Notes under the pieces: generated by a model
What the model was told of the DNA's origin: nothing
Databases searched by the model: none
The model's input: the letters and a program-made list of their open reading frames with translations, nothing else
Made by a program: the position numbers and the translations under genes
Shown here: piece after piece, positions 1 to 64,000 of the stretch
How the letters are laid out: each line of letters opens with the position of its first letter
How positions within the stretch are numbered: the first letter of the stretch is position 1
Source: an archaeon
GTDB taxonomy: Archaea; Iainarchaeota; Iainarchaeia; Iainarchaeales; JAAZKV01
Direction of reading: 5' to 3'
Assembly: GCA_041653195.1 (NCBI GenBank)
Contig: JBAZFU010000002.1
Coordinates: 87,639-151,638, forward strand
DNA: 64,000 nucleotides

Positions 1-983
1 ACCCAAAAAAAGCGCTGCTCAAAAAATCATTTGAAATCGGTTACGGAGAAATAAGAGGCCATGATTTCGAAAAACCTTTTGAAGCGGAAAAGTTCTTTGA
101 CTCCTTCAAGGACACGGGTTTTCAGGCAACAAACCTCGGAAAAGCGATTGAACTTGTAAAAAAAATGCGCGAAGAAAAAGCAGAAATTTACTTCGGATTC
201 ACTTCAAACGTAATTACCTCCGGATTAAGAGAAAGCGTTACTTATCTGGCAAAAAACAAGCTTATTGATTTTTTAGTAACAACAACCGGCGGAATCGAAG
301 AAGACATAATAAAAACGCACGCGCCATTTTTGCACGGAAACTTCGAAGCAGATGGAAAATATTTGCGGAGCAAAGGCGTGAATAGAACCGGAAACATATT
401 CATCCCAAACGAAAGATACATTTGGTTCGAAAAATTCATTCAGCCTGTTCTCAAAAGGCTTTACGAAAAACAGAAAAAAAGCGGAAAAATTGTCAACAGC
501 GTAGAATTTGTGCAGGAATTAGGAAAAGAACTTGAAGGCAAAAAAAATTGCGAAAAATCATACGTTTACTGGGCATGGAAAAACAAAATCCCTTTACTCT
601 GTGTTCCGCTGGCAGACGGCGCAATAGGCGATCACATTTATTTTTTTAAAAAAGAACACCCCGATTTCAAAATTGATTTGATAGAAGAAGTTGAAGTTCT
701 TTATGACAAAGTTTTGAACGCAGACAAAGTCGGCGCAATAATAATCGGCGGCTCGGTTCCGAAACACCACATTATGAACGCATGCATGCTCCGCGAAGGC
801 GCAGACTACACTGTTTACATCAACACAGGATATGAGGGCGAAGGAAGCAACGCCGGAGCCAGCCCCGAAGAAGCAAAAAGCTGGGGAAAAGCCGCAGGAA
901 GCGAAAACAGTGTGAAGGTGTGGGGCGAAGCAAGCATAATATTCCCATTGCTTGTCGCAGCTGCTTTCAAAATAAAAAAATAG
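1..983 (+). CDS. dys: Deoxyhypusine synthase, 5' end cut by window edge
   Basis: The frame of the 165..983 ORF stays open back to nt 3 with no stop. The translation contains GFQATNLGKAIELV, VTTTGGIEEDIIK and IIIGGSVPKHHIMNA, which match conserved DHS blocks. Confidence 0.9.
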   Translation, partial: PKKALLKKSFEIGYGEIRGHDFEKPFEAEKFFDSFKDTGFQATNLGKAIELVKKMREEKAEIYFGFTSNVITSGLRESVTYLAKNKLIDFLVTTTGGIEEDIIKTHAPFLHGNFEADGKYLRSKGVNRTGNIFIPNERYIWFEKFIQPVLKRLYEKQKKSGKIVNSVEFVQELGKELEGKKNCEKSYVYWAWKNKIPLLCVPLADGAIGDHIYFFKKEHPDFKIDLIEEVEVLYDKVLNADKVGAIIIGGSVPKHHIMNACMLREGADYTVYINTGYEGEGSNAGASPEEAKSWGKAAGSENSVKVWGEASIIFPLLVAAAFKIKK

Positions 984-1005
984 TTAAACCAAAAAAGTGC
1001 AATTA

Positions 1006-1575
1006 TCAAAAAATAATATAATACTTTTTATAAGCCGCCGGCGGATTTTCTATTTTCACAGTTTCTTCGTGAGAAAGGTTTTCCAAGTACTCTTGAATCA
1101 GGCGCATTGAATTTCCATGCGCGCTTATTGCAACATTGCACTTGTTTTCGTGCATAAATTTAATCAAATCATTCATAAACGGAAAAACTCTTTTGCTCAC
1201 CTGGAAAAAATTCTCTCCCCCTGGAATTTTTGTATGATACCCTCTGTGAACTTCCTCAAAGTACCTTGGAAAAAGCCTTTGAAAAACTATTTTACTTAGC
1301 CCGCTAAAAACCCCGTAATTTCTTTCACGAATTCTATGATCAATTACAACTCTTACTTTCGAATGATATTCGAGAACGGCTGCAAGAGTCTGCATACTTC
1401 TTAATTGGTCCGAACAAAAAGCATAATCTATTTTTTCCCTGCCCAGTTTTTTTGCAAGAACTTTTACCTGTCGCTCCCCATTCTTGTTCAGAGGCGCATT
1501 TATCCAGCCGCAAAAAATCCAATCTTTGTTGAAGGAAGTTTCACCGTGCCTGAAAACAATGAGACTAAGTTTCAT
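1006..1575 (-). CDS. Histidine phosphatase family protein (short dPGM/GpmA-like)
   Basis: N-terminal VFRHGETSFNK...FCGW (RHG catalytic motif) and a downstream SAHGNSMR histidine motif. At 189 aa it is shorter than canonical GpmA. Confidence 0.75.
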   Translation of the reverse strand: MKLSLIVFRHGETSFNKDWIFCGWINAPLNKNGERQVKVLAKKLGREKIDYAFCSDQLRSMQTLAAVLEYHSKVRVVIDHRIRERNYGVFSGLSKIVFQRLFPRYFEEVHRGYHTKIPGGENFFQVSKRVFPFMNDLIKFMHENKCNVAISAHGNSMRLIQEYLENLSHEETVKIENPPAAYKKYYIIF

Positions 1576-1648
1576 AACAAGATAAGGCAGAAACTTTAAT
1601 TAAAATCTTTCCATAAGTGCGAAAAACCAAAACAATTTACAATAAGAC

Positions 1649-2194
1649 TTAACGAACAAGCTCTTCTTCCCAAAGCTCAGTGAAATTATCTACCAATTCA
1701 TCAAGAAAACTTCCTTTGTAAGAAAGCAAAATTTCGAGAACCGCGTCTTTATCCGAAAGAAAAAAATAAGTTTTTTTGCCGTAATTTTTTTGAACTACGA
1801 CCTGCGCCTGCAACAATTTCTGCAAATGAAAACTTGCAGTAGAAACACTTAATCCCACACCGCCCGCTATTTGAGGAAGCGGCGCCCTCCGCCTCTTCAT
1901 CAAAAACAAAATAATTCTTCTCACAGAAGTTTGACGCAAAAGATTCATCAAAACAGAATTAATCTCGCCGCCCCCAAGAGAATAAAACCTTGAAAACTTG
2001 CCTTCCTTTTCTTCCCTTATTAGGCGCTTCTTTTTCAAACAATCTATGTGATACTGAAGAGCACCTGTTGCGATTGAGGTGCGCCTTTGAACCTCTCTAA
2101 AATGAAGCCCTGGATTCTTCGCAATAGTTGAATAAATTCTGTCCCTGGGACTAAGCGCAATTACTTCATCGAGATTGCCAATTCTATCCTGCAT
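1649..2194 (-). CDS. Transcriptional regulator with two winged-helix (ArsR/MarR-like) domains
   Basis: Two wHTH-like segments: FREVQRRTSIATGALQYHIDCLKKKRLIREEKEGKFSRFY and LPQIAGGVGLSVSTASFHLQKLLQAQVVVQKNYGKKTYFFL. Confidence 0.7.
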   Translation of the reverse strand: MQDRIGNLDEVIALSPRDRIYSTIAKNPGLHFREVQRRTSIATGALQYHIDCLKKKRLIREEKEGKFSRFYSLGGGEINSVLMNLLRQTSVRRIILFLMKRRRAPLPQIAGGVGLSVSTASFHLQKLLQAQVVVQKNYGKKTYFFLSDKDAVLEILLSYKGSFLDELVDNFTELWEEELVR

Positions 2195-2240
2195 AAACTT
2201 TCACCATTGCAACGGCTGAGCCGTCAAAAAACAAATAAAC

Positions 2241-2609
2241 TTATTTCCTGAAAAGCGCAATGAAAAAAGCCGCAAGTATCGCCAAATCAAAAACATTCTG
2301 CACCGGCGGACTCATAAAATAGCCGGGCGAAACCACTAAATCGGCCAGTGTGAGCAAAAGTTTCAACGCGAACAACCCAAATGCCGCACAAACGACTCTA
2401 AGTTTAGCGGAACCGCTTTTTTTGTAAGCTTTTACTGCCACTGCAAAAAGCACTAATGAAACTAAAAATACTGCCGCACCAGTAATTATTCCAAGTGCCT
2501 GCACCGCCTGCACGCCCGGCCTGAGAAAATCCCACGGAGCTTCGGCAAAAACAACACTTGCCATCAAAACCAATAAAACCAATACGAAAAATTTCCTCAA
2601 AAAAATCAC
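2241..2609 (-). CDS. Small membrane protein, unknown function
   Basis: 122-aa ORF with a hydrophobic N-terminal signal or anchor and about three further hydrophobic helices. It lies directly downstream of the wHTH gene at 2837..3091 on the same strand. Confidence 0.6.
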   Translation of the reverse strand: MIFLRKFFVLVLLVLMASVVFAEAPWDFLRPGVQAVQALGIITGAAVFLVSLVLFAVAVKAYKKSGSAKLRVVCAAFGLFALKLLLTLADLVVSPGYFMSPPVQNVFDLAILAAFFIALFRK

Positions 2610-2836
2610 TCCTTTTCAAGCACAAACCGAAGCGCCTAACACCAATAATTTAATGTACAAAACGAATAAAAATAAAGGGCATCCGCATTAGAAGAGGTGA
2701 AGCGATGCCCAGAAAAACAATTTCTAAAATAACAGTGCTCGCCCCCTTATAAAGCGCTTATGGTACAAGAAAGAACTAGTACAAAAATCGAACAAAACAA
2801 AAAAAATCGCGTTAAAAAAAATATGAAAAATAAAAC

Positions 2837-3091
2837 TTATATTAGAGCAGTTTCATAATCCGCCAGCCGCACGAGCCAACCTTCAACCGAAATAATTCCT
2901 AACTTCTCCAAATCCTTTATTGCCCTGTTGAGAGAACTTTCATTATATGCCGCACAGGGAAGCAATTCCTCCATAGTACAATACTTTTTTTCATGCGCGA
3001 GAACGAAAAAAATTCTCTTGTGGGATTCCGAAAAACGCGGAAGATTTTCTATTTTCTTCAAATAAGCGTTTTCCAAAACAGTCAGCGCCAT
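2837..3091 (-). CDS. Small winged-helix DNA-binding protein
   Basis: The internal ATG at 3091 is preceded by GGAGGA on the minus strand. The product MALTVLEN...CTMEELLPCAAYNESSLNRAIKDLEKLGIISVEG looks MarR/wHTH-like. The longer 122-aa form adds an implausible leader. Confidence 0.5.
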   Translation of the reverse strand: MALTVLENAYLKKIENLPRFSESHKRIFFVLAHEKKYCTMEELLPCAAYNESSLNRAIKDLEKLGIISVEGWLVRLADYETALI

Positions 3092-3347
3092 AAAAATCCT
3101 CCGAAGGCCTCTTAACTGAAAAACACTAATTTTCCAGCTTAATATCCTCATTGTTGAAAAAAAATAAACCAAAAAGTTAATTTTCAAAATTCTTTTTCTA
3201 ACCATTGAAATCGGCCAATTCCACCCAACAAATTCGCTTTCCTTTTAAACATTTCCAAACCGCAATAATTAGAAAAACAACCTGTCATGCGAAATGTGCC
3301 AATTTATAAATGTTTATTAACAATTGTTAAGTATTTGTTGTGGTAAA

Positions 3348-3824
3348 ATGATTTGCCTAATAGCCCTGCCTATTTTCGGAATACTCGCCATATTCTCCGC
3401 AAAATACCGCGCCTTCTTCAAAGAGGCAGCGGACTGCGTATTTAGAAAAGCCACTCTTAGAAAATGCAACACTTCATTTGACAAAAAAATGCGAGTAAAA
3501 ATTTCCGCAAAAGTTTCAAAGGCAAACAAGCCTCTTGGCTCGTTCACCTTCAAACATTTCGAAGCGCTCTCATGGTTACTCACCGCCTTAATGATAATTT
3601 CAATAATTTACTCGGGCTATGTTGCTTATACAGGAATCTATAACTGGACAACCTATGGAAACTGCAACGGACCAAACAGCAACGAGGTCTGCGCATACAA
3701 TTCAATAATCGGACAACAAGGAAGCTGCGGAAGCCCAACATGCACCGGTGGAGCAAATTGCACAAATACCTCCCCAACATTATGCGACCAAAATTGTTGT
3801 AACGACCAAAACTGCACAAGCTAA
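3348..3824 (+). CDS. Two-TM membrane protein with Cys-rich C-terminal tail
   Basis: ORF with two hydrophobic helices (ICLIALPIFGILAIF and LSWLLTALMIISIIY). It carries a CVFRKATLRKC pair after TM1 and a C-terminal NCNGP...CAY...CGSPTCTGGANCTN...CDQNCCNDQNC tail. ATG at 3348 is preferred over the TTG at 3324. Confidence 0.6.
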   Translation: MICLIALPIFGILAIFSAKYRAFFKEAADCVFRKATLRKCNTSFDKKMRVKISAKVSKANKPLGSFTFKHFEALSWLLTALMIISIIYSGYVAYTGIYNWTTYGNCNGPNSNEVCAYNSIIGQQGSCGSPTCTGGANCTNTSPTLCDQNCCNDQNCTS

Positions 3825-3910
3825 ACAAAAAGCATGAAATAAAAAGGTATCATAATTAAGAGTATAATATAATTTATTGCTTTAAATTTGCAAAAATCGG
3901 GGGTTGATTT

Positions 3911-5089
3911 ATGAGCAAAAAACACAGAACACATCCGACTTCCATGAAAGAAGTTGAAAAAAAAATTGACAAGGTTGACAGCGATGTCAAAAAAGTCGAA
4001 AAAGACGTCAAGCTTTTCGCAAAATTCGAAGGGCTCATGGCGGAAATAATAATCATACTTCTTGTAGGAATATGCGTCGGAACAATTGCAGGATTCTGGT
4101 TAGGAAGCCTAAGCGGCCAATCAACCACTCAAACAGGAACAGACAACAGCATCACTGCAAGCCAGCTTGAATCAAAAGTTCAGGATTACCTGAACACAAA
4201 CCTTTTGACTGCCGAAGCAAAAGCCAGCGGAATAAACGGCTTTATCGTTGGAGATGCATCTCAAATAGACACTGATGTTTATGAACTATCAGTTTACGTA
4301 GCTGACGAAAATAATGTTCAACAACAAATCGCAATAATATATTCTACGCCAAATAAACTAATTTTAGGCGGAGGACAAGTATACGATTTGAATACGCCAA
4401 TACCTTCTACGGGCAGTACCGATACTGACAGCGGCTCAATCGACACCGGAGCGGCATACACTCAGAGTGACAAACCAGAAGTAAAATTATTCATAATGTC
4501 ATTCTGCCCATACGGAATTCAGGCGGCAACAGCATTCCAAAGCGCAATAGAATTGCTGAACGACAAAATGAATTTCCAAATGGGATACGTAATATATTCT
4601 GATTACGCAAAAGGCTATGGCGCAGATTGGCAAGACTATTGCACCGATTCGAGCGAAAAATATTGTTCAATGCACGGAATAAATGAAGTTAAAGAAGACG
4701 TAAGGCAAATGTGCATACAAAAATATGCGCCGGATAAATTCTGGACATACCTCGATGCATTGATGACAGACTACTCAAACAGCCAAGTTTCAGCCTCAAA
4801 CATTAACGACAAATGGGAAGGCTATGCAACAGCTGCTGGAATAGACACTGCTCAAATAAAAGCCTGCGCAGACAGCGAACAAGACACTTTGCTCGCAGAA
4901 CAGGTTGCCTTAAATTCACAATACGGAATACAGGGAAGCCCTACCGCAGTAATAAACGGAACGCAATACAGCGGAGCAAGAACAGCCGACGCTTTCAAAA
5001 CCGCAATATGTTCGGCATTCACAAGCGCGCCGACAGATTGTGACACAAGTTTAAGTACAACCGGCGGAACATCATCGGGAAGCTGCTAA
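3911..5089 (+). CDS. Membrane-anchored thioredoxin-fold (DsbA-like) protein with CPYG motif
   Basis: Charged N-terminus, then one TM (IIIILLVGICVGTIAGFWLG). The distal domain has VKLFIMSFCPYGIQA in the position of a CxxC active site and a C-terminal GIQGSPTAVINGTQYSG block typical of DsbA-family proteins. Confidence 0.7.
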   Translation: MSKKHRTHPTSMKEVEKKIDKVDSDVKKVEKDVKLFAKFEGLMAEIIIILLVGICVGTIAGFWLGSLSGQSTTQTGTDNSITASQLESKVQDYLNTNLLTAEAKASGINGFIVGDASQIDTDVYELSVYVADENNVQQQIAIIYSTPNKLILGGGQVYDLNTPIPSTGSTDTDSGSIDTGAAYTQSDKPEVKLFIMSFCPYGIQAATAFQSAIELLNDKMNFQMGYVIYSDYAKGYGADWQDYCTDSSEKYCSMHGINEVKEDVRQMCIQKYAPDKFWTYLDALMTDYSNSQVSASNINDKWEGYATAAGIDTAQIKACADSEQDTLLAEQVALNSQYGIQGSPTAVINGTQYSGARTADAFKTAICSAFTSAPTDCDTSLSTTGGTSSGSC

Positions 5090-5140
5090 ATGCAGCTTCT
5101 TTTTCTTTTTTTCTTTCTTTTATTTTTATTATTTTTTTAA
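5079..5140 (+). terminator. Hairpin plus T-rich tract after the DsbA-like gene
   Basis: GAAGCTGC (5079-5086) and GCAGCTTC (5092-5099) form an 8-bp stem around the stop codon. About 40 nt of T-rich sequence follows. Confidence 0.5.
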
Positions 5141-5150
5141 GTGAAAGGAC

Positions 5151-5756
5151 ATGGCACTAACGGCAAAAAAAATATTTGAAAACAAAAAATTTCTAATACT
5201 GTTAGCGCTGATAAACTTTGCCGCAGGAATTTACTCATTCAGCTATTACGCGCCGCAACTTTCAGAAATAAATCCGTTGCTTTGGTTCTTTACGGCGGAC
5301 TGCCCGATTTACTCAATAATATTCGGAATTGTTCTGCTGATTTGGGCTTTTGGCGCGCAAAACAAAAATCGGTTGTTCAAAAAAATATTTCCCTTCATCC
5401 TGATAATTTCACTCGTTGCAAATCTAAAATACGGTTTCTGGACAATAGCTGTTTTTTTAATAAGCGGAATGACATTCGGTTATGAAATTTTTTTTGCAAG
5501 CCATTTTCTCCTGATGGCCGAAACAATCGTTTTTTTCAAAAAAATAAGATTTGAAAAAAAACACCTGTTACTCTGCCTCGCATGGTTTTTATTTAACGAC
5601 TTCCTTGATTATGGCATTGGAATTCACCCTGTTTTTGACACTGCTTACTTTCAACAAATTGCAACAGTTTCAATCGCCTCAACAATCGTTTTCTCCGCAA
5701 TTGTTTTCATTTTTTTCTCAAAAAAGGAAAAAGCAAGTAATAAAAACAAATCATAA
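5151..5756 (+). CDS. Polytopic membrane protein (possibly DUF1405-like)
   Basis: 201-aa ORF with 5-6 hydrophobic helices. The family assignment is from memory of the overall pattern only. Confidence 0.6.
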   Translation: MALTAKKIFENKKFLILLALINFAAGIYSFSYYAPQLSEINPLLWFFTADCPIYSIIFGIVLLIWAFGAQNKNRLFKKIFPFILIISLVANLKYGFWTIAVFLISGMTFGYEIFFASHFLLMAETIVFFKKIRFEKKHLLLCLAWFLFNDFLDYGIGIHPVFDTAYFQQIATVSIASTIVFSAIVFIFFSKKEKASNKNKS

Positions 5757-5838
5757 TCCCCTTACTATTGAAACACGTTAATTCGCCAGAGCTCATTTAT
5801 CCGACGCCTAGTTTGAAAAACGTGAAAAAAATTACAAA

Positions 5839-7122
5839 GTGAAAAAAATGTATCAACTAACTGGAATCGGAGGCTGCCAGGAAGTGGGCAGAAGCGCATT
5901 CGTACTTGCATTCGGAGAAAGATTTCTTCTGGATTACGGAGTAAAACTCGATCCGAAAGAAATCCAATACCCTTTGGAAATAAAAAGAAACATAAAAGCA
6001 ATAATTTTGTCTCACGCGCACCTCGACCATTCCGGCCTCATCCCATATTATTACGGAAAAAGCGAATGCTTAAGCTTCATGACACAGCCGACCGTCGAAC
6101 TCTCAGACTTGCTATGGCGCGACTCGGTAAAAATTGCGGAATACGAAAACCTGGTGCCGAAATATTCTCCGAAAGAAATCGAAAAAGCGCACAAATACAA
6201 TTTTGTGCTTCCCTACAAGAAAAAAACACAAATCGCGCCAAATGTCACACTTGAATTTTTCGATGCGGGTCACATACTCGGCTCCGCACTCACAAGACTC
6301 AGCCGCAATGACGACCACTTCCTCTACACTGGAGACTTCAAAGTCGATGTTACACGCCTTCACACCGGCGCGGACTTGAAAGTCGGAAAAGTAGATTACC
6401 TAATGATAGAATCAACATACGGAGACAGAGAACACCCTGACAGAAAAGAAGAGGAACGAAAATTTTGTGAATCAGTACAGGAAACGATTGATAACGGTGG
6501 ATGGGCAATAGTTCCCGCATTCGCGGTAGGAAGAAGCCAGGAAGTCCTCGACATACTAAACAAATACAACATTAATGTCAATGTCTATCTCGACGGAATG
6601 AGCAAAAAAGCCGCACAAATATACAACAAACACGCGGACCTAATAAAAGACTCAAAGGGACTGAGAAGGGCACTAAGCGAAGCGGTATGGATAACCGGAA
6701 AAGGCGCAAGAGAGAAAGCAATGAAAGAGCCAAGCGTAATAGTAACCACATCAGGAATGATGCAAGGCGGCCCAGTAATGCTTTACGTTAAGAAAATTTT
6801 CAACGACCCGAACAGCAAGATTCATTTAACAGGATACCAGGTAGAAGGAACTCCCGGAAGAGTACTTTTAGAAACAGGCAAACTTCCCGTAGGAAAAGAC
6901 GGAACGCTTGTAAAAGTAGGGTGCAAATACCAAAAATACGATTTTTCCGCACACCCCGGACAAAGCGAAATGATAAGCGCCATAAAAAAATGGTCACCGA
7001 AAGAAATATTTTTAGTACACGGCGACAAAAAAGTAATGCCTGTGTTCGCAAAAAAAATAAAAGAAGAAACCGGAATAGACGCAAAAATACCAGAACTCGG
7101 AAAAGAAATTAGCTTTGAATAA
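5839..7122 (+). CDS. beta-CASP metallo-beta-lactamase ribonuclease (aCPSF2-like, no KH domains)
   Basis: LSHAHLDHSG (HxHxDH motif), DAGHILGS, and C-terminal FSAHPGQSE and LVHGD motifs. The 427-aa length fits the short archaeal CPSF-like group. Confidence 0.85.
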   Translation: MKKMYQLTGIGGCQEVGRSAFVLAFGERFLLDYGVKLDPKEIQYPLEIKRNIKAIILSHAHLDHSGLIPYYYGKSECLSFMTQPTVELSDLLWRDSVKIAEYENLVPKYSPKEIEKAHKYNFVLPYKKKTQIAPNVTLEFFDAGHILGSALTRLSRNDDHFLYTGDFKVDVTRLHTGADLKVGKVDYLMIESTYGDREHPDRKEEERKFCESVQETIDNGGWAIVPAFAVGRSQEVLDILNKYNINVNVYLDGMSKKAAQIYNKHADLIKDSKGLRRALSEAVWITGKGAREKAMKEPSVIVTTSGMMQGGPVMLYVKKIFNDPNSKIHLTGYQVEGTPGRVLLETGKLPVGKDGTLVKVGCKYQKYDFSAHPGQSEMISAIKKWSPKEIFLVHGDKKVMPVFAKKIKEETGIDAKIPELGKEISFE

Positions 7123-7185
7123 ACTGGACTCGCCTTCTTCTGCAAAATAACTATTTTTTATTACCTTTCATAAACAAATTTCATC

Positions 7186-7917
7186 ATGAGCTTCAAAAAA
7201 TTCTGCCCCAAATGCGGCAAAGAAACCGATTGGCTGATAAAAGGAAAATGCAGAGACTGCTTTCTCGCAACAGAAAATATTTTCAGCATCAAAAACGTTT
7301 CTGATAAGGTTCAGCTCTGCGGCAGATGCGCAAAAATCCTCATCCAGGGGAAATGGATAGAATCATCCGAAAAAGCAATCGAAAAAGAAATCGAATCAAA
7401 AATAAAAACGATTAATGATTTGCAAGAACCGAAAATATTCATCCAAGTAAAAAAAACAGAGAATCGAAACAAAAAAGAAGAATTTTATGCAAATGTAAGA
7501 GTAATGGGAATAATCGATTCCCAAATAGTGGAACAGGAAAAAGGATTTGTGGTCGAAATACAGGGAAACATCTGCGACCCGTGCATGCGCCTGGCCTCAG
7601 ATTACAGAGAAGCGATAATACAGCTAAGAACGGGCTCGAAAAAAGAATCTGAAGAAATGCTGCACCAGGCCGAGAAACTAATAAAAGAAGAAAAACAAAA
7701 CGACCCGCTCAGCGCAATAGTAAAAACAGTAAAAGTAAGGAACGGTTTTGACCTCTGGGTCGGCTCGAAAAAAGCCTCGGTAAAAGTTTCAAACAAACTC
7801 GCAAAATTTTACGAAACAAAATCAATAGTTTCAAGCAAACTAATAGGAAGAACCAAAGACGGCGGAGAAAAATACAGATTCACTTTCTGCGTAAAAAATA
7901 ACACTGCTGATAAATAA
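7186..7917 (+). CDS. NMD3 family protein
   Basis: N-terminal Cys clusters FCPKCGK...KCRDC...CGRC...CDPC, followed by an NMD3-like body. Confidence 0.8.
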   Translation: MSFKKFCPKCGKETDWLIKGKCRDCFLATENIFSIKNVSDKVQLCGRCAKILIQGKWIESSEKAIEKEIESKIKTINDLQEPKIFIQVKKTENRNKKEEFYANVRVMGIIDSQIVEQEKGFVVEIQGNICDPCMRLASDYREAIIQLRTGSKKESEEMLHQAEKLIKEEKQNDPLSAIVKTVKVRNGFDLWVGSKKASVKVSNKLAKFYETKSIVSSKLIGRTKDGGEKYRFTFCVKNNTADK

Positions 7918-7928
7918 TGCAAAACAAA

Positions 7929-8513
7929 TCAAAATGACACTATGTGCCCTATGTCGACTATTACCGCCTCAACTTTTTTGGCGCCTTTTCTCAAAACTGG
8001 CACAAAAGCACTGTTGTGAATAAGATAACCATTCATTTGCGCGACACTCTGCTGCCTTTCCATGTCCACAGTAAATTCCTTCATTTTTTTTAAAACTGTG
8101 GGAGCCAATTCGGACCTGGAAAAAATTTTTGACCTCAAAATTGCATTTTGGACACTTTCTTCAATCGGAAGAATCGTTGTTATAATCCTCCAATCATTTT
8201 TCTCCACAAATCTGAGCCTGATTGTGGGCACAATCTTGAGCCCGAGCTTCTTTTCCCGATTCAGCTTAGCAAGGGCCTTGATAACCCTAAACTTTTCAAC
8301 AGGTTTTCCGAGGTGCGACAACTGCCTGTCAAAAAAAGTTTTTTCTGCAAACCTTCTCTTCTTGGCACGACCATTTTTCGCAATAGAAATTTCTATTTCA
8401 TTTACAAAGCCTTCTCTTCCAGCCCTTCCAATACTCCTAATTTCCCTAATTCCGCTCGCAACCCTTGTTTTAATGCCGCCAAATAAATGAAGACAAACAC
8501 TACGCAACCCCAT
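7929..8513 (-). CDS. Basic hypothetical protein
   Basis: 194-aa ORF with clean intergenic flanks. I recognise no motif. Confidence 0.55.
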   Translation of the reverse strand: MGLRSVCLHLFGGIKTRVASGIREIRSIGRAGREGFVNEIEISIAKNGRAKKRRFAEKTFFDRQLSHLGKPVEKFRVIKALAKLNREKKLGLKIVPTIRLRFVEKNDWRIITTILPIEESVQNAILRSKIFSRSELAPTVLKKMKEFTVDMERQQSVAQMNGYLIHNSAFVPVLRKGAKKVEAVIVDIGHIVSF

Positions 8514-8634
8514 AACACTACTTACATTCCAGACTATTTATTTTTTTCGATTGAAATCGCTGCCCAAAAAAATAATCACAAAAAGGAAACGCTGACCAGC
8601 ACACATAAAATAGACAAAACCAAGAATTAAACTT

Positions 8635-9339
8635 TTAGGATTCTTGCAGAGCCTTGTTTATTTCCTCAACAGTTGCGCTTGTTATTGCAAGAGGAATTTT
8701 TTCTCCTTCAGCTATTTTTATCGCAAGAGGATCAACTTCCCGTTTAGAAAAATCGCCCTGCAAAACAATAATGCTCGGCTTCATGTCCGTAGAAAAACGA
8801 CCTATTTTAACCGCAATCAGTGGGCTTCTCCCATTCTCAACATGCCTAAAAATAAGCGCGCGATTCGGAGTCTTCCCGTAAATCTGCATATACTCGTGCA
8901 CAGGAACTTCAAGAATCACTTTCAAAGAATCTATTATGGTGTAACCGAATAAACGCTCGTCTTTCAGATCAAAAGGAAGACAAAGAACTTTTGCATTAAT
9001 TTTTTTTATAAAATCATTTGCACGCATACCCGCCGCAAACTCGTGCGACTCAAAAGCCTTATTATCCTCTTTGAAATCCTTCTCAAGCTGCTTAACAACA
9101 CGACCGCCCTTCGCCTTGTCAATATCAATCAGCGCCTTCACCAACCTTGCAATAACACCTATTCCCGGATTCTTTCTCCGCCCGCCCTCATAATCCGAAA
9201 TTGTTGAAGAAGAAATTTTCAAATATTCCGCGAGCTCCGTCTGGTGGACGGCGAAAATTTCCCTCCATTTTTTCATTGAACCGCCAGGATCTTCCGAAAG
9301 CGAAATCTCCCCCGCAATAGTAATCGCAAGCTTATCCAT
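8635..9339 (-). CDS. XRE-type HTH regulator (archaeal COG1395-like)
   Basis: The HTH segment HQTELAEYLKISSSTISDYEGGRRKNPGIGVIARLVKAL sits near the N-terminus of a 234-aa protein. Confidence 0.75.
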   Translation of the reverse strand: MDKLAITIAGEISLSEDPGGSMKKWREIFAVHQTELAEYLKISSSTISDYEGGRRKNPGIGVIARLVKALIDIDKAKGGRVVKQLEKDFKEDNKAFESHEFAAGMRANDFIKKINAKVLCLPFDLKDERLFGYTIIDSLKVILEVPVHEYMQIYGKTPNRALIFRHVENGRSPLIAVKIGRFSTDMKPSIIVLQGDFSKREVDPLAIKIAEGEKIPLAITSATVEEINKALQES

Positions 9340-9519
9340 CTATTAATATTTGAGTTTAAGTAAATAAAAGGGTTTCGTTAATTGTCCCCAACGCACATAA
9401 TTATTTTCGACACCTGTTTTTTTGGTTTTTCTTACTGAATAAACAAAATCTGAAAAAAATAGTTAATTCAAAATAAAAATTTAAAAAAAGCTTATTAACC
9501 TGTTGAACACAAAACAATA

Positions 9520-9810
9520 ATGACGATTATGAAGCCTGCAGGTCACGGAAAACCGCTAAAAACAAAACAATGGCGCGATCCCCTACTTGATGTAAGCCGA
9601 AGACAGTTTGTCCAATACAAACGTGCACTCGATAAGGCTTTTGAAAAAGAACTTATTGCAGGAAAAAAAGTTGCTAAACTCGCACAAAAATGCAAAAAAA
9701 ACGATAACTCTCCGGAAAATATTGCGGCGCAAAAAGCCGCAAAACAAGCATATGCTGCCCATCTAAAAACAATAGTTGAAAGAAAAGAATTAATGCGCAA
9801 ATGGCTCTAA
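9520..9810 (+). CDS. Small Lys/Ala-rich hypothetical protein
   Basis: 96-aa ORF in an otherwise empty interval. No motif recognised. Confidence 0.4.
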   Translation: MTIMKPAGHGKPLKTKQWRDPLLDVSRRQFVQYKRALDKAFEKELIAGKKVAKLAQKCKKNDNSPENIAAQKAAKQAYAAHLKTIVERKELMRKWL

Positions 9811-9830
9811 AAAAAATTTTTATAAAAAAA

Positions 9831-9964
9831 CAGGCCTGCTGGGAATCGAACCCAGGTCTGTTCCTAGCACCGACTCCTTCCGGCGAAACTCAAACTTTTT
9901 CGCCAACCTTTTTCAAAAAAAGGTCGTAGGAGGGAACCATACTAATCCACTATACTACAGGCCT
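9831..9964 (-). tRNA. tRNA-Arg(CCU) with 61-nt intron at position 37/38
   Basis: - Minus-strand cloverleaf: acceptor AGGCCUG/CAGGCCU, D arm GUAU-AGUGGAUUA-GUAU, anticodon stem GUUCC/GGAAC, T arm CUGGG-UUCGAUU-CCCAG, discriminator G.
- Loop: CUCCUA + A gives anticodon CCU.
- The intron occupies about 9866-9926.
- CCA is not encoded, and a T7 run follows the gene. Confidence 0.85.
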
Positions 9965-10034
9965 ATAAGCACGGCTACTTTTAACCATGCCAGAAAATTG
10001 TTTGAGGAAGAAGTTTTTAATTGTATTTAAAGAC

Positions 10035-10625
10035 CTAAAGAAGCAATTTAATCGAAGCGGCAGCAACCAGCGGAATCGTAATATTATCGTCCAAAGGCAA
10101 ATATTCCGAAGCAGTTGTAAGAAAGGAAGCGAGGAGAATCATCAAAACATTCGAAGCCGTCGGAGGAAAAAAGAACGCGATGCATAAAAAAGTCACTGCA
10201 AAACAAAACGCGCTACCCTCAACCGTTTTCTTTCTGCCTTTTAAAAGCCTTATCTTACCGAACTTCTGCCCGCCAAGAGCAGCCGCAGTATCCGCAAAAA
10301 TTTCAACCGAAAGCGCCGCAAGAATTATCTTAGGCTCATTCATAAAAAAATAAAGAAGAATAATCGCGGCAACAAAAAAAAGAAGCGCTGCTTTTCCGGG
10401 CAGATGCTTCTCCTCCTCCCTTTCAACCGCGCGAATAATTTTTTCAAACAAATGCAGGCGATGACCGAGCCTCATTAAAAGAATTATTATCAAACCAAGA
10501 AAAAAAATAGTTAAAACAATATAGAAACTTATCTGGGCACCAAAAATAAGTATCAAAAAAATAAACAAAAACCCGAAAACTATGTGAAAAAATTTTCTTT
10601 GCAACTCTTTTTTCATTTCAACCAC
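10035..10625 (-). CDS. Dolichol/polyprenol kinase family membrane protein (CdsA superfamily, COG0170-like)
   Basis: Polytopic membrane protein with FADTAAALGGQKFGK and KKTVEGSAFCF motifs, typical of CTP-dependent polyprenol kinases. Confidence 0.7.
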   Translation of the reverse strand: MVEMKKELQRKFFHIVFGFLFIFLILIFGAQISFYIVLTIFFLGLIIILLMRLGHRLHLFEKIIRAVEREEEKHLPGKAALLFFVAAIILLYFFMNEPKIILAALSVEIFADTAAALGGQKFGKIRLLKGRKKTVEGSAFCFAVTFLCIAFFFPPTASNVLMILLASFLTTASEYLPLDDNITIPLVAAASIKLLL

Positions 10626-10652
10626 TCCAATTTAAAATTATTTAATCCAATA

Positions 10653-11381
10653 CTATTTCTTTTTAACCAAAATAACATAATGATCCTTTTCAAACACCAC
10701 TCTGTGCCCCTTCTCGGAAGACTCGAGAGGAATAACCTGCATAATCAAAAATTCTTTCGAAAGCTTTTCCCTCTCCTCCGCAAGAATGTCCTGCTTCTTC
10801 TTTACCTGCGAAATGCTCTTCGTTTTAATCGTAAGAGCGCCCATGCCGCCGCTCTTCAGAAACCGCGCGTTTCGCAAAAATATTTCCGCCTGATTACGCT
10901 GGGAAACATCCTGAAAAAGCGCATCAACTTTTCCACCCAAAAAATCGGCATATTCCTCGGGCGACTGCGCGTCCGCCACAATCGGAAAAATATTTTTCAT
11001 TACCTCCGAAAGGCCGATTAACTTATCCATTGCAGTTTCGGAAATATCCACGCCGAAAACAAATCCCTTCTCGCCGACAATATCCGCAACATGACTAACA
11101 CTGGTGCCTTCGGCGGAACCAAGGTAAAGAACTTTTGCGCCGCTAAAAAAAATGCTTTCCTTCAAACCGCTTTTTACCGCTGCACAATATTTTGAGCGAA
11201 AAGGATCCCACTCCCTATATTCTTCATTTTCCTCACAAACTATTTTTTCGCCATAAACCCTGTTTCCTTTAATCATGCTTCGCGTATAAATTCGCCCGTC
11301 GGCATAATTGGCTTTTTCATTCAGACCGTCGGAATAAATGCCGTCAAAAACTTTTTTCATACTTATAAAAACTTTTTTCAT
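10653..11381 (-). CDS. flpA: Fibrillarin (rRNA/tRNA 2'-O-methyltransferase)
   Basis: EYREWDPFRSKYCAAV and KVLYLGSAEGTSVSHVADIVGEKGFVFGVD SAM-binding blocks. An alternative ATG exists at 11360. Confidence 0.92.
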   Translation of the reverse strand: MKKVFISMKKVFDGIYSDGLNEKANYADGRIYTRSMIKGNRVYGEKIVCEENEEYREWDPFRSKYCAAVKSGLKESIFFSGAKVLYLGSAEGTSVSHVADIVGEKGFVFGVDISETAMDKLIGLSEVMKNIFPIVADAQSPEEYADFLGGKVDALFQDVSQRNQAEIFLRNARFLKSGGMGALTIKTKSISQVKKKQDILAEEREKLSKEFLIMQVIPLESSEKGHRVVFEKDHYVILVKKK

Positions 11382-11394
11382 AAAAGAAAAAACC

Positions 11395-12039
11395 TTAAAT
11401 GTTTTTTATTTTTATTTCGACATCCTTCATCAAATCGGGAGAAAACGCGCCGCCAAAATAATCCTTCTTAGCGGCAATGGAAAGTTTTCCCGCAATTATG
11501 CGCGCAGCCTTTCCTCTTTTTTCTCTAGGGAGTTTCTGCAAAAGAGAATGATTGAAAAGGAAGCCGTGCTTCGGACACTTCCCCTTTTTCTTCAAATGAT
11601 TGAACAAAGCTTTTTTCGCCCCAAGAAGCTGCATTGTAGAAGAAGGCATGAATGCGAGTTTTCTCTTCGACCCGGCTTCAGAAAGCATTTTTGCGCCAAC
11701 CACCGAACCGGCAATTGAAGAAAAATTCGGCAACTCTTCGGCCATTGCACCGTCAATAAAATTCTGCAAATTTTTTCTCTCCTCTTTAATCGCATCCAAG
11801 TTTTTTTGAAGTTCCGAAACTTGCACAAGAGATTTTTCGGAAGGGTTTTTGCTTTTCCAATCCGAAAGCGCCTCATTCAACAAATTATAAGAAGAATCCA
11901 TATCTTCGAGAAGATTAACCGCCTTAATTATGTGCACTTCTTTCTGTGCAAATTTTTCTTCAATCTGGCGCCTCGCACGCTTCAACAAAGTTTTTCTCAA
12001 CATCTCCCTTCTTTCCATTTCATCCACCTTTTTTTCCAA
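11395..12039 (-). CDS. nop5: Nop5 (Nop56/58) short form: NOP domain plus reduced coiled coil, no N-terminal domain
   Basis: C-terminal AGSVVGAKMLSEAGSKRKLAFMPSSTMQLLGAKKALFNHL...KHGFLF...RGKAARIIAGKLSIAAKKDYF matches the NOP domain. The protein is only 214 aa, and the gene abuts glyS. Confidence 0.85.
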   Translation of the reverse strand: MEKKVDEMERREMLRKTLLKRARRQIEEKFAQKEVHIIKAVNLLEDMDSSYNLLNEALSDWKSKNPSEKSLVQVSELQKNLDAIKEERKNLQNFIDGAMAEELPNFSSIAGSVVGAKMLSEAGSKRKLAFMPSSTMQLLGAKKALFNHLKKKGKCPKHGFLFNHSLLQKLPREKRGKAARIIAGKLSIAAKKDYFGGAFSPDLMKDVEIKIKNI

Positions 12040-12060
12040 TAATGCGATTCAAAATAATTT

Positions 12061-13572
12061 TTACGAAAACCCCTGCTCCAAAAATTTTTGCAACATTTCA
12101 CGCAGAGCTGTTATCTTTACTCTTGTTTGCTTTAAAGAATCCCTTTCCCTTATTGTAACCGAATTATCTTTCAAAGAATCATGATCAATTGTGATGCAGA
12201 AAGGAATTCCGCCCGCGTCAAGACGCGAGTAGCGTTTTCCTATGCTGCCCGCATCATCATAATAAGTTCTAATCCCGCTGCCCTTGAGCGCAACCAAAAC
12301 TTCCTTTGCTTTTTCCGGCAAACCGTCCTTCTTAATCAACGGAAAAACGCCTGCATCGATGGGCGCCATACTCGGCGGCAAAGACAGGACAGTTCGCTTC
12401 TCATCCTCTTTTCTCTTTGAAAAAGCCAAGTCGAGAAGCGCGTAAAAAGGCCTGTCAACACCGAAAGCAATCTCAATAACATCGGGAACAATTTCCTTTC
12501 CATCCTCGGTGCGCACGACAAGCTTCTGTTTAGAAAATTTTGCGTGCTGAGTAAGGTCGTAAGTTGTTCTGTCGTGAACACCGCAGCACTCCGTCCACCC
12601 GAAAGAATTCAATTCAATTTCCAAATCCCACGCGTCATCCGCATAAAAAGCGCGCTCATTACTGTGATGCTGCCTGAAACGCATTTTTTCTTTCGGAATA
12701 CCCATTGCCAAAAAAACTTTGTAAGCCAGAAGAAGCGACCACGCATAAGCCTGATTCTTCAAATAATTATTTTTCAAAGCAGAAGCAAGAGAAACAATTT
12801 CCGGCGCCTTGCTCGATTTTTGAAGTTGTTCAGACCAAAGCGGCAACTGTTCTTTCTCAACTTCCTTGAAAGGAAGAAAATTTTGTTTCTGCTCTTTGCT
12901 GATAAAAATTTGCGCTTCCGCTTGCGTGAATTCTCTCATCCTCAACAAATGCTGACGCGGACTGATTTCATTTCTAAAAGCCTTCCCAATCTGAAAAACT
13001 GTGAAAGGCAATTTGCCCCTGAAAAATTGAACATAACGTTTAAACGGAAGATAAGTAGTGGTTGCGGTTTCAGGCCTGTTGTAAGCAACAGTATCGCGGC
13101 CGATTGTTGTTTTCATCATCAGGCTGTGACGCGAAATTTCCCACTCGAGCCTGCCCTTACAATTCGGACAATTAATATTATTCTCTTTTATTGATGCGAG
13201 CAAGTCCTCATCCTTAGCAGCATTAATTTCTTTGCCCGTTTCCTCCTCAATCAACTTGTCGGCACGAAACGATGATTTGCACTTTGAACAGGAAATCACA
13301 GGATCATTAAAGCCATCCAAGTGTCCGGAAGCTTTCCAAATAATTTCAGGACTTATCAAAGGAAATTCTACTTCAAAAAAACCGTGCTCGACAAAAACTT
13401 TTCTTATTTTATCCTCAACTTTATTCTTCAAGGCTTTTCCGAGAAGGCCGTACGAGTAAAAGCCCGCCATCGGCGTGTAAAGCTCGGGCTCTGGGCCATA
13501 AACAAAATCCTGATCCGCCAAGTAAGTGGCTAATTCGAACTGAAATCCCTTACGCGCATCCTTCTCCATCAA
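12061..13572 (-). CDS. glyS: Glycyl-tRNA synthetase (alpha2 archaeal/eukaryal type)
   Basis: FVYGPEPELYTPMAGFYSYGLLG, FQIGKAFRNEISPRQHLLRMREFTQAE and a C-terminal anticodon-binding domain. Confidence 0.92.
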   Translation of the reverse strand: MMEKDARKGFQFELATYLADQDFVYGPEPELYTPMAGFYSYGLLGKALKNKVEDKIRKVFVEHGFFEVEFPLISPEIIWKASGHLDGFNDPVISCSKCKSSFRADKLIEEETGKEINAAKDEDLLASIKENNINCPNCKGRLEWEISRHSLMMKTTIGRDTVAYNRPETATTTYLPFKRYVQFFRGKLPFTVFQIGKAFRNEISPRQHLLRMREFTQAEAQIFISKEQKQNFLPFKEVEKEQLPLWSEQLQKSSKAPEIVSLASALKNNYLKNQAYAWSLLLAYKVFLAMGIPKEKMRFRQHHSNERAFYADDAWDLEIELNSFGWTECCGVHDRTTYDLTQHAKFSKQKLVVRTEDGKEIVPDVIEIAFGVDRPFYALLDLAFSKRKEDEKRTVLSLPPSMAPIDAGVFPLIKKDGLPEKAKEVLVALKGSGIRTYYDDAGSIGKRYSRLDAGGIPFCITIDHDSLKDNSVTIRERDSLKQTRVKITALREMLQKFLEQGFS

Positions 13573-13735
13573 ACCACATCAATTTTAACCGAATAAAAAT
13601 CCAAGCGGGAAAAGTAATAAAAATGCTCTTTTTAAACGAAACAAAGAAACTATGCCGAAGCAATGCACAAAAGTATAAATACTGTAACCACTCATATAAT
13701 TTCTTGGAAAGCCGTGCTTTTTCAGAGGTGTTTTT

Positions 13736-15034
13736 TTGAAAACTGGTTCTATTCTTTTAGTTTTATTAATGGCAATATTTTCAATAATTTTTGTTTCGGG
13801 TTGCACTAACCCGCCGATTTGCGGAAACGACATATGCGACTACGGCGAAAATTATAATGACTCTGAATATTACTGCCCGCAGGATTGCGGAACACCTCCG
13901 CAGGAATGCTCAAACGATTACGATTGCTACACCTGCCTTGGAAATAATTCCAACGGAACTAGTTGCGTAAACGGAACATGCGACCAAAATAATTGCCATC
14001 AAGACGATGAAAATACTCAAATTTGCACAGGCGAATGGATTAAAATTTGCGACGCGAGATGCGGAGCATCCTGCGAAAATAACAACCAATGCGCGGAAGG
14101 AGAATACTGCGCTACAGAAACCTGCCAATGCACTGAAGAATCAAGATGCATTGATGATGATGATGACAACTATAACGTAGCTTACCCAATAGAAAACACT
14201 GAATGCGGAATACTCGACTGCGACGATACAAACCCTGCAATAAATCCTGCTGCAAAAGAAGTTTGCGGAAACGGGTCAGATGATGATTGCGACGGAGCAG
14301 TAGACTGCTACGATGCTGATTGCGCAGGCTACCTCGGATGCTCACAGGAATTAAAAAATTGGTGGCCGCTAAACGATAAAAACGGAGCAATTGAATTTGC
14401 TGACATTATAGGAAACAAAAACGGTTTCTGCATAGTCGAAGGCGAAAATAAATGCCCGGTTTCAACAAGCGAAATGGGCGGCGCATTCCAATTCAACGGA
14501 AAAAGCAACTTCATAGATTTAAACACCGGAATAAATAATGATGACAAATCACACGAAGACATTAATATAATTTCACAAAAATCGATTTCAATACAAGGTT
14601 GGGCAAAAATAAATTCTGTAAAAAACCAGGCATTCTACTTCAAGAGAGGAAATTACAGCGATGTTGGATGCTTCCTAACAACAAAAAACAAATCGGCAAA
14701 CGACAAAACAGTCTCATTGGAATTCCTTGCATACGATACGACAAACAAAAGACACGAACTCATAGGAAAAACATCGATTAACGCAAATAGTTGGCATTAT
14801 TTCGCATGCACCTACGACGGTTCAACAATGAGATTGTGGGTTGACGGAAAAGAAGACGGAAACTTAGCGTCAAAATTCGCAATAACTTTCTCGGATTCAA
14901 TGTGGGAAAGAATAGGCTACTACGACCTTGACGGCCAACAAACATACTTCGACGGCACCATAAACAACGTTGCCGTATGGAACAGTGCACTAAGCCAAAA
15001 TGAAATAAGCGACATTTACGAATATTCAAAATAA
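13736..15034 (+). CDS. Exported Cys-rich protein with metal-binding-like repeats and C-terminal LamG/ConA-like domain
   Basis: TTG start. Signal peptide ending VSGC (lipobox-like), then CGNDICDYGENYNDSEYYCPQDC and DCDDTNPAINPAAKEVCGNGSDDDCDG. The C-terminus WHYFACTYDGSTMRLWVDGKE...FDGTINNVAVWNSALSQNEI is typical of Laminin_G_3-type domains. Confidence 0.8.
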   Translation: MKTGSILLVLLMAIFSIIFVSGCTNPPICGNDICDYGENYNDSEYYCPQDCGTPPQECSNDYDCYTCLGNNSNGTSCVNGTCDQNNCHQDDENTQICTGEWIKICDARCGASCENNNQCAEGEYCATETCQCTEESRCIDDDDDNYNVAYPIENTECGILDCDDTNPAINPAAKEVCGNGSDDDCDGAVDCYDADCAGYLGCSQELKNWWPLNDKNGAIEFADIIGNKNGFCIVEGENKCPVSTSEMGGAFQFNGKSNFIDLNTGINNDDKSHEDINIISQKSISIQGWAKINSVKNQAFYFKRGNYSDVGCFLTTKNKSANDKTVSLEFLAYDTTNKRHELIGKTSINANSWHYFACTYDGSTMRLWVDGKEDGNLASKFAITFSDSMWERIGYYDLDGQQTYFDGTINNVAVWNSALSQNEISDIYEYSK

Positions 15035-15076
15035 AAAGCAAGGAATAAAAACCATCCAGAAGATTATTCCTTGAAA

Positions 15077-15235
15077 GCCCCTGTGGCTCAGCGGTAGAGC
15101 AACTGCTTCGTAACGGGCCCTTTCTTTTAGAAAAAGAAAGTGTTACGTTATCCCAAAGAAAATCAGCTTTCATTAATTCGGGATAAAAAAAAGCGGACGA
15201 GCAGTATGTCGTGGGTTCGATTCCCACCAGGGGCT
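15077..15235 (+). tRNA. tRNA-Thr(CGU) with 87-nt intron at position 37/38
   Basis: - Cloverleaf: acceptor GCCCCUG/CAGGGGC, D arm GCUC-AGCGGUA-GAGC, anticodon stem ACUGC/GCAGU, T arm GUGGG-UUCGAUU-CCCAC, discriminator U.
- Loop: UUCGUA + A gives anticodon CGU.
- The intron occupies about 15113-15199. Confidence 0.85.
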
Positions 15236-15281
15236 TAAAAATTTTTAAAAAAAAATAATTCAAACTATTTTCAAATGCTGC

Positions 15282-16877
15282 TTAATCCTTCGGGCTAATC
15301 CTAACTATTGTCGAATCGCCAACAGAAATAGTATCATCTTTCACATGACCAACCCAATAAAAACTGCAAATCGAATAATTTCCTTCCTGCGCAGTGGAAT
15401 CAACATTAATTGTCATAAGAATGTCCTTCGATTTTGCGCCCTTCGCAATGCCGCCGACATCAACCAAATGAGTAATAGGATCCGCCGTATCCAAACTAAC
15501 CCACTTAATACACCACTCATCAGTAGGAGCAACCGGTTCAATGCCAAAAACAACATCCGCTACGTCCGCGTTTCCAGTATTCTTAAGATTAACCACCATT
15601 GTCTTTGGAGGATACTCGCCAGTCTTATCATCAAAATTAACCGGCACTATTGAATCAATACCGGTTAGAGCAAGCGTTCCCTTAATCGAAGCACTAACAT
15701 TTCCGACAACCTCCTTTGGAGAAAAATCCGAAAGCGAAGGCGAAACCAATATCAGTTTCCCGGTAAATTTTTCCCCCTCCAATGCATCACTCGGCGGCCT
15801 GAAAAAAAGTTTTACCGCAACCTTATCTCCTCCGCCGGTAGCGCCTTTAGGCGCAATCGAAGAAATCATACGCTGATGCTTATTGCCATTATACGGATCG
15901 CTAAAAGTAAATGCATCAATAGAGATTTCTGAACCCTCATTCTCAACCAATTCCACCAAAACATCTTCCGCAGAAAACTTCGTAGTATTTGTAACCGTTA
16001 CAGTTATCTCCTTTGTGCCGCCGGCAGCCGCACTCAATCTATCCAAACTCGGAGAAGACGAAACAGTGAGAGCAACCGCAGGACTCGCAATCAAATCCTT
16101 TTCCGCACCGTTTGTTCCTGATTTTGTATTAGCATTTGTGCCCTCAATCTTGAACTTCAAACTCAATCTTTTTTCAGAAGTAGGCGTTTTACCCATTTTA
16201 ACGGTAAAACTAAAAGAAGTGGAACCCGAAGCCTGCACAGAAAAAGAAGTATTGTCTGTTCCATCAGGCTCGATTTCAACAACAAGCCCGTTAGTATCAA
16301 AAGCAACTAATTTCGCATCAGTTATCGGCGTGTTCCCATTTTGAATATTTATTACTCCGTTAATATCATTAGTCCCGTACAAATTCGTTGTATCCATCAA
16401 AATATTTAAAGACGCAGTAATATTTTTACTCAAAGAAACACTAAACGCTGTTTCCGTAGAATCATCCTTGTTAATCGGAACCGTGAAACCCTGATTAGTT
16501 ATGGACTTATAGGCGCCAGTGCTTGCGCTGGAAACGGAAAGAAGATAATTTCCGAAAGGAAGGTTTATTGTGGCGGATTCTGTGCTTAAAAAACTCTTAA
16601 TTAGTTTTCCGCTCTCATCATTTATCCTTATATTGGAAGAAACAGGGATTGTTGTTCCAAGCTCTTTCACATTTATAGTTACATCCTGATTAGCGTTAAG
16701 AAAATTCATTACCAAAACAATCGCTACAACCCCGATTATCCCGATAACAATAAGCAATTTGTACTTCTTTAACAAGTCAATTGCAGGCCCTGCAGGAGAA
16801 CCTCCGCGCTGCGGCCCATCGCCATAATAATCCCCGCCAGGATTATAATTCGGCTCATCATATTTCGGGTCGTACAA
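15282..16877 (-). CDS. N-terminally anchored surface protein, beta-rich, unknown function
   Basis: Gly/Pro/Tyr-rich cytoplasmic head, then one TM (LLIVIGIIGVVAIVLVMNFL). A long Ser/Thr/Asn/Val-rich ectodomain follows. Confidence 0.7.
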   Translation of the reverse strand: MYDPKYDEPNYNPGGDYYGDGPQRGGSPAGPAIDLLKKYKLLIVIGIIGVVAIVLVMNFLNANQDVTINVKELGTTIPVSSNIRINDESGKLIKSFLSTESATINLPFGNYLLSVSSASTGAYKSITNQGFTVPINKDDSTETAFSVSLSKNITASLNILMDTTNLYGTNDINGVINIQNGNTPITDAKLVAFDTNGLVVEIEPDGTDNTSFSVQASGSTSFSFTVKMGKTPTSEKRLSLKFKIEGTNANTKSGTNGAEKDLIASPAVALTVSSSPSLDRLSAAAGGTKEITVTVTNTTKFSAEDVLVELVENEGSEISIDAFTFSDPYNGNKHQRMISSIAPKGATGGGDKVAVKLFFRPPSDALEGEKFTGKLILVSPSLSDFSPKEVVGNVSASIKGTLALTGIDSIVPVNFDDKTGEYPPKTMVVNLKNTGNADVADVVFGIEPVAPTDEWCIKWVSLDTADPITHLVDVGGIAKGAKSKDILMTINVDSTAQEGNYSICSFYWVGHVKDDTISVGDSTIVRISPKD

Positions 16878-16986
16878 AAAAACACCTTAAAACTCAAAAA
16901 CTTTCAAACAAGCAATTCTACCTACGAAGGATTTTGATATTAATAAGCGTTTATTTTTTATAAAACTATCCATTCACTATTTTAGT

Positions 16987-17403
16987 ATGAAAATATCGCT
17001 TATAGGCAACCAGGAAAGCCCGATGAACATATTCGACGATTTAGCGCGCGACCTTTCAAAAAAAATAGTCGGACTTGAACTGGAAAAAAGATTCGTTCCA
17101 TTTGCCGAAGATTTGCCGGAAATGGCGCGCGAATGCGCAAAAGAAAGCGACCTCGTATTTGTTTTTGGATTTGCGGAAAGCGAAGAACAGGCCGAAATGC
17201 TCCGCGAAAAACTAATCGACGTTGAAATCGCATCCGAAACAAAAATACTAAAATCCGTTACTGTGGATGAATACAGCGATCTTGAAGAAGAAGATTACAG
17301 AAAAGAAAAAGCAGAATTGGTAAAAAAATATTCAGGAATAATAATTGGGATTCTTTTTAACGAAGAAAGGTTCGAGCCCGAAAACAAAGATTTTTCGATT
17401 TAA
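16987..17403 (+). CDS. Archaeal riboflavin synthase / lumazine synthase-like protein, divergent
   Basis: FVPFAEDLPEMARECAKESDLVFVFG parallels the VPG..DLP....K.L......D.V.ALG block of archaeal RibC. The substrate-binding N-terminal block is not conserved. Confidence 0.5.
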   Translation: MKISLIGNQESPMNIFDDLARDLSKKIVGLELEKRFVPFAEDLPEMARECAKESDLVFVFGFAESEEQAEMLREKLIDVEIASETKILKSVTVDEYSDLEEEDYRKEKAELVKKYSGIIIGILFNEERFEPENKDFSI

Positions 17404-17404
17404 A

Positions 17405-18448
17405 TTATTTCGAACCCTTTCTCACGGATTTGATTTCTTCTTCCTGCTTTTCAATCAACAAATGGAGTTTCTTAATTTCTCGCGCTTTATCATCCAGCTC
17501 TGCACGCATTGACTTCAATTCTTTTAAATAATTTTCAGAAGCCTTCTCCTTTATCGCGTGCTTTTCCTCCTCAATCGAAAGAATCTTTTTAGTATACTCC
17601 GCACGCAACTTCAGAGTTTCATTCTCAACATCAATCGCAACCGTTTTTGCATAATCCCTTTCCTTTTTCAAATCCTTAATAACTTCAAGCGATTTCTTCG
17701 AAAATTTTTCATGACGCCCCTCGATAAGAGAAATTTTTTCCTTTAACTGGGCAAAACTCCCCTCCAAAAAAGAAATCTGGGAAAAATGAGTTTTTAGCGC
17801 ACCGCTAACCTCAAGCACCGACGCATCAAGCTCCTTATCCAACTTTGAAAGCTCAGCCTCGGTTTCCGCAACATTCTTTTCCTGCACAAAACCAAGGAAA
17901 CTCTTTCTGCGGAGCTCGTGATGCTTCTGCTTCAAGTCAGCGATTTCAGACTCGCGCTGATTCAACAATTCCAAAAGATTCTTTGCAGTAGCCCCCTTTT
18001 TCGAAAAATGAGTTTTACGCGTGTGCAAAAAAGTGCGCACTCTCTCAACGGAATAACGCGCCTTCAAAGTAAGATTAAGCATTTTATGCTGAATAGAAAA
18101 ATACAGTTCCGGCACTTCCATAGGCTCGGTTTCATTAATCAGGTTTTCCCTGAACTTTGTTCCCCGTTCCATTTTAAGGTTTGACTCAAAAACAATTATT
18201 TTTTTCTGAAGCTCTGAAAGAAACTGCGAAATATCCGGCGCATTCTTTTCGAGAATGCTTCTTAACTCCTTATCAACTTCCGCAAATTCATAATAAATCC
18301 CCTTCAATTTTTTCGTATAAGTTTCAAGCCCAAAAATAAAACCCTGACGGTTTATTTCCTTCCAATTCTCCGCAGCAATCAGGTCATGCAAAGAATCAAC
18401 GGACTTTACAAGCTCCTCAACCTTCTCATCCAAACTAACCATAATCAC
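17405..18448 (-). CDS. Coiled-coil protein, unknown function
   Basis: 347 aa, Glu/Lys/Leu-rich with heptad-like periodicity throughout. Confidence 0.65.
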   Translation of the reverse strand: MIMVSLDEKVEELVKSVDSLHDLIAAENWKEINRQGFIFGLETYTKKLKGIYYEFAEVDKELRSILEKNAPDISQFLSELQKKIIVFESNLKMERGTKFRENLINETEPMEVPELYFSIQHKMLNLTLKARYSVERVRTFLHTRKTHFSKKGATAKNLLELLNQRESEIADLKQKHHELRRKSFLGFVQEKNVAETEAELSKLDKELDASVLEVSGALKTHFSQISFLEGSFAQLKEKISLIEGRHEKFSKKSLEVIKDLKKERDYAKTVAIDVENETLKLRAEYTKKILSIEEEKHAIKEKASENYLKELKSMRAELDDKAREIKKLHLLIEKQEEEIKSVRKGSK

Positions 18449-18542
18449 ACCAACAAAAAAACATCCAACAATCGCCGAAGAAAACGCTGTAATATTGTTT
18501 TTTTAAGTATATAATAATTTGGCTCTGAAAAAAATTTCTACC

Positions 18543-19247
18543 CTAGACATGAGTGCCCGAATAACTCGACTTCTTTTCTTTCCTCGCTTTACGCATTTCC
18601 GCCAAGTATTCTTTTCCGAAAAGAGATTCAACAAAAGCCTTACCGCTTATGACCTGAAACGGCCCATAACCCCTAACCCCGTGCGCCCTGGAAAATTCGG
18701 AATTTGTTAAAAATTTTTTGAAAAGCGCGGGCTCAACAATATTCAAATTCAAACGAAATCCAATCCTCTTTAATCCGTGTTTTCTCGCAGCCTTTTCCAA
18801 CGCAGTTTGTTTTTCAATAAGATTAACGCGCCTTTGAGAACCCGAAAGCCTGTCAAGAAACAAACCGACAACCCTATCCATATCACTTCGATTCCCCTCT
18901 TCCAGCATCATTTTTTCAGAAAACCCCTCGGGACTCAAAACCATTATGTCCAAATCACTTTCACGATAATCGCTACCGCGCTTTCTCGCACCAAGAATAG
19001 ACTCTCGAACACCCAACTGAGCGCTTCCGATAATAACCACTGCATTCAGGTTTTTCCCCAAAAGCGCTTTTGCCTCGGGAAGAACAACCGTTCTCGCAAC
19101 AAGCTCCCTGGCAAGAGACTCATTCACCTTCCTCAACTCGACAAGGTCACTTATTTTAAGAAATTTGACCTGTCCGCGCACACGCCTCACCCTTTCCAAA
19201 ATATTTGCGGCATTTTTGCGCTCTTTGGACCTACGAAACCAAGCCAT
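18543..19247 (-). CDS. Arg-rich protein with minimal nucleotidyltransferase-fold-like motif
   Basis: The internal ATG at 19247 is preferred because the longer form would run into the divergent gene at 19339. VVIIGSAQLG...SDLDIMVL resembles the GS...DxD pattern of the NTase fold. Confidence 0.5.
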   Translation of the reverse strand: MAWFRRSKERKNAANILERVRRVRGQVKFLKISDLVELRKVNESLARELVARTVVLPEAKALLGKNLNAVVIIGSAQLGVRESILGARKRGSDYRESDLDIMVLSPEGFSEKMMLEEGNRSDMDRVVGLFLDRLSGSQRRVNLIEKQTALEKAARKHGLKRIGFRLNLNIVEPALFKKFLTNSEFSRAHGVRGYGPFQVISGKAFVESLFGKEYLAEMRKARKEKKSSYSGTHV

Positions 19248-19338
19248 AAAATAATTAGCCACTTGAAGGTTAATTAATCTTTGTTTAAAGAAAAATTTTC
19301 CCAGCAAATCTTTTATACTGTGAGCGCATCCTTTTGTA

Positions 19339-20328
19339 ATGCCTGATGAAAAAAACAGCCTTGTCTTCGGCGAATTCTGCTTTGATGCGGAGAAAAAACA
19401 CAACACGAAAAACGTTTTCCTTTCACACGCTCACGCGGACCACGCAAACTTCTCAAAAAAATGCACAGTGCACGCGACACCCGAAACCGCGGAACTCACA
19501 ACGAAAAGATTCGAAAAATATTCGAAGGGAATAAATTTTGAAAAAATAATTTTCGGAGAGAGAAAAAAATTCGATTCCTTCGAAATGGAACTGGCTCCAA
19601 GCGGGCATGTACTCGGCGCGGCACAGGCAAAAATTTTTGACAATGATTCCGGAAAAGTAACTGCCATAACCTCCGACTTCCGATTAAACGATTCGATTCT
19701 GTTCAAAGGGGCCGAGCCGTTGCAATGCGACACCCTCATAATAGAAACCACCTTCGGAAAACCCGAATATGTTTTTCCGAAAGAAGAGAAAGTAATTCTG
19801 GAAATGGAAAAATGGATTCAGGAAAAATCAGAAAAAGGATTAATAGTGCTTGCAGGCTACGCGCTCGGAAAAGCGCAGGAACTCACACGCATTTCAAACG
19901 ATGCAGGCATTGTTCCAATCGTTCATGAAAGCATATTTGAAATGAACAAAATTTACGAAAAACACGGCGCAAAAATCGGAAAAAGCCTGCCGCTCAACCA
20001 CAACCTGAAAGAATCATCCGTCCTCATTGTTCCGCCTTCACTTGTAAACAAATACTTGTTCTCAACATTAGAATACTTCGACAAAAGAAAAATTTTTTCA
20101 GGAATTGCGACAGGCTGGCCCGATTTCGGCGGACAATATGATAGAACTTTCTGTTTAAGCGACCACGCGGACTTCAACGATTTGGTTTCATACGTAAAAC
20201 AGGCAAACCCAAAATTAGTGCTTACCGACCACGGCTTCAGCGAAGAATTCGCACACAAACTAAACAAATTAGGTTTTAACGCGAAACCGCTAAGCAAACA
20301 CAAACAAAGAATCCTTTCCGAATTTTAA
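19339..20328 (+). CDS. Short metallo-beta-lactamase / beta-CASP-like nuclease
   Basis: FLSHAHADHA (HxHxDH), SGHVLGAA, and C-terminal SDHADFNDL and LTDHG motifs. 329 aa. Confidence 0.8.
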   Translation: MPDEKNSLVFGEFCFDAEKKHNTKNVFLSHAHADHANFSKKCTVHATPETAELTTKRFEKYSKGINFEKIIFGERKKFDSFEMELAPSGHVLGAAQAKIFDNDSGKVTAITSDFRLNDSILFKGAEPLQCDTLIIETTFGKPEYVFPKEEKVILEMEKWIQEKSEKGLIVLAGYALGKAQELTRISNDAGIVPIVHESIFEMNKIYEKHGAKIGKSLPLNHNLKESSVLIVPPSLVNKYLFSTLEYFDKRKIFSGIATGWPDFGGQYDRTFCLSDHADFNDLVSYVKQANPKLVLTDHGFSEEFAHKLNKLGFNAKPLSKHKQRILSEF

Positions 20329-20355
20329 AAATCCGAAATTTAAAAAAACCGTTTC

Positions 20356-21090
20356 TTATTTTTTTGAACCCGAACGCGAAACCTCGTCCATTTCCCTAAG
20401 CGCTCTTTTCAAAGCCCTTTCCGCACCAACAACATTAAACTCCGCATCGCGCAATCTGATTTCGGCATTAGTCCTCGAATTAATCGCGTTCTCAAGACGC
20501 TCCTGAAGCTCCAACTTTGCTTCGACACGCTTTTCACTCGCAAACAATTTTCGCAACTTAAGCTCGTGCTTGGAAGCATAACCAAAATCTTCTTTTGCAT
20601 CCAACACAGACGCCCTCGCATTTTCAAGACGTTCCCTGCGCTGACCAACACTCACTCTATCAACACCAAGAGGAATTCTTTCAAGCCGCGCACGTTTCAT
20701 TCTACGCAACCGCATAACCGCCCCAGGATTCAATGCACCTCTCAAAATATTTTTTCTGCGCGCAACAGTCCTTTCTTTTTCGGTTCCGGTTTTTCCAGCT
20801 CTTTTCAAAGCCTCGCTTTTAATTTCCTTTTTCATCCGCGAAGAATTAAGGACCTCGTCCAGCGCACTGGAATGAACAGCTTTTGCAACTTCAAGCTTTT
20901 TCCGCGCAAGTTTTAACGCCGCCGGAAACATTCCCCGGCCAGGAACACTAAGCCACGCTTTTTGCAATTCCGCCCCCGCGATTTTGAACCTCGCATTTGC
21001 GGCGCCAAGCCTGCCAACCGGCACATTTACCCCGCGCCTGCTCCAAATACGCGCCTTCCTACGCACCGCACCCAAAGGTTTTATTCCCAT
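20356..21090 (-). CDS. Arg-rich basic helical protein, unknown function
   Basis: 244-aa ORF, standalone, visibly Arg/Ala/Leu/Glu-rich. Most proteins in this window are Lys-rich instead. Confidence 0.55.
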   Translation of the reverse strand: MGIKPLGAVRRKARIWSRRGVNVPVGRLGAANARFKIAGAELQKAWLSVPGRGMFPAALKLARKKLEVAKAVHSSALDEVLNSSRMKKEIKSEALKRAGKTGTEKERTVARRKNILRGALNPGAVMRLRRMKRARLERIPLGVDRVSVGQRRERLENARASVLDAKEDFGYASKHELKLRKLFASEKRVEAKLELQERLENAINSRTNAEIRLRDAEFNVVGAERALKRALREMDEVSRSGSKK

Positions 21091-21197
21091 AAAACAATTC
21101 TTAATTTTGAAAGTATTTAAACCCTCCTACATGCTATTTTTATAATTGTTTTGCGAACACAATAAATAATTGGGCTAAAAAACAACAGGGCAATAAA

Positions 21198-23027
21198 ATG
21201 AAAAAAACTGCGAACTGCGGAGAACTCAATGAAAAAAGAATCGGCGAGACCGCTGTACTTAACGGTTGGGTCTGGAAAAGAAGAGACCACGGAAAACTGA
21301 TTTTCATCGATTTACAGGATAGAGAAGGCTTAACACAACTAGTTTTCAATCCCGAAGAAGAAAAAAAAGCATTTGAAACAGGACAAAATTTGAGAGCAGG
21401 GTACGTGATTTCGGTAAAAGGAAAAGTTTTGGAAAGATTAAAAGGAACGGAAAACAAAAGCATGCCGACAGGAAAAATTGAGATTCACATAGAAGAAGCG
21501 GAAATACTCAACAAGTCAAAACCGCTGCCTTTCGAACTTGATGCTACTCCTGAAAGGCTCGCAAATGAGGACACGAGGCTCAAATACAGATACCTGGATT
21601 TGCGAAGACCGGAAATGCAGAAAAACATAATTCTGAGGCACAAGGTAATGAAAGCGTTTAGAGATTATTTCGACGAAAGAGGATTTTTGGAAATCGAAAC
21701 ACCATTCATGGCGAATTCAACACCGGAAGGCGCAAGAGATTACCTAATCCCTGTAAGAAATCCAAAAGGAACTTTTTTTGCGCTGCCCCAAAGCCCGCAA
21801 ATCTACAAACAACTATTAATGGTTTCAGGATTTGAAAAATATTTCCAAATTGTGAGATGCATGAGAGACGAGGATTTGAGGGCGGACAGGCAACCCGAAT
21901 TCACACAATATGATATGGAAATGAGTTTCGCAAACGAAGAAGACATTCTAAAATTAGTTGAAGAATCGGTTGCACACACCATGAAAGAAGTATTCAAAAA
22001 AGATGCAAAAACCCCTTTCCAAAGAATCACCTGGGTTGAAGCGATGCGAGATTACGGACTCGATAAGCCGGACACGAGATTTGAAATGAAATTAATCGAA
22101 CTCACCGGAGAGCTGGAAAATTCATCCTTCAAAGTATTTTCAGACACTGCAAAAAACGGCGGAATAATCAAAGCAATAGTTGTTCCAAAGGGCGGAGAAA
22201 TGGGGCGAAAGCAGGTAGATAAATTGCAAGACTTTGCAAAACTTTACAAAGCGAAAGGATTAGTTTCGATAAAAGTTTTGGCTGCCGGAAAAATAGAAAG
22301 CCCTTCCGAGAAATTTATCGGTGAAAACGAAGTAAAATCAATTTTACAAAAAACAAAAGCAACCGAAGGAGACCTCATACTAATTGTCGCGGACAGCTTC
22401 GGAACATGCAACACTTCGCTCGGAATGCTCAGAAACAAATTAGGAAAAGAACTCGGACTAATTGATGCGAACAAATTAAACTTTTTGTTCGTAACAGAAT
22501 TCCCAATGTTCGAATTCAACGAAGAAACAAAACAATGGGGCGCGGCACACCACCCTTTCACAGCGCCTCACCCCGAAGATTTGGACAAACTCGAAACCAA
22601 CAAAAAAGCGGTTAGAAGCAGGGCATACGATTTAGTGCTCAACGGAACAGAATTAGGTTCGGGAAGCATAAGAATACACGACAAGGAAACACAGGAAAAA
22701 GTATTCAAAGCACTCGGCCTCTCGCCCGAACAAATAAAAAGAAAATTCGGATTCTTATTAGAAGCTTGCGAATTTGGTTATCCGCCCGAAGGAGGAATGG
22801 CACTCGGAATGGACAGGTTCATGGCACTCGTCTTGAACACAGAATCAATAAGAGACGTTGTGGCGTTCCCCAAAAACAAGCACGGACAGGCAGTAATGGA
22901 AGGCGCGCCCAGCGAAGTTTCGGAAGCACAGCTAAAAGAACTCGGCATCAAGGTTGATTGGAGCAACGAAGAACTCGTGAAAAAACAACAGGAAAAAAAT
23001 TCTAAAAAAACTGAACTAAAAAAGTAA
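21198..23027 (+). CDS. aspS: Aspartyl-tRNA synthetase, bacterial-type with GAD insertion domain
   Basis: - GWVWKRRDHGKLIFIDLQDREG (OB domain).
- RCMRDEDLRADRQPEFTQYDMEMSF (class II motif 2).
- An insertion of about 130 aa (DKPDTRFEMKL...FVTEFPMFE), then HHPFTAP.
- GGMALGMDRFMAL (motif 3).
- 609 aa in total. Confidence 0.93.
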   Translation: MKKTANCGELNEKRIGETAVLNGWVWKRRDHGKLIFIDLQDREGLTQLVFNPEEEKKAFETGQNLRAGYVISVKGKVLERLKGTENKSMPTGKIEIHIEEAEILNKSKPLPFELDATPERLANEDTRLKYRYLDLRRPEMQKNIILRHKVMKAFRDYFDERGFLEIETPFMANSTPEGARDYLIPVRNPKGTFFALPQSPQIYKQLLMVSGFEKYFQIVRCMRDEDLRADRQPEFTQYDMEMSFANEEDILKLVEESVAHTMKEVFKKDAKTPFQRITWVEAMRDYGLDKPDTRFEMKLIELTGELENSSFKVFSDTAKNGGIIKAIVVPKGGEMGRKQVDKLQDFAKLYKAKGLVSIKVLAAGKIESPSEKFIGENEVKSILQKTKATEGDLILIVADSFGTCNTSLGMLRNKLGKELGLIDANKLNFLFVTEFPMFEFNEETKQWGAAHHPFTAPHPEDLDKLETNKKAVRSRAYDLVLNGTELGSGSIRIHDKETQEKVFKALGLSPEQIKRKFGFLLEACEFGYPPEGGMALGMDRFMALVLNTESIRDVVAFPKNKHGQAVMEGAPSEVSEAQLKELGIKVDWSNEELVKKQQEKNSKKTELKK

Positions 23028-23031
23028 ACAC

Positions 23032-24537
23032 TTATTTTATTTTTGCGAACAATACCGGCGCCTGAGTTATAGGCTGTCCTTCTTTCAATAAACCGAATTT
23101 ATACTCCGAATAATTTTGCACGGGCAAATTCAACTGCTTAAATATCTTTTCCGAAGTTTGCGGAATTATCGGATACATTAAAATAGATATCAACCTTACC
23201 GATTCAATCGTATTGTACAACACAGCAGACAATCTTTCTTTATCCGTTTTCTCCAATTTCCAAGGCTCAGTATCGCTCACATACTTATTCACGGCTTTTA
23301 CAAAACACCATATTTTTTTGTGCATTTCATTCAGGTTATAATCATCAACATTAGCAAGCACTTCATCCAATATTTGAGAACTTTTTATCAATTCCTCATC
23401 AATTAGTTCGTTTTTTCCCCGCTTAGGAACTTTCGAATCACAAAATTTCGTTAAAAGCGTTACCGTTCGATTCACCAAATTACCCAATTCGTTTGCCAGC
23501 TCATTATTCAACACATTCTTTATTGCGGTTTCAGAAAAATCTCCGTCATCCCCAAAACTCGCGCCCCTCAACAAAAAAAATCTGAACGAATCAAGACCAT
23601 AGGTTTCAACCATCTTAACAGGATCAATAACATTACCAACCGTCTTTGACATTTTTTGCCCGTTTACCGTCCACCAGCCGTGCGCAAACACCGTTTTAGG
23701 CGGCTTGACTCCCAATGCGAACAAAATACCAGGCCAAATCACCGAATGAAACCAAAGAATCTCTTTCCCAATCACGTGCACATCTGCGGGCCAAAACTTT
23801 TCAAACCTTTCAGCATCCAAATCATTTTTGTAACCCACAGCACTAATATAATTTATCAGCGCATCAAACCAAACATAAACAACATGCTTTTCATCAAAAG
23901 GAAATTTCACGCCCCAATCAAAAGAAGTCCGCGAAATGCTAATATCCTTTAATCCTTCATTCAACCTGTTAATTAACTCGTTTTTCCGGTTTTTCGGCAA
24001 AACAACTTTATCGCTCCGCAAATACTCGAGAATTTGTTTTTGATACTTGCTTATCTTGAAAAAATAGGATTCCTCATTAACAAATTCGACTTTTTTATTG
24101 TGAACAGGACAACAATTATTTACCAAATCTTTTTCCAAATAAAACGCTTCACAAGCAACACAATACAACCCGCTGTAAGTTCCCTTGTAAATATCCCCCT
24201 TTTCATATAACTCGGATATTATTGCCTGCACGGTTTTTTCATGATAAGAATCCGTTGTTCGCACAAAAAAATCGTTTGAAATATCAAGTTTTTTCCAAAG
24301 CTCTTTCCAGGAAACAACAATATCATCAGTAAATTCCTTTACAGGAACATTTTTTGCTTTCGCCGCACCCAAAATTTTTTGCCCATGCTCATCAGTCCCT
24401 GTTAGAAAAAATGTTTCAATGCCCCTCTGACGATTAGTCCTCGCGATTATATCCGCCATCACAGTCGTATAAGCATGGCCGAGATGCGCCACATCATTAA
24501 CATAATAAATGGGCGTCGTGATGTAAAATGTTTTCAT
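23032..24537 (-). CDS. metG: Methionyl-tRNA synthetase (short form, no C-terminal dimerisation/tRNA-binding domain)
   Basis: MKTFYITTPIYYVNDVAHLGHAYT (HIGH region), the CVACEAF...CCPVH zinc knuckle, and KMSKTVGNV. The ATG at 24537 is preferred over the upstream ATG at 24594. Confidence 0.92.
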   Translation of the reverse strand: MKTFYITTPIYYVNDVAHLGHAYTTVMADIIARTNRQRGIETFFLTGTDEHGQKILGAAKAKNVPVKEFTDDIVVSWKELWKKLDISNDFFVRTTDSYHEKTVQAIISELYEKGDIYKGTYSGLYCVACEAFYLEKDLVNNCCPVHNKKVEFVNEESYFFKISKYQKQILEYLRSDKVVLPKNRKNELINRLNEGLKDISISRTSFDWGVKFPFDEKHVVYVWFDALINYISAVGYKNDLDAERFEKFWPADVHVIGKEILWFHSVIWPGILFALGVKPPKTVFAHGWWTVNGQKMSKTVGNVIDPVKMVETYGLDSFRFFLLRGASFGDDGDFSETAIKNVLNNELANELGNLVNRTVTLLTKFCDSKVPKRGKNELIDEELIKSSQILDEVLANVDDYNLNEMHKKIWCFVKAVNKYVSDTEPWKLEKTDKERLSAVLYNTIESVRLISILMYPIIPQTSEKIFKQLNLPVQNYSEYKFGLLKEGQPITQAPVLFAKIK

Positions 24538-24725
24538 TCCCTTTTCCACCGCTAATATAAACACAGAATTATGTTTAAAAATAGGCATTTCCAAGGCAGG
24601 CTATTTTTTCCCTATAAAAAAAACGCGGCTTTTCTTTGCACATTTGCCCAAACTTAACCCAAACCCGATAATTTTCCAAATGACTCCTTTTATCTTTAAA
24701 AAACCTATACGCACTTATTATTAGC

Positions 24726-25025
24726 ATGGAAAAAGCAGAGGTAACAAAAGAACTAATCTGGCGCGTTGCGGCAAACGCAAGACTAAATCTGAACGAAAAA
24801 GAACTAGAAAAATTTGCGCCACAAATAAAAGAAATAATCCTTGATTCTTTCAACAAACTTGATGAAATTGAGGCCGAAGAAGAACCAAGTTTTCAGCCGA
24901 CAGAAATGAAAAATGTTTTCAGAAAAGACGAACCAAAAAAATGCCTAACACAGGAAGAAGCGCTGAGCAATGCGAAAAAAGAGCTTAAAGAAAAAGGATA
25001 CTTCAAGGGGCCGAAAGTATTGTGA
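24726..25025 (+). CDS. gatC: Asp/Glu-tRNA amidotransferase subunit C
   Basis: 99 aa. VAANARLNLNEKELEKFAPQIKEII... followed by FRKDEP is typical of GatC, and the gene lies immediately upstream of gatA-gatB. Confidence 0.85.
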   Translation: MEKAEVTKELIWRVAANARLNLNEKELEKFAPQIKEIILDSFNKLDEIEAEEEPSFQPTEMKNVFRKDEPKKCLTQEEALSNAKKELKEKGYFKGPKVL

Positions 25026-25051
25026 ATCGCGGAGCATGAAATTGTGATTTT

Positions 25052-26464
25052 ATGAAAAGAGAAGAAACAATTAATTTTTTTGTTCAAGAAGCAAAAAAAG
25101 ATTTTTCAAAGGTCACTGAAAACACGCAAAAAATAATTTCAGAAATACAGGTTTCGGAAAAGAAAAAATTGAATTACATAGAAGAATTCGACGGCAGAGG
25201 AGTTTTGCTGCAATTGAAAGAACTCAAAAAGTGGGACGAAGCAAAAAAGAAAAAAGCGAAACTCTTCGGCGTGCCGATTACAGTCAAAGATTGCATTTGC
25301 GTAAAAGGAATCGAATCAAAAGCGGGTTCAAGAATACTCAAAGGATACAAACCACTGTTTGATGCAACAGTAATTGCGCGGGCCCGAAAGGAAGGAGCAA
25401 TAATAATTGCAAAAACGACACAAGACGAATTCGGATTTGGAACATTCAGCACAAACACCGAAAAAGTTCCGAAAAATCCTTTCAATAATGAAAGAAGCTG
25501 CGGAGGCTCATCAGGCGGCGCGGCAGGATTCACTTCATACACAAAAAGCTTTCACATTGCTTTAGGACAAAGCACCGGCGGCTCAATAGCATGCCCAGCA
25601 TCTTTTTGCGGAGCAACAGGGCTGACACCGACTTACGGTTTGGTTTCACGCTACGGCCTAATTGATTACGCGAACTCACTTGACAAAATAGGCGCGATAG
25701 GAAGAAACACCGAAGATGCGGCGCTTCTCCTCGAAGCAATTGCGGGAAAAGACGAGATGGATTCAACAACAGTCGACGCAGGATTTGTTGCGAACGAAGG
25801 CGCAATAAAAAAAGTGGCTTTAATAACCGATTTTTTCGAGAACTGCGACGAAAAAGTTCAAAAAGCCGCTGCTGAAAAAATAAAAAAATTAAAAGAATAC
25901 TTTGAAATCGAAGAGGTGTCGCTTCCGCTGAATGTAAAATACTCTCTCGCAACATATTACATTATTGCGACAAGCGAAGCATCAACAAACCTCGCAAAAC
26001 TTTCAGGTTTGAGGTATGGGGCGCAGGGCGAAGTGGAAGGAAAACACTTTGACGAATACTTTTCGGAAATCAGAAGCACCAACTTTAGCGACGAAGCAAA
26101 AAGAAGAATTATTTTAGGAACATTTGCGCGAATGTCCGGTTACAGAGATGCTTATTATTTGAAAGCGATGAAAGTACGCACAAAACTAATCAATGAATTC
26201 AATTCAGCCTTCAAAAAATACGATTTACTGCTCAACCCCACAATGCCCGTTGTTGCGCCAAAATTCTCCGAAATAGAAAAACTCACTCCATTGCAAAATT
26301 ACGCGATGGACTTATGCACCGTGCCCGCAAACCTTGCAGGCTTGCCGCACATAAGCTGCAACGCTGGCTTCGTTAACGGAATGCCTGTCGGACTGATGGC
26401 AACCGCGCCCCACTTGAAAGAAAGAAACCTAATCTCATTCGGAAAGGTGATGGAACTTGAATAA
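25052..26464 (+). CDS. gatA: Asp/Glu-tRNA amidotransferase subunit A
   Basis: Amidase signature with GVPITVKD, CGGSSGGAAG and GQSTGGSIACPASFCG. Confidence 0.93.
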   Translation: MKREETINFFVQEAKKDFSKVTENTQKIISEIQVSEKKKLNYIEEFDGRGVLLQLKELKKWDEAKKKKAKLFGVPITVKDCICVKGIESKAGSRILKGYKPLFDATVIARARKEGAIIIAKTTQDEFGFGTFSTNTEKVPKNPFNNERSCGGSSGGAAGFTSYTKSFHIALGQSTGGSIACPASFCGATGLTPTYGLVSRYGLIDYANSLDKIGAIGRNTEDAALLLEAIAGKDEMDSTTVDAGFVANEGAIKKVALITDFFENCDEKVQKAAAEKIKKLKEYFEIEEVSLPLNVKYSLATYYIIATSEASTNLAKLSGLRYGAQGEVEGKHFDEYFSEIRSTNFSDEAKRRIILGTFARMSGYRDAYYLKAMKVRTKLINEFNSAFKKYDLLLNPTMPVVAPKFSEIEKLTPLQNYAMDLCTVPANLAGLPHISCNAGFVNGMPVGLMATAPHLKERNLISFGKVMELE

Positions 26465-26501
26465 CTCTACTGCAGCTGTGCAAACCAAAGAAGAAAAAAT
26501 A

Positions 26502-27881
26502 ATGATAGGGCTTGAAATACACGCCTCGCTTGCGACAGCGACGAAACTATTCTGTTCATGCTCAACAGAAGAAGCGGAACCAAACAGCAGTTGCTGCCAG
26601 ATTTGTTTAGGGCACCCGGGAAGCAAGCCCGTTCTGAACCAAAAAGCGATTGAGTTTGCTTCAAAAATTGCCCTTGCGCTCAACTGCAAAATAAACGAAA
26701 GCTTCTTTTTCAGCAGAAAAACATATTTCTACCCCGACATGTCAAAAAACTTTCAAATAACACAATACGAAATCCCGTTAGCGGAGCAAGGCTTTGTCGA
26801 ATTGGCTGGCGGGAAAAAAGTTAGAATAAGAAGGGTTCACATGGAAGAGGACCCTGCTGCACTAATTCACCCGAACGGAATGGGAAAAAGCAATTACGTT
26901 CTAATTGATTACAACAGGTCGGGACTCCCCCTCGTAGAAATAGTAACGGAGCCAGACATTGAGTCACCAAAGGAAGCACGCGATTTTTTGGACAAATTAG
27001 AAAATATTTTGAAGTATTTAGGAGTTTTGAAGGGAGAAAACCCGCTGAAAGTTGATTGCAACCTCTCGCTGAGCGGCGGAGCAAGGGTTGAAATCAAAAA
27101 CGTTTCAGGATTTGCAGCCGTTGAAAAAGCGCTGAACTTTGAAATGGCGAGACAAAAACAGGAACTTAAAATGGGAAAAAAAGTGGAACAACACACACGC
27201 GCGTTCGATGCGGAGACCGGACTCACTGTTGCGCTCAGAAAAAAGGAAACGGAAGAGGATTACGGCTACATTTTCGAACCCGACCTCGTCAAAGTAGTGC
27301 TTTCTCAAAAAGAAATTTCAGAAATCCAAAAAACAATGCCGGAACTGCCGGATTCGAAAGCGAAAAGATTCATGGAAAAATATTCCCTCGCGGAATACGA
27401 TGCGAAAGTTCTTTGCGCGGACTTTGAACTAGGCAAATTATTTGAAGAAATTGCCAAGTTGGGAGCAGAACCGAAAACAACCGCGAAAATAATTACAAGA
27501 GAATTACTTGCGGTGCTAAACCACGATTCTCTGCAATTAAGCGAAATAAAGGTTTCCCCAAAAGATTTGTTCGAATTAGTCAAACTGATTTCTGACGGAA
27601 AAGTTTCGGACAAAAATGTAAAAAGCGCGATGATAAATTATATAAGCGGCGACAAAACGACTCCAAAACAATTCCTAGAAAAAAACAACCTCTTAATTTC
27701 AACTTCAATAAACGCTGATGAAATAATTTCAAAAATAATCGCCTCAAACCAGAAAGCGGTTGAAGATTACAAAGCCGGAAACGAAAAATCCCTCAACTTC
27801 TTGGCAGGACTCGTAATGCGCGAAACCAAAGGAACCCTTGACCCGAAAAAGGTTCAGGAACTGTTAAAGAAACAACTTTAG
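26502..27881 (+). CDS. gatB: Asp/Glu-tRNA amidotransferase subunit B
   Basis: MIGLEIHASL..., CQICLGHPGSKPVLN and RRVHMEEDPA. The ATG at 26502 is preferred. The ORF track's TTG at 26457 would overlap gatA by 8 nt. Confidence 0.93.
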   Translation: MIGLEIHASLATATKLFCSCSTEEAEPNSSCCQICLGHPGSKPVLNQKAIEFASKIALALNCKINESFFFSRKTYFYPDMSKNFQITQYEIPLAEQGFVELAGGKKVRIRRVHMEEDPAALIHPNGMGKSNYVLIDYNRSGLPLVEIVTEPDIESPKEARDFLDKLENILKYLGVLKGENPLKVDCNLSLSGGARVEIKNVSGFAAVEKALNFEMARQKQELKMGKKVEQHTRAFDAETGLTVALRKKETEEDYGYIFEPDLVKVVLSQKEISEIQKTMPELPDSKAKRFMEKYSLAEYDAKVLCADFELGKLFEEIAKLGAEPKTTAKIITRELLAVLNHDSLQLSEIKVSPKDLFELVKLISDGKVSDKNVKSAMINYISGDKTTPKQFLEKNNLLISTSINADEIISKIIASNQKAVEDYKAGNEKSLNFLAGLVMRETKGTLDPKKVQELLKKQL

Positions 27882-27937
27882 AAACAAACACTAACAAAGA
27901 GCAAAGATTAATAACTCAAAAAGCGTTTCCTAATTGA

Positions 27938-28402
27938 ATGAACTGCCTCGGCACTGCAAAGAAGATTGCAATCGTTTCCGGTTTTGGCGAATCCGACACC
28001 AGCGAATTAAACGCCTTCGACAATGCACTAATAAACGCAGGAATCCACGACTGCAACCTAATGCCAGTTTCCTCAATACTTGCCAAAAATACCAGAATAG
28101 TGAAAAAATTCGACATTGAAAAAGGCGCATTTGTTCCGTGCGTATTAAGCTCGACAGAGGGAAAGAAAAACCAAACCATCTGCACAGGAATAAGCATCGG
28201 AATCAATAACAAAAAATACGGGTTTGTAGTCGAAGGACAAACAAAAAGCGAAAAAGAATTAAACAAAGAATTAGATTTAAAACTTGAAGAAATGGCAACA
28301 AAAAGAAAACTAAAAATACTTCAAAGAAAAACAATAATAAAAGCTGGAAAAATTACAAAAAAATTCGGATGCTGCGTTACAGCAGTTGTTTATTTGTTTT
28401 AA
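27938..28402 (+). CDS. pdaD: Pyruvoyl-dependent arginine decarboxylase
   Basis: SELNAFDNALINAGIHDCNLMPVSSILA contains the self-cleavage SS site context of PdaD. 154 aa. Confidence 0.88.
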   Translation: MNCLGTAKKIAIVSGFGESDTSELNAFDNALINAGIHDCNLMPVSSILAKNTRIVKKFDIEKGAFVPCVLSSTEGKKNQTICTGISIGINNKKYGFVVEGQTKSEKELNKELDLKLEEMATKRKLKILQRKTIIKAGKITKKFGCCVTAVVYLF

Positions 28403-28412
28403 CGGTGAAAAA

Positions 28413-29639
28413 ATGGTATTTGAAATAGGAATCGGAACAAGCCAAAACTGGGACCCAGAAAAAGCTTCATTAGAAGCGACAACAGACGCTTTAAGCAAGC
28501 TAACGCATCCTCCGACATTCGTTCTTCTTTTTTCCACAATCCACTACGAAAAAAACAACGGCTTCCAAAAAATACTTGACACGACATATACAAAAATACC
28601 AAAAGAAACCCCCTTGGTTGGAGGGACTGTTGCAGGGTTCATGAACAATAACGGATGTTATACGCGAGGCATGACGATACTAACGTGCTACTCTGATGAA
28701 ATTGAACCGAACATTGACTTCGCAAGTAATATAAAAATAAACCCACAAACAGCCTCAAATAAATTAAATTTTCAAGACAATGAAAATTCGATAATAATTA
28801 CTAATATTGCAAACGGGACTGTTCCCAATCTCCCATTTCTTGGAAGAAAAAGAATTATTAGGGCACCACTGCCAGATAAAATCCTTCTAAAATCAGTTGA
28901 ATTGTTAAGTTTATTTGGATATGGTGTCGGCAGGGAACCCGAATTCGAAAAAAATCTTGCTCAGCGACTTCCGAACACCAGTCAACTGATTGTGGCAAAT
29001 TATGATGACAACAATTCGCTCAGCAATTACCAATTTCATAAAAAGGCTGTATTGAAGAATTCAGCCTCATGTCTTCAGTTAAAATTTAAAAATAATTTTA
29101 GTATGAACAGCGAATTTGGAGCAATAGAAACCGGAAAGAAGTTTACTATATCTGATGAAGGCGTATACGGATGCGCATTTTCTAAGGCAAACAAAAACAA
29201 TGCCCTTGATGAATTATGGGATTTGTTAGGATGGGACAAAAGCAGCCTAACCGAACAAATCTACCGAAGAACTTATTACTACCCCATAGGATACAAAATA
29301 GATGACAAAAAATATTCATTGCACATAATGGGATTAGTAATAAACAACAGTATTTGCACAACCCACAAATTTGATAAAAAAGAGAATGAATTTTTCGTAA
29401 CAAGCGGGAAAAAAATAATTGAAAGCGTCAAAAACATGACTGATCAAAACGAAAAAAACAATTTTATCTTTGGCAATTTTTGCACATCCCATTTAGAAAC
29501 ACTTGGGAAAAAAATATTCCAAATAAATGAATTAATTAAAGAAAATCACTTGATAGTATTTTCGGCAGGCGAGGGGTACAAATACAAAAAAGAAGAACCT
29601 TACTTTTTCAATTCTTCTTTTACTTTTTTCAAATTTTGA
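28413..29639 (+). CDS. FIST-domain protein
   Basis: MVFEIGIGTS...PTFVLLFSTIHYE...PLVGGTVAGFMNNNG...GMTILTCY follows the FIST_N pattern. GGTGA lies upstream of the ATG at 28413. The coding sequence is very AT-rich. Confidence 0.7.
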   Translation: MVFEIGIGTSQNWDPEKASLEATTDALSKLTHPPTFVLLFSTIHYEKNNGFQKILDTTYTKIPKETPLVGGTVAGFMNNNGCYTRGMTILTCYSDEIEPNIDFASNIKINPQTASNKLNFQDNENSIIITNIANGTVPNLPFLGRKRIIRAPLPDKILLKSVELLSLFGYGVGREPEFEKNLAQRLPNTSQLIVANYDDNNSLSNYQFHKKAVLKNSASCLQLKFKNNFSMNSEFGAIETGKKFTISDEGVYGCAFSKANKNNALDELWDLLGWDKSSLTEQIYRRTYYYPIGYKIDDKKYSLHIMGLVINNSICTTHKFDKKENEFFVTSGKKIIESVKNMTDQNEKNNFIFGNFCTSHLETLGKKIFQINELIKENHLIVFSAGEGYKYKKEEPYFFNSSFTFFKF

Positions 29640-30811
29640 CTCTTAACAAAATTTTTAACATGTTTACAATCCATTTTAATCAATCGGCGAACACCATCCA
29701 AATCCAATATCTGAGAAATTAACAAAAAAAACAAAAAATGCCTTTTTTCTTCTTCTTTCAACAAAAATATGTCTAATGAAATTTTTTGAATTTCTTTAGA
29801 ATAATTCCAAATGTCAACATATTTCTTGTCCATCAAATCAATAAAATCCAAATCAATGTCCGAGTTTGCCAAATAAAGTTTAGAAAGATTGCCTGCAGAA
29901 TAACCACTAATCAAACCTGGCAAAATACCCTCTAAAAACGGTTTCAAATTATGATTTGCTGCATCACCACAAAAAATAACATTTCCAAAACGCATTTTGT
30001 CAACCACATCACCCCACACAACATCTTTTGTCTTGTCTTTCACAATTGCATAATTTTTTACTTGACGCGCTACATACGGCAAAGAAATAAATTCATTAAA
30101 CATTGTCGATAATTTTTTTTTCTTAAACGTGCACCCTATGCCAACATTAGCAACAGATTTTGATTTTGGAAATATATATCCATAGCCGCCCTCTGCAAAG
30201 CCGCCAATAAATATTTGTTCAACTTTTGAGTCATTTAATTTTAGATTAGAAAGTTCAAAAGAATATGCATAACCTGTTTCTCCTTTTTTTGGATTATATA
30301 ATCCAAGTTTTTTTGAAACTACTGAAAAACTGCCATCCGCCGCAATTAATACTTTAGGGCTAATTACTAATTCATCCGAATTAAACTTATTTTTTACAAA
30401 TACTTTCTTGACAACTATTTCAGACTTGACCCCTGAAAAATCAATGTCAACCAATTCATAACCCAAATAGTGTTTCGCACCATTTGCAAGTGACTTTTTT
30501 GCCAATTGTTTTTCAAAAAACGACCTGTCAATAGTATACCCTGCCCAATAATCTCCACGCCGCTTTATTTCATAATCATGACAAAAAAAATCAACACCTT
30601 TGATTGACCACATATTCCCCAGATTGACGTTAAGCGGTAGCACATCAAGTAAATACCCCCCTATTCCTTCAGCACAACGAATGTCCTCTCCAATGACTAC
30701 TTGCTTTTCGATAATAATAGTGTTTAAATTATTATTAGCGCAAGAAGCTCCTGCAGCCAATCCCGCGGGCCCGCCTCCAACAACAAGAACATCACAAGTT
30801 AGCTCTTTCAT
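29600..30811 (-). CDS. Geranylgeranyl reductase-family FAD-dependent oxidoreductase (copy 1)
   Basis: CDVLVVGGGPAGLAAG dinucleotide-binding motif, IRCAEGIGG (Cys-containing motif in the position of the GGR catalytic Cys) and GDAANH. Confidence 0.8.
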   Translation of the reverse strand: MKELTCDVLVVGGGPAGLAAGASCANNNLNTIIIEKQVVIGEDIRCAEGIGGYLLDVLPLNVNLGNMWSIKGVDFFCHDYEIKRRGDYWAGYTIDRSFFEKQLAKKSLANGAKHYLGYELVDIDFSGVKSEIVVKKVFVKNKFNSDELVISPKVLIAADGSFSVVSKKLGLYNPKKGETGYAYSFELSNLKLNDSKVEQIFIGGFAEGGYGYIFPKSKSVANVGIGCTFKKKKLSTMFNEFISLPYVARQVKNYAIVKDKTKDVVWGDVVDKMRFGNVIFCGDAANHNLKPFLEGILPGLISGYSAGNLSKLYLANSDIDLDFIDLMDKKYVDIWNYSKEIQKISLDIFLLKEEEKRHFLFFLLISQILDLDGVRRLIKMDCKHVKNFVKSQNLKKVKEELKK

Positions 30812-30868
30812 ATTTTATAAGTAAAGACGTAGGATATAATAATAGTTTCGGGGAAAACAATTATTTAC

Positions 30869-32044
30869 ATGCAGTATATAATTGGAAACGGCTTGAGTGG
30901 TTTATCCGCAGCTTATTTTTCTAAAGAAGATAACATTGTTTTTGGATCTGACGACAGCAGAATATTGACTCTTAAAACTAAACTCTCAATTGATGTAGGA
31001 GCACAGTTTTTTTCCAAAAATGACCAAAATCTTTTTGACTTAACAAAAAACCTTCTGTTGGAAAATTCCCTAAAAGAAACTACGATTGATAAATTGTCGA
31101 TGCAGCATAAACAAGAATTATTTAAAATAAATGACAACTTTTCAGAATTAAATGAAGTCATGGCAAAAAAGCTGAATGAATTCAAAACTTTTTTGAGCAA
31201 AAGCGATGAACTCCTTGAAAAAATGCCCAAAGAATTATTTGAAACTAATTTCAACAAATGGTACAAAAAAAATTTTGATAAAGACACTATCTGGTTCATT
31301 GATTCATTACTCAAATCAATAACCTTCATCGAGTCAAAAGACGTTTGTGCATTTTATGGAATAATTGCATGCCAAAGCTTCTTTACAAAAACTTACACAT
31401 TTGAAAAAGGGCTCTCAGAAATAATAAATAAGTTAAAAGAAAAAACAAAAGTGGAAAGTGCCGAAGTAAGACAAATATCTTTTTCTTCGGGAAACGCCAC
31501 AATATTTTTTGATAAAAATGAAAAAATTTCAGAAAACGGCGACAAAATAATTTCTGCAATCCCAAGCAACAAGCTCGCCAAAATCCTTGAAGAAAAGGAA
31601 CTTGCAAACGTTTTGAAAAAAATGCCTTATGCAGGTTGCAGTGTTTTAGTGGCAAACAGCGACGCCCCCTTGACAAAAAAAACCAACGGCATAATTTTTT
31701 CAAAAAAACAAAAAATCTCCGCAATTTTAAAAAATGAAGAATACTATACGATTCTAGCGCCCTACAAAAAAGATCAAACCGCCCCAAATCAAAAAATACT
31801 GCTGAACGAATTAAAAAAAATTACGAATAACGATAACATAGAAATTACTTGTTTCAAAAATTGGGATTATGGCCTACCAACATGTTCTCCAAAAATGTTC
31901 AAGTATCAACAAAAAATAATTGAAATAACTAACCAATATGATAATTTCGCCATTTGTGGCGATTTTATGGGACTGCCCTCACTAGATGCCTGTGTTGAAA
32001 GTGCAAAAAAAGCCGTTTTAAAAATAGAAAAAAATAACCCCTAA
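30869..32044 (+). CDS. Amine-oxidase/phytoene-desaturase/protoporphyrinogen-oxidase-like flavoprotein, degenerate
   Basis: The N-terminal MQYIIGNGLSGLSAAYF and DVGAQFF blocks resemble the CrtI/HemY family. The second half of the dinucleotide-binding motif is not evident. Confidence 0.6.
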   Translation: MQYIIGNGLSGLSAAYFSKEDNIVFGSDDSRILTLKTKLSIDVGAQFFSKNDQNLFDLTKNLLLENSLKETTIDKLSMQHKQELFKINDNFSELNEVMAKKLNEFKTFLSKSDELLEKMPKELFETNFNKWYKKNFDKDTIWFIDSLLKSITFIESKDVCAFYGIIACQSFFTKTYTFEKGLSEIINKLKEKTKVESAEVRQISFSSGNATIFFDKNEKISENGDKIISAIPSNKLAKILEEKELANVLKKMPYAGCSVLVANSDAPLTKKTNGIIFSKKQKISAILKNEEYYTILAPYKKDQTAPNQKILLNELKKITNNDNIEITCFKNWDYGLPTCSPKMFKYQQKIIEITNQYDNFAICGDFMGLPSLDACVESAKKAVLKIEKNNP

Positions 32045-33267
32045 TAAAAAGGCAATAATGCTTTCGCAGCAGCCTTTGCACCAATTCTGATTGTTTTGTG
32101 CGGCTTTCTGAGCAGCGCAAACACAATATGCCTCAATTTGAAATTTTCCTCGTCAACAAGTTCATCCAAATGCTGCTTTGAATGCAAATAATTTGCCGAT
32201 TCAACCAAAAAATCAAAATCAGGATTTGTAAGTTTATCATAAACGCCCCTGAAAAAATGACCCTGCGACTCGTCACCCAAAGATTTCTTCAAAGAAACTT
32301 CATAGTGCTTCAAAGCCTTTTCATTCAAACCATGCGATTTGATGCTTTCGGCAAGAAGATAACCTGATTTCATCGCAGGATTAACGCCATAAGCAAAAAC
32401 AGGACTCATTACCCTCGCAGCATCGCCGCACAAAGCAACATTGCCCACCACTCTTTTTGAAATCATGGAAGCTGTGCATTCGCCCGAATTAAAATTTATC
32501 ACCTTTGCGCCGAGCATTATTCCAAAGAGCTCAGGATTTTTCGCAATAAAATCGTCGAAATATTCCTTCAAAGGGCGCTTTGCCCTTTTCTTGTTTACAA
32601 CAACCATTGCAATCCCAATTTCGTTTGAAACCTTCCCGACAAAAAAATATCCGCCAGGGGCATAAAAAGAATCAAAAAAAATGCTTGTCGAATTGTTTTC
32701 CATTTTCAGACCTTCCATTAGCGCACCAAAACCGGCAATAGTAACTGGATTCTTCTGCGTAATTCCGAGCAAATGCAAGAATTTTGAATTGGGGCCGTCG
32801 GCCGCAACAACTATTTTTGGTTCAACAACGACTTTTTTTCCGTTTCTATTAATTATGACTGAAGAAATTTTTCCTTTAGCGCCAAAATCGTGTTTTTCTA
32901 TTTCAGAATTAAACCAAATATCCACCCCGTTGTCTTTCATCGCAAGAAACAGGGAATAATCAAGCGAATCTTTTGACGGACCGCGCAAGAAAAACAGGTC
33001 GTGAACGGAAGAAACGAAAGTGAATTTGTTGTTCGGGGAAAACCAGACGGATTTGTTTGTTTTTGCCAAATAATCTGATTTCAATTCCTTAATTATGTGC
33101 TCAATTCCCTTATTCTCAGTTATATCAATTTTTCTTGAATGCGCTTCGCCCCACTTCTTTGCCTTATCTATGCAGATTACTTCAAATCCTTCTTTCGCAA
33201 GCTTTGAGGAACAGGTTGCGCCGCTTGGACCGGCGCCAATAACCAAAACATCGCATTTGAGAACCAT
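32041..33267 (-). CDS. Geranylgeranyl reductase-family FAD-dependent oxidoreductase (copy 2, lacks the Cys motif)
   Basis: CDVLVIGAGPSGATCSSKLAKEGFEVICIDK, VVAADGPNSKF and CGDAARVMSP. I see no CGG/CxE-type motif after the first beta-alpha-beta. The ATG at 33267 is preferred. Confidence 0.8.
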   Translation of the reverse strand: MVLKCDVLVIGAGPSGATCSSKLAKEGFEVICIDKAKKWGEAHSRKIDITENKGIEHIIKELKSDYLAKTNKSVWFSPNNKFTFVSSVHDLFFLRGPSKDSLDYSLFLAMKDNGVDIWFNSEIEKHDFGAKGKISSVIINRNGKKVVVEPKIVVAADGPNSKFLHLLGITQKNPVTIAGFGALMEGLKMENNSTSIFFDSFYAPGGYFFVGKVSNEIGIAMVVVNKKRAKRPLKEYFDDFIAKNPELFGIMLGAKVINFNSGECTASMISKRVVGNVALCGDAARVMSPVFAYGVNPAMKSGYLLAESIKSHGLNEKALKHYEVSLKKSLGDESQGHFFRGVYDKLTNPDFDFLVESANYLHSKQHLDELVDEENFKLRHIVFALLRKPHKTIRIGAKAAAKALLPFY

Positions 33268-33316
33268 CACAAAAACCAAATGCACTTATAAAAATAAAAA
33301 AATCAAAACTAAAAAT

Positions 33317-33706
33317 TCAAATTTGCGAGGGAACTTCCTCTTTTTTTTCAATTATTTGTTTTATTTTTCTTTTTGAGTTCTCAACCTCAACATCAATCAA
33401 ACCCATATTGGCGAGCGACGGAATTATCACAAGCAAAGAAAATGTCTGGCTCACGGGTGCAAAAATTATTGTGTACTCGCCAAGCTCAAAGTAAAGCCTG
33501 TCGATTTTATAAATAAAAAATTTATCTATTATTGGAAATATTTCGTTTGTAGTGTTCTTTACAAGATTCCACAAATTAACATCCTTTACTTTTATTCCTT
33601 CAGGGACTATTCCGCCAAGCCCTTTTTTTGCAAGCATACAGGCTAAGACGTCATCCATTCGCAGAAGATCAGAGAGAACCGCAAGCACTTCTTCTTTTTT
33701 TGGCAT
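33317..33706 (-). CDS. Roadblock/LC7 (MglB-like) domain protein
   Basis: 129 aa. LSDLLRMDDVLACMLAKKGLGGIVPEG...YTIIFAPVSQTFSLLVIIPSLANMGLI follows the Roadblock/LC7 pattern. Confidence 0.65.
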   Translation of the reverse strand: MPKKEEVLAVLSDLLRMDDVLACMLAKKGLGGIVPEGIKVKDVNLWNLVKNTTNEIFPIIDKFFIYKIDRLYFELGEYTIIFAPVSQTFSLLVIIPSLANMGLIDVEVENSKRKIKQIIEKKEEVPSQI

Positions 33707-33708
33707 AA

Positions 33709-34365
33709 TCAGTAATTAATAGCCTTATCATCATAATAAAACTTTCTATGCGCAACGAGATGTTTGCTATAACGCATTACGGAAGCATATCCGATGTCCC
33801 ATGCCAAAAAAGCAAAAAAGTATATTAATGGGAAAAAATTTAGAAGTGCAAACGAAAAAACAACAATTTTCATAACGAATCTGTACTCAAAAAACAAGTG
33901 AATATACTTCCCAAAATGCTTAACTGTATGATAAATATTGTTTTTATCAACAAAGTCATTTCCAACTTCGTCAAGAATTCCTGCAATAGAGATTGAAATT
34001 AGCGCAATTGGGTAAATGAAAATAAAATCTAACGGAGAAGAGCTTAGGAAAAAGAATGCCACATAAACGCAGAGAACTCCCATAATAAAAGCAATATTGT
34101 CAATCTTGCCCTTAACAACAACCCCAATTATTACTGCTGTCAAAATAAGCGCCGAAATTGGGCTAAGTGCCATTATGTACCCCCAATAAATCGCGGTTAC
34201 CGGCGCAAGAATAAGAGCAACAGTCCTTGGAAAAGTTTTTTCATCAAACGCATCATCGATGTATTTAATACTTGCTCCTAACAAAAAATACGAAACAACC
34301 AAAAAAACAGAATATATGAAAGCATCCTGCATTAAAATTTCTTTAAAAATCAAAGGCAATACCAA
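33709..34365 (-). CDS. Polytopic membrane protein with two Asp-rich motifs (UbiA-prenyltransferase-like?)
   Basis: Six or so hydrophobic helices. IKYIDDAFDE follows helix 1 and GILDEVGNDFVD comes mid-protein. A 2-nt gap separates it from the downstream Roadblock gene. Confidence 0.65.
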   Translation of the reverse strand: MVLPLIFKEILMQDAFIYSVFLVVSYFLLGASIKYIDDAFDEKTFPRTVALILAPVTAIYWGYIMALSPISALILTAVIIGVVVKGKIDNIAFIMGVLCVYVAFFFLSSSPLDFIFIYPIALISISIAGILDEVGNDFVDKNNIYHTVKHFGKYIHLFFEYRFVMKIVVFSFALLNFFPLIYFFAFLAWDIGYASVMRYSKHLVAHRKFYYDDKAINY

Positions 34366-34416
34366 TCAAAACACCTTGGGAGTTAGTAAATAATTTAATT
34401 AATTATTTGCACCGAG

Positions 34417-35181
34417 CTATATCTCAGACTCTTTTATTACTATCCCGTTAGACTCCATCGCATAAGGTATAGTCGCCTTATTGTGGTCAGTATAACGCAT
34501 CTTTCTCAATATCAAACTTCTAAAATCGACCGAACCAACTCCAACATAATTAAGCATTATAACGCCATCCGCAATGAATTCGCTCACGCCGTCGGCGCTT
34601 AGCTGTCCGTCGCTTTCCGGCAACTCCGTCGTCATCAAAGTCGTTAACCTGTATTTTCTCAATTCTTTGAACAATTTGTAAAGAATACTTTTCGCGACGA
34701 CCTGCTCGGTGCGGGGAATCGGGTTAACGCTCTCAGCGATTTGCACCATTGAAAAGCCCGAATCGTCCGTAATGCCCGAAATAAGAAGAGAATCCGTGAG
34801 CGTGGTCAGTGAATCCACAACAATTCTCTTTGGATTAAATTTTTGAATCGCATCATCAATCTTCGTCATAAAATTTTCGCCAACAGTAATATCAAAATAA
34901 ATTATTTTCACAAGACTCTTTTGCTCCAAATCGTTAATGTTCCAATTAAAGCCCGCAGCCTGCTTAATTAATTCCTCGCGGCCCTGCTCAGTAGAAATAT
35001 ACAAAGCCTTTTCACCGAACAAAAGAGCGCCGTTAACCGCGTACTGCAAAGCAAGCGTCGATTTTCCTGTTCCTGCGCCGCCAGAAATAAGCACAATGTT
35101 TCCCTCGGGAATCCCGCCTTTCAGCGCAGAATCAAGACCCTGAATCCCGAATTTCGTGCGAACGATTTCCTCAAGAGGCAT
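34417..35181 (-). CDS. KaiC/RadA-like RecA-superfamily ATPase (single domain)
   Basis: GIQGLDSALKGGIPEGNIVLISGGAGTGKSTLALQY (Walker A) and RIVVDSLT (Walker B). 254 aa. Confidence 0.85.
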   Translation of the reverse strand: MPLEEIVRTKFGIQGLDSALKGGIPEGNIVLISGGAGTGKSTLALQYAVNGALLFGEKALYISTEQGREELIKQAAGFNWNINDLEQKSLVKIIYFDITVGENFMTKIDDAIQKFNPKRIVVDSLTTLTDSLLISGITDDSGFSMVQIAESVNPIPRTEQVVAKSILYKLFKELRKYRLTTLMTTELPESDGQLSADGVSEFIADGVIMLNYVGVGSVDFRSLILRKMRYTDHNKATIPYAMESNGIVIKESEI

Positions 35182-35310
35182 AATATCGCAACTATAAAGC
35201 GAAGAAGTAGTATTTAAAAGTTACATTTTAAGATTCTGCCCAGAGTTATTTCAACGGTGCCAAAATTTTTGACAAGCGCCCCGCAAAAATTGCCTTAAAA
35301 AAAACAATCA

Positions 35311-35955
35311 CTATTTTCCGTAAGCTCTTTTCCGTTGCGAAATCCTTCCGGAATTTTTTAGAACCGTTATCCTTTTCCTAAAAGCAAAATAATCAAGCGG
35401 CTTCTCTTCCTCGGGCAGAAGTCCGTTAATTTCCTCAATAATTTTGGCGTCGCGCATGCCCGGATTCGCTTTCCTAATCCTAACAATCAGCGAATCAATA
35501 ATTGCAAAAGCCGCTTCCCGTTTTCCTCTCAACCTCATTGCAACATCATATTCTTTTGGGCGCGGAATATCAATCCCTTCTTTAGCAAGTTCATCAAGAG
35601 CCTTCGAAACAAGACCCTTGCTCAAACCCCTCTCCAATCCCGCAGCCTTTGCTTCAACAATAACCTCTCTTGAAGTAACATTTCTCCCTGAAGCCCCAAT
35701 TTTTCTTGCAATCGGCTTCACAACATTATACTTTACACTATCAAAAACAAGTCGTTGAATTTGCCGCGAACTAAGCCTCCCGCCCTTTAGACGCAAAGCA
35801 GTGCTCAAATCAACACCCCCTCGTTTCGCAGCCTTCGGCAAAGAAACACCATAATTCTGAGCTGAACGAACAACAGCTTCACGCTTTTCAGGAGAAATTC
35901 CCGCAGCAAACCTTCCGGTGCGCGCATCCTTGCGAAAATGATTTCTCGCAGCCAT
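35311..35955 (-). CDS. Arg-rich basic protein, unknown function
   Basis: 214-aa standalone ORF, Arg/Ala/Gly-rich. No motif recognised. Confidence 0.55.
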   Translation of the reverse strand: MAARNHFRKDARTGRFAAGISPEKREAVVRSAQNYGVSLPKAAKRGGVDLSTALRLKGGRLSSRQIQRLVFDSVKYNVVKPIARKIGASGRNVTSREVIVEAKAAGLERGLSKGLVSKALDELAKEGIDIPRPKEYDVAMRLRGKREAAFAIIDSLIVRIRKANPGMRDAKIIEEINGLLPEEEKPLDYFAFRKRITVLKNSGRISQRKRAYGK

Positions 35956-36063
35956 AAAACATTATTAACGCTGGCTGTTAATAAAAACAGCTGGTCTCCA
36001 AAGAAAGAAAGCGCCACCGCTTCTAATTAGCTTTAAAAATAATGCGCAACCCAATTCTCAATC

Positions 36064-37848
36064 ATGGCAACTTCAAGAAAAAAAGAGGCGACACCAAAAG
36101 TTTCCGACGCGAAAGCCGAAGAAATGGAAAAACTCTGGCACACCACCGCACACGTATTTGCGGAAGCACTAACAGAAATTTATCCTAACGCAAAGATAGC
36201 GATAGGGCCGCCGATAGAATGGGGATTCCACTACGACTTTGAGCTCGACAAAAACCTGAACATGGAAGACTTGGTAAAAATTGAAGACAAAATGAGGGAA
36301 ATAATCGCGAGAAAAGAAAAAATAACAAGAAAAGAAATTTCAACAAAAGAAGCGCTCGCACTATTCAAAGACAACCCTTACAAAGTCGAAATGATAAAAG
36401 ATCTCGCTGAGAAAGGGGAAAAAACTGTTTCAACTTACACTAATGGAAAATTCACGGACCTTTGTAAGGGACCACATCTCGAAAGCACTTCAGAAATAAG
36501 AGCGGTGAAACTACTAAAAATTTCAGCAGCATATTGGAAAGGCGACGAGAAAAACAAATCACTTCAAAGAATTTACGGAATCGGATTCAAGAGCCAAAAA
36601 GAACTTGATGACTGGCTGGAAATGAGAAAAAAAGCGGAAGAAAACTCAAATGTAAAATTAGGAAAAGAACTTGACCTATACATGATAAGCGACATTGTTG
36701 GAAAAGGGCTGCCGATTTGGACGCCGAAAGGAACAATGCTTAGAATGCAGTTACAAGATTTTTTGATTAAGGAACAGATGAAGCGCGGATACAGCTTCAT
36801 GGTGACGCCGCACATCGCAAAACTTGATTTGTTCAAAAAGTCGGGACACTACGACAATTACAGGGAAATGATGTACGCACCGATAAAAATCGAGGATGAA
36901 GAATATTTACTAAAACCGATGAACTGCCCGTTTCACATAGTATATTACACAAGAAAGCCGAAAAGCTACCGCGACCTTCCGCTTAGGCTAAGCGAAATGG
37001 GAACGGTTTATAGGTACGAAAAAAGCGGAGAACTTTCAGGATTATTGAGGGTAAGAGGATTCACTCAGGACGATGCGCACATATTTTGCACGCCGGAACA
37101 GGTGAAAGAAGAATTCAAAGCGGTTTTCGATTTAGTAATGAAAGTGATGAACACTCTTGGATTAAAAGATTTCAGAGTAAGAGTTGGAACGAGGGATGAA
37201 AAAGGAACAAAATACGTCGGAGAAATAAAAAACTGGGAAAGGGCAACAAAAGAAATAATTGAAGTGCTTGATGAATTGAAAATAAATTACGAAATAAACC
37301 CTGGAGACGCGGCGTTCTACGGACCGAAAGCAGACATACTCATAAAAGATTCATTGGGAAGAGAATGGCAAACCGGGACGGTCCAGCTTGATTACAATCT
37401 GCCGGAAAGATTCGAATTAGAATATGCGGGCGCGGACGGACAAAAGCACAGGCCAGTAATGATACACAGGGCGCCTTTCGGAAGCTTTGAAAGATTCACT
37501 GGCGTAATAATCGAACACTTCGGCGGCGCATTCCCTGCATGGCTCGCGCCCGAACAAGTAAGAATAATTCCTGTTGCGGAAAAATTCTCTGCTTACGGAA
37601 AAAAAGTCAGGGACGAGCTTGCGGAGCAAGACGTTAGATGCCATCTGGACGACGGAAATGAAACTCTCGGATACAAAATAAGGGAAGCACAAAAAGAAAA
37701 AATTCCTTACGCCCTAGTTGTGGGCGCGAAAGAAGAAGAAGCAAAAAGCGTTGCTGTAAGAGACAGAAAAGGAAAACAGGAAGTAATGAAATTAGAAAAA
37801 TTCGTTGAAACAGTTGTGGAAGAAATTAAAACAAAAAAAATCAATTAA
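36064..37848 (+). CDS. thrS: Threonyl-tRNA synthetase with bacterial-type N2 editing domain, no TGS domain
   Basis: LWHTTAHVFAEAL...IGPPIEWGFHYDF (editing domain), MNCPFH, RVRGFTQDDAHIFC, and HRAPFGSFERF followed by an anticodon-binding domain. Confidence 0.93.
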   Translation: MATSRKKEATPKVSDAKAEEMEKLWHTTAHVFAEALTEIYPNAKIAIGPPIEWGFHYDFELDKNLNMEDLVKIEDKMREIIARKEKITRKEISTKEALALFKDNPYKVEMIKDLAEKGEKTVSTYTNGKFTDLCKGPHLESTSEIRAVKLLKISAAYWKGDEKNKSLQRIYGIGFKSQKELDDWLEMRKKAEENSNVKLGKELDLYMISDIVGKGLPIWTPKGTMLRMQLQDFLIKEQMKRGYSFMVTPHIAKLDLFKKSGHYDNYREMMYAPIKIEDEEYLLKPMNCPFHIVYYTRKPKSYRDLPLRLSEMGTVYRYEKSGELSGLLRVRGFTQDDAHIFCTPEQVKEEFKAVFDLVMKVMNTLGLKDFRVRVGTRDEKGTKYVGEIKNWERATKEIIEVLDELKINYEINPGDAAFYGPKADILIKDSLGREWQTGTVQLDYNLPERFELEYAGADGQKHRPVMIHRAPFGSFERFTGVIIEHFGGAFPAWLAPEQVRIIPVAEKFSAYGKKVRDELAEQDVRCHLDDGNETLGYKIREAQKEKIPYALVVGAKEEEAKSVAVRDRKGKQEVMKLEKFVETVVEEIKTKKIN

Positions 37849-37907
37849 ATTCCGTCAAGAAGCGCGGCAATCAATTAACTATTAAATTTTATTGTGTGGG
37901 AAAAAAC

Positions 37908-38795
37908 ATGTGTGGAATAATAGGCGCGGCTTACAAGGAAAAGAAAAACATCGGCAAATCGCTCGTCGAAATGGCGAAAACGCTACAGCACAGAGGAACC
38001 GACGGCGCGGGCTTCGCAATATACGGCGGTCTCGAATTAAACAAAAACGAGTACATGATAACCGTTGAAGTACTGAAAAACGTTGACGCGATTTACGGCG
38101 CGATAAATGCGGAAATAAAAAAACAGGAAGAGCTCTCGGACGAAGTAAAACGCTACACCGTATTCGCGAGTTCTTACGAGCACGTAAAAAAAATTGTTAA
38201 TCACTTAAACAGAATTGAAGGAGTAAACGTTCTCGGCGGCGGAAAATTCGAAATGATAAAAGACCTTGGAACAGTTGAAGAAATCGACAAAAAATTTAAT
38301 ATTAGCGAAAAGAAAGGAACGCACGGATTGGCACATGTGAGGTTCAGTACGGAAAGCTGCGTCGACAGGTATCATGCGCACCCCTTTCAAAGTTACATTT
38401 ATCCGGAAATAACTGTTGTGCACAACGGACAAATAACAAACTGCACCGCAGTAAGAAGAAGGCTGGCCGCGAAAGGGCACATATTCAGCACCGATAACGA
38501 CACCGAAGTAATAGTGCATTACATCGCGGACAAACTAAACGACGAATACTCCCTGGAAGAAGCGTTGGCGCAATCGGTAAAAGACATGGACGGGCCGTTC
38601 ACATACTTAATAGCCACGGCAAATGAAATTGGGATAGTGAAAGACAAACTCGCGCTTCGCCCTGGAATATTATGTGAAACAAAAGAAATGTTCGCCGCCG
38701 CATCCGAAAAAGTTGCGCTCGAATCGGTGGCAAAAAACGGGCCGTTCGAAGTGCTCACAAAAGGCGAGCACCGCGTATTCAAAATAAAAAAATAG
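37908..38795 (+). CDS. Glutamate synthase, class II glutamine amidotransferase subunit
   Basis: MCGIIGA N-terminal nucleophile, HVRFSTES and VVHNGQITN. ATG-Cys at 37908 is preferred over the upstream GTG. Confidence 0.88.
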   Translation: MCGIIGAAYKEKKNIGKSLVEMAKTLQHRGTDGAGFAIYGGLELNKNEYMITVEVLKNVDAIYGAINAEIKKQEELSDEVKRYTVFASSYEHVKKIVNHLNRIEGVNVLGGGKFEMIKDLGTVEEIDKKFNISEKKGTHGLAHVRFSTESCVDRYHAHPFQSYIYPEITVVHNGQITNCTAVRRRLAAKGHIFSTDNDTEVIVHYIADKLNDEYSLEEALAQSVKDMDGPFTYLIATANEIGIVKDKLALRPGILCETKEMFAAASEKVALESVAKNGPFEVLTKGEHRVFKIKK

Positions 38796-38817
38796 TAAAA
38801 ATTTACAGGAAAAAAAC

Positions 38818-39492
38818 ATGAAAAAAAAAGAAAACGCAAAAGTAATTGACTTAAAAGGATTAAAGCCGAGAGAAGCGAACAGGCTTGTGAAAGAAAACGC
38901 GAAAAAATACGCGAAACTCAAAATAATAAACCCTAATTCAATGAACTACCTAGCCGCAGGCTTGATAGGCGAAGCGGAAATAACTGTGGAAGGAGACTTG
39001 GGTTATTACGCGGGCTCAATGATTGACGGAATAAAAATGCGCGTCAACGGAAGATGCGGATGGTACCCTGCAGATAACATGGCCTCCGGAGAAATCATAA
39101 TTACGGGCGAGGGAGGAGACGGTGCAGGACAAGGCATGTACGGCGGAACCTTATATGTTAAAGAAAACACGAACTCGCGAACGGGACAAATAATGAAAAA
39201 CGGAACAATAATAGTCGGCGGAGACGCGGGCTTCATGACAGGGCTATACATGATGGGCGGAAAAATAATTGTTTTAGGAGATATGGAAGAGGGCGCCGGC
39301 GAATCAATGATAGGCGGAAAAATATTTTTCGGAGGAAAAGCAAAAAGCTTCGGAAAAAACGTTCAAGTAGGAAACCCGACCGCAGAAGAAATCGAAGAAA
39401 TAAAAAAATTATTTTCAAAATACAAAATAAACTCTGAACCGAAAAAATTCAAGAAATTAACGCCGAAAAAAGACAGGCCGGTGTACGGATAA
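38818..39492 (+). CDS. Glutamate synthase GXGXG-domain subunit
   Basis: Repeated beta-helix Gly pattern: VEGDLGYYAGSMIDGIKMRVNG...IIITGEGGDGAGQGMYGGTLYV...IIVGGDAGFMTG. Confidence 0.88.
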   Translation: MKKKENAKVIDLKGLKPREANRLVKENAKKYAKLKIINPNSMNYLAAGLIGEAEITVEGDLGYYAGSMIDGIKMRVNGRCGWYPADNMASGEIIITGEGGDGAGQGMYGGTLYVKENTNSRTGQIMKNGTIIVGGDAGFMTGLYMMGGKIIVLGDMEEGAGESMIGGKIFFGGKAKSFGKNVQVGNPTAEEIEEIKKLFSKYKINSEPKKFKKLTPKKDRPVYG

Positions 39493-39538
39493 AAAAATGT
39501 TTGATGACAAAATTTGAACGATAAAAAAAGATGATTTT

Positions 39539-40756
39539 ATGAAAATGTGGGAACAGGAAACAATAAACGAAATCAGGGCAAAATCCGCTGCAGGAAAATA
39601 CGTTGTAAGAGGAATGGGTTCGAAAAGAGATTTGCCCCACTTCGACAGTCTTGTGATACTTCCGGCACAAATTTCACGCCCTCCAATAGACAGTTACAGG
39701 GAGCCGTGCGAAACAAAAACGGTTATCGGAAAAAGATTTGCGAAAAAACCGTTGGAAATGGAATCACCGATAATTTTGGGCGCGATGAGCTTCGGCGCAA
39801 TAGGAAAAGACGCAAAAATCGCTTTCGCAAAAGGATGCAAAAGACTTGGAATTGCTGTGAACAGCGGAGAAGGCGGCGTGCTTCCTGAAGAAAGAAAATT
39901 CGCGGACAAATTAATTGTCCAATACGCGTCAGGCAGATTCGGAATCTCCTCAAAAATTTTGAACGAAGCGGACGCAATTGAAATAAAGATAGGACAGGGA
40001 GCGAAACCCGGAATGGGCGGACACCTAATGGGAGAAAAAGTTTCAAAAGAAGTCGCGCAAATACGCGGCATACCGGAAAAATCTGACGCGCTAAGCCCGT
40101 CAAGGCACATGGATATTGTGGGACCGGAAGATTTGTCCTTCAAAATAAACCAGCTGAGAGAAATCACGGATTGGCGAATACCAATAATAGTAAAATTCGG
40201 ACCTGGAAGAGTCGAGAGTGATGTTAAAATAGCGGCGAAAGCCGGAGCGGACGCGGTGGCGATAGACGGAATGCAGGGAGGAACGGGCGCGGCACCGGAA
40301 ATCGGAACGGAACACGCAGGAATACCAACACTTGCAGCAGTGGTTGAAGCGGACAGAGCTCTAACAGAAATGGGAATGCGAGATGATGTTGATTTAATAA
40401 TTTCGGGCGGAATAAGAAACGGCGCGGACATAGCGAAAGCGATGGCACTCGGAGCAAGCGCGGTACAAATGGCAACAGCGCCGATGATAAGCATAGGTTG
40501 CACAATGTGCAGGCAATGCCACTTAGGAAAATGCCCTGTCGGAATTGCGGCACACGGCGCGGAAGCAAAAGAAAAACTAGCAAAAGACGCGGAGCAAAGA
40601 TTCGTGAATTACGTGAACGCGACGGTAAAAGAATTGAAGATGCTTACACAACTCGCGGGACTGACAAATGTTCACAACCTTGATGTTGATGATTTGCGCT
40701 CGCTGAGCTACGAAACAAGCCTCATAACAGGAATAAAATTAGTCGGACAAAAATAA
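39539..40756 (+). CDS. Glutamate synthase FMN-binding subunit
   Basis: FDSLVILPAQISRPPID, IKIGQGAKPGMGGHL, DGMQGGTGAAP and the CTMCRQCHLGKCPVGIA cluster motif. Confidence 0.9.
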   Translation: MKMWEQETINEIRAKSAAGKYVVRGMGSKRDLPHFDSLVILPAQISRPPIDSYREPCETKTVIGKRFAKKPLEMESPIILGAMSFGAIGKDAKIAFAKGCKRLGIAVNSGEGGVLPEERKFADKLIVQYASGRFGISSKILNEADAIEIKIGQGAKPGMGGHLMGEKVSKEVAQIRGIPEKSDALSPSRHMDIVGPEDLSFKINQLREITDWRIPIIVKFGPGRVESDVKIAAKAGADAVAIDGMQGGTGAAPEIGTEHAGIPTLAAVVEADRALTEMGMRDDVDLIISGGIRNGADIAKAMALGASAVQMATAPMISIGCTMCRQCHLGKCPVGIAAHGAEAKEKLAKDAEQRFVNYVNATVKELKMLTQLAGLTNVHNLDVDDLRSLSYETSLITGIKLVGQK

Positions 40757-40773
40757 ATTATGAGTGATTCATC

Positions 40774-41010
40774 TTGCGAAAAAAAATTCAAAAAATAGAA
40801 AAACTCGGACAGAAAAGGCAGTTTCTCCCGAAAAAAAGGCTCTTGTACTGGTTCGAGGGAACCGACGGCCACATCTGCAGCAATCCTGTCATAAAAATAG
40901 ACCCAAAAACGAGACGAAAAATACAAATAATTTATGTGAGAAAAGTGGACAAAAAAACAGGCGAATTCGGAGCAATACAAGAAATAAAAATCAGTCATTC
41001 AAAAAATTAA
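40774..41010 (+). CDS. Small basic hypothetical protein (doubtful)
   Basis: 78-aa ORF in an A-rich spacer where two frames are open. No motif recognised. Confidence 0.3.
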   Translation: MRKKIQKIEKLGQKRQFLPKKRLLYWFEGTDGHICSNPVIKIDPKTRRKIQIIYVRKVDKKTGEFGAIQEIKISHSKN

Positions 41011-41019
41011 TTCACTGAC

Positions 41020-42495
41020 CTATTTCTCGCAATTTTCAGGTTTCATCTGCGGAAACAAAATAACATCCCTAATTGTTGCGGAATTCGTCAAAAGCATTAC
41101 TAAGCGATCAACACCGAAACCCATTCCACCTGTCGGGGGCATGCCGTAAGCAACCGCTTCCAGAAAATCCTCATCAATCGGATGGTTCTCACCCTTTGCG
41201 CGGCCCTGATTCTTTTGTTCCTCAAAAAACTTTCTCTGCAAAATAGGGTCATTCAATTCCGAATAACCATTTGAAATTTCCCAACCGTTAATGTAAAGCT
41301 CACAGCGCTCAATAAGCTCCTCGGGATTTTTACGCGAAGGCTTGCACAACGGCGTAGTTTCTTTCGGATACTCGGTAACAAAAGTCGGTTGAATTAAGTG
41401 AGGCTCGCAAAAGTGGGAGAAGAGTTCCGCAATCATAAGCCCGCGCTTTTTATCTTCAGGAGCAAGCTCTATCCCTTCTTTCTCGCACAATTTCAACAAA
41501 TCTTTCTCACTCATTTCCTCAACACTAATCTTTCCATATTTTTTCAACGCTTCAAACATCGTGATGCGCGCGTAGGGCGCTTTGAAATCAATTTCATTTT
41601 CCCCGTACTTTACTTTAGTGGTTCCGCAAATTTTTTTCGCAACAAACTCGAACATTTCCTCCGTGCTTTTCATCATATCAGAAAGGTCCGAGTACGCAGA
41701 ATAAAATTCGACCATAGTAAATTCAGGGTTATGAGTTTTGTCCACGTCCTCGTTCCTGAAATTCTTGCACAGAGTGTAAACTTTTTCATAACCGCCAATA
41801 ATCAATCGCTTCAAATAAAGTTCAGGCGAAATGCTCAAATAAAACTTTGATTTCCACGCATTCGATTCAGTAACATAAGGGCGGGCGGAAGCGCCGCCGT
41901 AAACAGGCTGAAGAACAGGAATCTCAACTTCCAAAAAATTTTCTTTATCAAAAAACTCGCGAATAGTTGAAACTATTTTTGAGCGTTTGAAAAAAACTTC
42001 TCTAACTTCAGGATTCATAATCAAATCAAGATAACGCTGCCTCTGCCTGATTTCAATGTCTTGCAAGCCGTGAAATTTCTCCGGCAAAGGAAGAATGGAC
42101 TTGCAAAGCATTTCAAGAGAATCGACGAGGATGCTTAATTCACCGCGTTGGGTTCGGTAAATTTTTCCCTCTGCACCGACAAAATCACCTAAGTCAACAA
42201 GTTCGAGAAGGTCGAAAGCTTCTTTTGGAGAAACTTCTTTCCTGAAAAAAAGCTGAATCATTCCCTCTGCATCAGCAAGCTTAATGAAAGCGATTGCACC
42301 AAAGGAACGTTTCGCCATAACTCTTCCGGCAACACTAAAATTCTTTCCGGTTGCCTCGTTCTTCAAATCAACAAAATCCTTCTGAAGCCGGGCGGAAGTG
42401 GCAGTCGGCGAAAACTTGTAAGGGTAAGGATTAATTTTTTTCTCATGAAGCTTCTTCAGGTTCTCCTTCTTCGCCTTAATCAAATCGTTCTCCAT
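41020..42495 (-). CDS. lysS: Lysyl-tRNA synthetase, class II
   Basis: N-terminal OB domain, CKNFRNEDVDKTHNPEFTMVEFY (motif 2) and GGMGFGVDRLVMLL (motif 3). Confidence 0.93.
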   Translation of the reverse strand: MENDLIKAKKENLKKLHEKKINPYPYKFSPTATSARLQKDFVDLKNEATGKNFSVAGRVMAKRSFGAIAFIKLADAEGMIQLFFRKEVSPKEAFDLLELVDLGDFVGAEGKIYRTQRGELSILVDSLEMLCKSILPLPEKFHGLQDIEIRQRQRYLDLIMNPEVREVFFKRSKIVSTIREFFDKENFLEVEIPVLQPVYGGASARPYVTESNAWKSKFYLSISPELYLKRLIIGGYEKVYTLCKNFRNEDVDKTHNPEFTMVEFYSAYSDLSDMMKSTEEMFEFVAKKICGTTKVKYGENEIDFKAPYARITMFEALKKYGKISVEEMSEKDLLKLCEKEGIELAPEDKKRGLMIAELFSHFCEPHLIQPTFVTEYPKETTPLCKPSRKNPEELIERCELYINGWEISNGYSELNDPILQRKFFEEQKNQGRAKGENHPIDEDFLEAVAYGMPPTGGMGFGVDRLVMLLTNSATIRDVILFPQMKPENCEK

Positions 42496-42624
42496 AAAGC
42501 ATTCCTTCCAGAATAAAGAATAAACTAAAACATTAATAATAATTGCCTAAACCCTGTTCAGGCATTGCTATGGGCGCGCAACCGAAAGTGAGAATTAAAA
42601 AGGGAAAAGGAGCTGTATAATATC

Positions 42625-43731
42625 ATGCCAGAAAAGAAAGAACAAATCATTGATCCGTGGGGCGCGGCGGACCTTGACGCCTATTCAGACGCATTCAAAA
42701 AATTCGGTTTGCACGAATTTCCACAAGAATCGAACAAAAATTTAAATCACTACCTGTTTGAGAGAAAAATAGTAATAGCGCACAGGGACTTCGGAAAAAT
42801 AATGAAAAAAATCGAGGAAAAAAAACCGTTCATAAACATGACAGGAATAGCGTCATCGGGAAGAATCCACCTTGGGCACAAAGTGGACGTTGAAATGTTC
42901 AAATTCTTCAAAGAAAAAGGCGCAAAAAACTACTTCGCAATATGTGATATTGATGCTTACGTTTCAAGGCCTGACAACAAAGTGGGCTCGATGAAAGAAG
43001 CAAAAGAATTCGCAGTAGATAATTTATCGCACGTTTTGGCTTTGGGACTGGATGAAAATGATGTTTACATTCAAAGCCAAATGGATTCAAGGTATTATGA
43101 ATTCACTTTCGAAATCAGCAAAAAAATAACCGAAAACATGTTCCAAGCAATTTACGGACACCTTGATTTGGGAAAAGCATCGGCAGTATTACTGCAAATA
43201 GCGGACATACTGCACGGCCAACTCGAAGAATACGGCGCGCCGATGCCAAGCATAACAGGAATTGGATTAGAACAGGACCCGCACGCAAGACTCACAAGAG
43301 ACGTTGCGAAAAGATTGCCGTACAAAATGGAACCGCCCTCATTCATTTACTTCAAGCACCAGGGCGGACTTCAACCCGGAGAAAAAATGTCGAGCTCAAA
43401 ACCCGAAACCGCAATATTCCTCGACGATTCTGCAACAGAAATAAAAAAGAAAATAAACAGCGCCTTCACCGGCGGACAACCGACCGCGGAAGAACACAGA
43501 AAAAAAGGCGGAAATTTGAAAGTGGACAAGGTTTACGAAATGCTCCTGTTTCATTATCCCGACACGAAGAAATTAGAAAAAATCGCCGAAGAATTTTCAA
43601 GCGGAAAAATGCTTTCAGGCGAACTGAAACAATTCGCAATAGAATTTTTTACAAAAGAGCTGGCGAAGCACCAGGAAAAGGCTGAAAAAAATAAGGAACT
43701 CGCGAAACAAATCGTTTACGGAAAAAAATGA
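42625..43731 (+). CDS. trpS: Tryptophanyl-tRNA synthetase (archaeal/eukaryal type)
   Basis: IDPWG...DAFKKFG, SGRIHLGH (HIGH-like), GLEQDPHARL and KMSSSKPETAIFLDDS...TGGQPTAEEHRKKGG. Confidence 0.9.
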   Translation: MPEKKEQIIDPWGAADLDAYSDAFKKFGLHEFPQESNKNLNHYLFERKIVIAHRDFGKIMKKIEEKKPFINMTGIASSGRIHLGHKVDVEMFKFFKEKGAKNYFAICDIDAYVSRPDNKVGSMKEAKEFAVDNLSHVLALGLDENDVYIQSQMDSRYYEFTFEISKKITENMFQAIYGHLDLGKASAVLLQIADILHGQLEEYGAPMPSITGIGLEQDPHARLTRDVAKRLPYKMEPPSFIYFKHQGGLQPGEKMSSSKPETAIFLDDSATEIKKKINSAFTGGQPTAEEHRKKGGNLKVDKVYEMLLFHYPDTKKLEKIAEEFSSGKMLSGELKQFAIEFFTKELAKHQEKAEKNKELAKQIVYGKK

Positions 43732-43760
43732 TTTTTTTAAAACAAAAAAATGGTGAAAAA

Positions 43761-45053
43761 ATGCTTGACCCGAAAATGCTCAGAGAAAACCCTGAAGAAG
43801 CGCGAAAAAATTTTCTGAAACGCGGCGACGAAAACATCGTGAAAACTTTTGACGAATGGCTTGAGAAAGACATCGAGTGGAGAGCGCTGAAACAGGGCGT
43901 CGACAATCTCAGGGCGGAAAGAAACACGGTCAGCGAAGAAATAAAGCTCGCGAAAGGAAAAGGAGATAACGCAAAATTCGAACAGCTGATGATAAGGGCG
44001 AAAGAAATCCCGGCGAAGTTGAAGGAGAAAGAAGAATTTTTGAAAGAAATCGAGCAAAGAACAGTTTCTCTGCTGGGAAAACTTCCAAACCTTTTGGATA
44101 AGGACGTGCCTTCGGGAAAAGGAGAAAAAGAAAACAAAGTAGTGCGAAAATCTGGCGCGACAAAAAAACCAAAGTTCGAGTTGAAACATCACGGCGAGCT
44201 TGCAAAAGAATTGGAGATAGCGGAATTTGAAGACGCAGTAAAAATTTCAGGAACAGGCTTTTACTATTTGAAAGGCGATTTGGCACTTCTTGATTTGGCA
44301 CTACAAAGGCTTGCAATTGACTTGCTTTTGAAAAAAGGATTTACTCTTGTACAGCCGCCGCTGATGATGAACAGAAAAGCTTACGCGGGAGTGACTGATC
44401 TCGGCGTATTTGAAGACGTATTATACAAAATAGAAAATGAGGACCTTTACCTAATCTCGACATCGGAACATCCTTTAGTTTCAATGAATACTGGCAGAAC
44501 ATTCGAAGCGAACGAAATAAAAAAACCGATTCTTTTAGCAGGGGTAAGCCCGTGCTTTAGAAAAGAAATCGGGAAACACGGACTTGACGAGAGAGGTTTT
44601 TTTAGAGTGCATCAATTCAACAAAATAGAGCAGGTTGTAATCTGCAGACCGGAGGATTCGAAAAAAGTTTTCGGAATGCTGGCAAAAAATCAAGAAGAGC
44701 TTTTCAAAAAACTAAAAATTCCTTACAGAATAATCAGCCTTTGCTCGGGAGAAGTGGGAGTTGTTTCTTCAATTACTTTTGATTTGGAAGGATGGTCCCC
44801 GCGCGAACAGAAATACATTGAACTGGGAAGCTGCTCGAACTGCACAACTTACCAATCGGCAGGGCTTAACATCAAATACAAAAAAAGCGACGGAACAAAA
44901 GAATACGCCCACACGCTAAACGCAACCATGGCGGCAACAACAAGAACGCTAAGGGCAATAATTGAAAATTATCAAACCGCAAAAGGAACAATAAAAGTTC
45001 CGACAGCACTGCAAAAATACATGAACGGAAAAAAAGAAATCAAGAAACAATGA
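43761..45053 (+). CDS. serS: Seryl-tRNA synthetase
   Basis: MLDPKMLRENPEE start preceded by GGTGA, an N-terminal coiled-coil arm, SPCFRKEIGKHGLDERGFFRVHQFNKIEQ, and TLNATMAATTRTLRAIIENYQ. Confidence 0.92.
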   Translation: MLDPKMLRENPEEARKNFLKRGDENIVKTFDEWLEKDIEWRALKQGVDNLRAERNTVSEEIKLAKGKGDNAKFEQLMIRAKEIPAKLKEKEEFLKEIEQRTVSLLGKLPNLLDKDVPSGKGEKENKVVRKSGATKKPKFELKHHGELAKELEIAEFEDAVKISGTGFYYLKGDLALLDLALQRLAIDLLLKKGFTLVQPPLMMNRKAYAGVTDLGVFEDVLYKIENEDLYLISTSEHPLVSMNTGRTFEANEIKKPILLAGVSPCFRKEIGKHGLDERGFFRVHQFNKIEQVVICRPEDSKKVFGMLAKNQEELFKKLKIPYRIISLCSGEVGVVSSITFDLEGWSPREQKYIELGSCSNCTTYQSAGLNIKYKKSDGTKEYAHTLNATMAATTRTLRAIIENYQTAKGTIKVPTALQKYMNGKKEIKKQ

Positions 45054-45078
45054 AACTTTTTTAAAAAAAATTTTCAAA

Positions 45079-45642
45079 TCATTCAAAAACTAATTGGTCG
45101 CGAACCTCTCTCGTCGAAAGGTCGAATTCGCTCTGCGGCTTAATTATGAACTTGCACGCCTGTGCTTTTAGCGCGGCACACTCAGATTCCACACAATCAA
45201 CATCAACACCGAAAGCATTTGAAAAAATTCCCGCAAAAATTCCGCGGAGCATAACGTCAACGGGCCACGAAACTTTTCCCTTCAAAGCTTGCGCAACAGG
45301 AGAATTTTCAACCAAGAGAATTGCGCGCTTCCCATTGAAATCCAAATCAATTGTTTGAACTTTTCCCCAGCCCGAAGCGGTGAAAAAAGTCATCATTAGT
45401 TCAAGAGCTTTCTCCCTGTTCAAACCGAAATCAACATCGAATTGTTTCGTGAGGTCGGATTTAACGTTCTTCTTCATGGACGCATAAATTTTTCTGTGAA
45501 GCTCGGGGTCCTGAACCTCCATAGCAGAAGTAATCACTTCAACGGGCGCAATAAGAAACGGAATATTTGCCAAGTAAAAGTTGTTATGAGTGTACTTCAA
45601 ATTGTTGGTGAAAATATACTTGTCAAAGAAAGAGTTAAGCAT
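45079..45642 (-). CDS. V4R-domain protein
   Basis: FTASGWGKV...VENSPVA...VDCVESECAALKAQACKFIIKP matches the V4R (4-vinyl reductase) small-molecule-binding pattern. Confidence 0.75.
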   Translation of the reverse strand: MLNSFFDKYIFTNNLKYTHNNFYLANIPFLIAPVEVITSAMEVQDPELHRKIYASMKKNVKSDLTKQFDVDFGLNREKALELMMTFFTASGWGKVQTIDLDFNGKRAILLVENSPVAQALKGKVSWPVDVMLRGIFAGIFSNAFGVDVDCVESECAALKAQACKFIIKPQSEFDLSTREVRDQLVFE

Positions 45643-46009
45643 TCAGACCGCCTCCATGGGCATGCCCAATCGAAGGGCTTGTTCCGGAAATTATTTCCTC
45701 GGATTCGCGCTCATACTCCTTCAAAATTTCGTGAATTGTCCTATACTTTTCCACCAGAAGAGGCCAAACTACGAGAGAATTCCCTGCATTTTTGCACATT
45801 ACAAGCTGTTTTTGAACGAGTTTTTTGATATAATAGGCGTATTTGGTGCTCATCCTGCGCTTCTTTTCACGCGAAGAGATGTCCTCATGGAAGTTCTCGG
45901 CAATCTCAAGGGCTGTAGTGGGCCAACTGTTCAAAATGAACTCAAAAATCTCTCTCTCAAGATCACTTAAACCCGAAAGGTCTGGCAATACAGAAATAAG
46001 CTTCTCCAT
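45635..46009 (-). CDS. Small winged-helix protein
   Basis: LSDLEREIFEFILNSWPTTALEIAENF... looks wHTH-like. It overlaps the downstream V4R gene by 8 nt. Confidence 0.6.
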   Translation of the reverse strand: MEKLISVLPDLSGLSDLEREIFEFILNSWPTTALEIAENFHEDISSREKKRRMSTKYAYYIKKLVQKQLVMCKNAGNSLVVWPLLVEKYRTIHEILKEYERESEEIISGTSPSIGHAHGGGLNA

Positions 46010-46147
46010 TACGCCAAAAGTAATGATTTAAGTGATATAAAAACATTTTCTTGCTGGCATGACAGAAAAAACGGATTTGTCTTATACATAATGTTGTAGG
46101 TGCTGACAAAAATTAATTTTTATTTACTTCCACAAATACTATTAGAA

Positions 46148-47008
46148 ATGAATAAAAGAGAAATTTCAAAACTGTTCAAAAAAGCGCTGAACCTGAAAGT
46201 CAATCGCATCACAGACAAATCAGTGGGCTGGGACCAGGAAGTAAAAATAGTCGAAACCGAAAACGGGAAATATGTCGCAAAATTCCCAAAAGAAGAAAGA
46301 GAAATACTTTTCAGAGAAAAATTTGGAACAGAACAATACTCCAAAGCGGGAATACCAGTTCCAAAAATAATTTACTGCGATAAAAAATGCATAATCGAAG
46401 AATTTATCGAAGGCACTTCCCTTGACAAGGCAAAACTCAATAAAGAAGAATGCAAAAAAATTTATTTCGACCTCGGTCGCCTCATGAAAAGAATGCAAAA
46501 AATAAAATCGAAAGGATACGGAAAAATTTTGCTATCAGGAAAAGGTCGATACAAAACACAAAAAAAAGCAAACACTCATCTGTTCAAAAAAAGGATAAAA
46601 TTACTGGAAAAGAGCGCACAATTCAGCCCTGAAGAAATTAAGAAAATAAAAAAATATTACAAAAAAAACGCGAAAAAGTTTTCAACGGGAAAGGCACGAT
46701 TACTGCATTACGACCTCTGCAGCGACAACATAATAATTAAAAAAAACGAAATCGCCGCAATAATAGATTTTGGCGACCTGTTTTCCGGACCGCCCTCGTG
46801 CAATTTTGTAACGCCTTATATCAACCATTTCGAAGACCATAAATTCGAACAAATACGAAAAGGATACGGCAAAATAAATCTTGAAGAAATAAAGTTTTAC
46901 GCATTCTTCAAACTAACAAGAAGAATCGCTAGACACAAAACACACCCTTACAAAAAAAGAAGATTTGAAAGATTTATGAAACTCTACAAAGAAATAGTCG
47001 GCTTTTAA
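46148..47008 (+). CDS. Aminoglycoside/choline-kinase-like phosphotransferase (protein-kinase fold)
   Basis: LLHYDLCSDNIIIKKNEIAAIIDFGD (HxDxxxxN...DFxD catalytic and Mg-binding motifs). The ATG at 46148 is preferred over the upstream GTG. Confidence 0.75.
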   Translation: MNKREISKLFKKALNLKVNRITDKSVGWDQEVKIVETENGKYVAKFPKEEREILFREKFGTEQYSKAGIPVPKIIYCDKKCIIEEFIEGTSLDKAKLNKEECKKIYFDLGRLMKRMQKIKSKGYGKILLSGKGRYKTQKKANTHLFKKRIKLLEKSAQFSPEEIKKIKKYYKKNAKKFSTGKARLLHYDLCSDNIIIKKNEIAAIIDFGDLFSGPPSCNFVTPYINHFEDHKFEQIRKGYGKINLEEIKFYAFFKLTRRIARHKTHPYKKRRFERFMKLYKEIVGF

Positions 47009-47101
47009 AATATTTTTATATTAAAAAAAATCTCTGGCAATTTAATGAATGTCCAAGAAAAAGCGAATTTTTATAAAGGAGTTTGAGCAATTAACTTAAC
47101 A

Positions 47102-48139
47102 ATGAATGCAGAAAAAAAAAGAACGGGGGCACCGATTCTGGCCGACATGCACACCCATCTCCTCGAAAAAAGAGTAAGCCCCAAAAAATGGTGGAAATTA
47201 GTAAAAGCAAGAAAACTTTCAGTAGTCGCGATAACCGAGCATGGAGAAAAAAAACCGAAAAAAGCCTACTTAAAACTTTTAAAGGCCAGACCCAAACAAA
47301 TGCGAAACATGCTCCTAATTCCAGGAATGGAAGCAAAAACAAACGCGGGACACGTTTTGGTTTACGGACAGGATGCGAGCATTTACGAAATAAAAAAATT
47401 ACAGGAAAAAAATGTTCCACTAAAAAAAGTTCTGGAAATTGCAAAGTGCAACAATTTGACAGTGAGCCTTTCCCATCCATACGGCTACAAGCTTGATTCA
47501 GCATGCGAAATAATCGGCGAAAAAAAAGTGAAACAATTGCTCGCGCGAAACATGATCGGAATCGAGTATTACAACGGAATGCTCGGCTCTGCCAACGACT
47601 TTATTTTCAGGACCGAGTGGGTAAGAAAACTTTACAATTTCTTTGATTTCGCGGAAAAAAATCGCGTCGCAAAAAAATTACGCATAGCGAAGAGAAGCGG
47701 GCGAACAAAAAGAAAACTCGAAAAAATATCAAAAGAAACAATTGAAAGAGTCCAGAAACCAATACTTCTTTCAAGAAGCGCAAAATTCATAACCGTTGGA
47801 AGCGACGCCCATTATCCAAAAAATATTGGAAGCGCAGTAATCGAACTAAAAAAAAGGCCGAAAGACGCCGCCGAATTTTTGAAAATGATAAGAAATAGGG
47901 AGACACTACTCGCGGGACCGAATTTTTATTCACAAAACCCTGTTGATGAGCTGAAGAAAAAAGAACTTTTTGAAGGACTAAAATATGTAGCCGAATCCAG
48001 AGTCGGCCGAATAAAAAAATCCAAATTAGTGAGAAACGTAAAAAAATCAAGAATCGCGAAAAAAATAACAAAAACAAAAATAACAGGAAAAATAAAAAAA
48101 GCAGTAGGAAAACTTAGAAAAAAAATAAGAAGAAAATAA
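47102..48139 (+). CDS. PHP-domain metal-dependent phosphoesterase with Lys-rich C-terminal tail
   Basis: ILADMHTHL, VVAITEHGE, GMEAKT, LSHPYG and VGSDAHY motifs. The last 70 aa or so are Lys/Ile/Arg low-complexity. Confidence 0.8.
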   Translation: MNAEKKRTGAPILADMHTHLLEKRVSPKKWWKLVKARKLSVVAITEHGEKKPKKAYLKLLKARPKQMRNMLLIPGMEAKTNAGHVLVYGQDASIYEIKKLQEKNVPLKKVLEIAKCNNLTVSLSHPYGYKLDSACEIIGEKKVKQLLARNMIGIEYYNGMLGSANDFIFRTEWVRKLYNFFDFAEKNRVAKKLRIAKRSGRTKRKLEKISKETIERVQKPILLSRSAKFITVGSDAHYPKNIGSAVIELKKRPKDAAEFLKMIRNRETLLAGPNFYSQNPVDELKKKELFEGLKYVAESRVGRIKKSKLVRNVKKSRIAKKITKTKITGKIKKAVGKLRKKIRRK

Positions 48140-48157
48140 AAAAAGGAGGAAACAAAA

Positions 48158-48565
48158 ATGAAATATGCAATCTCAAACAAAACAAACATAGAAAAAATCC
48201 CAAGCGACACTGAAGAAATACATCTCACGAGGCCGATAAAAGTTAAGTCCCTGAAAAAACTGCTCGCAAAATGCCACATAAGAAAAATAACGCTTTCGGG
48301 CTCCTGCTTCCAAAGGCTCTCTCCAAAAACAAAAAAAATTGTTGCAGAAAACGGAATAGAACTCGCGACTGAAAAAAAACGAGGACGTGCGATAAGCATT
48401 CCTCTCAAAACCCTGCTCTACATAATAGAACTGAAAAAAGATTACCAGAGCATAAGGGAAATTGAAAAATTAACAGGCATTCCGAAGTCAACGGTGCATT
48501 ACTTGGTGAAATACGCGGAGCGCGCAAAGATTCACAAAGGAAAAGAAATAATTTACCTGAAATAA
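48158..48565 (+). CDS. Small protein with C-terminal HTH
   Basis: SIREIEKLTGIPKSTVHYLVKYAERAKI resembles a resolvase-type HTH. It starts 18 nt downstream of the PHP gene. Confidence 0.55.
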   Translation: MKYAISNKTNIEKIPSDTEEIHLTRPIKVKSLKKLLAKCHIRKITLSGSCFQRLSPKTKKIVAENGIELATEKKRGRAISIPLKTLLYIIELKKDYQSIREIEKLTGIPKSTVHYLVKYAERAKIHKGKEIIYLK

Positions 48566-48590
48566 ATAAGAATAAAAAGCAGTTTTCTTT

Positions 48591-49559
48591 TCAAACACCT
48601 GACTTAATTATCTTCACGCACTTTTCAAGAACTTGCTCTGGAGGAACGCTTCCTTTCCACTGTGCGGCGCCCGGATGCCCGCCGATTTCACCGCCCAATT
48701 CCTTTTGAAGCGGAACCAAGACATGCTTCATTAAACTGAAATGTTTCTTTTCCATGAAACCCGTTTCCAGCCTGCCGGAAAGAGTCGTTGAACCATTTTT
48801 CTCGGAACCGCAAACCAAAGCGATATGCGCGCCGAGCTCCAAGAGCTTTGAAGCGGCTGCGCTCTGATAAAAAGAAAGCGTACTCGTAACAATTACTGTT
48901 CCTTTAAAATCCTGAACCTGCGCACGCTGAGCCGCCTTGAAAAAAGCGATACGCTCGTCATCAGGAATCTTGTGCCTCGAAAAAAACAATACGTCTGCGT
49001 AATTTTTGCCGGATTTTTTCAAACAAAATGCAAAATCGAAAAAAGCGTCTGCATTTGAAACAATAAAACCGCTCGTATCCTCGAATATCCCTATGCACGC
49101 GTAGAAAAAAGCTTTTTTTGAAAAACTTTTTCCAAATTCTTTGAAAAGGAGCTGCGTTGTCGAAACACAGTTCTCGTCAAGGACCGCGTTTTTTCCGCGA
49201 ACGATGCTCCGCTTCTCTATTACGTGATGATCGAAAGCAAAAACCTTTATCGATTTGTTGAGGCAAAGGAATTTTTCGCGCAATTTTCCCAACTGCTCGA
49301 AATCATTAAAATCAAAAATAATTATTGCACCAAAATCCGAAAAATCAGGGTCTAATTGAAAAGAAATTTTTTCCGAGAGTGCGAATTGCATTGCCTGCTC
49401 GCTCATGCGCGAAGGCACTCCTATGACGGAAGAAATCTTTTTGCGCAAAAGGACCTCGCGCATTATGGCGGCGGAACAAAAGGAATCGAGGTCCGCATGC
49501 TCGTGCGTGAGAAGCAGAACCCTTTTCCCCTTCAATTTTTCAAACATACTAACTTTCAC
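48591..49559 (-). CDS. DHH/DHHA1 phosphoesterase (NrnA-like)
   Basis: LLLTHEHADLDSFCSA, AFDHH and GGEIGGHPGAAQ (DHHA1 GGGH-like) motifs. Confidence 0.85.
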   Translation of the reverse strand: MKVSMFEKLKGKRVLLLTHEHADLDSFCSAAIMREVLLRKKISSVIGVPSRMSEQAMQFALSEKISFQLDPDFSDFGAIIIFDFNDFEQLGKLREKFLCLNKSIKVFAFDHHVIEKRSIVRGKNAVLDENCVSTTQLLFKEFGKSFSKKAFFYACIGIFEDTSGFIVSNADAFFDFAFCLKKSGKNYADVLFFSRHKIPDDERIAFFKAAQRAQVQDFKGTVIVTSTLSFYQSAAASKLLELGAHIALVCGSEKNGSTTLSGRLETGFMEKKHFSLMKHVLVPLQKELGGEIGGHPGAAQWKGSVPPEQVLEKCVKIIKSGV

Positions 49560-49570
49560 GGGAAAAAAAA

Positions 49571-49945
49571 CTATTTTGAAGATTTTTTCTTCGAATCCTT
49601 TTTTCCTTCCGAACTTTTTTTCGCAGAACCTTCTATTTCAGCTTTGAGCGAATTAAGTTTTTTCAAAGTATTCTCTTCCTGCTTTTGCAGAGTCTTGAGC
49701 CTCAGTTCAACGGTTTCCATTTTCTCTTCAAGTTCCTTTTGAACTTCCTTAGTACTCTTTTTTATAAGAATATTTCCAACCGCTTTGAGAACCGATTCTT
49801 CCTTCGTTTTTTTTAATTCATCCAAAGAACTTTGTATTAATTCTTTTTGAAACGCGAACTGCTGTTTCTGCTGAGCAACACCGCCAAGGAACTGCCTGTT
49901 CCTCTCAAACTCGACTATCGCCGCTCTTTTTTCCTCATCATTCAT
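49571..49945 (-). CDS. pfdB: Prefoldin beta subunit
   Basis: Two coiled-coil arms flank VLKAVGNILIKKSTKE, in the position typical of pfdB at the end of the exosome superoperon. Confidence 0.85.
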   Translation of the reverse strand: MNDEEKRAAIVEFERNRQFLGGVAQQKQQFAFQKELIQSSLDELKKTKEESVLKAVGNILIKKSTKEVQKELEEKMETVELRLKTLQKQEENTLKKLNSLKAEIEGSAKKSSEGKKDSKKKSSK

Positions 49946-50000
49946 AAAACCCCTCCAAAAAAATAATTTTAATTTTTTTTAATTTTATTTTATTTCTTCC

Positions 50001-50237
50001 TTATTTAATTTCTTTCAACTGGTTAAAAAGAATGTAAGGCTTCATAATCGAGTTTTCCGAAGCACGAAGAGCTGTTTTATCGGAAGCCGTTATAATCGCG
50101 TTGACTCTGTTTTTTCGCAGAGTCATTTTTACGCTGCTTCTCAAAAACTTTTCCTCAAGCTCGGGCCCTATCGATTCGAAAAAAATTTTCGCCCCCTTTT
50201 CAGAATCAAAACTCAAATCCAATTCTCTCTTATGCAT
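50001..50237 (-). CDS. pcc1: KEOPS subunit Pcc1-like
   Basis: 78 aa. A...IFFESIGPE...RSSVKMTLRKNRVNAIITASDKTALRASENSIMKPY follows the Pcc1 pattern. Confidence 0.7.
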   Translation of the reverse strand: MHKRELDLSFDSEKGAKIFFESIGPELEEKFLRSSVKMTLRKNRVNAIITASDKTALRASENSIMKPYILFNQLKEIK

Positions 50238-50296
50238 GAAATCAATTCAAAAACTTTTTCAAAAAAACAAAAAAAATTAAAAAAATTTTGATTCCG

Positions 50297-50431
50297 TTAA
50301 ACAGCCTTCATTTCTTTTGCAAGCGTATCCCTTGTCTTATACAATATTCTGTAACCGCACTTCGGACAGCGCACAGTTCCTTCGGCAACGCTCTGAACTT
50401 CTGCCCCGCATTTTACGCATTTAAATGTCAT
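50297..50431 (-). CDS. rpoP: RNA polymerase subunit P (Rpo12/RPABC4)
   Basis: Not in the ORF track because it is only 44 aa. The minus-strand ATG at 50431 gives MTFKCVKCGAEVQSVAEGTVRCPKCGYRILYKTRDTLAKEMKAV, with two CxxC pairs and the RCP.CGYRIL.K.R pattern of RpoP. Confidence 0.8.
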   Translation of the reverse strand: MTFKCVKCGAEVQSVAEGTVRCPKCGYRILYKTRDTLAKEMKAV

Positions 50432-50888
50432 CAAAATCACCCTCTTTCTTTTTTCCCTTAGAATCCTTTTTCTTTGGTTTTCCGCTCTTCAATTTTTTTT
50501 CAGACTTTTTGAAATCTTCAGCCATTGGAACGGCAACATCTTCCTGCAAAAGCGCCTTCTCCACTTCTCTTTCAATATCCGCAAAACTGCTTTCCTTTAC
50601 TTTGGATAAATCCATTGAACTTGTAAAAAAAGCTTTTTGAGAAACAGCTTTTCTAACGGCTTTTCCAGGCAAAGTTTCCACTTCATAGGCCCCGCCTGTA
50701 AATTCCGCTCCGCACTTTCTGCACTCAAACAATCCTGCAGCGATTCTTTTTACATTTTGAAACCCGCAGGTCGGACAGGCACTAAGGGTTTTCTGCCTCG
50801 CAGAAACCTTCAATAGCCTCTTCCTTATTCCGACTCCGTAGCGCGAACCGTAACGTCCCGCAACATCAACTTTCCTCGTTTTCCCCAT
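50421..50888 (-). CDS. rpl37ae: Ribosomal protein L37Ae (eL43) with acidic/Lys-rich C-terminal extension of about 65 aa
   Basis: GRYGSRYGVGIRKRL...CPTCGF...WECRKCG-like zinc ribbon (FECRKCGAEFTGGAY). 155 aa, against about 90 aa that I recall as typical. Confidence 0.9.
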   Translation of the reverse strand: MGKTRKVDVAGRYGSRYGVGIRKRLLKVSARQKTLSACPTCGFQNVKRIAAGLFECRKCGAEFTGGAYEVETLPGKAVRKAVSQKAFFTSSMDLSKVKESSFADIEREVEKALLQEDVAVPMAEDFKKSEKKLKSGKPKKKDSKGKKKEGDFDDI

Positions 50889-50940
50889 TAATGCTCACCA
50901 ATAAATCTTTTTTCTGACAAAATTCTGGAAAAAAGCATTT

Positions 50941-51732
50941 TTAAAGCTTAGAGATTTTTGCTCTAACCTCTTTTCCAACCTCAAATGCCTTTTCAATCAT
51001 TTCATCAACTTCTTCCGCCCTAAAAGAACCGCCTATTCCCTTCTGCATTGCCGCCATGTAATTGTCTTCGGTCGTTGAAACCGAGAACCTTGCTTCGGCA
51101 GCTTTTTCCTCAATGTAGGTCGGATCCAAAAGAATTTTTCCACCAACTTTAACAAATGTTGTGAGAATAGGAATTCTTTTCAAGTCAAGTTTTCCGGAAT
51201 ACTCGCCTTTCACTATTCTGTTGTTCTCATCAAGCTTAGGAATTTTTCCCTGCATAAAGCAAACAACCGCGGCAAGCGCACCGGCATCGAAAATATTTCC
51301 GTCGCCGTTTATCGCGTACAAATCAATGTACCCTATCCAAGAAAGTTCCCCTTCTTTGATGCACAACTTGTTGAAATCAATCGCCTTGCTTTCTCTAATT
51401 CCTCTGTCAATTACTCTTCCGATTTCAACTTCATTTACCGAAGGCGGGCCTATCTCAAAATCCGGGTTTGACAAAGCCAATAATTCCGCTCCGATTGAAA
51501 TTGACCCCTCATCAGGGCTATCGGGATACGGCGTGCCAGTAGCCATTTTTAATCCCGCCAAAACTTCTGTTTCTCCAAGCCTAACTCTTGCAGAACCTTC
51601 CGCGTTTTCAGCGAAACCAGTTTCGATTGTGACTTTACGCATCTCGTAAGGTTTTCTTCCGTCAAGCCTTTTTCCTTCCTTCGCCATTTCAACTACTTTT
51701 GATATTTCGTATTCTAAAACTGTTGACCTCAC
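50941..51732 (-). CDS. rrp42: Exosome complex subunit Rrp42
   Basis: RNase PH-like fold (GKRLDGRKPYEMRKVTIETG...GSARVRLGETEVLAG). It overlaps rrp41 by 4 nt. Confidence 0.9.
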   Translation of the reverse strand: MRSTVLEYEISKVVEMAKEGKRLDGRKPYEMRKVTIETGFAENAEGSARVRLGETEVLAGLKMATGTPYPDSPDEGSISIGAELLALSNPDFEIGPPSVNEVEIGRVIDRGIRESKAIDFNKLCIKEGELSWIGYIDLYAINGDGNIFDAGALAAVVCFMQGKIPKLDENNRIVKGEYSGKLDLKRIPILTTFVKVGGKILLDPTYIEEKAAEARFSVSTTEDNYMAAMQKGIGGSFRAEEVDEMIEKAFEVGKEVRAKISKL

Positions 51733-52607
51733 TTTTTCACCTTCTTTTCTTTTTCATTTTTTTCTTTTCCTTTTTCTTTCTTATCGTTTTTTTCCTCGAT
51801 TTTTTCCTTGCCTTTAATTTTTTCTTTTTTTGAAGAAGAATCTTCTCCGGATTCTGAAGCCCCGTTTATTTCACCGAGCTCGAACTTTTCCTTCAAAGCC
51901 TTTTTCTGCACCTCATAAACCTGTGCACAACCCTTCATCCCCATGGCAACAACTTTTTTCCATTCCTCTTTTGTAAGAAGTCCGTCCATCTGGAGCAAAA
52001 CTATTTCGCCGCTGTTCGGCAAAATTGCGAGCGGAACATCAACCGCATCGTCAGCATCCTCTTCCTCCTTATTCAAGTCCATTATTATTTCGTTGAAAGC
52101 CTTTCCGACACCTGTCGCAGAAACCAAATCTCTCATCGGGATTCCCGCATCGGCTATCGCAACGCTTGCCGCTGCAAGACACGCAACCCTTGAACCTGCA
52201 TTCGAATCGACAACTTCCACTAAAACACTTATTTCAGTGTTAGGAAATTGCTCGACAAAAATCGCTTTTTCAAGTGCTTCCGAAAGAACTTTCGAAATTT
52301 CCTGGTCTCGCCTATTCGGCCTCGGATTTTTTCTTTCAGGAACTGAGAAAGCAGTCATTCTATAATTTGCTTTCACAACAGCTTTGAACGGATTCTGCGT
52401 GTGCTTAGGCAACGCTTCTCTTGGCCCATAAACCGCTGCATAAACTTTGTTCTGTCCCCATTCAAGGTAAGCCGAACCATTCGCATTCGGAATTACGCCG
52501 ACCTTTATGCTTATCGGTCTCAATTCATCCATTTTTCGCCCGTCAACCCTTTTCTTATCCTTCTTGTAGTCGGGCACTACTTCCATTTTTTTACCCATAT
52601 TTTTCAC
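51729..52607 (-). CDS. rrp41: Exosome complex exonuclease Rrp41 with Lys/Glu-rich C-terminal tail
   Basis: RVDGRKMDELRPISIKVGV...NGSAYLEWGQNKVYAAVYGPRE...NAGSRVACLAAASVAIADAGIPMRDLV aligns closely with archaeal Rrp41. An extra tail of about 50 aa follows (SSKKEKIKGKEKIEEKNDKKEKGKEKNEKEKKVKK). Confidence 0.93.
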   Translation of the reverse strand: MKNMGKKMEVVPDYKKDKKRVDGRKMDELRPISIKVGVIPNANGSAYLEWGQNKVYAAVYGPREALPKHTQNPFKAVVKANYRMTAFSVPERKNPRPNRRDQEISKVLSEALEKAIFVEQFPNTEISVLVEVVDSNAGSRVACLAAASVAIADAGIPMRDLVSATGVGKAFNEIIMDLNKEEEDADDAVDVPLAILPNSGEIVLLQMDGLLTKEEWKKVVAMGMKGCAQVYEVQKKALKEKFELGEINGASESGEDSSSKKEKIKGKEKIEEKNDKKEKGKEKNEKEKKVKK

Positions 52608-52721
52608 CTTTTCCTTTTCATCTCCAATTTAAATTTTATTTTCAAATTTTTTATTTTTACTCTTACTTTTTTCTCAATTCTTTTAAATTATTTTTAAATT
52701 TTTTCCGCATTTTTTTATTTT

Positions 52722-53369
52722 TTAATTTCTCTCCGATTGCGGATTTTCCCCGCTTACTTTTTTTCCCTTCTTTTTAAGAATCTCTTCAACTGTGCTGGTC
52801 AAGTGGCTCTTGTACGAATTCTCATTAATAAAAGAAACGAGTTCCTTTAAAAGTTCAAAGTTTCCGTCACGCGCCCAAACCCTGCCGTTTTTCCCAATTA
52901 TTATATTTGCACCTGTTCCATTTTTCAAAAGCTCAAGCATCGAAGCATTTTTCCCGATAAGCCTTGGAACCCTAACAGGAGTAACTTCAATCACATCTCC
53001 GCCCATAAGCTTTCTCGGAAAATCAAGTTCGGCTTCTCTCAGTTCATTCACATAACTTACTTTCGCCGAAATCAAATCCCCCATTCTCAATTCTTCTCTC
53101 ATCGCAGACTTTGGAATAAAAGAAGAACCGAAAGAATTCACATCAATGCCATAACCGGCAAAAACAACTCTCGAAACAACTCCTATCACAACATCGTCCT
53201 GCACAGGCATGTAAAGCCCGTTCAACGGAACAACATTCGCAAAATCGCCCTCCGTGTCCGTTATCCCCAAAACCTTCGAATATATTCTTCCATTTGCGAT
53301 ATACACGTTACTCCCTATTTTTTTTCTATCCTCAGACACCAACTGGCCGGGAACCACTACTTCTTTCAT
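52722..53369 (-). CDS. rrp4: Exosome RNA-binding subunit Rrp4 (S1 + KH)
   Basis: VVPGQLV...GDLISAKV (S1) and VTPVRVPRLIGKNASMLELLKNGTGANIIIGKNGRVW (KH). Confidence 0.88.
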   Translation of the reverse strand: MKEVVVPGQLVSEDRKKIGSNVYIANGRIYSKVLGITDTEGDFANVVPLNGLYMPVQDDVVIGVVSRVVFAGYGIDVNSFGSSFIPKSAMREELRMGDLISAKVSYVNELREAELDFPRKLMGGDVIEVTPVRVPRLIGKNASMLELLKNGTGANIIIGKNGRVWARDGNFELLKELVSFINENSYKSHLTSTVEEILKKKGKKVSGENPQSERN

Positions 53370-53441
53370 TCAATCACCTTTTCTCCTTTCTTTTTCAATC
53401 AAAATTTTTTAATCTTAAAAATTTTTTCGCACAACCACTTT

Positions 53442-54134
53442 TTATTCAATTATTTTTACTACAATGTCTCCGTGCGTCGCCGAATTCAATTTATTAAGCA
53501 AATCCTGTTTTAACCCTGCCGGCAACCGGAACTCTGCGGCAAGCGAACCGTCATTTAACCACTGCTCTTTGCTTATTTCAAACTTGTGAATTATTGCGGA
53601 ACATTTTCCAGCGTGCTCTGCCGGAATCTTAATCGCAAAATCAACTTTCTCCATTGAAATCGGAATAATCGGTTTCAAAGCCCTCATTATTTCCTCAACC
53701 TGTTCCTCAGTGCTCTTGAAAGCGTCTATATGAACCTTGGCCTGTTCCATTGCATTTTGGATTCTCTGCGGAGGATGCGGAATTTTTGTCTGCGGATTTA
53801 TCGCATTCCTTGAAATAAAATTAAAAATCTCAGCTTTCTTTTTTTCAAGCATAGCTCTTCTCTGCTCGGTCGTAAGCTGAACCTCGCCGTCCTGAATAAT
53901 TTTTTTCGCAACAACATTCATATCAGTCGTCAAAAAAACTTTTTGCACAACATCCTTTCCCTGCTCGTCGCCCTTTCTCGAATCCTTAAAAACTCTTTCA
54001 ACAGCGAGCAAATTCCCCAAATCAACTTCCTTTCCGTGCTTAACTTCCATTGCAAGATTCGGGTCCACAAGAAGCTCAAAAGCATGCCCGCCCTTCTCAA
54101 TTCTTGCAATAACCGCTTCGTTCATTTTTACCAT
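53442..54134 (-). CDS. SBDS family ribosome maturation protein
   Basis: [19 protein letters not shown]...[10 protein letters not shown]... N-terminal FYSH domain pattern, in the conserved position between psmA and rrp4. Confidence 0.9.
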
Positions 54135-54269
54135 AAAAACACTTCAAAAAAATTTTCTTCAAAAATTTTATTTTCCATTTCGCCAAATCCGCGAATAACT
54201 TTTTTCATTTTTAGGAACCACTAATTTCTGCAGAATGATTACAAAAACCGAAAAAGGTATTCCAAAAAA

Positions 54270-54995
54270 TTATTTCACCAATTGTTTTGCTTCCTGCAAA
54301 CTCAAATTCCTAAAACCATTATCATCAATAACTGCAAAAGCAATTCTTTCAACAGAAATTTTTTCTTTCTCGGGCAAACTCCTTTCAATAGCTTTGTAAG
54401 CAAGCGAAGCCGCCTTGTCCAAAGCTTGACCTTCCCTATACTCTTTTTCCAAAAAATGAATAGCTTTTTCCTTGTTTCTTCCGATTGCAACGGCTTTATA
54501 CTGCGCCAACGCGCCGCTCGGTTCCGTTTCAAAAATACTCGGCCCCGTTTCATCAACACCACCGACAATAAATGCTACGCCGAAAGGCCGCATACCGCCG
54601 TACTGTGTGAATGACTGCTTCGTTTCCGCAATTTCTTTTGCCATTACACTAACCTGAATTTTTTCACTAAAAACCATTCTATTGTCCTGCGCCTGCCTTC
54701 TCGCAATTCCGACTAATCTTCGCGCATCACCCACAAGCCCTGCAGAAACCACTCCAATATTTTCATCAATCTTAAAAATTTTTTCAATAGACCCCGTAAG
54801 CATTAAATCGCTCTTAATCATTTTATCTGCCGCAAGCAAAACGCCGTCTTTGTAAATTATTCCAATGCCTGTTGTCCCCTGTTCAACAATTTTCGAAGCA
54901 TATTCCACTTGGTATAATCTCCCGTCCGGAGAAAACATTGTCGGAACCTTATCATAGGCGGGAACCTTTGAAGCCGGAGGGTACATAAAAATCAA
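54270..54995 (-). CDS. psmA: Proteasome alpha subunit
   Basis: YDKVPTMFSPDGRLYQVEYA and GTTGIGI blocks. Confidence 0.93.
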   Translation of the reverse strand: MIFMYPPASKVPAYDKVPTMFSPDGRLYQVEYASKIVEQGTTGIGIIYKDGVLLAADKMIKSDLMLTGSIEKIFKIDENIGVVSAGLVGDARRLVGIARRQAQDNRMVFSEKIQVSVMAKEIAETKQSFTQYGGMRPFGVAFIVGGVDETGPSIFETEPSGALAQYKAVAIGRNKEKAIHFLEKEYREGQALDKAASLAYKAIERSLPEKEKISVERIAFAVIDDNGFRNLSLQEAKQLVK

Positions 54996-55149
54996 CTCTT
55001 AAAAACAACCTTTTAATAAAAGGCTGGCGAAAACCTTAACGAAAACTTTGCTTTTTCCTTCTTTTCCTTTCAATAAATCTATTAAAAGAGAGACTTTTTA
55101 AAGGTTTTTAAAACACCTTAAAACCGCGCAAAAATAAAATTATCCGCAC

Positions 55150-56601
55150 TTAACAAGGACCGTAGTGATCTATTGAAGTGCCGGCCGAATAAGCCGCGCA
55201 ATACCAACTATAAGTATTGCCATTACACCCACAAACATTGTCGAGTTCTGTCAAACACTTCGTCGGTTTAATCATACACGCCCCTGTTTCAGCCGCACAG
55301 CTTTCAAAATTACAAAACTCTCCGCTTTCGCACTCTGTATCCTCATTACATATCCGAACCCCCTCTACATCAACAGTCCAATGAGAATTACTTGGGTGCA
55401 CAACTCCGTTTATATCCATGCAATTAATGTCCCACGCATAACCGCTATCCTCGGTAAAAATCTGCACAAATTTCAAGAAATTATAATTGCTTGTCTGCCA
55501 AACCGCCCCATCCACAATCAACTCGCAAAAATTTGTGTCATCGTGCGCAAGAGGGTTCGAATATTGAAAAACAACCGTTCCGTCAGAATCCACACTGCCA
55601 CTTGCAGGAGAACTCAAAACAACAGGTGAGGGCGGAGCACAGTCTCCAGGACAATTGTAAAAACTCTCAATGTTTGTATCACAAACCCCATTACCGCAAT
55701 TTGCGGTGCAATAACCGTAAACGCCACGCAACCCGCTTTTCGGCTCAATAGCATCAAGACCATCGCAGCAAGGCGCCTCATTTAATATTGCATATCTCAT
55801 ATCGCCTTCGCCATGACAATAACTCACCGAATTATTCTGTCCACCAGAACCAATATTACCAACTTTGTCTGTACAACGAACATTCCAATAATAAACCAAT
55901 TTTGAAGAAAAAGTTTTTTCAAAAGAATTAAACGGCGAATTATAATCAGTCTGGTCAACTGAATTGTTAATCAAAAGACTGCAGTCATAAATGCCTGAAA
56001 AATTATCAATTGCAGAATAGGAAAAAGAAACAACCCCATCAGAATCTTTAGTGCCGCTTGCGGGAGAAACTAGGTTTACAACCGGCGCATTATTGTCCAC
56101 TATTACCGGCGGTGTCGGAGAACTGTTCTCGTCAACATTCTGCTGACAATTCACAACAAGCTCAGTAGTCCCATCAACTGTTTTCTGAATACCATACTGA
56201 TCCTTATAAGTAATTTTTACGCTGTAACTTTTGAGCGTTGTTCCTGTCGGACAAGAAGGCAAATTTTCAACCAAAAAATTTTTTGACCCCCCCGCCGGAA
56301 TTTTTGCATCGGAAACAGGAATTTCTTGACCATCAACATTCAAAGAAGTAATTGTAACATCTCCAACACCCGTATTTTTGAAACTAAACAAACCATCTCC
56401 ATTAGCATCAACTGCTGAATTAACAACTCCCACATCCTGAACCGACCAATACTGCTCGGACTTTGTGGAATTAATTCCCTGTCCGGCATCAACAAAACTA
56501 GAACTCAAAACAACAACAACCAAACCAATAACAACAATAATTGCTAAAAGAACAATGTACTCAATAGTGCCCTGCGCGAACGAACGAACTTTTTTTTGCA
56601 T
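55150..56601 (-). CDS. Secreted protein with archaeal class III (type IV pilin-like) signal, duplicated Ig-like modules and C-terminal Kazal-like domain
   Basis: - N-terminus KKVRSFAQGTIEYIVLLAIIVVIGLVVVV.
- Two related modules: LVSPASGTKDSDGVVSFSYS...YYWNVRCTDKVGN and LSSPASGSVDSDGTVVFQYS...YAWDINCMDINGV.
- CGNGVCDTNIESFYNCPGDC.
- C-terminus CLTELDNVCGCNGNTYSWYCAAYSAGTSIDHYGPC. Confidence 0.75.
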   Translation of the reverse strand: MQKKVRSFAQGTIEYIVLLAIIVVIGLVVVVLSSSFVDAGQGINSTKSEQYWSVQDVGVVNSAVDANGDGLFSFKNTGVGDVTITSLNVDGQEIPVSDAKIPAGGSKNFLVENLPSCPTGTTLKSYSVKITYKDQYGIQKTVDGTTELVVNCQQNVDENSSPTPPVIVDNNAPVVNLVSPASGTKDSDGVVSFSYSAIDNFSGIYDCSLLINNSVDQTDYNSPFNSFEKTFSSKLVYYWNVRCTDKVGNIGSGGQNNSVSYCHGEGDMRYAILNEAPCCDGLDAIEPKSGLRGVYGYCTANCGNGVCDTNIESFYNCPGDCAPPSPVVLSSPASGSVDSDGTVVFQYSNPLAHDDTNFCELIVDGAVWQTSNYNFLKFVQIFTEDSGYAWDINCMDINGVVHPSNSHWTVDVEGVRICNEDTECESGEFCNFESCAAETGACMIKPTKCLTELDNVCGCNGNTYSWYCAAYSAGTSIDHYGPC

Positions 56602-56673
56602 AATAAAAATACGGCTGAACTAAATATAAACTTTCTCAATTACTAAAAAATTAAAAATAAACCAAATCCCCTT

Positions 56674-57024
56674 CTAAACAAGTTTCCCAATTTCTTTTAA
56701 CGTTCGCATCGTGCCTGAAACTGCAACGGTGTTAATTATCACTTTCTTATTCCTAACTTTCCTGATGAAAGCCAGCCCTGCGATGAGCTCTGTTTCTTTT
56801 CCGCGCCTGCACTTCAAAACGCCCTTATTTTCCCTGTACAAAACGAGCTTAGGATTTATTTCCGCCAAACCTTTCGAACCGAAAAAAGAAAGTAATTCAA
56901 TCCAAAGACCGAAATAAAAATCCTTTTCTGAAACTTCTGCATTAAGCACTTCAATCAGAATGTAACGTTTTCTTTCACGCTGAGAAAGAGGAATCGTAGC
57001 CTTTTTTTTCTTCTCGATTTTCAT
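56674..57024 (-). CDS. rnp2: RNase P protein subunit Pop5 (Rnp2)
   Basis: RERKRYILIEV...LVLYRENKGVLKCRRGKE...VSGTMRTLKE pattern. It overlaps rpp30 by 4 nt. Confidence 0.85.
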   Translation of the reverse strand: MKIEKKKKATIPLSQRERKRYILIEVLNAEVSEKDFYFGLWIELLSFFGSKGLAEINPKLVLYRENKGVLKCRRGKETELIAGLAFIRKVRNKKVIINTVAVSGTMRTLKEIGKLV

Positions 57025-57575
57025 TTCATTCCCTCAAAAACTTCTTTCCCGGATTTTACGTTAGCTCCGAGAATAATTCCAATCGCTTCGCGCATTTTCT
57101 GAGGGCGCAAATACAAAGGCTCTTTTGCGCCAGAAGCTACAAAAAATCTCGCCTTCTTTTTTTTGCAATAAGCAGCTAATTCGGAATAATTCTTCCACAT
57201 TTGGAAACGCTCAAAAGAATTTTTATCCAAAAGTTCAGAAAACAAAAAAACAGTTGTAATATTTTCTTCAGCTAGTTTTTTTGCCAACCCCAAATCAAAA
57301 AACTGTTTTGTGCCAGAAGGCTGCAAAAGAAAATCAACCTTTGCTTTAACCGCGAATTCATTCGCTTTTACGCTCCCTCCGAGAACAGCCTTTTTTTTCG
57401 AAACAAGCTTTTGAATATTTTGAGTATTTTCAGAAACAAGATAACAAGGAATCATTTCCGCTTTTTTTACTTTAAGTTCCTGAGCCTCGTTTTCCACAAG
57501 AACAACAAGCTCCTCCTTGAAATAGGCGCCGACTTGCAGAAGCTCTTTGAGCGGCTGGAAATAAACTATGTCCAT
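57021..57575 (-). CDS. rnp3: RNase P protein subunit Rpp30 (Rnp3), short
   Basis: ANEFAVKAKVDFLLQP...DLGLAKKLAEENITTVFLFSELL...FFVASGAKEPLYLRPQKM matches the Rpp30 TIM-barrel C-terminal blocks. 184 aa. Confidence 0.8.
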   Translation of the reverse strand: MDIVYFQPLKELLQVGAYFKEELVVLVENEAQELKVKKAEMIPCYLVSENTQNIQKLVSKKKAVLGGSVKANEFAVKAKVDFLLQPSGTKQFFDLGLAKKLAEENITTVFLFSELLDKNSFERFQMWKNYSELAAYCKKKKARFFVASGAKEPLYLRPQKMREAIGIILGANVKSGKEVFEGMK

Positions 57576-57656
57576 AAAACCAATTCCGCAAAAATTTCAT
57601 TTTTGCCAAAAAAATTCTCTGCATTCAAAATAATTGCCTTAACAACAAAAAATATT

Positions 57657-58250
57657 TTAACCGTGCCTTCGGTCCAAAGCCTTTTTTCTCCGCCTTTTTT
57701 TAGTGTTCTTCAAATTTGTCAACTTGTTTGAGCGGCCTGCAAAAGTTTTTCCTCTCTCTGCTCTTCCCTGCTGCCCGTGCAAAAGCCACTTGAAATTTTT
57801 ATCCGACACAATTTCTGGCGCGTTCCTGTCCGCCAAAACAACTTCATAATAATGCTTTTGTCCGTCTTCCCCGATTTTGTAAGAACCAATAACTTCCGCA
57901 TTCTCAAATTTTTTTGAAGCCCTCTCTTCCGCAATTCCCTGAACACTCTTTCTCCTGGATAATCTTGCCTGCCCCTGTCTCTTCGGCCTTCTTTTGTTCT
58001 TCGGCCTATGATGAGTGCCGGTTCCTTTTCTTACCCTTACTCTCGCAACAAAAATCCCCTGCTTAGCTTTGTAACCAATAGCCCTAGCCGCAGGAATATT
58101 TGTAGGCCCTTCAAGTTTTACAACAGCCCTTTCATCGCGCCTGTATTCAAGCGTGCGCTTCTTCATCATCGCGCCATAATTGTAATCATCATCGGAACCG
58201 CCCTTCCACTGCTTCTGAAAGTTCGCCTTTATGTATTTCCATGCACCCAT
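57657..58250 (-). CDS. rpl15e: Ribosomal protein L15e (eL15)
   Basis: MGAWKYIKANFQKQW...GYKAKQGIFVARVRVRKG...HRPKNKRRPKRQG. Confidence 0.93.
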   Translation of the reverse strand: MGAWKYIKANFQKQWKGGSDDDYNYGAMMKKRTLEYRRDERAVVKLEGPTNIPAARAIGYKAKQGIFVARVRVRKGTGTHHRPKNKRRPKRQGQARLSRRKSVQGIAEERASKKFENAEVIGSYKIGEDGQKHYYEVVLADRNAPEIVSDKNFKWLLHGQQGRAERGKTFAGRSNKLTNLKNTKKRRRKKALDRRHG

Positions 58251-58339
58251 TCTCGACTCACCAATTCAAATTATAAAAAAGTTCGTGAAAAAGACTTTAT
58301 AAAGCTAACTAAAACAACTCAACGGGAAACCTTTCTTTG

Positions 58340-58610
58340 GGAAGGCGCATTTCTCCCGGATAAAGCAGAACTACCCCGCTGAACCACACCAGATTTTTGT
58401 CCCACCCTTCTCTTCGGATCAAAGTGACCGCCCTTTTTTATATAAACTTTTCTCCCGCCAGGAAGAATGCGTAAAATGAACTCTGCAGGAGCAGTAGCTC
58501 GCTCAGCCGCACCCCAAAGCACCCTTGCCGAAAGCCCCGGCTTTCCCGACGCTTGAGATTTTTTACCCCGCGGCAAACTTCCCATCGATCCCCTTGAAAT
58601 TGCGCCTCTT
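58340..58610 (-). ncRNA. rnpB: Probable RNase P RNA (boundaries approximate)
   Basis: - The minus strand reads GUCGGGAAAGCCGGGGCUUUCGGCAAGGGUGC, comparable to bacterial GAGGAAAGUCCGGGCUCCAUAGGGCAGGGUGCC.
- CUGCUUUAUCCGG is comparable to CGGCUUAUCGG of CR-V.
- A terminal helix can form between GAGGCGCA (58601-58608) and UGCGCCUU (58342-58349).
- It is a GC-rich island in AT-rich DNA with no T-runs on the minus strand. Confidence 0.6.
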
Positions 58611-58630
58611 GGACCTACCAACTCAAAACA

Positions 58631-58640
58631 CCTTATACAA
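58631..58640 (-). promoter_or_regulatory. TATA-like box upstream of the putative RNase P RNA
   Basis: Minus-strand TTGTATAAGG is centred about 25 nt upstream of the proposed P1 5' strand. A second A/T box, TTTAAGAA, lies at 58641-58648. Confidence 0.3.
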
Positions 58641-58671
58641 TTCTTAAAGGTTTTACTATTTAAATGTTCTC

Positions 58672-59679
58672 ATGATTCGCGAAAAACACAAACCCGCTGC
58701 GAAACCAAAAAACAAAAAATGCGACAAATGCAAAGCACCGGCAGTAATCACGCTCGGCTACGGCCCGCATTATTTCTGCGAAAACCACTTCACAACATTT
58801 TTCGAAAAAAGATTCAGAAAAACAATAAGAAGAAACCGCCTCCTGAAAAAAGGAGAAAAGATTATTGTTGCGCTAAGCGGAGGAAAGGATTCGACACTGC
58901 TCCTTTTCCTTCTGAAAAAATTTTATGCAAACACAAACAAAATTGAAGCACTGATGGTTGATGAGGGAATAAAGGGATACAGAGACGAATCAATAAAAAC
59001 CGCGAAAAAAAATTGCGAAAGGCTTGGAGTGAAACTGACAATAGTGCCGTTCAAAAAAGTTTTCGGAATAACCGACGACGAAATAATGCCTATTGTGGCA
59101 AAAAATTCTAAGCTGGGCGGGACGTGCTCGTTCTGCGGAACCCTCAGAAGAAACGTTCTGAACAAATACGCAAAAAAAATGGGCGCCGACAAGGTTGCAA
59201 CAGCGCACAATTTAGACGACGAAGTTCAAAGCACAGTAATGAACATTTTCAGCAACGACATGAAAAGATTCAAAAGAATGGGTGCGGTCGCCGGACTTGT
59301 GGACCACAAAGGATTTGTAAAAAGAATAAAACCGTTTTATGAAACGCCCGAAAACGAAATAGTTGCGTACTGCGCATTCAAAGAAATCAATTATTTCGGA
59401 GGAGAGTGCTGCCCGCACAGCTGGACTGCGAAAAGAAATGAATACAGAGAAATGCTCAATAAATTCGAAGAAAATTTTCCCGGAACAAAATACGCTCTGC
59501 TAAGATTCTATGAAGAAGTGAAACCGCTATTCGCCTTAAAACAAAAAGAAAAAAAATTTGCACTAAACACTCTGAAAGAATGCGCAAACTGCGGAGAGCC
59601 TACAGAAAAAGAACTGTGCATGGCGTGCACGCAGGTAAAAAAAATAAAAGAACTAAAAAAAAGCGTTCCTAAAAAATGA
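58672..59679 (+). CDS. ttuA: tRNA 2-thiolation PP-loop ATPase (TtuA/NcsA family)
   Basis: N-terminal CDKCK...FCENHF zinc finger, the VALSGGKDST PP-loop, TAHNLDDE, and C-terminal CANCG...CMAC. Confidence 0.88.
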   Translation: MIREKHKPAAKPKNKKCDKCKAPAVITLGYGPHYFCENHFTTFFEKRFRKTIRRNRLLKKGEKIIVALSGGKDSTLLLFLLKKFYANTNKIEALMVDEGIKGYRDESIKTAKKNCERLGVKLTIVPFKKVFGITDDEIMPIVAKNSKLGGTCSFCGTLRRNVLNKYAKKMGADKVATAHNLDDEVQSTVMNIFSNDMKRFKRMGAVAGLVDHKGFVKRIKPFYETPENEIVAYCAFKEINYFGGECCPHSWTAKRNEYREMLNKFEENFPGTKYALLRFYEEVKPLFALKQKEKKFALNTLKECANCGEPTEKELCMACTQVKKIKELKKSVPKK

Positions 59680-59721
59680 AAAAACAAAATAACTAATTCT
59701 GCAGAAAAATAAACGCTGAAA

Positions 59722-61536
59722 TTATTTTTTGCTCAAAAGCTCCTGAATATAATCCGCGAATTCCTTCTCGAACTTTTCAAGCCCCTCGATTTTTGCGTCA
59801 AAGATAAGCATTCTCTCATTCAACTGCCTTTCCGCGTCCGCACTTTTCTGGTCAAGCAGCTTAACAGACCCGTTTATTTTTGCAATTGAATCCTCCATGT
59901 TCTTCAAAAACTGTTTCTTGAACTCGTCAAGGATTTCGATCTTTTGCTTCAAAGTATCAAGCGACAACTGTTTCTCGGCAGCGCGTATCTTGTTCAGTTC
60001 CACTTCCATTTCCTCAAGCAATCCCTGCGCTTTCTGCATAGCAAGCTCGTCAATTCTCTGCTCGGCTTCCTGGAGCATTCCTTCCGCAATATTCTTCTCA
60101 AGCTCCAAAGTTTTCGCAATCCTGTCGTCCATTTCCTTCAAATGCGCATCGGCCGAATCAATGAATTCCTGAGTCTGCGATTTTATACGAATTAATTCAG
60201 AATTTGTTTCCGAAATCATTTCGCCCTTTGTGCGCCTAACCTCTTCAATTGCCGAAGACAATTGGCTAAGCGCAGAATCCCTTTCACCCTTCGTTTTTTC
60301 AAGCATAGAAAGATTTGATTTCAAATCAACATTGTATTGCCTAAGCTCGGCTATTTTTGAATCAATAATAAAAGCGATTTCGCGAAGCTTCTCTTCCAAA
60401 GCTTCCTTATTGCTGGAAATTATTAATTCTTTTTGAGAATCAAGAAGCACTTTAAACTTGTCAGTTTCTTTTCTAACGGCCGAATCCACTTTCTGCTGAA
60501 CCACATAATCAACATCCATTTTAAGCTTCTTCATTTCCGCAAGTTTCGCATTCATCGCGACAACAATCCCTTTTTTCCACAACTCTTCAATATCCGAATC
60601 TGAAACCGATTCAAGCGAAGCGGATTTTTTTTGAGGCAATGCTCTCGCAATCTCTTTTTGCATTTTTTGAATCACGGGCGGCGCCGGTTTTTCCTGCGCC
60701 TTTGCTTCCTGCGCTTTTGACGGAATAATTTTCTTTGAATTTTCAGACGCTACCGCGCTTATTATTTTATTCACAATCAAAGCCTCGGACTCCGCAGCAC
60801 TCGGCCCCACTTCCTCGCTTTCAAAATCCTTTTCCGCCGAAAAAAGTGGCGAAACCTTTTCAGCTTTCCCGGAACCAGTATCTTCAGTTTGTTTCTGGGG
60901 CTTTGAAAGACGACGCAACGCATTAAGAGATTCGCTCCTACTGTCCATTTCAGAATTATTTTTATTTTCCTGCGCAATGCCTGCATTGCTCTGAACTTTT
61001 TTAGCCAAATCAACTTCCTCATTTAAAGAATTCGCCTGAGCATCAATTGATTCCTCGGTTTCAGGCTTCTCCTCTTCCGCAAAACTCATTCCCGTATCAA
61101 TTTCAGAAGGCTCAATTCCATCGTCTTCGATTTCATCAGAAACTTTCGCCGCAGAAATATTCGAATTTTTCGATTTTGGAAAAGAAGCCTGCTCTGCCTG
61201 CACCACATTCTGCTGCGCGGCTTCAAGCTGCGCCGTTATCTCATCAAAAACATCTTTTGACCCGTCTTCTTGCAAAACAGAAGATTCAATTTTTGCGGAA
61301 GAATTTGGAACTGTGATCTGCTTCTGCTTTGTCCTCGACTGCACCGGAACATACTCATCTATTTTCGGAGCCGAAAAAGACGATGCGCCCTGCCTCGCTT
61401 CCTTCGTAAGCTCAAGCGCCTCGTTTTTTTCAACACCCACATCCGCAAGATTAGAAACTATTTCGTCGTCCGAAACGCCGAGCGCAATAAGCTTTTTTAC
61501 CGAGTCAAGTATGAGTTCACGCTTTCCCATCGCCAA
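59722..61536 (-). CDS. Large acidic protein: small N-terminal helical domain, disordered acidic linker, long C-terminal coiled coil
   Basis: 604 aa. The N-terminus is KRELILDSVKKLIALGVSDDEIVSNLADVGV. About 280 aa of Ser/Glu/Ala/Gln/Lys-rich sequence follow, then about 270 aa of heptad-like Glu/Lys/Leu sequence. Confidence 0.7.
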   Translation of the reverse strand: MAMGKRELILDSVKKLIALGVSDDEIVSNLADVGVEKNEALELTKEARQGASSFSAPKIDEYVPVQSRTKQKQITVPNSSAKIESSVLQEDGSKDVFDEITAQLEAAQQNVVQAEQASFPKSKNSNISAAKVSDEIEDDGIEPSEIDTGMSFAEEEKPETEESIDAQANSLNEEVDLAKKVQSNAGIAQENKNNSEMDSRSESLNALRRLSKPQKQTEDTGSGKAEKVSPLFSAEKDFESEEVGPSAAESEALIVNKIISAVASENSKKIIPSKAQEAKAQEKPAPPVIQKMQKEIARALPQKKSASLESVSDSDIEELWKKGIVVAMNAKLAEMKKLKMDVDYVVQQKVDSAVRKETDKFKVLLDSQKELIISSNKEALEEKLREIAFIIDSKIAELRQYNVDLKSNLSMLEKTKGERDSALSQLSSAIEEVRRTKGEMISETNSELIRIKSQTQEFIDSADAHLKEMDDRIAKTLELEKNIAEGMLQEAEQRIDELAMQKAQGLLEEMEVELNKIRAAEKQLSLDTLKQKIEILDEFKKQFLKNMEDSIAKINGSVKLLDQKSADAERQLNERMLIFDAKIEGLEKFEKEFADYIQELLSKK

Positions 61537-61612
61537 TCAAACAATAAATAGTTATTATTGAATAAAAAGCTGTTGGTGACGGGAATTTACTCTGTCCAAT
61601 GCTAAAAAAAGT

Positions 61613-61858
61613 TTAAGGCGAAACCATTACTATGCTGTCGCCGCGCACCATAAGCTTCCCAAAATTCGTTTTTAATTGACCGTCAACAATTTGCGAAGCA
61701 TCCTCAAGAACAATATTCATGTGAATATCAAAAGCCTTGAGTTTTCCCCTAACCTGATTATTGCCTTTCAAAATTACAAGCACTTCTTTTCCAAGCGCAT
61801 CATTCAACAAGTCGAACGGCCTGTTGCTAATTTCCCCATTACGCTGCCTTTCCATCAT
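61613..61858 (-). CDS. Sm-like archaeal protein (SmAP/LSm)
   Basis: RPFDLLNDALGKEVLVILKGNNQVRGKLKAFDIHMNIVLEDA (Sm1) and KLMVRGDSIVMVSP (Sm2). Confidence 0.88.
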   Translation of the reverse strand: MMERQRNGEISNRPFDLLNDALGKEVLVILKGNNQVRGKLKAFDIHMNIVLEDASQIVDGQLKTNFGKLMVRGDSIVMVSP

Positions 61859-62649
61859 TTCTTCTTCACCCAGAAAAATAATTTTGAAAACAAACCTTTT
61901 TTAAAGCCAGAGTCCTTCGGCTTCTCCTCTTTCAACTTCAATCCTGTAAGACGCGAAGCGATTCTCTGAAATTCCTGTGCTCCGGGCGAATTAGGAGAAC
62001 GGGCGACAACGGGCCCGAAACTTTCCTGCAAAAAACTTTGACGCACTTCAGCATCGTCAGGAACCATTCCGTAAATCGGCACTTCCAAAAAATTTGCTAT
62101 CTCCTGTTGGGGAATCTCGCCCTTTTCTCTCCTCACAAAATTTACAACAACCCCAATTACTTTCGAACCGAGGCGCTGCGCAACCTCTCTGGTTTTTGCC
62201 GCATCCGCAAGAGACGGAGAATTCGCCATTGTGACAAGCAAAGTTTCCTGCGCCGCGCTTATCGCACTAATTACCTGCTTCTCTATTCCTGCAGCAGCAT
62301 CAAGCAAAATATAATCGTACTCCTCAGAAATTTCAGCAATAACATTTGCCAATCTCTCGCTGTCCAACCGCTTATAATTTTCCAAACTCAAACCCGACGG
62401 AACCAAATGAATCCCGCCTGGACCGTCATAAATCGCGTCCCTTATTTGGGCTTCTCCAAGCAAAACATCATGCAGAGTGATTGGCGCACTCCTCATTCCG
62501 AGGATGAGGGAAAGGTTCGCCATCGCAACATCCGCATCAATCAACAAAACTTTTTTTCCCAATTTTGAAAGCGCAACACCTAAATTTGCGGTCAAAGTAG
62601 TTTTTCCGGTTCCGCCCTTACCCGAAGCGATTACAATTATGCGCGCCAT
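61855..62649 (-). CDS. minD: MinD/ParA-family ATPase with C-terminal amphipathic tail
   Basis: IIVIASGKGGTGKTTLTANLG (deviant Walker A), LLIDADVAMANLSLILG, and a C-terminal KKGLFSKLFFWVKKK. Confidence 0.9.
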   Translation of the reverse strand: MARIIVIASGKGGTGKTTLTANLGVALSKLGKKVLLIDADVAMANLSLILGMRSAPITLHDVLLGEAQIRDAIYDGPGGIHLVPSGLSLENYKRLDSERLANVIAEISEEYDYILLDAAAGIEKQVISAISAAQETLLVTMANSPSLADAAKTREVAQRLGSKVIGVVVNFVRREKGEIPQQEIANFLEVPIYGMVPDDAEVRQSFLQESFGPVVARSPNSPGAQEFQRIASRLTGLKLKEEKPKDSGFKKGLFSKLFFWVKKK

Positions 62650-62745
62650 TCAAAACACCAACACAAAAACAACATTCAACAATAAAAAGCTTCTCTCACA
62701 ACTACAAATAGACAAACTTTTAAAAATAAAAATTTTTAATAAAAC

Positions 62746-63201
62746 TTACTGCTTCAACTCGCCGAGACCATAGGTTTCGAAAACGCCTTCTTCTTTTTTT
62801 TCAGCACGAAAATTATCTGAAAAAACTGAAGGAACGGTTTTTGCCACATCTTTCAAAGAAAGATTCGGAGGAAGCAAAAGTTCTTCATCAAAAGCGGTAA
62901 CCAAATCAACCTGCGACCGCGCTAACTCTACAACCTGAAAATAACCTTTCCCCTTCGTTTCGTTCAAAAAAAAGTTTAGCGCTTCCCGCCCCTTGAAACT
63001 CGCTTTCACAAGGAGGCACTCCGCAAAAGAAGCGTACATTTTTCCGTCTCTGAAAAACAAAACACTTTCTTCAATGCACGATGATTTCACGGTTTGAATA
63101 ATGTAACCGTTAAAACCGCTGTCAACCAAACTTTTTGCAATTGATTCGAAATCAAAAGGAATCGTTCCTTTCAAAACAACCTTTCCAACCGGAAAATTCA
63201 T
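62746..63201 (-). CDS. Hypothetical cytoplasmic protein (weak PATAN/DUF2226-like pattern)
   Basis: 151 aa. KGTIPFDFESIAKSL...FNGYIIQT...VLFFRDGKMYASF...GREALNFFL...GYFQVVEL loosely follows the PATAN/DUF4388 pattern. Low confidence in the family call. Confidence 0.55.
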   Translation of the reverse strand: MNFPVGKVVLKGTIPFDFESIAKSLVDSGFNGYIIQTVKSSCIEESVLFFRDGKMYASFAECLLVKASFKGREALNFFLNETKGKGYFQVVELARSQVDLVTAFDEELLLPPNLSLKDVAKTVPSVFSDNFRAEKKEEGVFETYGLGELKQ

Positions 63202-63228
63202 TTTTCAACAACCCTCTTAACATTTTAA

Positions 63229-63696
63229 TTAAGGCGAATTTTTGCCCTTCAAAAAAATAACTTTATCCGCAGTGTTTTTCAAAGCGGCCGCACTCATCTT
63301 CTCCCCCATAATCGCAACAGTTTCCTTGCCCCTATTCTTCGCCTTAATTATTGCCGGCAAAAAATCTGAGTCGCGCGTAACAAAAACAATTGTGTCAATC
63401 GAATCATTAAAAACAATTTCAGTCGCATCACAAGCCATCGCAACATCAATATCTGTCGTTGAAACCAAAGGCTCGAAACCCTGATTCACAACCGCTTCAA
63501 CCAATTTATCGGAAGCGTACTGATTCAAATAAACCCTTCCGAGTTTCATCGAGCCGAGCTTCTGCACTTCCTTCTTAATCATGTCAAGGTCAATGCCTAA
63601 TTCCTTTCGCAAAATGTTGGGGCCGTCAACAAAAACAGCGAGGCGCTTTTCGCCTTTACTAAAACGCTTCTTAATTTTTTCAAACACAAAAATCAC
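63229..63696 (-). CDS. NYN/LabA-like (PIN-related) domain protein
   Basis: LAVFVDGPNI...DIDVAMACDA...IVFVTRDSDFLPAIIKAKNRGKETVAI. Confidence 0.8.
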   Translation of the reverse strand: MIFVFEKIKKRFSKGEKRLAVFVDGPNILRKELGIDLDMIKKEVQKLGSMKLGRVYLNQYASDKLVEAVVNQGFEPLVSTTDIDVAMACDATEIVFNDSIDTIVFVTRDSDFLPAIIKAKNRGKETVAIMGEKMSAAALKNTADKVIFLKGKNSP

Positions 63697-63790
63697 TTTT
63701 CACAACTTCAAGCCGAAGAAGGAACAAAAAGAACTAAATTTGAAAGGTTATAAAACAGTTTCTTTTGCCTTGAAAGACGGGGCAAAAAAA

Positions 63791-64000
63791 TTACTCTGCC
63801 GGACGGACTTTCCAGACGAAACCATCGTTATACCCTAAAGAGGAAAAATTATCTTGATCAAATGAAACTTCTGAACCCTGAAAAAACCCGGTAGCAAAAA
63901 CTTTTCCCTCAGAGTTAACCGCAATTCCATAACCTGCGTCATATGCCTCCCCACCGCCCCTGGACGACCAAAGGCAATTCCCATCACTACTAAATTCTGC
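63791..64000 (-). CDS. C-terminal fragment of a beta-propeller-repeat (SBBP-like) protein, 5' part beyond window
   Basis: The minus-strand frame is open from the window edge to TAA at 63791-63793. It reads ...GEAYDAGYGIAVNSEGKVFATGFFQGSEVSF...GYNDGFVWKV, which resembles SBBP repeats. It is absent from the ORF track because no start codon lies inside the window. Confidence 0.6.
   Translation of the reverse strand, partial: AEFSSDGNCLWSSRGGGEAYDAGYGIAVNSEGKVFATGFFQGSEVSFDQDNFSSLGYNDGFVWKVRPAE

Follow-up and report, generated by a model that had tools for sequence, protein, structure and literature searches.

Archaeal KaiC-like ATPases have been proposed as signalling hubs that work via a second component (PMC4858521, PMC5847659), and in the hub neighbourhoods of Makarova, Galperin & Koonin (2017), as relayed in PMC5847659 and PMC4858521, a single-domain KaiC ATPase or an inactivated iKaiC lies beside putative input and output genes. 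Roadblock/LC7 dimers, as in MglA/MglB and Rag-Ragulator, regulate small GTPases. In Bacillus subtilis, DesK-DesR controls a membrane lipid desaturase. Among enzymes of isoprenoid lipids, the closest described systems are the UbiA-superfamily intramembrane prenyltransferases, the class I terpenoid synthases and the digeranylgeranylglycerophospholipid reductases (GGRs), such as Thermoplasma Ta0516m (PDB 3OZ2) and the Sulfolobus GGR (3ATQ/4OPC).

In the cluster described here, sensor and switch proteins are linked with an uncharacterised membrane protein (MEM) and with reductases of lipid type. The cluster lies in a 64,000-nt stretch of archaeal DNA, hereafter the window, in which the original prediction had singled out four co-oriented genes with gaps of about 51, 2 and 30-50 nt as an arrangement not recognised from elsewhere. 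All four minus-strand ORFs (KaiC-like, MEM, Roadblock-like and GGR2) are found in the run 32041-35181, separated by 51, 2 and 31-49 nt. No described system matching a KaiC-MEM-Roadblock-GGR module was found in the searchable literature; the arrangement is, however, widespread in archaea rather than peculiar to this genome. The module is also larger than the quartet, with seven genes at about 28386-35181, because a FIST protein, a canonical GGR (GGR1) and a PPO/CrtI-like flavoprotein (AOX) co-occur with the quartet across phyla:

28386-29639, plus strand: FIST-domain protein of 417 aa; a conserved part of the module, convergent with GGR1
29600-30811, minus strand: GGR1, canonical geranylgeranyl-reductase-type flavoprotein, 403 aa, with xCAEG and YGYIFPK motifs
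30869-32044, plus strand: AOX, divergent flavoprotein of the FAD amine-oxidase/protoporphyrinogen-oxidase/CrtI superfamily, 391 aa (PF01593)
32041-33267, minus strand: GGR2, GGR-family flavoprotein of a 'K-(I/Y)-D-I-T-E' subfamily (TIGR02032, 3OZ2)
33317-33706, minus strand: RBL, Roadblock/LC7-fold protein, 129 aa, starting 2 nt past the MEM stop
33709-34365, minus strand: MEM, 218 aa, 7 TM, with a TTG start and GGTG just before it
34417-35181, minus strand: single-domain KaiC/RadA-like ATPase, 254 aa (PF06745, E=1.2e-54)

Our sample of 81 MEM-containing loci spans Iainarchaeota, Micrarchaeota, Aenigmatarchaeota, Thermoplasmatota, Hydrothermarchaeota, ANME and Methanosarcinales, and the linkage within it is far beyond chance. 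MEM has a GGR gene within 6 kb in 55/81 loci, a figure that is 31 of 37 among the loci with sufficient flanking sequence; a KaiC gene or TM-fused KaiC domain is immediately beside MEM in 42 loci, RBL is near it in 42 and FIST is within 6 kb in 39. The order KaiC-MEM-RBL occurs in about 25 Iainarchaeota-type loci, in most of which a GGR gene comes directly next, with operon-like median intergenic gaps of 21.5, 3 and 19 nt; rearranged versions of KaiC-MEM-RBL(-GGR) are seen in other phyla, and in the majority of loci a GGR1 orthologue comes after MEM or GGR2. The genes of the quartet belong together and recur across archaeal phyla, and the predicted tie to isoprenoid reductases is upheld. We tentatively read the cluster as a membrane-isoprenoid modification module, in which MEM and the GGRs would act under the control of KaiC, Roadblock and FIST (probability about 0.45).

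The KaiC-like protein matches PF06745 at 185 bits (cutoff 26.6; Pfam profile search) and scores under all NCBIfam equivalog cutoffs. Its Walker A (GGAGTGKST), the Glu of STEQ and Walker B (RIVVDS) are kept in 31 orthologues, in line with the expected single-domain KaiC/RadA-like ATPase, and the window copy is predicted to be catalytically active. The gene stands immediately 5' of MEM in 26 loci. The KaiC partner of MEM in DPANN-type loci is this soluble form with intact motifs; in ANME, Methanosarcinales and Hydrothermarchaeota it is the C-terminal domain of a ~1000-aa polytopic protein and has lost Walker A and B. The MEM-KaiC link in two architectures speaks for KaiC as a scaffold or regulator more than as an energy source. 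Active and inactivated KaiC forms thus both occur in MEM loci, as they do in the hub neighbourhoods relayed in PMC5847659 and PMC4858521; in these summaries of the 2017 survey, which may itself mention one, no KaiC neighbourhood is described that combines this 7-TM family with GGR-type flavoproteins, FIST and an AF0774-type Roadblock protein.

These KaiC forms bear on the earlier suggestion of lipid uptake, which can be cast as an ATP-driven machine for uptake or flipping whose KaiC motor and MEM conduit would let a lipid-auxotrophic DPANN cell import and remodel host lipids. The module is just as well conserved, and at least as common, in Thermoplasmatota, Hydrothermarchaeota, ANME(-1), Methanosarcinales and Bathyarchaeia, which are generally regarded as free-living, and the idea of scavenging by a cell unable to make its own lipids is therefore unsupported. 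Moreover, the KaiC domain is inactive in some free-living lineages, most Thermoplasmatota loci have no KaiC in the flanks fetched, taxonomy indicates that MEM occurs in genomes whose lipid pathways are complete, a polyprenyl synthetase (PF00348, E=3e-73) is encoded a few genes away in some Iainarchaeota loci, and Foldseek against the PDB returned no transporter-like fold for MEM. We consider uptake very unlikely, even though the window comes from a DPANN archaeon of Iainarchaeota type, an ATPase gene with intact motifs directly precedes MEM, and a GGR homologue common to Micrarchaeota and Thermoplasmatales has been reported in a host-dependent micrarchaeon (PMC8975820).

The Roadblock/LC7 identity proposed for RBL is borne out by structure, not by sequence: local Pfam gave no Roadblock match (PF03259) even at E<=10, but the AF2 model (pLDDT 90.3; topology alpha-beta-beta-alpha-beta-beta-beta-alpha) matches MglB (6hjm), Asgard Roadblock proteins (9jue and 7f8m) and LAMTOR at a Foldseek probability of 1.0, with TM scores of 0.7-0.78 to MglB and the Asgard proteins. 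Sharing the fold of MglB and Ragulator, RBL likely serves some membrane-associated complex as its adaptor or regulator. It differs from them in its 11-17% identity and its separate Pfam family, PF27410 ('AF0774'), precomputed for its homologues, the RBL family comprising at least 1810 clusters. Unlike in MglA/MglB, the annotated recurrent neighbour clusters include no recognised small-GTPase gene; FIST, MEM and KaiC are the neighbours instead. The window FIST copy itself gives only a weak NosP match (E=0.006); the orthologues that tblastn retrieves with it, at E as low as 9e-94, hit PF08495 FIST (lowest E 1.8e-23) and in some cases PF10442 FIST_C. FIST domains are proposed binders of small ligands, e.g. 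amino acids. Since RBL and FIST form an operon of their own in Thermoplasmatota, with KaiC usually absent nearby, the partner of the Roadblock protein may be FIST rather than KaiC.

MEM, foreseen as a polytopic protein of 218 aa, is predicted to have seven TM helices, with the N-terminus out, the C-terminus in and positive-inside loop charges. Thirteen positions do not vary across the 94 sequences compared; ten hold charged or polar residues. Most of the thirteen fall in the K/R-rich loops 1, 3 and 5 or at adjoining helix ends. The invariant motifs, near the cytoplasmic face, are K34-x2-D37-D-x2-D41-E, K87-x-D89-N, D132-E-x-G-N-D137-x2-D, R162-x3-K166 and D190-x2-Y193, with D190 and Y193 inside the last helix. 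DDxxDE and DExGNDxxD resemble the metal/diphosphate-binding motifs of prenyltransferases and terpene synthases. With these residues MEM looks like a candidate enzyme, as the original prediction had supposed, although its invariant charged residues could instead make a protein-docking or ion-binding site. Neither MEM nor 36 relatives matched Pfam or NCBIfam, MEM had no match among PDB sequences, and its AF2 model (pLDDT 90.9) had no fold neighbour in the PDB by Foldseek (best E about 0.8, TM about 0.2). The family counts 580 cluster representatives; among the best 150 listed, every one is short and none is visibly fused to another domain.

MEM might also be an extremely diverged, minimal 7-TM UbiA intramembrane prenyltransferase, whose prenylated lipid product would then be reduced by the GGRs. 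It shares with UbiA and class I terpenoid synthases a small polytopic build, an isoprenoid gene context and two Asp-rich cytoplasmic motifs, located after TM1 and TM5, the positions that the UbiA motifs would take up in a UbiA stripped of its first and last helices. Some members carry NDxxDxxxD at motif 2, and in one locus (L067) a bona fide UbiA-family gene adjoins MEM. Nevertheless, MEM has seven helices against nine in UbiA, none of 37 MEM members matches PF01040, the MEM profile reaches hhalign probabilities of 0.2-0.3% when aligned to a UbiA sequence and to a profile of four UbiA sequences, and no UbiA-family structure is among the top Foldseek PDB matches, all of which makes this origin quite unlikely.

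Both reductases find their best matches among the archaeal GGRs, yet score under the NCBIfam GGR family and equivalog cutoffs. GGR1 (TIGR02032, E=2.3e-40; PF22578, E=5e-10; 3OZ2, E=2.6e-22) retains the Cys and F-P motifs, its 'DIRCAEG' aligning to 'PVRCGEG' of Thermoplasma GGR. The GGR2 ORF spans 32041-33285, the likelier start being the ATG at 33267, which yields 408 aa and matches the JGI gene call; its best PDB match is 3OZ2 (E=1.3e-17), and it reaches 102.6 bits against TIGR02032 (E=3e-29; cutoff 158.8). The Cys motif said to be missing from this second copy is indeed absent from the alignment to 3OZ2: the aligned stretch 'GEAHSRKIDIT' contains no Cys, K-I-D-I-T-E standing in its place, and the Y-x-W-x-F-P motif is lacking too. 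This subfamily motif is kept in 27 sequences from Iainarchaeota, Micrarchaeota, Thermoplasmatota and ANME-type loci, which by sequence marks GGR2 as a conserved subfamily of its own.

The substrates of GGR-family proteins include many that are not lipids, which, like the sub-cutoff NCBIfam scores of both copies, counts against a lipid reading. The module could modify an amine-containing head group or metabolite (e.g. polyamine-linked or an amino-lipid) rather than an isoprenoid chain, the GGR-like proteins being generic flavin oxidoreductases. AOX (PF01593, E=2.5e-11, 44 bits, cutoff 19.8; under the cutoffs of the NCBIfam PPO models and with no match among PDB sequences) is an accessory member, found in 10/81 loci and each time within the module; a GNAT acetyltransferase lies inside it in 8 loci and a saccharopine/carboxynorspermidine-dehydrogenase-like gene in 5. 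Such genes could indicate amine rather than isoprenoid chemistry, as could a pyruvoyl arginine decarboxylase gene overlapping the FIST start in the window and the ligands proposed for FIST. The accessory genes are confined to a minority of loci, however, the decarboxylase forms no recurrent neighbour cluster across MEM loci, and GGR1 keeps specific GGR catalytic motifs; we hold amine chemistry to be the least probable reading.

Other isoprenoid genes in the vicinity favour the membrane-isoprenoid module: several loci carry a polyprenyl synthetase close to it, and in L067 there is the UbiA-family gene adjoining MEM. For this module, we infer an isoprenoid lipid substrate, physical contacts and a regulatory logic as follows. 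MEM, whose invariant Asp/Glu/Asn and Lys/Arg residues gather on the cytoplasmic side of the membrane, would be a Mg2+-dependent enzyme or substrate-presenting subunit handling the (di)phosphate head of a membrane isoprenoid, and the peripheral flavoproteins would next work on the polyprenyl chains, GGR1 as a canonical saturase and GGR2, the 'DITE' variant without the Cys, by an altered chemistry. Docked on MEM, the KaiC-like ATPase would regulate or scaffold it, and FIST (ligand sensor) with Roadblock (adaptor) would pass a signal into the MEM/KaiC system.

A purely signalling module is an unlikely alternative, though one with several points in its favour: MEM would be a membrane sensor or anchor (of membrane state or a cation) and no enzyme, KaiC, Roadblock and FIST would relay, and the GGRs would be the regulated output, tuning lipid saturation much as DesK-DesR and the desaturase do in Bacillus. 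Conceptually, both systems would encode a membrane component and a cytoplasmic switch with a lipid-(un)saturation enzyme; they draw on altogether different protein families, the DPANN and Thermoplasmatota versions have neither a histidine kinase nor a response regulator, and nothing points to thermosensing in the MEM module. The proposed hub role of archaeal KaiC-like ATPases (PMC5847659, PMC4858521), the regulatory domain types of FIST and Roadblock, the dead KaiC domain of the TM-fused form and the lack of an enzyme homologue of MEM (Pfam, Foldseek PDB) agree with signalling, as do lineage-specific transcription factors beside the module (wHTH in Iainarchaeota, double Lrp/AsnC in Thermoplasmatota, FilR1-like in ANME and Methanosarcinales). 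Thirteen invariant residues over several phyla, on the other hand, fit an active site better than a sensor, MEM is tandemly duplicated in 13 loci, and the usual placing of a GGR immediately after MEM (median gap 28 nt) is suggestive of an enzyme pair.

Two candidate transcription signals were read from the window:

35211-35218, minus strand: TATA-box-like TTTAAATA, ~30 nt 5' of the KaiC ATG
33268-33316, minus strand: T-rich 49-nt spacer between RBL and GGR2, with a TATA-like TTTTTATAA ~23 nt before the GGR2 ATG

The first is probably the promoter of the module. A sigma-70 scan returned 21 sites against 20.8 expected, such a bacterial-type model being uninformative for an archaeon. The RBL/GGR2 spacer is possibly an internal promoter or terminator; GGR2 may have its own promoter in the window, and given the T-rich spacer with its TATA-like element it is not certain that this genome transcribes the quartet as one unit. 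In relatives, the RBL-to-GGR gap ranges from -4 to 400 nt around its median of 19 nt.

The four minus-strand genes that the original prediction had grouped together were all found at the expected positions, and the gaps measured across the quartet (51, 2 and 31–49 nt) agree with those it had claimed. The quartet and the neighbours that turned out to matter for its interpretation are, in window coordinates:

34417-35181, minus strand: KaiC-like ATPase (PF06745)
33709-34365, minus strand: MEM, a membrane protein of 218 aa; TTG start with GGTG in front
33317-33706, minus strand: RBL, a Roadblock-type protein of 129 aa
32041-33285 as ORF, minus strand: GGR2, a Cys-less flavoprotein of the geranylgeranyl reductase (GGR) family; the ATG at 33267 is the likelier start, matching the JGI call on an identical contig
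30869-32044, plus strand: AOX, a PPO/CrtI-like flavoprotein
29600-30811, minus strand: GGR1, the canonical GGR copy
28386-29639, plus strand: FIST-domain protein

On reading the sequence, a TATA-like element, TTTAAATA, lies ~30 nt 5' of the KaiC ATG, and the spacer between RBL and GGR2 is T-rich and includes TTTTTATAA, which suggests that GGR2 may have a promoter of its own. A sigma-70 promoter scan stayed at background level; this bacterial model is not relevant to an archaeon. Directly upstream of the KaiC-like gene lies a gene for a 214-aa basic protein (35311-35955, minus strand) with no family match, which is unconserved in related loci.

A scan of GTDB (one genome per species) with the MEM alignment as query returned 117 relatives. 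The best 80 loci, numbered here with the prefix L, were combined with the window into a set of 81, in which neighbours were counted by tblastn with the window proteins and by de novo clustering of all ORFs. These 80 loci belong to Iainarchaeota, Thermoplasmatota, Hydrothermarchaeota, Aenigmatarchaeota, Micrarchaeota, ANME-1 (Methanophagales), Methanosarcinales, Methanomicrobia and Bathyarchaeia. The linkage of the quartet, for which conservation of gene neighbourhood had been proposed as a check, recurs over several lineages in this set. Within 6 kb of MEM, a GGR is encoded in 55 of the 81 loci (31 of 37 where the flank is long enough), a Roadblock protein in 42/81, a FIST-domain protein orthologous to that of the window in 39/81 and a PPO/CrtI-like flavoprotein in 10/81. 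KaiC directly adjoins MEM in 26/81 loci, and a membrane protein of ~1000 aa that carries a KaiC domain at its C-terminus does so in 16/81. Archaeal genomes carry few GGR paralogues per megabase, so chance adjacency is excluded at the frequency observed for MEM and GGR. Median gaps, approximate since the ORF starts of related loci were called mechanically, are operon-like: 21.5 nt for KaiC-MEM, 3 nt for MEM-RBL, 19 nt for RBL-GGR, 28 nt for MEM-GGR and 32 nt for FIST-RBL.

Gene order in Iainarchaeota is identical to that of the window, namely KaiC-MEM-RBL-GGR2(-GGR1) with FIST convergent. The Thermoplasmatota have MEM(-MEM)-GGR(-GGR) with an RBL-FIST operon convergent to it, and carry KaiC beside the module in three loci only; Aenigmatarchaeota and Micrarchaeota show intermediate orders. 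In ANME, Methanosarcinales and Hydrothermarchaeota, MEM is accompanied by the transmembrane (TM)-fused KaiC protein, often also by a FilR1-like regulator, and the GGRs follow one or a few genes on. Tandem duplication of MEM was seen in 13 loci. We conclude that these data support a functional module, and its retention in reduced DPANN genomes suggests a function worth keeping even there.

The window KaiC-like protein is a single domain of 254 aa, matching PF06745 at 185.5 bits (cutoff 26.6, E=1.2e-54) and staying under all NCBIfam equivalog cutoffs. Bona fide circadian KaiC has two tandem KaiC domains and about 500 aa; this identity was ruled out by the single domain and by the scores against PRK09302 (139.9 vs a cutoff of 408) and TIGR02655 (105 vs 546). 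Walker A (GGAGTGKST), the catalytic Glu (STEQ) and Walker B (RIVVDS) are intact in the window protein and kept in DPANN orthologues. The TM-fused KaiC domain (c9) has lost these motifs, Walker A and Walker B included. This fused form, a ~1000-aa polytopic protein with the KaiC domain at its C-terminus (e.g. L070:3427-6417, minus strand; PF06745 E=1.4e-7), adjoins MEM in the ANME, Methanosarcinales and Hydrothermarchaeota loci L056, L058, L059, L061, L066, L070 and L075-L082. Pfam gave no match to the large membrane region at its N-terminus, and hmmsearch found no MEM-like domain in the protein. The loss of the Walker motifs points to scaffolding or regulation, not ATP-driven work, as what is conserved in the function of the KaiC-like partner. 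KaiC-like ATPases have been proposed as archaeal signalling hubs working through partner proteins (PMC4858521, PMC5847659).

One of the main rival readings, put forward in the original prediction, is an ATP-driven machine for lipid uptake or flipping. It is weakened, as far as scavenging is concerned, by the presence of the module in lineages generally regarded as free-living, by the many versions in which KaiC is missing or inactive, and by the polyprenyl synthetase encoded nearby in some Iainarchaeota loci. An anti-phage defence reading was rejected, as PADLOC yielded mad8 as its sole match, a weak one to the KaiC P-loop (E=1.3e-6), and none for the other seven proteins.

The Roadblock identity proposed for RBL was borne out by structure but not by sequence. 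RBL gave zero matches in Pfam, PF03259 (Robl_LC7) included, even at E<=10, and its family profile gave zero among PDB sequences. At the same time, an AF2 model built from a 29-sequence alignment (pLDDT 90.3) has an alpha-beta-beta-alpha-beta-beta-beta-alpha topology and was matched by Foldseek at probability 1.0 and TM ~0.7 to MglB (6hjm), Asgard Roadblock proteins (9jue/7f8m) and LAMTOR, with 3kye likewise matched at probability 1.0. Relatives of RBL, a family of at least 1810 clusters at 90% identity, are annotated with the recent Pfam family PF27410 'AF0774', a name for which the searchable literature gave nothing relevant. RBL thus has the fold of Roadblock/LC7/MglB proteins, but differs from them in lacking a PF03259 match and an apparent GTPase partner gene: no small GTPase was found among the annotated recurrent neighbour clusters of the 81 loci (a few small clusters being unannotated) or among the window neighbours.

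MEM and 36 relatives fall into no Pfam or NCBIfam family (the window protein has no match even at E<=10), and the MEM profile found nothing among PDB sequences. Its AF2 model (pLDDT 90.9, pTM 0.86; 37-sequence alignment) returned nothing meaningful from the PDB by Foldseek (best E ~0.8, TM ~0.2). Structure prediction, which had been proposed for both proteins, therefore assigned a fold to RBL but left MEM without a match in the PDB. There are ~300 close homologues and, in a library of 1.84 billion proteins, 580 representatives, among the best 150 of which, all short, no informative domain fusion was evident. Viral contigs scanned with MEM gave two spurious 15-residue matches and nothing else.

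Across 94 MEM sequences, G30, K34, D37, D41, K87, D89, D132, E133, G135, N136, D137, R162 and Y193 are invariant, and N90, K166 and D190 nearly so. Lysine and arginine are enriched in loops 1, 3 and 5 and at the C-terminus and are nearly missing from the remaining loops. From this distribution we predict seven TM helices with the N-terminus outside and the C-terminus inside, an orientation that would place most conserved residues in cytoplasmic loops or adjoining helix ends. Two Asp-rich motifs, DDxxDE after TM1 and DExGNDxxD after TM5, lie in K/R-rich loops, indicating the cytoplasmic side. Together with Asn, Lys and Arg, the carboxylates form the pattern expected for a Mg2+/phosphate-binding site, making this a candidate active site. 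Another main rival casts MEM as a sensor or anchor within a purely regulatory circuit.

The Asp-rich motifs recall those of prenyltransferases and terpene synthases, and their positions would fit, by analogy only, UbiA minus its terminal helices. A further main rival is accordingly that MEM is a UbiA relative diverged past detection. Against it, PF01040 (UbiA) matched 0/37 MEM members, hhalign of the MEM profile with the UbiA neighbour in L067 and with a small UbiA profile gave probabilities of 0.2–0.3%, and UbiA structures were absent from the top Foldseek matches in the PDB; with all three negative, homology to UbiA was rejected. Assignments to the prepilin-peptidase, CDP-alcohol-transferase, CarS/CdsA or MraY type, likewise suggested by the motifs, were dropped because the corresponding Pfam models failed to match.

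PDB 3OZ2 (Thermoplasma GGR) is the best match for both GGR copies, and alignment to it confirmed the missing Cys of GGR2. The DIRCAEG and YGYIFPK segments of GGR1 align with the catalytic Cys and F-P motifs, in place of which GGR2 has RKIDITE and YFFVGK. Scores against TIGR02032 are under the cutoff of 158.8 for both (GGR2 102.6 bits, GGR1 139.1), and against PF22578 (cutoff 27) GGR1 scores 39.5 bits and GGR2 25.6. An alignment of 79 GGR homologues from related loci split by motif into two orthologous groups: a canonical one with the signature xCAEG plus Y-x-Y-I-F-P-K, and a 'K-(I/Y)-D-I-T-E' group (n=27) from Iainarchaeota, Micrarchaeota, Thermoplasmatota and ANME-type loci. Judged from this alignment, the Cys loss in GGR2 is the mark of a conserved subfamily (DITE-type), not of decay. 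AOX matches PF01593 at 44 bits (cutoff 19.8), in line with the flavin amine oxidase/PPO/CrtI superfamily, reaches 45 bits (cutoff 97.85) and 31.5 bits (cutoff 517) against the PPO equivalogs, both below cutoff, and has zero matches among PDB sequences. GC content is 0.33 at window 28001-32000 vs ~0.40 elsewhere in the window; the dip spans the FIST/GGR1/AOX half of the module, which may have been acquired horizontally. A GGR that Micrarchaeota and Thermoplasmatales share has been reported (PMC8975820).

The window FIST protein is below Pfam FIST detection, and matches its orthologues with E down to 9e-94. Nine of these exceed the PF08495 cutoff of 23.2 (E 2e-12 to 1.8e-23), and two of the nine also pass that for FIST_C (PF10442). 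The start of the window FIST gene overlaps by 17 nt with a pyruvoyl-dependent arginine decarboxylase (27938-28402, plus strand), and in relatives (L021, L023, L030, L031, L069) the genes found between GGR and FIST encode enzymes of amine type: amine oxidase, GNAT acetyltransferase and a protein resembling saccharopine/carboxynorspermidine dehydrogenase. Both the overlapping decarboxylase and these accessory genes hint at amine or head-group chemistry as the function of the module, which is also among the main rivals.

Every functional statement on the module is inferred from the sequences, the predicted structures and the gene context. In our preferred reading, MEM would work at the cytoplasmic face, where its target would be the polar end of a membrane isoprenoid. 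The chains would be the target of the GGR-type flavoproteins, one canonical and one with altered chemistry, and the KaiC-like, Roadblock and FIST proteins would supply ligand-dependent control. Supporting context comes from polyprenyl synthetase genes near the module in several loci, from the UbiA gene adjoining MEM in L067 and from the KaiC-hub proposals. We put at roughly one in four the probability that MEM represents a new class of intramembrane enzyme for isoprenoid lipids, its fold lying outside the PDB, and carries out with the DITE-type GGR an unassigned step of archaeal lipid modification under post-translational control by KaiC, Roadblock and FIST proteins, all of these taken jointly. 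If true, this would be the first archaeal lipid-homeostasis circuit described, and its Roadblock protein would be the first for which function without a small GTPase is shown.

To our knowledge, the adjustment of archaeal isoprenoid membranes and its regulation are largely unknown, and several lipid-modifying steps have no assigned enzymes; the module is a concrete, testable candidate for such modification. It combines a widely conserved MEM family with an enzyme-like invariant site, encoded near GGR-type flavoproteins, a recognisable GGR subfamily minus the catalytic Cys, and a dedicated KaiC-like/Roadblock/FIST sensor-switch set. It also offers a context for testing whether KaiC-like ATPases are archaeal signalling hubs and whether prokaryotic Roadblock proteins can have partners that are not small GTPases. 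Among the components, the KaiC-like, Roadblock, FIST and GGR types are already known. New are the MEM family, which has a real chance of being categorically so, the DITE-type subfamily, the combination of components and a Roadblock protein without an apparent GTPase partner; no paper linking FIST, Roadblock, KaiC and GGR was found in the searchable literature, a passing mention in the 2017 KaiC-hub paper being possible.

Several further neighbours were observed. In ~20 Thermoplasmatota loci, a B12-binding radical-SAM protein is encoded ~250 nt upstream of MEM, beside a double Lrp/AsnC regulator (e.g. L027:4507-6420, plus strand, and L084 7086-8978; TIGR03975, 375.6 bits, above cutoff). A tetraether synthase was rejected for this protein, given the above-cutoff match to TIGR03975 (RiPP-type B12 radical-SAM C-methyltransferase) and the lack of a strong PDB relative; putative lipid C-methylation is conceivable. 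A V4R-domain protein (45079-45642, minus strand; PF02830, E=2.5e-9) is encoded repeatedly in Iainarchaeota loci (also L015, L017 and L020), a few genes upstream of the module, and in three of these loci it adjoins a polyprenyl synthetase (PF00348, E=3e-73). Elsewhere in the window, Rfam places two tRNA genes (15077-15235, plus strand, 159 nt, 55.8 bits; 9831-9964, minus strand, 134 nt, 47.7 bits) where ARAGORN reports zero in the window; these are probably intron-containing archaeal tRNAs. Downstream of ThrRS, three successive genes (37896-40756, plus strand) resemble a split archaeal-type glutamate synthase: one has a GATase domain and another a Glu_synthase domain (E=2.7e-121), with a small ORF between them.

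Follow-up and report, generated by a model that had tools for sequence, protein, structure and literature searches.

The closest described counterpart of the module considered here is GmSPI-2, the silk protease inhibitor 2 of Galleria mellonella (PDB 4HGU/2M5X), a non-classical Kazal inhibitor and free 36-residue insect protein with two disulfides, which inhibits subtilisin and proteinase K (PMC4169406, the source of its P1 residue and its targets). It is the best match, in both sequence and structure (47% identity, rmsd 2.1 A), to the C-terminal module of an archaeal protein, referred to here as X. In both, 7 residues make up the loop that joins Cys2 to Cys3, with a Thr-Glu pair at P1-P1', and the classical Cys1 and Cys5 are absent from both. 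The X module differs in forming the tip of a 483-aa archaeal protein with a predicted pilin-type anchor, and in having an extra Cys (in the sequence VCGC), which is probably tied to the preceding EGF-like subdomain. The activity of GmSPI-2 has been measured, whereas that of X is predicted.

The bacterial “Kazal-type serine protease inhibitor family” has the whole 69-aa unit in common with X, including all 10 Cys and the motif VCGC[DN]G.TY, at 34-50% identity. These bacterial proteins are either single-module (approximately 100-120 aa) or multi-repeat (P0005, P0007, P0018, and others) and have Sec-type signals, with no class III signal being found among those examined. To our knowledge, no bacterial member of the family has been functionally characterised. 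The FS modules of follistatin, FSTL1/3, and SPARC/BM-40 share with X the 10 Cys and the two-part build, in which an EGF-like hairpin precedes a Kazal subdomain, but they are eukaryotic, mostly non-inhibitory ligand binders, and their fifth Kazal Cys lies in a helix, rather than in a CGC motif.

At its other end, X resembles Streptococcus sanguinis PilB (PMC8179133) and the archaeal bindosome, in which a functional module is grafted onto a pilin-type N-terminus. The payloads described for modular pilins are vWA or lectin domains in bacteria and sugar-binding domains in the Sulfolobales, and Kazal/FS modules are not among them (PMC8179133; bioRxiv 10.64898/2026.04.22.720090). The archaeal sugar-binding proteins with class III signals are encoded away from the pilus loci (bioRxiv 10.64898/2026.04.22.720090).

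In Phytophthora, a host-dependent organism, the secreted Kazal-like effectors EPI1 and EPI10 act against the extracellular subtilases of the partner organism (PMC9904509). These effectors are eukaryotic and soluble, and provide no more than a functional analogy for the role proposed for X. In the archaea, a 2026 fold survey recorded Kazal-type folds in DPANN as unverified unique singletons, perhaps the result of horizontal transfer or artefact (PMC13607799). The X locus represents a checked example of this type, with independent assembly in two other samples, a confident model, and bacterial affinities.

X is encoded by an Iainarchaeum/Diapherotrites-type DPANN archaeon. At the X locus, the gene run L15e-Rpp30-Pop5-PsmA-SBDS-Rrp4-Rrp41-Rrp42-L37ae-RpoP-Pcc1-PfdB is intact, with the addition of one unrelated gene. 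This archaeal exosome/proteasome superoperon was reportedly predicted by Koonin and colleagues through comparative genomics. The combination of domains found in X is new, while its single parts are known, and the locus alters no major concept. The reading favoured here, which we consider reasonably probable from the sequence and its comparisons, is that X is a pilin-type surface protein with a Kazal tip that would inhibit serine proteases, encoded by its own transcription unit at an insertion-tolerant boundary.

Module layout and pilin-like N-terminus

The window, that is, the whole 64,000-nucleotide stretch of DNA that was analysed, contains the 483-aa reading frame exactly where the first-pass annotation had placed it, with an ATG start. 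The layout of the gene, together with a paralogue at the edge of the window, is as follows:

55150..56601, minus strand: gene X, a 483-aa ORF with an ATG start, encoding a modular surface protein with a class III signal (type IV pilin-like)
56485..56601, minus strand: residues 1-39, with the basic leader MQKKVRSFA, a prepilin-peptidase site predicted between A9 and Q10, the Glu at +5, and the hydrophobic helix of the N-terminus
56122..56484, minus strand: residues 40-160, pilin-like beta-sandwich domain with C117/C152
55831..56106, minus strand: residues 166-257, Ig-like (Big_7-type) domain 1 with C207/C243
55633..55827, minus strand: residues 259-323, 8-Cys “CC..GL...CGNGxC...NCPxDC” module
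55360..55629, minus strand: residues 325-414, Ig-like domain 2, a duplicate of domain 1, with C359/C394
55153..55359, minus strand: residues 415-483, 10-Cys follistatin-type module, formed by an EGF-like hairpin and a non-classical Kazal domain
55231..55257, minus strand: residues 449-457, predicted reactive-site loop C449-L-T451-E-L-D-N-V-C457, with P1 Thr451 and P1' Glu452
63791..64000, minus strand: 3' end of a paralogous modular pilin of the P0002 type (pilin, Ig, and beta-propeller repeats), which runs off the window

The protein has 24 Cys, and the number in each successive module (2, 2, 8, 2, and 10) is even. Twelve disulfides would have to be formed by a DPANN cell of anoxic habitats, which is counted against the explanation preferred here.

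The N-terminus reads MQKKVRSFA/QGTIEYIVLLAIIVVIGLVVVVL, with the slash marking the predicted cleavage site, and has a short basic leader with a small residue in position -1, Q and Glu in positions +1 and +5, and a hydrophobic helix of approximately 20 residues. The position of this site, between A9 and Q10, is presumably the one set by the QxSxExxxL class III motif of Pfam PF04021. The segment Q10-G-T-I-E-Y15 shows no substitution among the 13 family members that were aligned, which bears out the class III (prepilin-peptidase type) signal proposed in the first-pass annotation, although the Pfam model Class_IIIsignal (PF04021) scores X at 16.7-18.7 bits, below its GA of 23.7. The same model matches 10 of the 13 aligned relatives (E<=0.01), one of which, P0110, is above the cutoff, at 26.0 bits. 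In the AF2 model, a helix is predicted at residues 13-39, and residues 10-160 (pLDDT 80-92) are modelled as an N-terminal helix on a beta-rich head, which Foldseek matches weakly, at rank 45, to 8q30, the AAP pilin of Sulfolobus (E=5e-4, TMt 0.39). The full-length model is poor and uninformative past residue ~255 because the alignment has no coverage there, and its Foldseek matches are generic tandem-Ig adhesins.

The two Ig-like domains are copies of one another, as first proposed, the identity between residues ~174-250 and ~333-407 being 41% across 78 aa (E=2e-12). Big_7 scores X at 19-22.5 bits, under its GA of 24.1, which is exceeded by relatives, and many giant Ig-repeat proteins match the stretch of domain 1. 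The CGNGVCD...CPGDC motif singled out in the first-pass annotation is also real, and belongs to the 8-Cys unit of approximately 60 aa at residues 259-323, which stands 3-4 times in tandem in each of P0088, P0112, P0132, and P0146, and is matched by no Pfam model.

Residues 40-160 recur, at 28-51% identity, in 29 other class-III-signal proteins, and the N-terminal ~260 aa belong to a large DPANN family with swappable C-terminal payloads, such as propellers, Glug, LamG, beta-helix, and FG-GAP. Among the family members examined, X alone has a Kazal payload, its one unusual feature, which extends the idea of the modular pilin to a putative protease inhibitor. Two tandem family members at L091, a metagenomic locus, have a T2SSE ATPase (E=6e-17) immediately upstream.

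The N-terminus raises the question of whether X is built into a filament. It is possible, though less likely than not, that X is not a filament subunit, with the helix acting only as an anchor, and the protein staying, after class III processing, as a membrane-anchored monomer or in a bindosome-like assembly. X is encoded amid housekeeping genes, the 64-kb window yielded neither a prepilin peptidase nor an assembly ATPase or platform protein, no second class III ORF was found there besides X, and the archaeal sugar-binding class-III-signal proteins are likewise encoded off the pilus loci (bioRxiv 10.64898/2026.04.22.720090). However, relatives of X stand in tandem arrays beside the T2SSE ATPase, and the Glu at +5, together with the fold of helix and beta-sandwich, are hallmarks of pilins.

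Follistatin/Kazal module at the C-terminus

The first-pass annotation had also recognized a Kazal pattern at the C-terminus. This assignment holds in phmmer, profile, and Foldseek searches, but not in Pfam, where the Kazal models fall below threshold. On the isolated module, Kazal_2 reaches E=0.035 (14.7 bits against a GA of 22.8) and Kazal_1 only 8.3 bits (GA 21), while full-length X has no Pfam Kazal match at E<=0.1. In the PDB, phmmer matches X to GmSPI-2 (5e-6) and the Kazal domain of RECK (3e-5), and a profile of the module recovers ovomucoid (1.3e-11), GmSPI-2 (2.8e-11), LDTI (4e-10), and follistatin (1.6e-5, over profile positions 3-57). The profile search yielded 59 distinct sequences at E<=0.01, nearly all of them Kazal inhibitors or follistatin, with only Kazal at the top. 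All 10 Cys of the module align with the repeat units of multi-Kazal proteins that score 100-128 bits (Kazal_1/Kazal_2).

The similarity extends to the predicted structure. The AF2 model of the module (pLDDT 94) begins with a hairpin (module positions 14-18 and 26-30), after which come the two strands (42-44 and 63-66) and the helix (53-58) of the Kazal part. It superposes on GmSPI-2 (TM 0.77) and LDTI (TM 0.83) with an rmsd of approximately 2 A, and the top Foldseek matches are all Kazal or FS, with E-values of only 0.01-0.1 because the domain is small. The FS modules of follistatin and FSTL1 are aligned over 66-76 columns (TMq up to 0.60). The model, taken with the profiles, supports the assignment of the C-terminal 69 aa to a follistatin-type module, of which the second half is a non-classical Kazal domain.

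Set beside the Kazal framework C1..C2-x7-C3-x6-Y-x3-C4-x2,3-C5..C6 (MEROPS I1), the spacing of X is canonical at C2 (449), C3 (457), Tyr464, C4 (468), and C6 (483). The classical C5 is absent, which is counted against the preferred explanation, and a third disulfide would have to involve the extra Cys of VCGCNG. This residue, Cys459, probably replaces the classical C1-C5 bridge together with Cys442, and the same non-classical Cys pattern is common to the bacterial units. The disulfides predicted for the module are 442-459, 449-468, 457-483, 418-430, and 424-435. In the alignment with GmSPI-2, its sequence C5-T-T7-E...C13 has the 7-residue spacing of the X loop, and Thr451 and Glu452 are inferred, by homology, to be P1 and P1'.

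All the named relatives of the Kazal module of X are bacterial, with bacterial gene contexts, and its closest relatives are secreted proteins of bacteria.

The resemblance to follistatin also suggests a role other than inhibition. As in follistatin, agrin, and SPARC, the tip may be a non-inhibitory FS/Kazal binding module, and X an adhesin like its paralogues, a reading that we consider rather unlikely, but worth weighing. Many Kazal and FS domains, including those of these three proteins, are non-inhibitory, the whole 69-aa unit matches the follistatin-type FS modules, all the other payloads of the family are adhesin- or lectin-like, and the loop residues vary widely in the bacterial units (CPDVWDPVC, for example). 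True Kazal inhibitors typically have hypervariable loops as well, however, and the best matches of the module are true inhibitors (GmSPI-2, LDTI, and ovomucoid), with the loop length and the Thr-Glu at P1-P1' being kept in X.

In the preferred reading, of X as a surface-displayed inhibitor, a class III signal peptidase would cleave the 9-residue leader between A9 and Q10, and the hydrophobic helix would then fix X either in the membrane or, with X as a minor or tip subunit, in a type IV filament. A stalk stabilised by disulfides would be formed by the Ig and Cys-rich modules, and at its end the distal Kazal domain may present a rigid canonical loop (C449...C457, with P1 Thr451), to be bound in a substrate-like manner at the active site of an extracellular serine protease. 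The likeliest targets would be subtilisin-like enzymes, as in the case of GmSPI-2, and the inhibitor may guard the surface of the cell or the interface between cells. X is best described as a pilin-anchored, stalk-displayed inhibitor or binding tip, probably directed at subtilases. The payload suggests a testable way in which small, host-dependent archaea may defend or manipulate the cell-cell interface.

The pop5-psmA junction

The placement of X between pop5 and psmA, within an otherwise canonical exosome superoperon, was confirmed by Pfam matches and by synteny with a Pfam-labelled relative (L001). The Pfam matches establish the order L15e, Rpp30, Pop5, X, PsmA, SBDS, Rrp4, Rrp41, Rrp42, and L37ae, and psmA is called as a 238-aa version with an ATG start in other assemblies. 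The features of the junction and the distal end of the run are as follows:

56674..57024, minus strand: pop5 (RNase P subunit), upstream neighbour of X (PF01900, E=1.5e-16)
56645..56662, minus strand: T-rich tract past the pop5 stop codon, candidate archaeal terminator
56622..56634, minus strand: promoter-like AAAG-TTTATATTT box, approximately 20 nt upstream of the ATG of X, with a putative BRE/TATA role
55130..55140, minus strand: T-run directly past the stop codon of X, candidate terminator
55094..55106, minus strand: AACCTTTAAAAAG box upstream of psmA, kept with or without an insert, putative psmA promoter region
54270..54995, minus strand: psmA (proteasome alpha), downstream neighbour of X (PF00227, E=1.7e-52), likely start ATG 54986
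50297-50440: RpoP, identified by position and synteny with L001
50001-50237: Pcc1, identified by position and synteny with L001
49571-49945: prefoldin beta, identified by position and synteny with L001

That the gene is an assembly chimera, or a recently inserted foreign island or mobile element, is highly improbable. In favour of such an origin, Logan contigs break inside X at approximately codon 30, with a 7-nt junction at 56512-56518, and the Kazal module has bacterial affinities. The breaks sit in signal-coding sequence common to the paralogue 7 kb away, and are therefore of the repeat type, with both flanks being 100% identical to the window. Identical sequence is carried by the samples SRR18595300 and JGI 3300035208. 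Three independent contigs from two other samples (L085, L086, and L087) are 100% identical to the locus across both the pop5-X and X-psmA junctions, so there is no misassembly, and a JGI contig covers X from residue ~110 to 483 and continues into psmA and SBDS. L085 is 100% identical to positions 56512-64000, and continues past the window into an ORF of at least 644 aa that is identical to P0002. The GC and GC3 of X are those of its neighbours, the direct or inverted repeats flanking it are only chance matches of 12-16 nt, which therefore provide no mobile-element signature, no tRNA was found around it, and L002 has an orthologue in the same slot. Misassembly and recent foreign origin were rejected on the contig identity, GC, repeats, and the L002 orthologue. 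Rfam gave no match on 49-64 kb, and NCBIfam returned nothing useful. P0002, P0003, and the protein at the left edge of the window had no match when looked up by exact sequence.

The promoter and terminator calls were made by eye, with the box of X being backed by its conservation upstream of the positional orthologue in L002. Boxes similar to that of psmA lie approximately 110-140 nt upstream of psmA in L002, L004, L006-L008, and L010-L013. The TATA-like box of X, the T-runs, the psmA box, and the unrelated inserts found at this position together suggest a transcription-unit boundary, rather than the interior of an operon. The first-pass annotation regarded an accessory gene inside the superoperon as unexpected. 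The gene is indeed there, although the surprise is reduced by its own TATA-like box and by a boundary that takes unrelated insertions. In the preferred reading, X would be an independent transcription unit at the pop5-psmA boundary, uncoupled from RNase P, the proteasome, and the exosome.

It has scant probability that X is coupled to the superoperon, either as an inhibitor that regulates the proteasome or through co-regulation with the RNA-processing genes, a reading to which same-strand adjacency to psmA alone points. Kazal inhibitors act on serine proteases, and the proteasome is a threonine protease within the cell, while X would be secreted and is rich in predicted disulfides. The slot is empty in most close relatives, the payload found there in the sister genome is Glug, rather than Kazal, and each of the two genes is preceded by a box of its own, TATA-like for X and conserved for psmA. 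Coupling, as in a proteasome regulator, was rejected on secretion, the emptiness of the slot, and the separate boxes.

A comparison of the junction in other genomes reveals how variable it is. In eight of the 11 informative close relatives, pop5 abuts psmA, and the slot is filled in the other three, with other payloads; it is also empty in L014, L045, and L071, the three DPANN-type loci at a greater distance in which Pop5 was matched. X is not kept at this position across the archaea, and none of 47 metagenomic family members adjoins pop5 or psmA. The position of X reflects an insertion-tolerant operon boundary, rather than a functional link to its neighbours. A more speculative proposal, which we hold to be doubtful, is that a DPANN archaeon captured a bacterial follistatin/Kazal module and shows it at the tip of a type IV pilin-like stalk, as a protease inhibitor on the surface or on a filament that would shield the boundary between symbiont and host, or between cell and environment, against subtilisin-like proteases. 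The pop5-psmA junction would then serve, in this lineage, as a recurrent landing site at which such modular pilins swap payloads (Kazal in X, Glug in the sister genome, and a glycine-rich domain in a third). The exosome/proteasome run of archaea can be interrupted, with pop5-psmA accepting lineage-specific genes as an operon boundary. The slot carries different genes in L002, L006, L007, and Methanosphaera, where the insert consists of an adenylosuccinate lyase and an NTP-transferase.

Gene X and its place in the superoperon

The gene X, which the first-pass annotation had placed between pop5 and psmA, was recovered with exactly the same coordinates, strand and length.

X, its neighbours and its paralogue in the window
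55150-56601, minus strand: X, 483 aa, ATG start
57657-58250: L15e (Pfam)
57021-57575: Rpp30 (Pfam)
56674-57024: Pop5 (Pfam)
54270-54995: PsmA (Pfam)
53442-54134: SBDS (Pfam)
63791-64000, minus strand: 3' end of a P0002-type paralogue of X, continuing past the window (contig L085, 1-1935)

Pfam also identified Rrp4, Rrp41, Rrp42, and L37ae beside X. L37ae is followed by a 47-aa zinc-ribbon ORF, a 78-aa ORF, and a 124-aa ORF, in the positions of RpoP, Pcc1, and prefoldin beta, respectively, which correspond to Pfam-labelled genes in a syntenic relative. The proposed exosome/proteasome superoperon context is therefore real.

Misassembly at X, which had been considered, is effectively excluded, given three independent contigs whose sequences match the window at 100% identity. 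Two Logan contigs from run SRR18595300 span window positions 64000-56512, with pop5 and codons 1-30 of X (L085), and 56518-50916, with the remainder of X, psmA, SBDS, rrp4, rrp41, and rrp42 (L086), while a contig of the JGI metagenome 3300035208 (L087) spans 56273-53852, that is, residues ~110-483 of X, psmA, and the start of SBDS. Both Logan contigs end inside the signal-coding sequence of X, which is also present in the paralogue ~7 kb away; assembly with short k would be expected to break at such a repeat. This paralogue, upstream of X on the same strand, is a second modular class-III-signal protein of at least 644 aa, with pilin, Ig, and beta-propeller-like repeat modules. In the sister genome (L001), three such genes lie around the superoperon, encoding P0006 (LamG), P0004 (Glug), and a 603-aa Glug protein.

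Modular architecture of X and its follistatin-type C-terminal module

The architecture of X is modular. Residues 1-39 (MQKKVRSFA|QGTIEYIVLLAIIVVIGLVVVVL) comprise a short basic leader, with a small residue at -1, Gln at +1, and Glu at +5, followed by a long hydrophobic helix. The class III signal claimed for this region is present, with the motif QGTIEY being invariant in 13 of 13 aligned relatives; the Pfam model Class_IIIsignal is matched by 10 of these 13, falling below threshold in X (16.7-18.7 bits; gathering score 23.7), but above the cutoff in the relative P0110 (26.0 bits). Residues 40-160 form a beta-sandwich packed against the N-terminal helix (AF2, pLDDT 80-92), which holds C117 and C152. 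The internal duplication was also borne out, with Ig-like domains at 166-257 and 325-414 being 41% identical over 78 aa (E=2e-12); these are of the Big_7 type, below the Pfam threshold in X, but above it in relatives.

The CGNGVCD...CPGDC motif, as reported, lies within an 8-Cys unit (residues 259-323) of ~60 aa, which recurs as three to four tandem copies in the secreted or membrane-anchored proteins P0088, P0112, P0132, and P0146, with the pattern C..EGE…CC.GL..I.P…G.CT..CGNG.C…E…NCP.DC. No Pfam model matches this unit, and the repeat is a candidate new domain family. The genome encodes one more Cys-rich surface protein, of 432 aa (13736-15034, plus strand), with a lipobox-like N-terminus (…FVSGC), a CGNDICDYGEN…CPQD motif resembling this module, and matches to the MopE metal-binding motif and LamG. 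The successive modules of X contain 2, 2, 8, 2, and 10 cysteines, and these even numbers in every module fit an extracellular, disulfide-bonded protein.

The Kazal-like C-terminus was not supported by Pfam, where Kazal_2 is sub-threshold (E=0.035, 14.7 bits; gathering score 22.8), but stood in four other comparisons. The 69-aa, 10-Cys module (residues 415-483) is 34-45% identical to repeat units of P0005, P0007, and P0015, which themselves score 33-128 bits on Kazal_1 and Kazal_2, and all ten cysteines align. In phmmer searches of PDB sequences, the module matched the Kazal-type silk protease inhibitor GmSPI-2 of Galleria mellonella (5e-6) and the Kazal domain of RECK (3e-5). Searched with a profile of the aligned units, PDB yielded 59 distinct sequences (E<=0.01), almost every one a Kazal inhibitor or follistatin; ovomucoid (1.3e-11), GmSPI-2 (2.8e-11), and LDTI (4e-10) ranked highest, and follistatin was matched across profile positions 3-57. 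The AF2 model of the module has a mean pLDDT of 94, and its Foldseek matches comprise only Kazal inhibitors and the FS modules of follistatin/FSTL (GmSPI-2, TM 0.77; LDTI, TM 0.83; rmsd ~2 A; follistatin over 66-76 columns). By homology and predicted fold, X 415-483 is thus a follistatin-type unit, formed by an EGF-like hairpin and a Kazal domain, of the non-classical kind. The classical Kazal Cys5 is absent, and VCGCNG contains an extra cysteine, which is probably bonded to Cys442.

The predicted reactive-site loop (C449-LTELDNV-C457) is of canonical length, at seven residues. Alignment with GmSPI-2 predicts Thr451 as P1 and Glu452 as P1', identical to those of GmSPI-2, a strong inhibitor of subtilisin and proteinase K (PMC4169406). 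The distal Kazal loop would inhibit by the standard mechanism, with subtilisin-like proteases as the probable targets; in the main rival reading, the FS/Kazal tip is a binding module, and not an inhibitor. In the proposed inhibitor, a class III signal peptidase would remove the leader at A9|Q10, the helix would serve as the anchor of X, either in the membrane or, as a minor or tip subunit, in a type IV filament, and the Ig and Cys-rich modules would make the stalk. At the metagenomic locus L091, two family members are immediately preceded by the gene of a T2SSE-family ATPase (E=6e-17), which ties the family to the type IV filament machinery; X itself may enter a filament or may stay membrane-anchored, whichever function the tip has.

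Family membership and origin of the modules

An exhaustive HMMER search recovered 3,117 proteins (E<=0.001), which fall into four groups according to the X module matched: multi-Kazal repeat, giant Ig-repeat, pilin+Ig, and 8-Cys-repeat proteins. The class III motif occurs in 30 of the 160 sequences compared, and X alone of these also has the Kazal motif. In the other family members, the payload is an SBBP or NHL propeller, FG-GAP, Glug, beta-helix, LamG, or Lcl_C. A metagenome scan added 47 family loci, some in tandem arrays, and neither the Kazal nor the 8-Cys module occurs in any of them.

The concept of modular pilins (PMC8179133) is established, as is that of archaeal proteins in which a class III signal is combined with diverse C-termini (bioRxiv 10.64898/2026.04.22.720090). 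A 2026 fold survey listed Kazal-type inhibitors among 23 fold groups unique, within the archaea, to DPANN, mostly singletons that were unverified and possibly due to horizontal transfer or artefact (PMC13607799). No pilin-Kazal fusion other than X was found, and X represents a verified instance of a DPANN Kazal domain, in a new domain combination.

The named relatives of the 69-aa module are all bacterial (Planctomycetota, Verrucomicrobiota, Deltaproteobacteria, Maricaulis, Hyphococcus, and Ca. Electronema), as are the gene contexts of P0005 and P0007, which points to the capture of a bacterial module. This capture was not recent, given that both X as a whole and its Kazal part match the neighbouring genes in GC and GC3.

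The pop5-psmA junction in related genomes

Loci around PsmA relatives in species-representative genomes were surveyed by tblastn and ORF maps, with 11 informative close relatives of the Iainarchaeum type (PsmA 69-83% identical).

Features at the junction
55094-55106 in the window, with equivalents in L002-L013: AACCTTTAAAAAG-type box, ~110-140 nt upstream of psmA in Iainarchaeum-type genomes
2976-4074 in L006: insert genes
~4990-5800 in L007, minus strand: insert ORF

X is not general at this position, as pop5 adjoins psmA in 8 of the 11 (L004, L005, and L008-L013; gap ~80-250 bp). In the closest relative (L002, the same as L001; PsmA 83%), the slot is occupied by the orthologue P0004, which has the first ~270 aa in common with X, at only ~46% identity, against 79-87% for the flanking proteins, and ends in Glug repeats in place of the Cys-rich, Ig, and Kazal modules. 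The L006 slot contains three small genes (one ParE-like, one DUF2683) and the gene of a class-III-signal protein of 556 aa, whose payload is Gly_rich_2; that of L007 holds a single ORF, of ~266 aa, which is unrelated, runs on the opposite strand, and matches no Pfam model. The two Pop5 proteins are identical, yet the junction contents differ, which is strain-level turnover. Among the more distant DPANN-type loci, the three in which Pop5 was matched (L014, L045, and L071) have no insert, and in Methanosphaera the junction holds adenylosuccinate lyase and an NTP-transferase.

Read by eye, the ATG of X is preceded, at ~20 nt, by an AAAG-TTTATATTT box that is also conserved before P0004, there are T-runs after the pop5 and X stop codons, and the AACCTTTAAAAAG-type box is kept in relatives with and without inserts. 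The latter suggests a conserved promoter or leader element of the psmA-SBDS-exosome unit, and the putative promoter boxes and T-runs together suggest that pop5-psmA is a transcription-unit boundary. X would be a self-contained unit at this boundary, which would explain the tolerance of insertions here. A functional link with the proteasome was rejected.

The rpp30-pop5 junction, where the two genes overlap by 4 nt in the window, also has inserts, of 162 aa in L004 (5084-5572) and 224 aa in L007 (3934-4608). Between L15e and a TtuA-like gene, a relatively GC-rich gap contains a 100-aa ORF of odd composition (58319-58621, minus strand), where Rfam found no RNA family; a gene of 88-98 aa is called at this position in relatives (L001 8029-8325; L085 7141-7407). 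A 604-aa acidic protein of coiled-coil appearance (59722-61536, minus strand), with no Pfam match, is positionally conserved in relatives, with a length of 613 aa in L001 and of 602 aa in L085. Rrp41 (51729-52607, minus strand) ends in a long Lys/Glu-rich tail, and L37ae (50421-50888, minus strand) is unusually long, at 155 aa, with a Lys-rich tail, its C-terminal extension scoring above threshold on SRP54_N (25.0 bits; gathering score 22.4).
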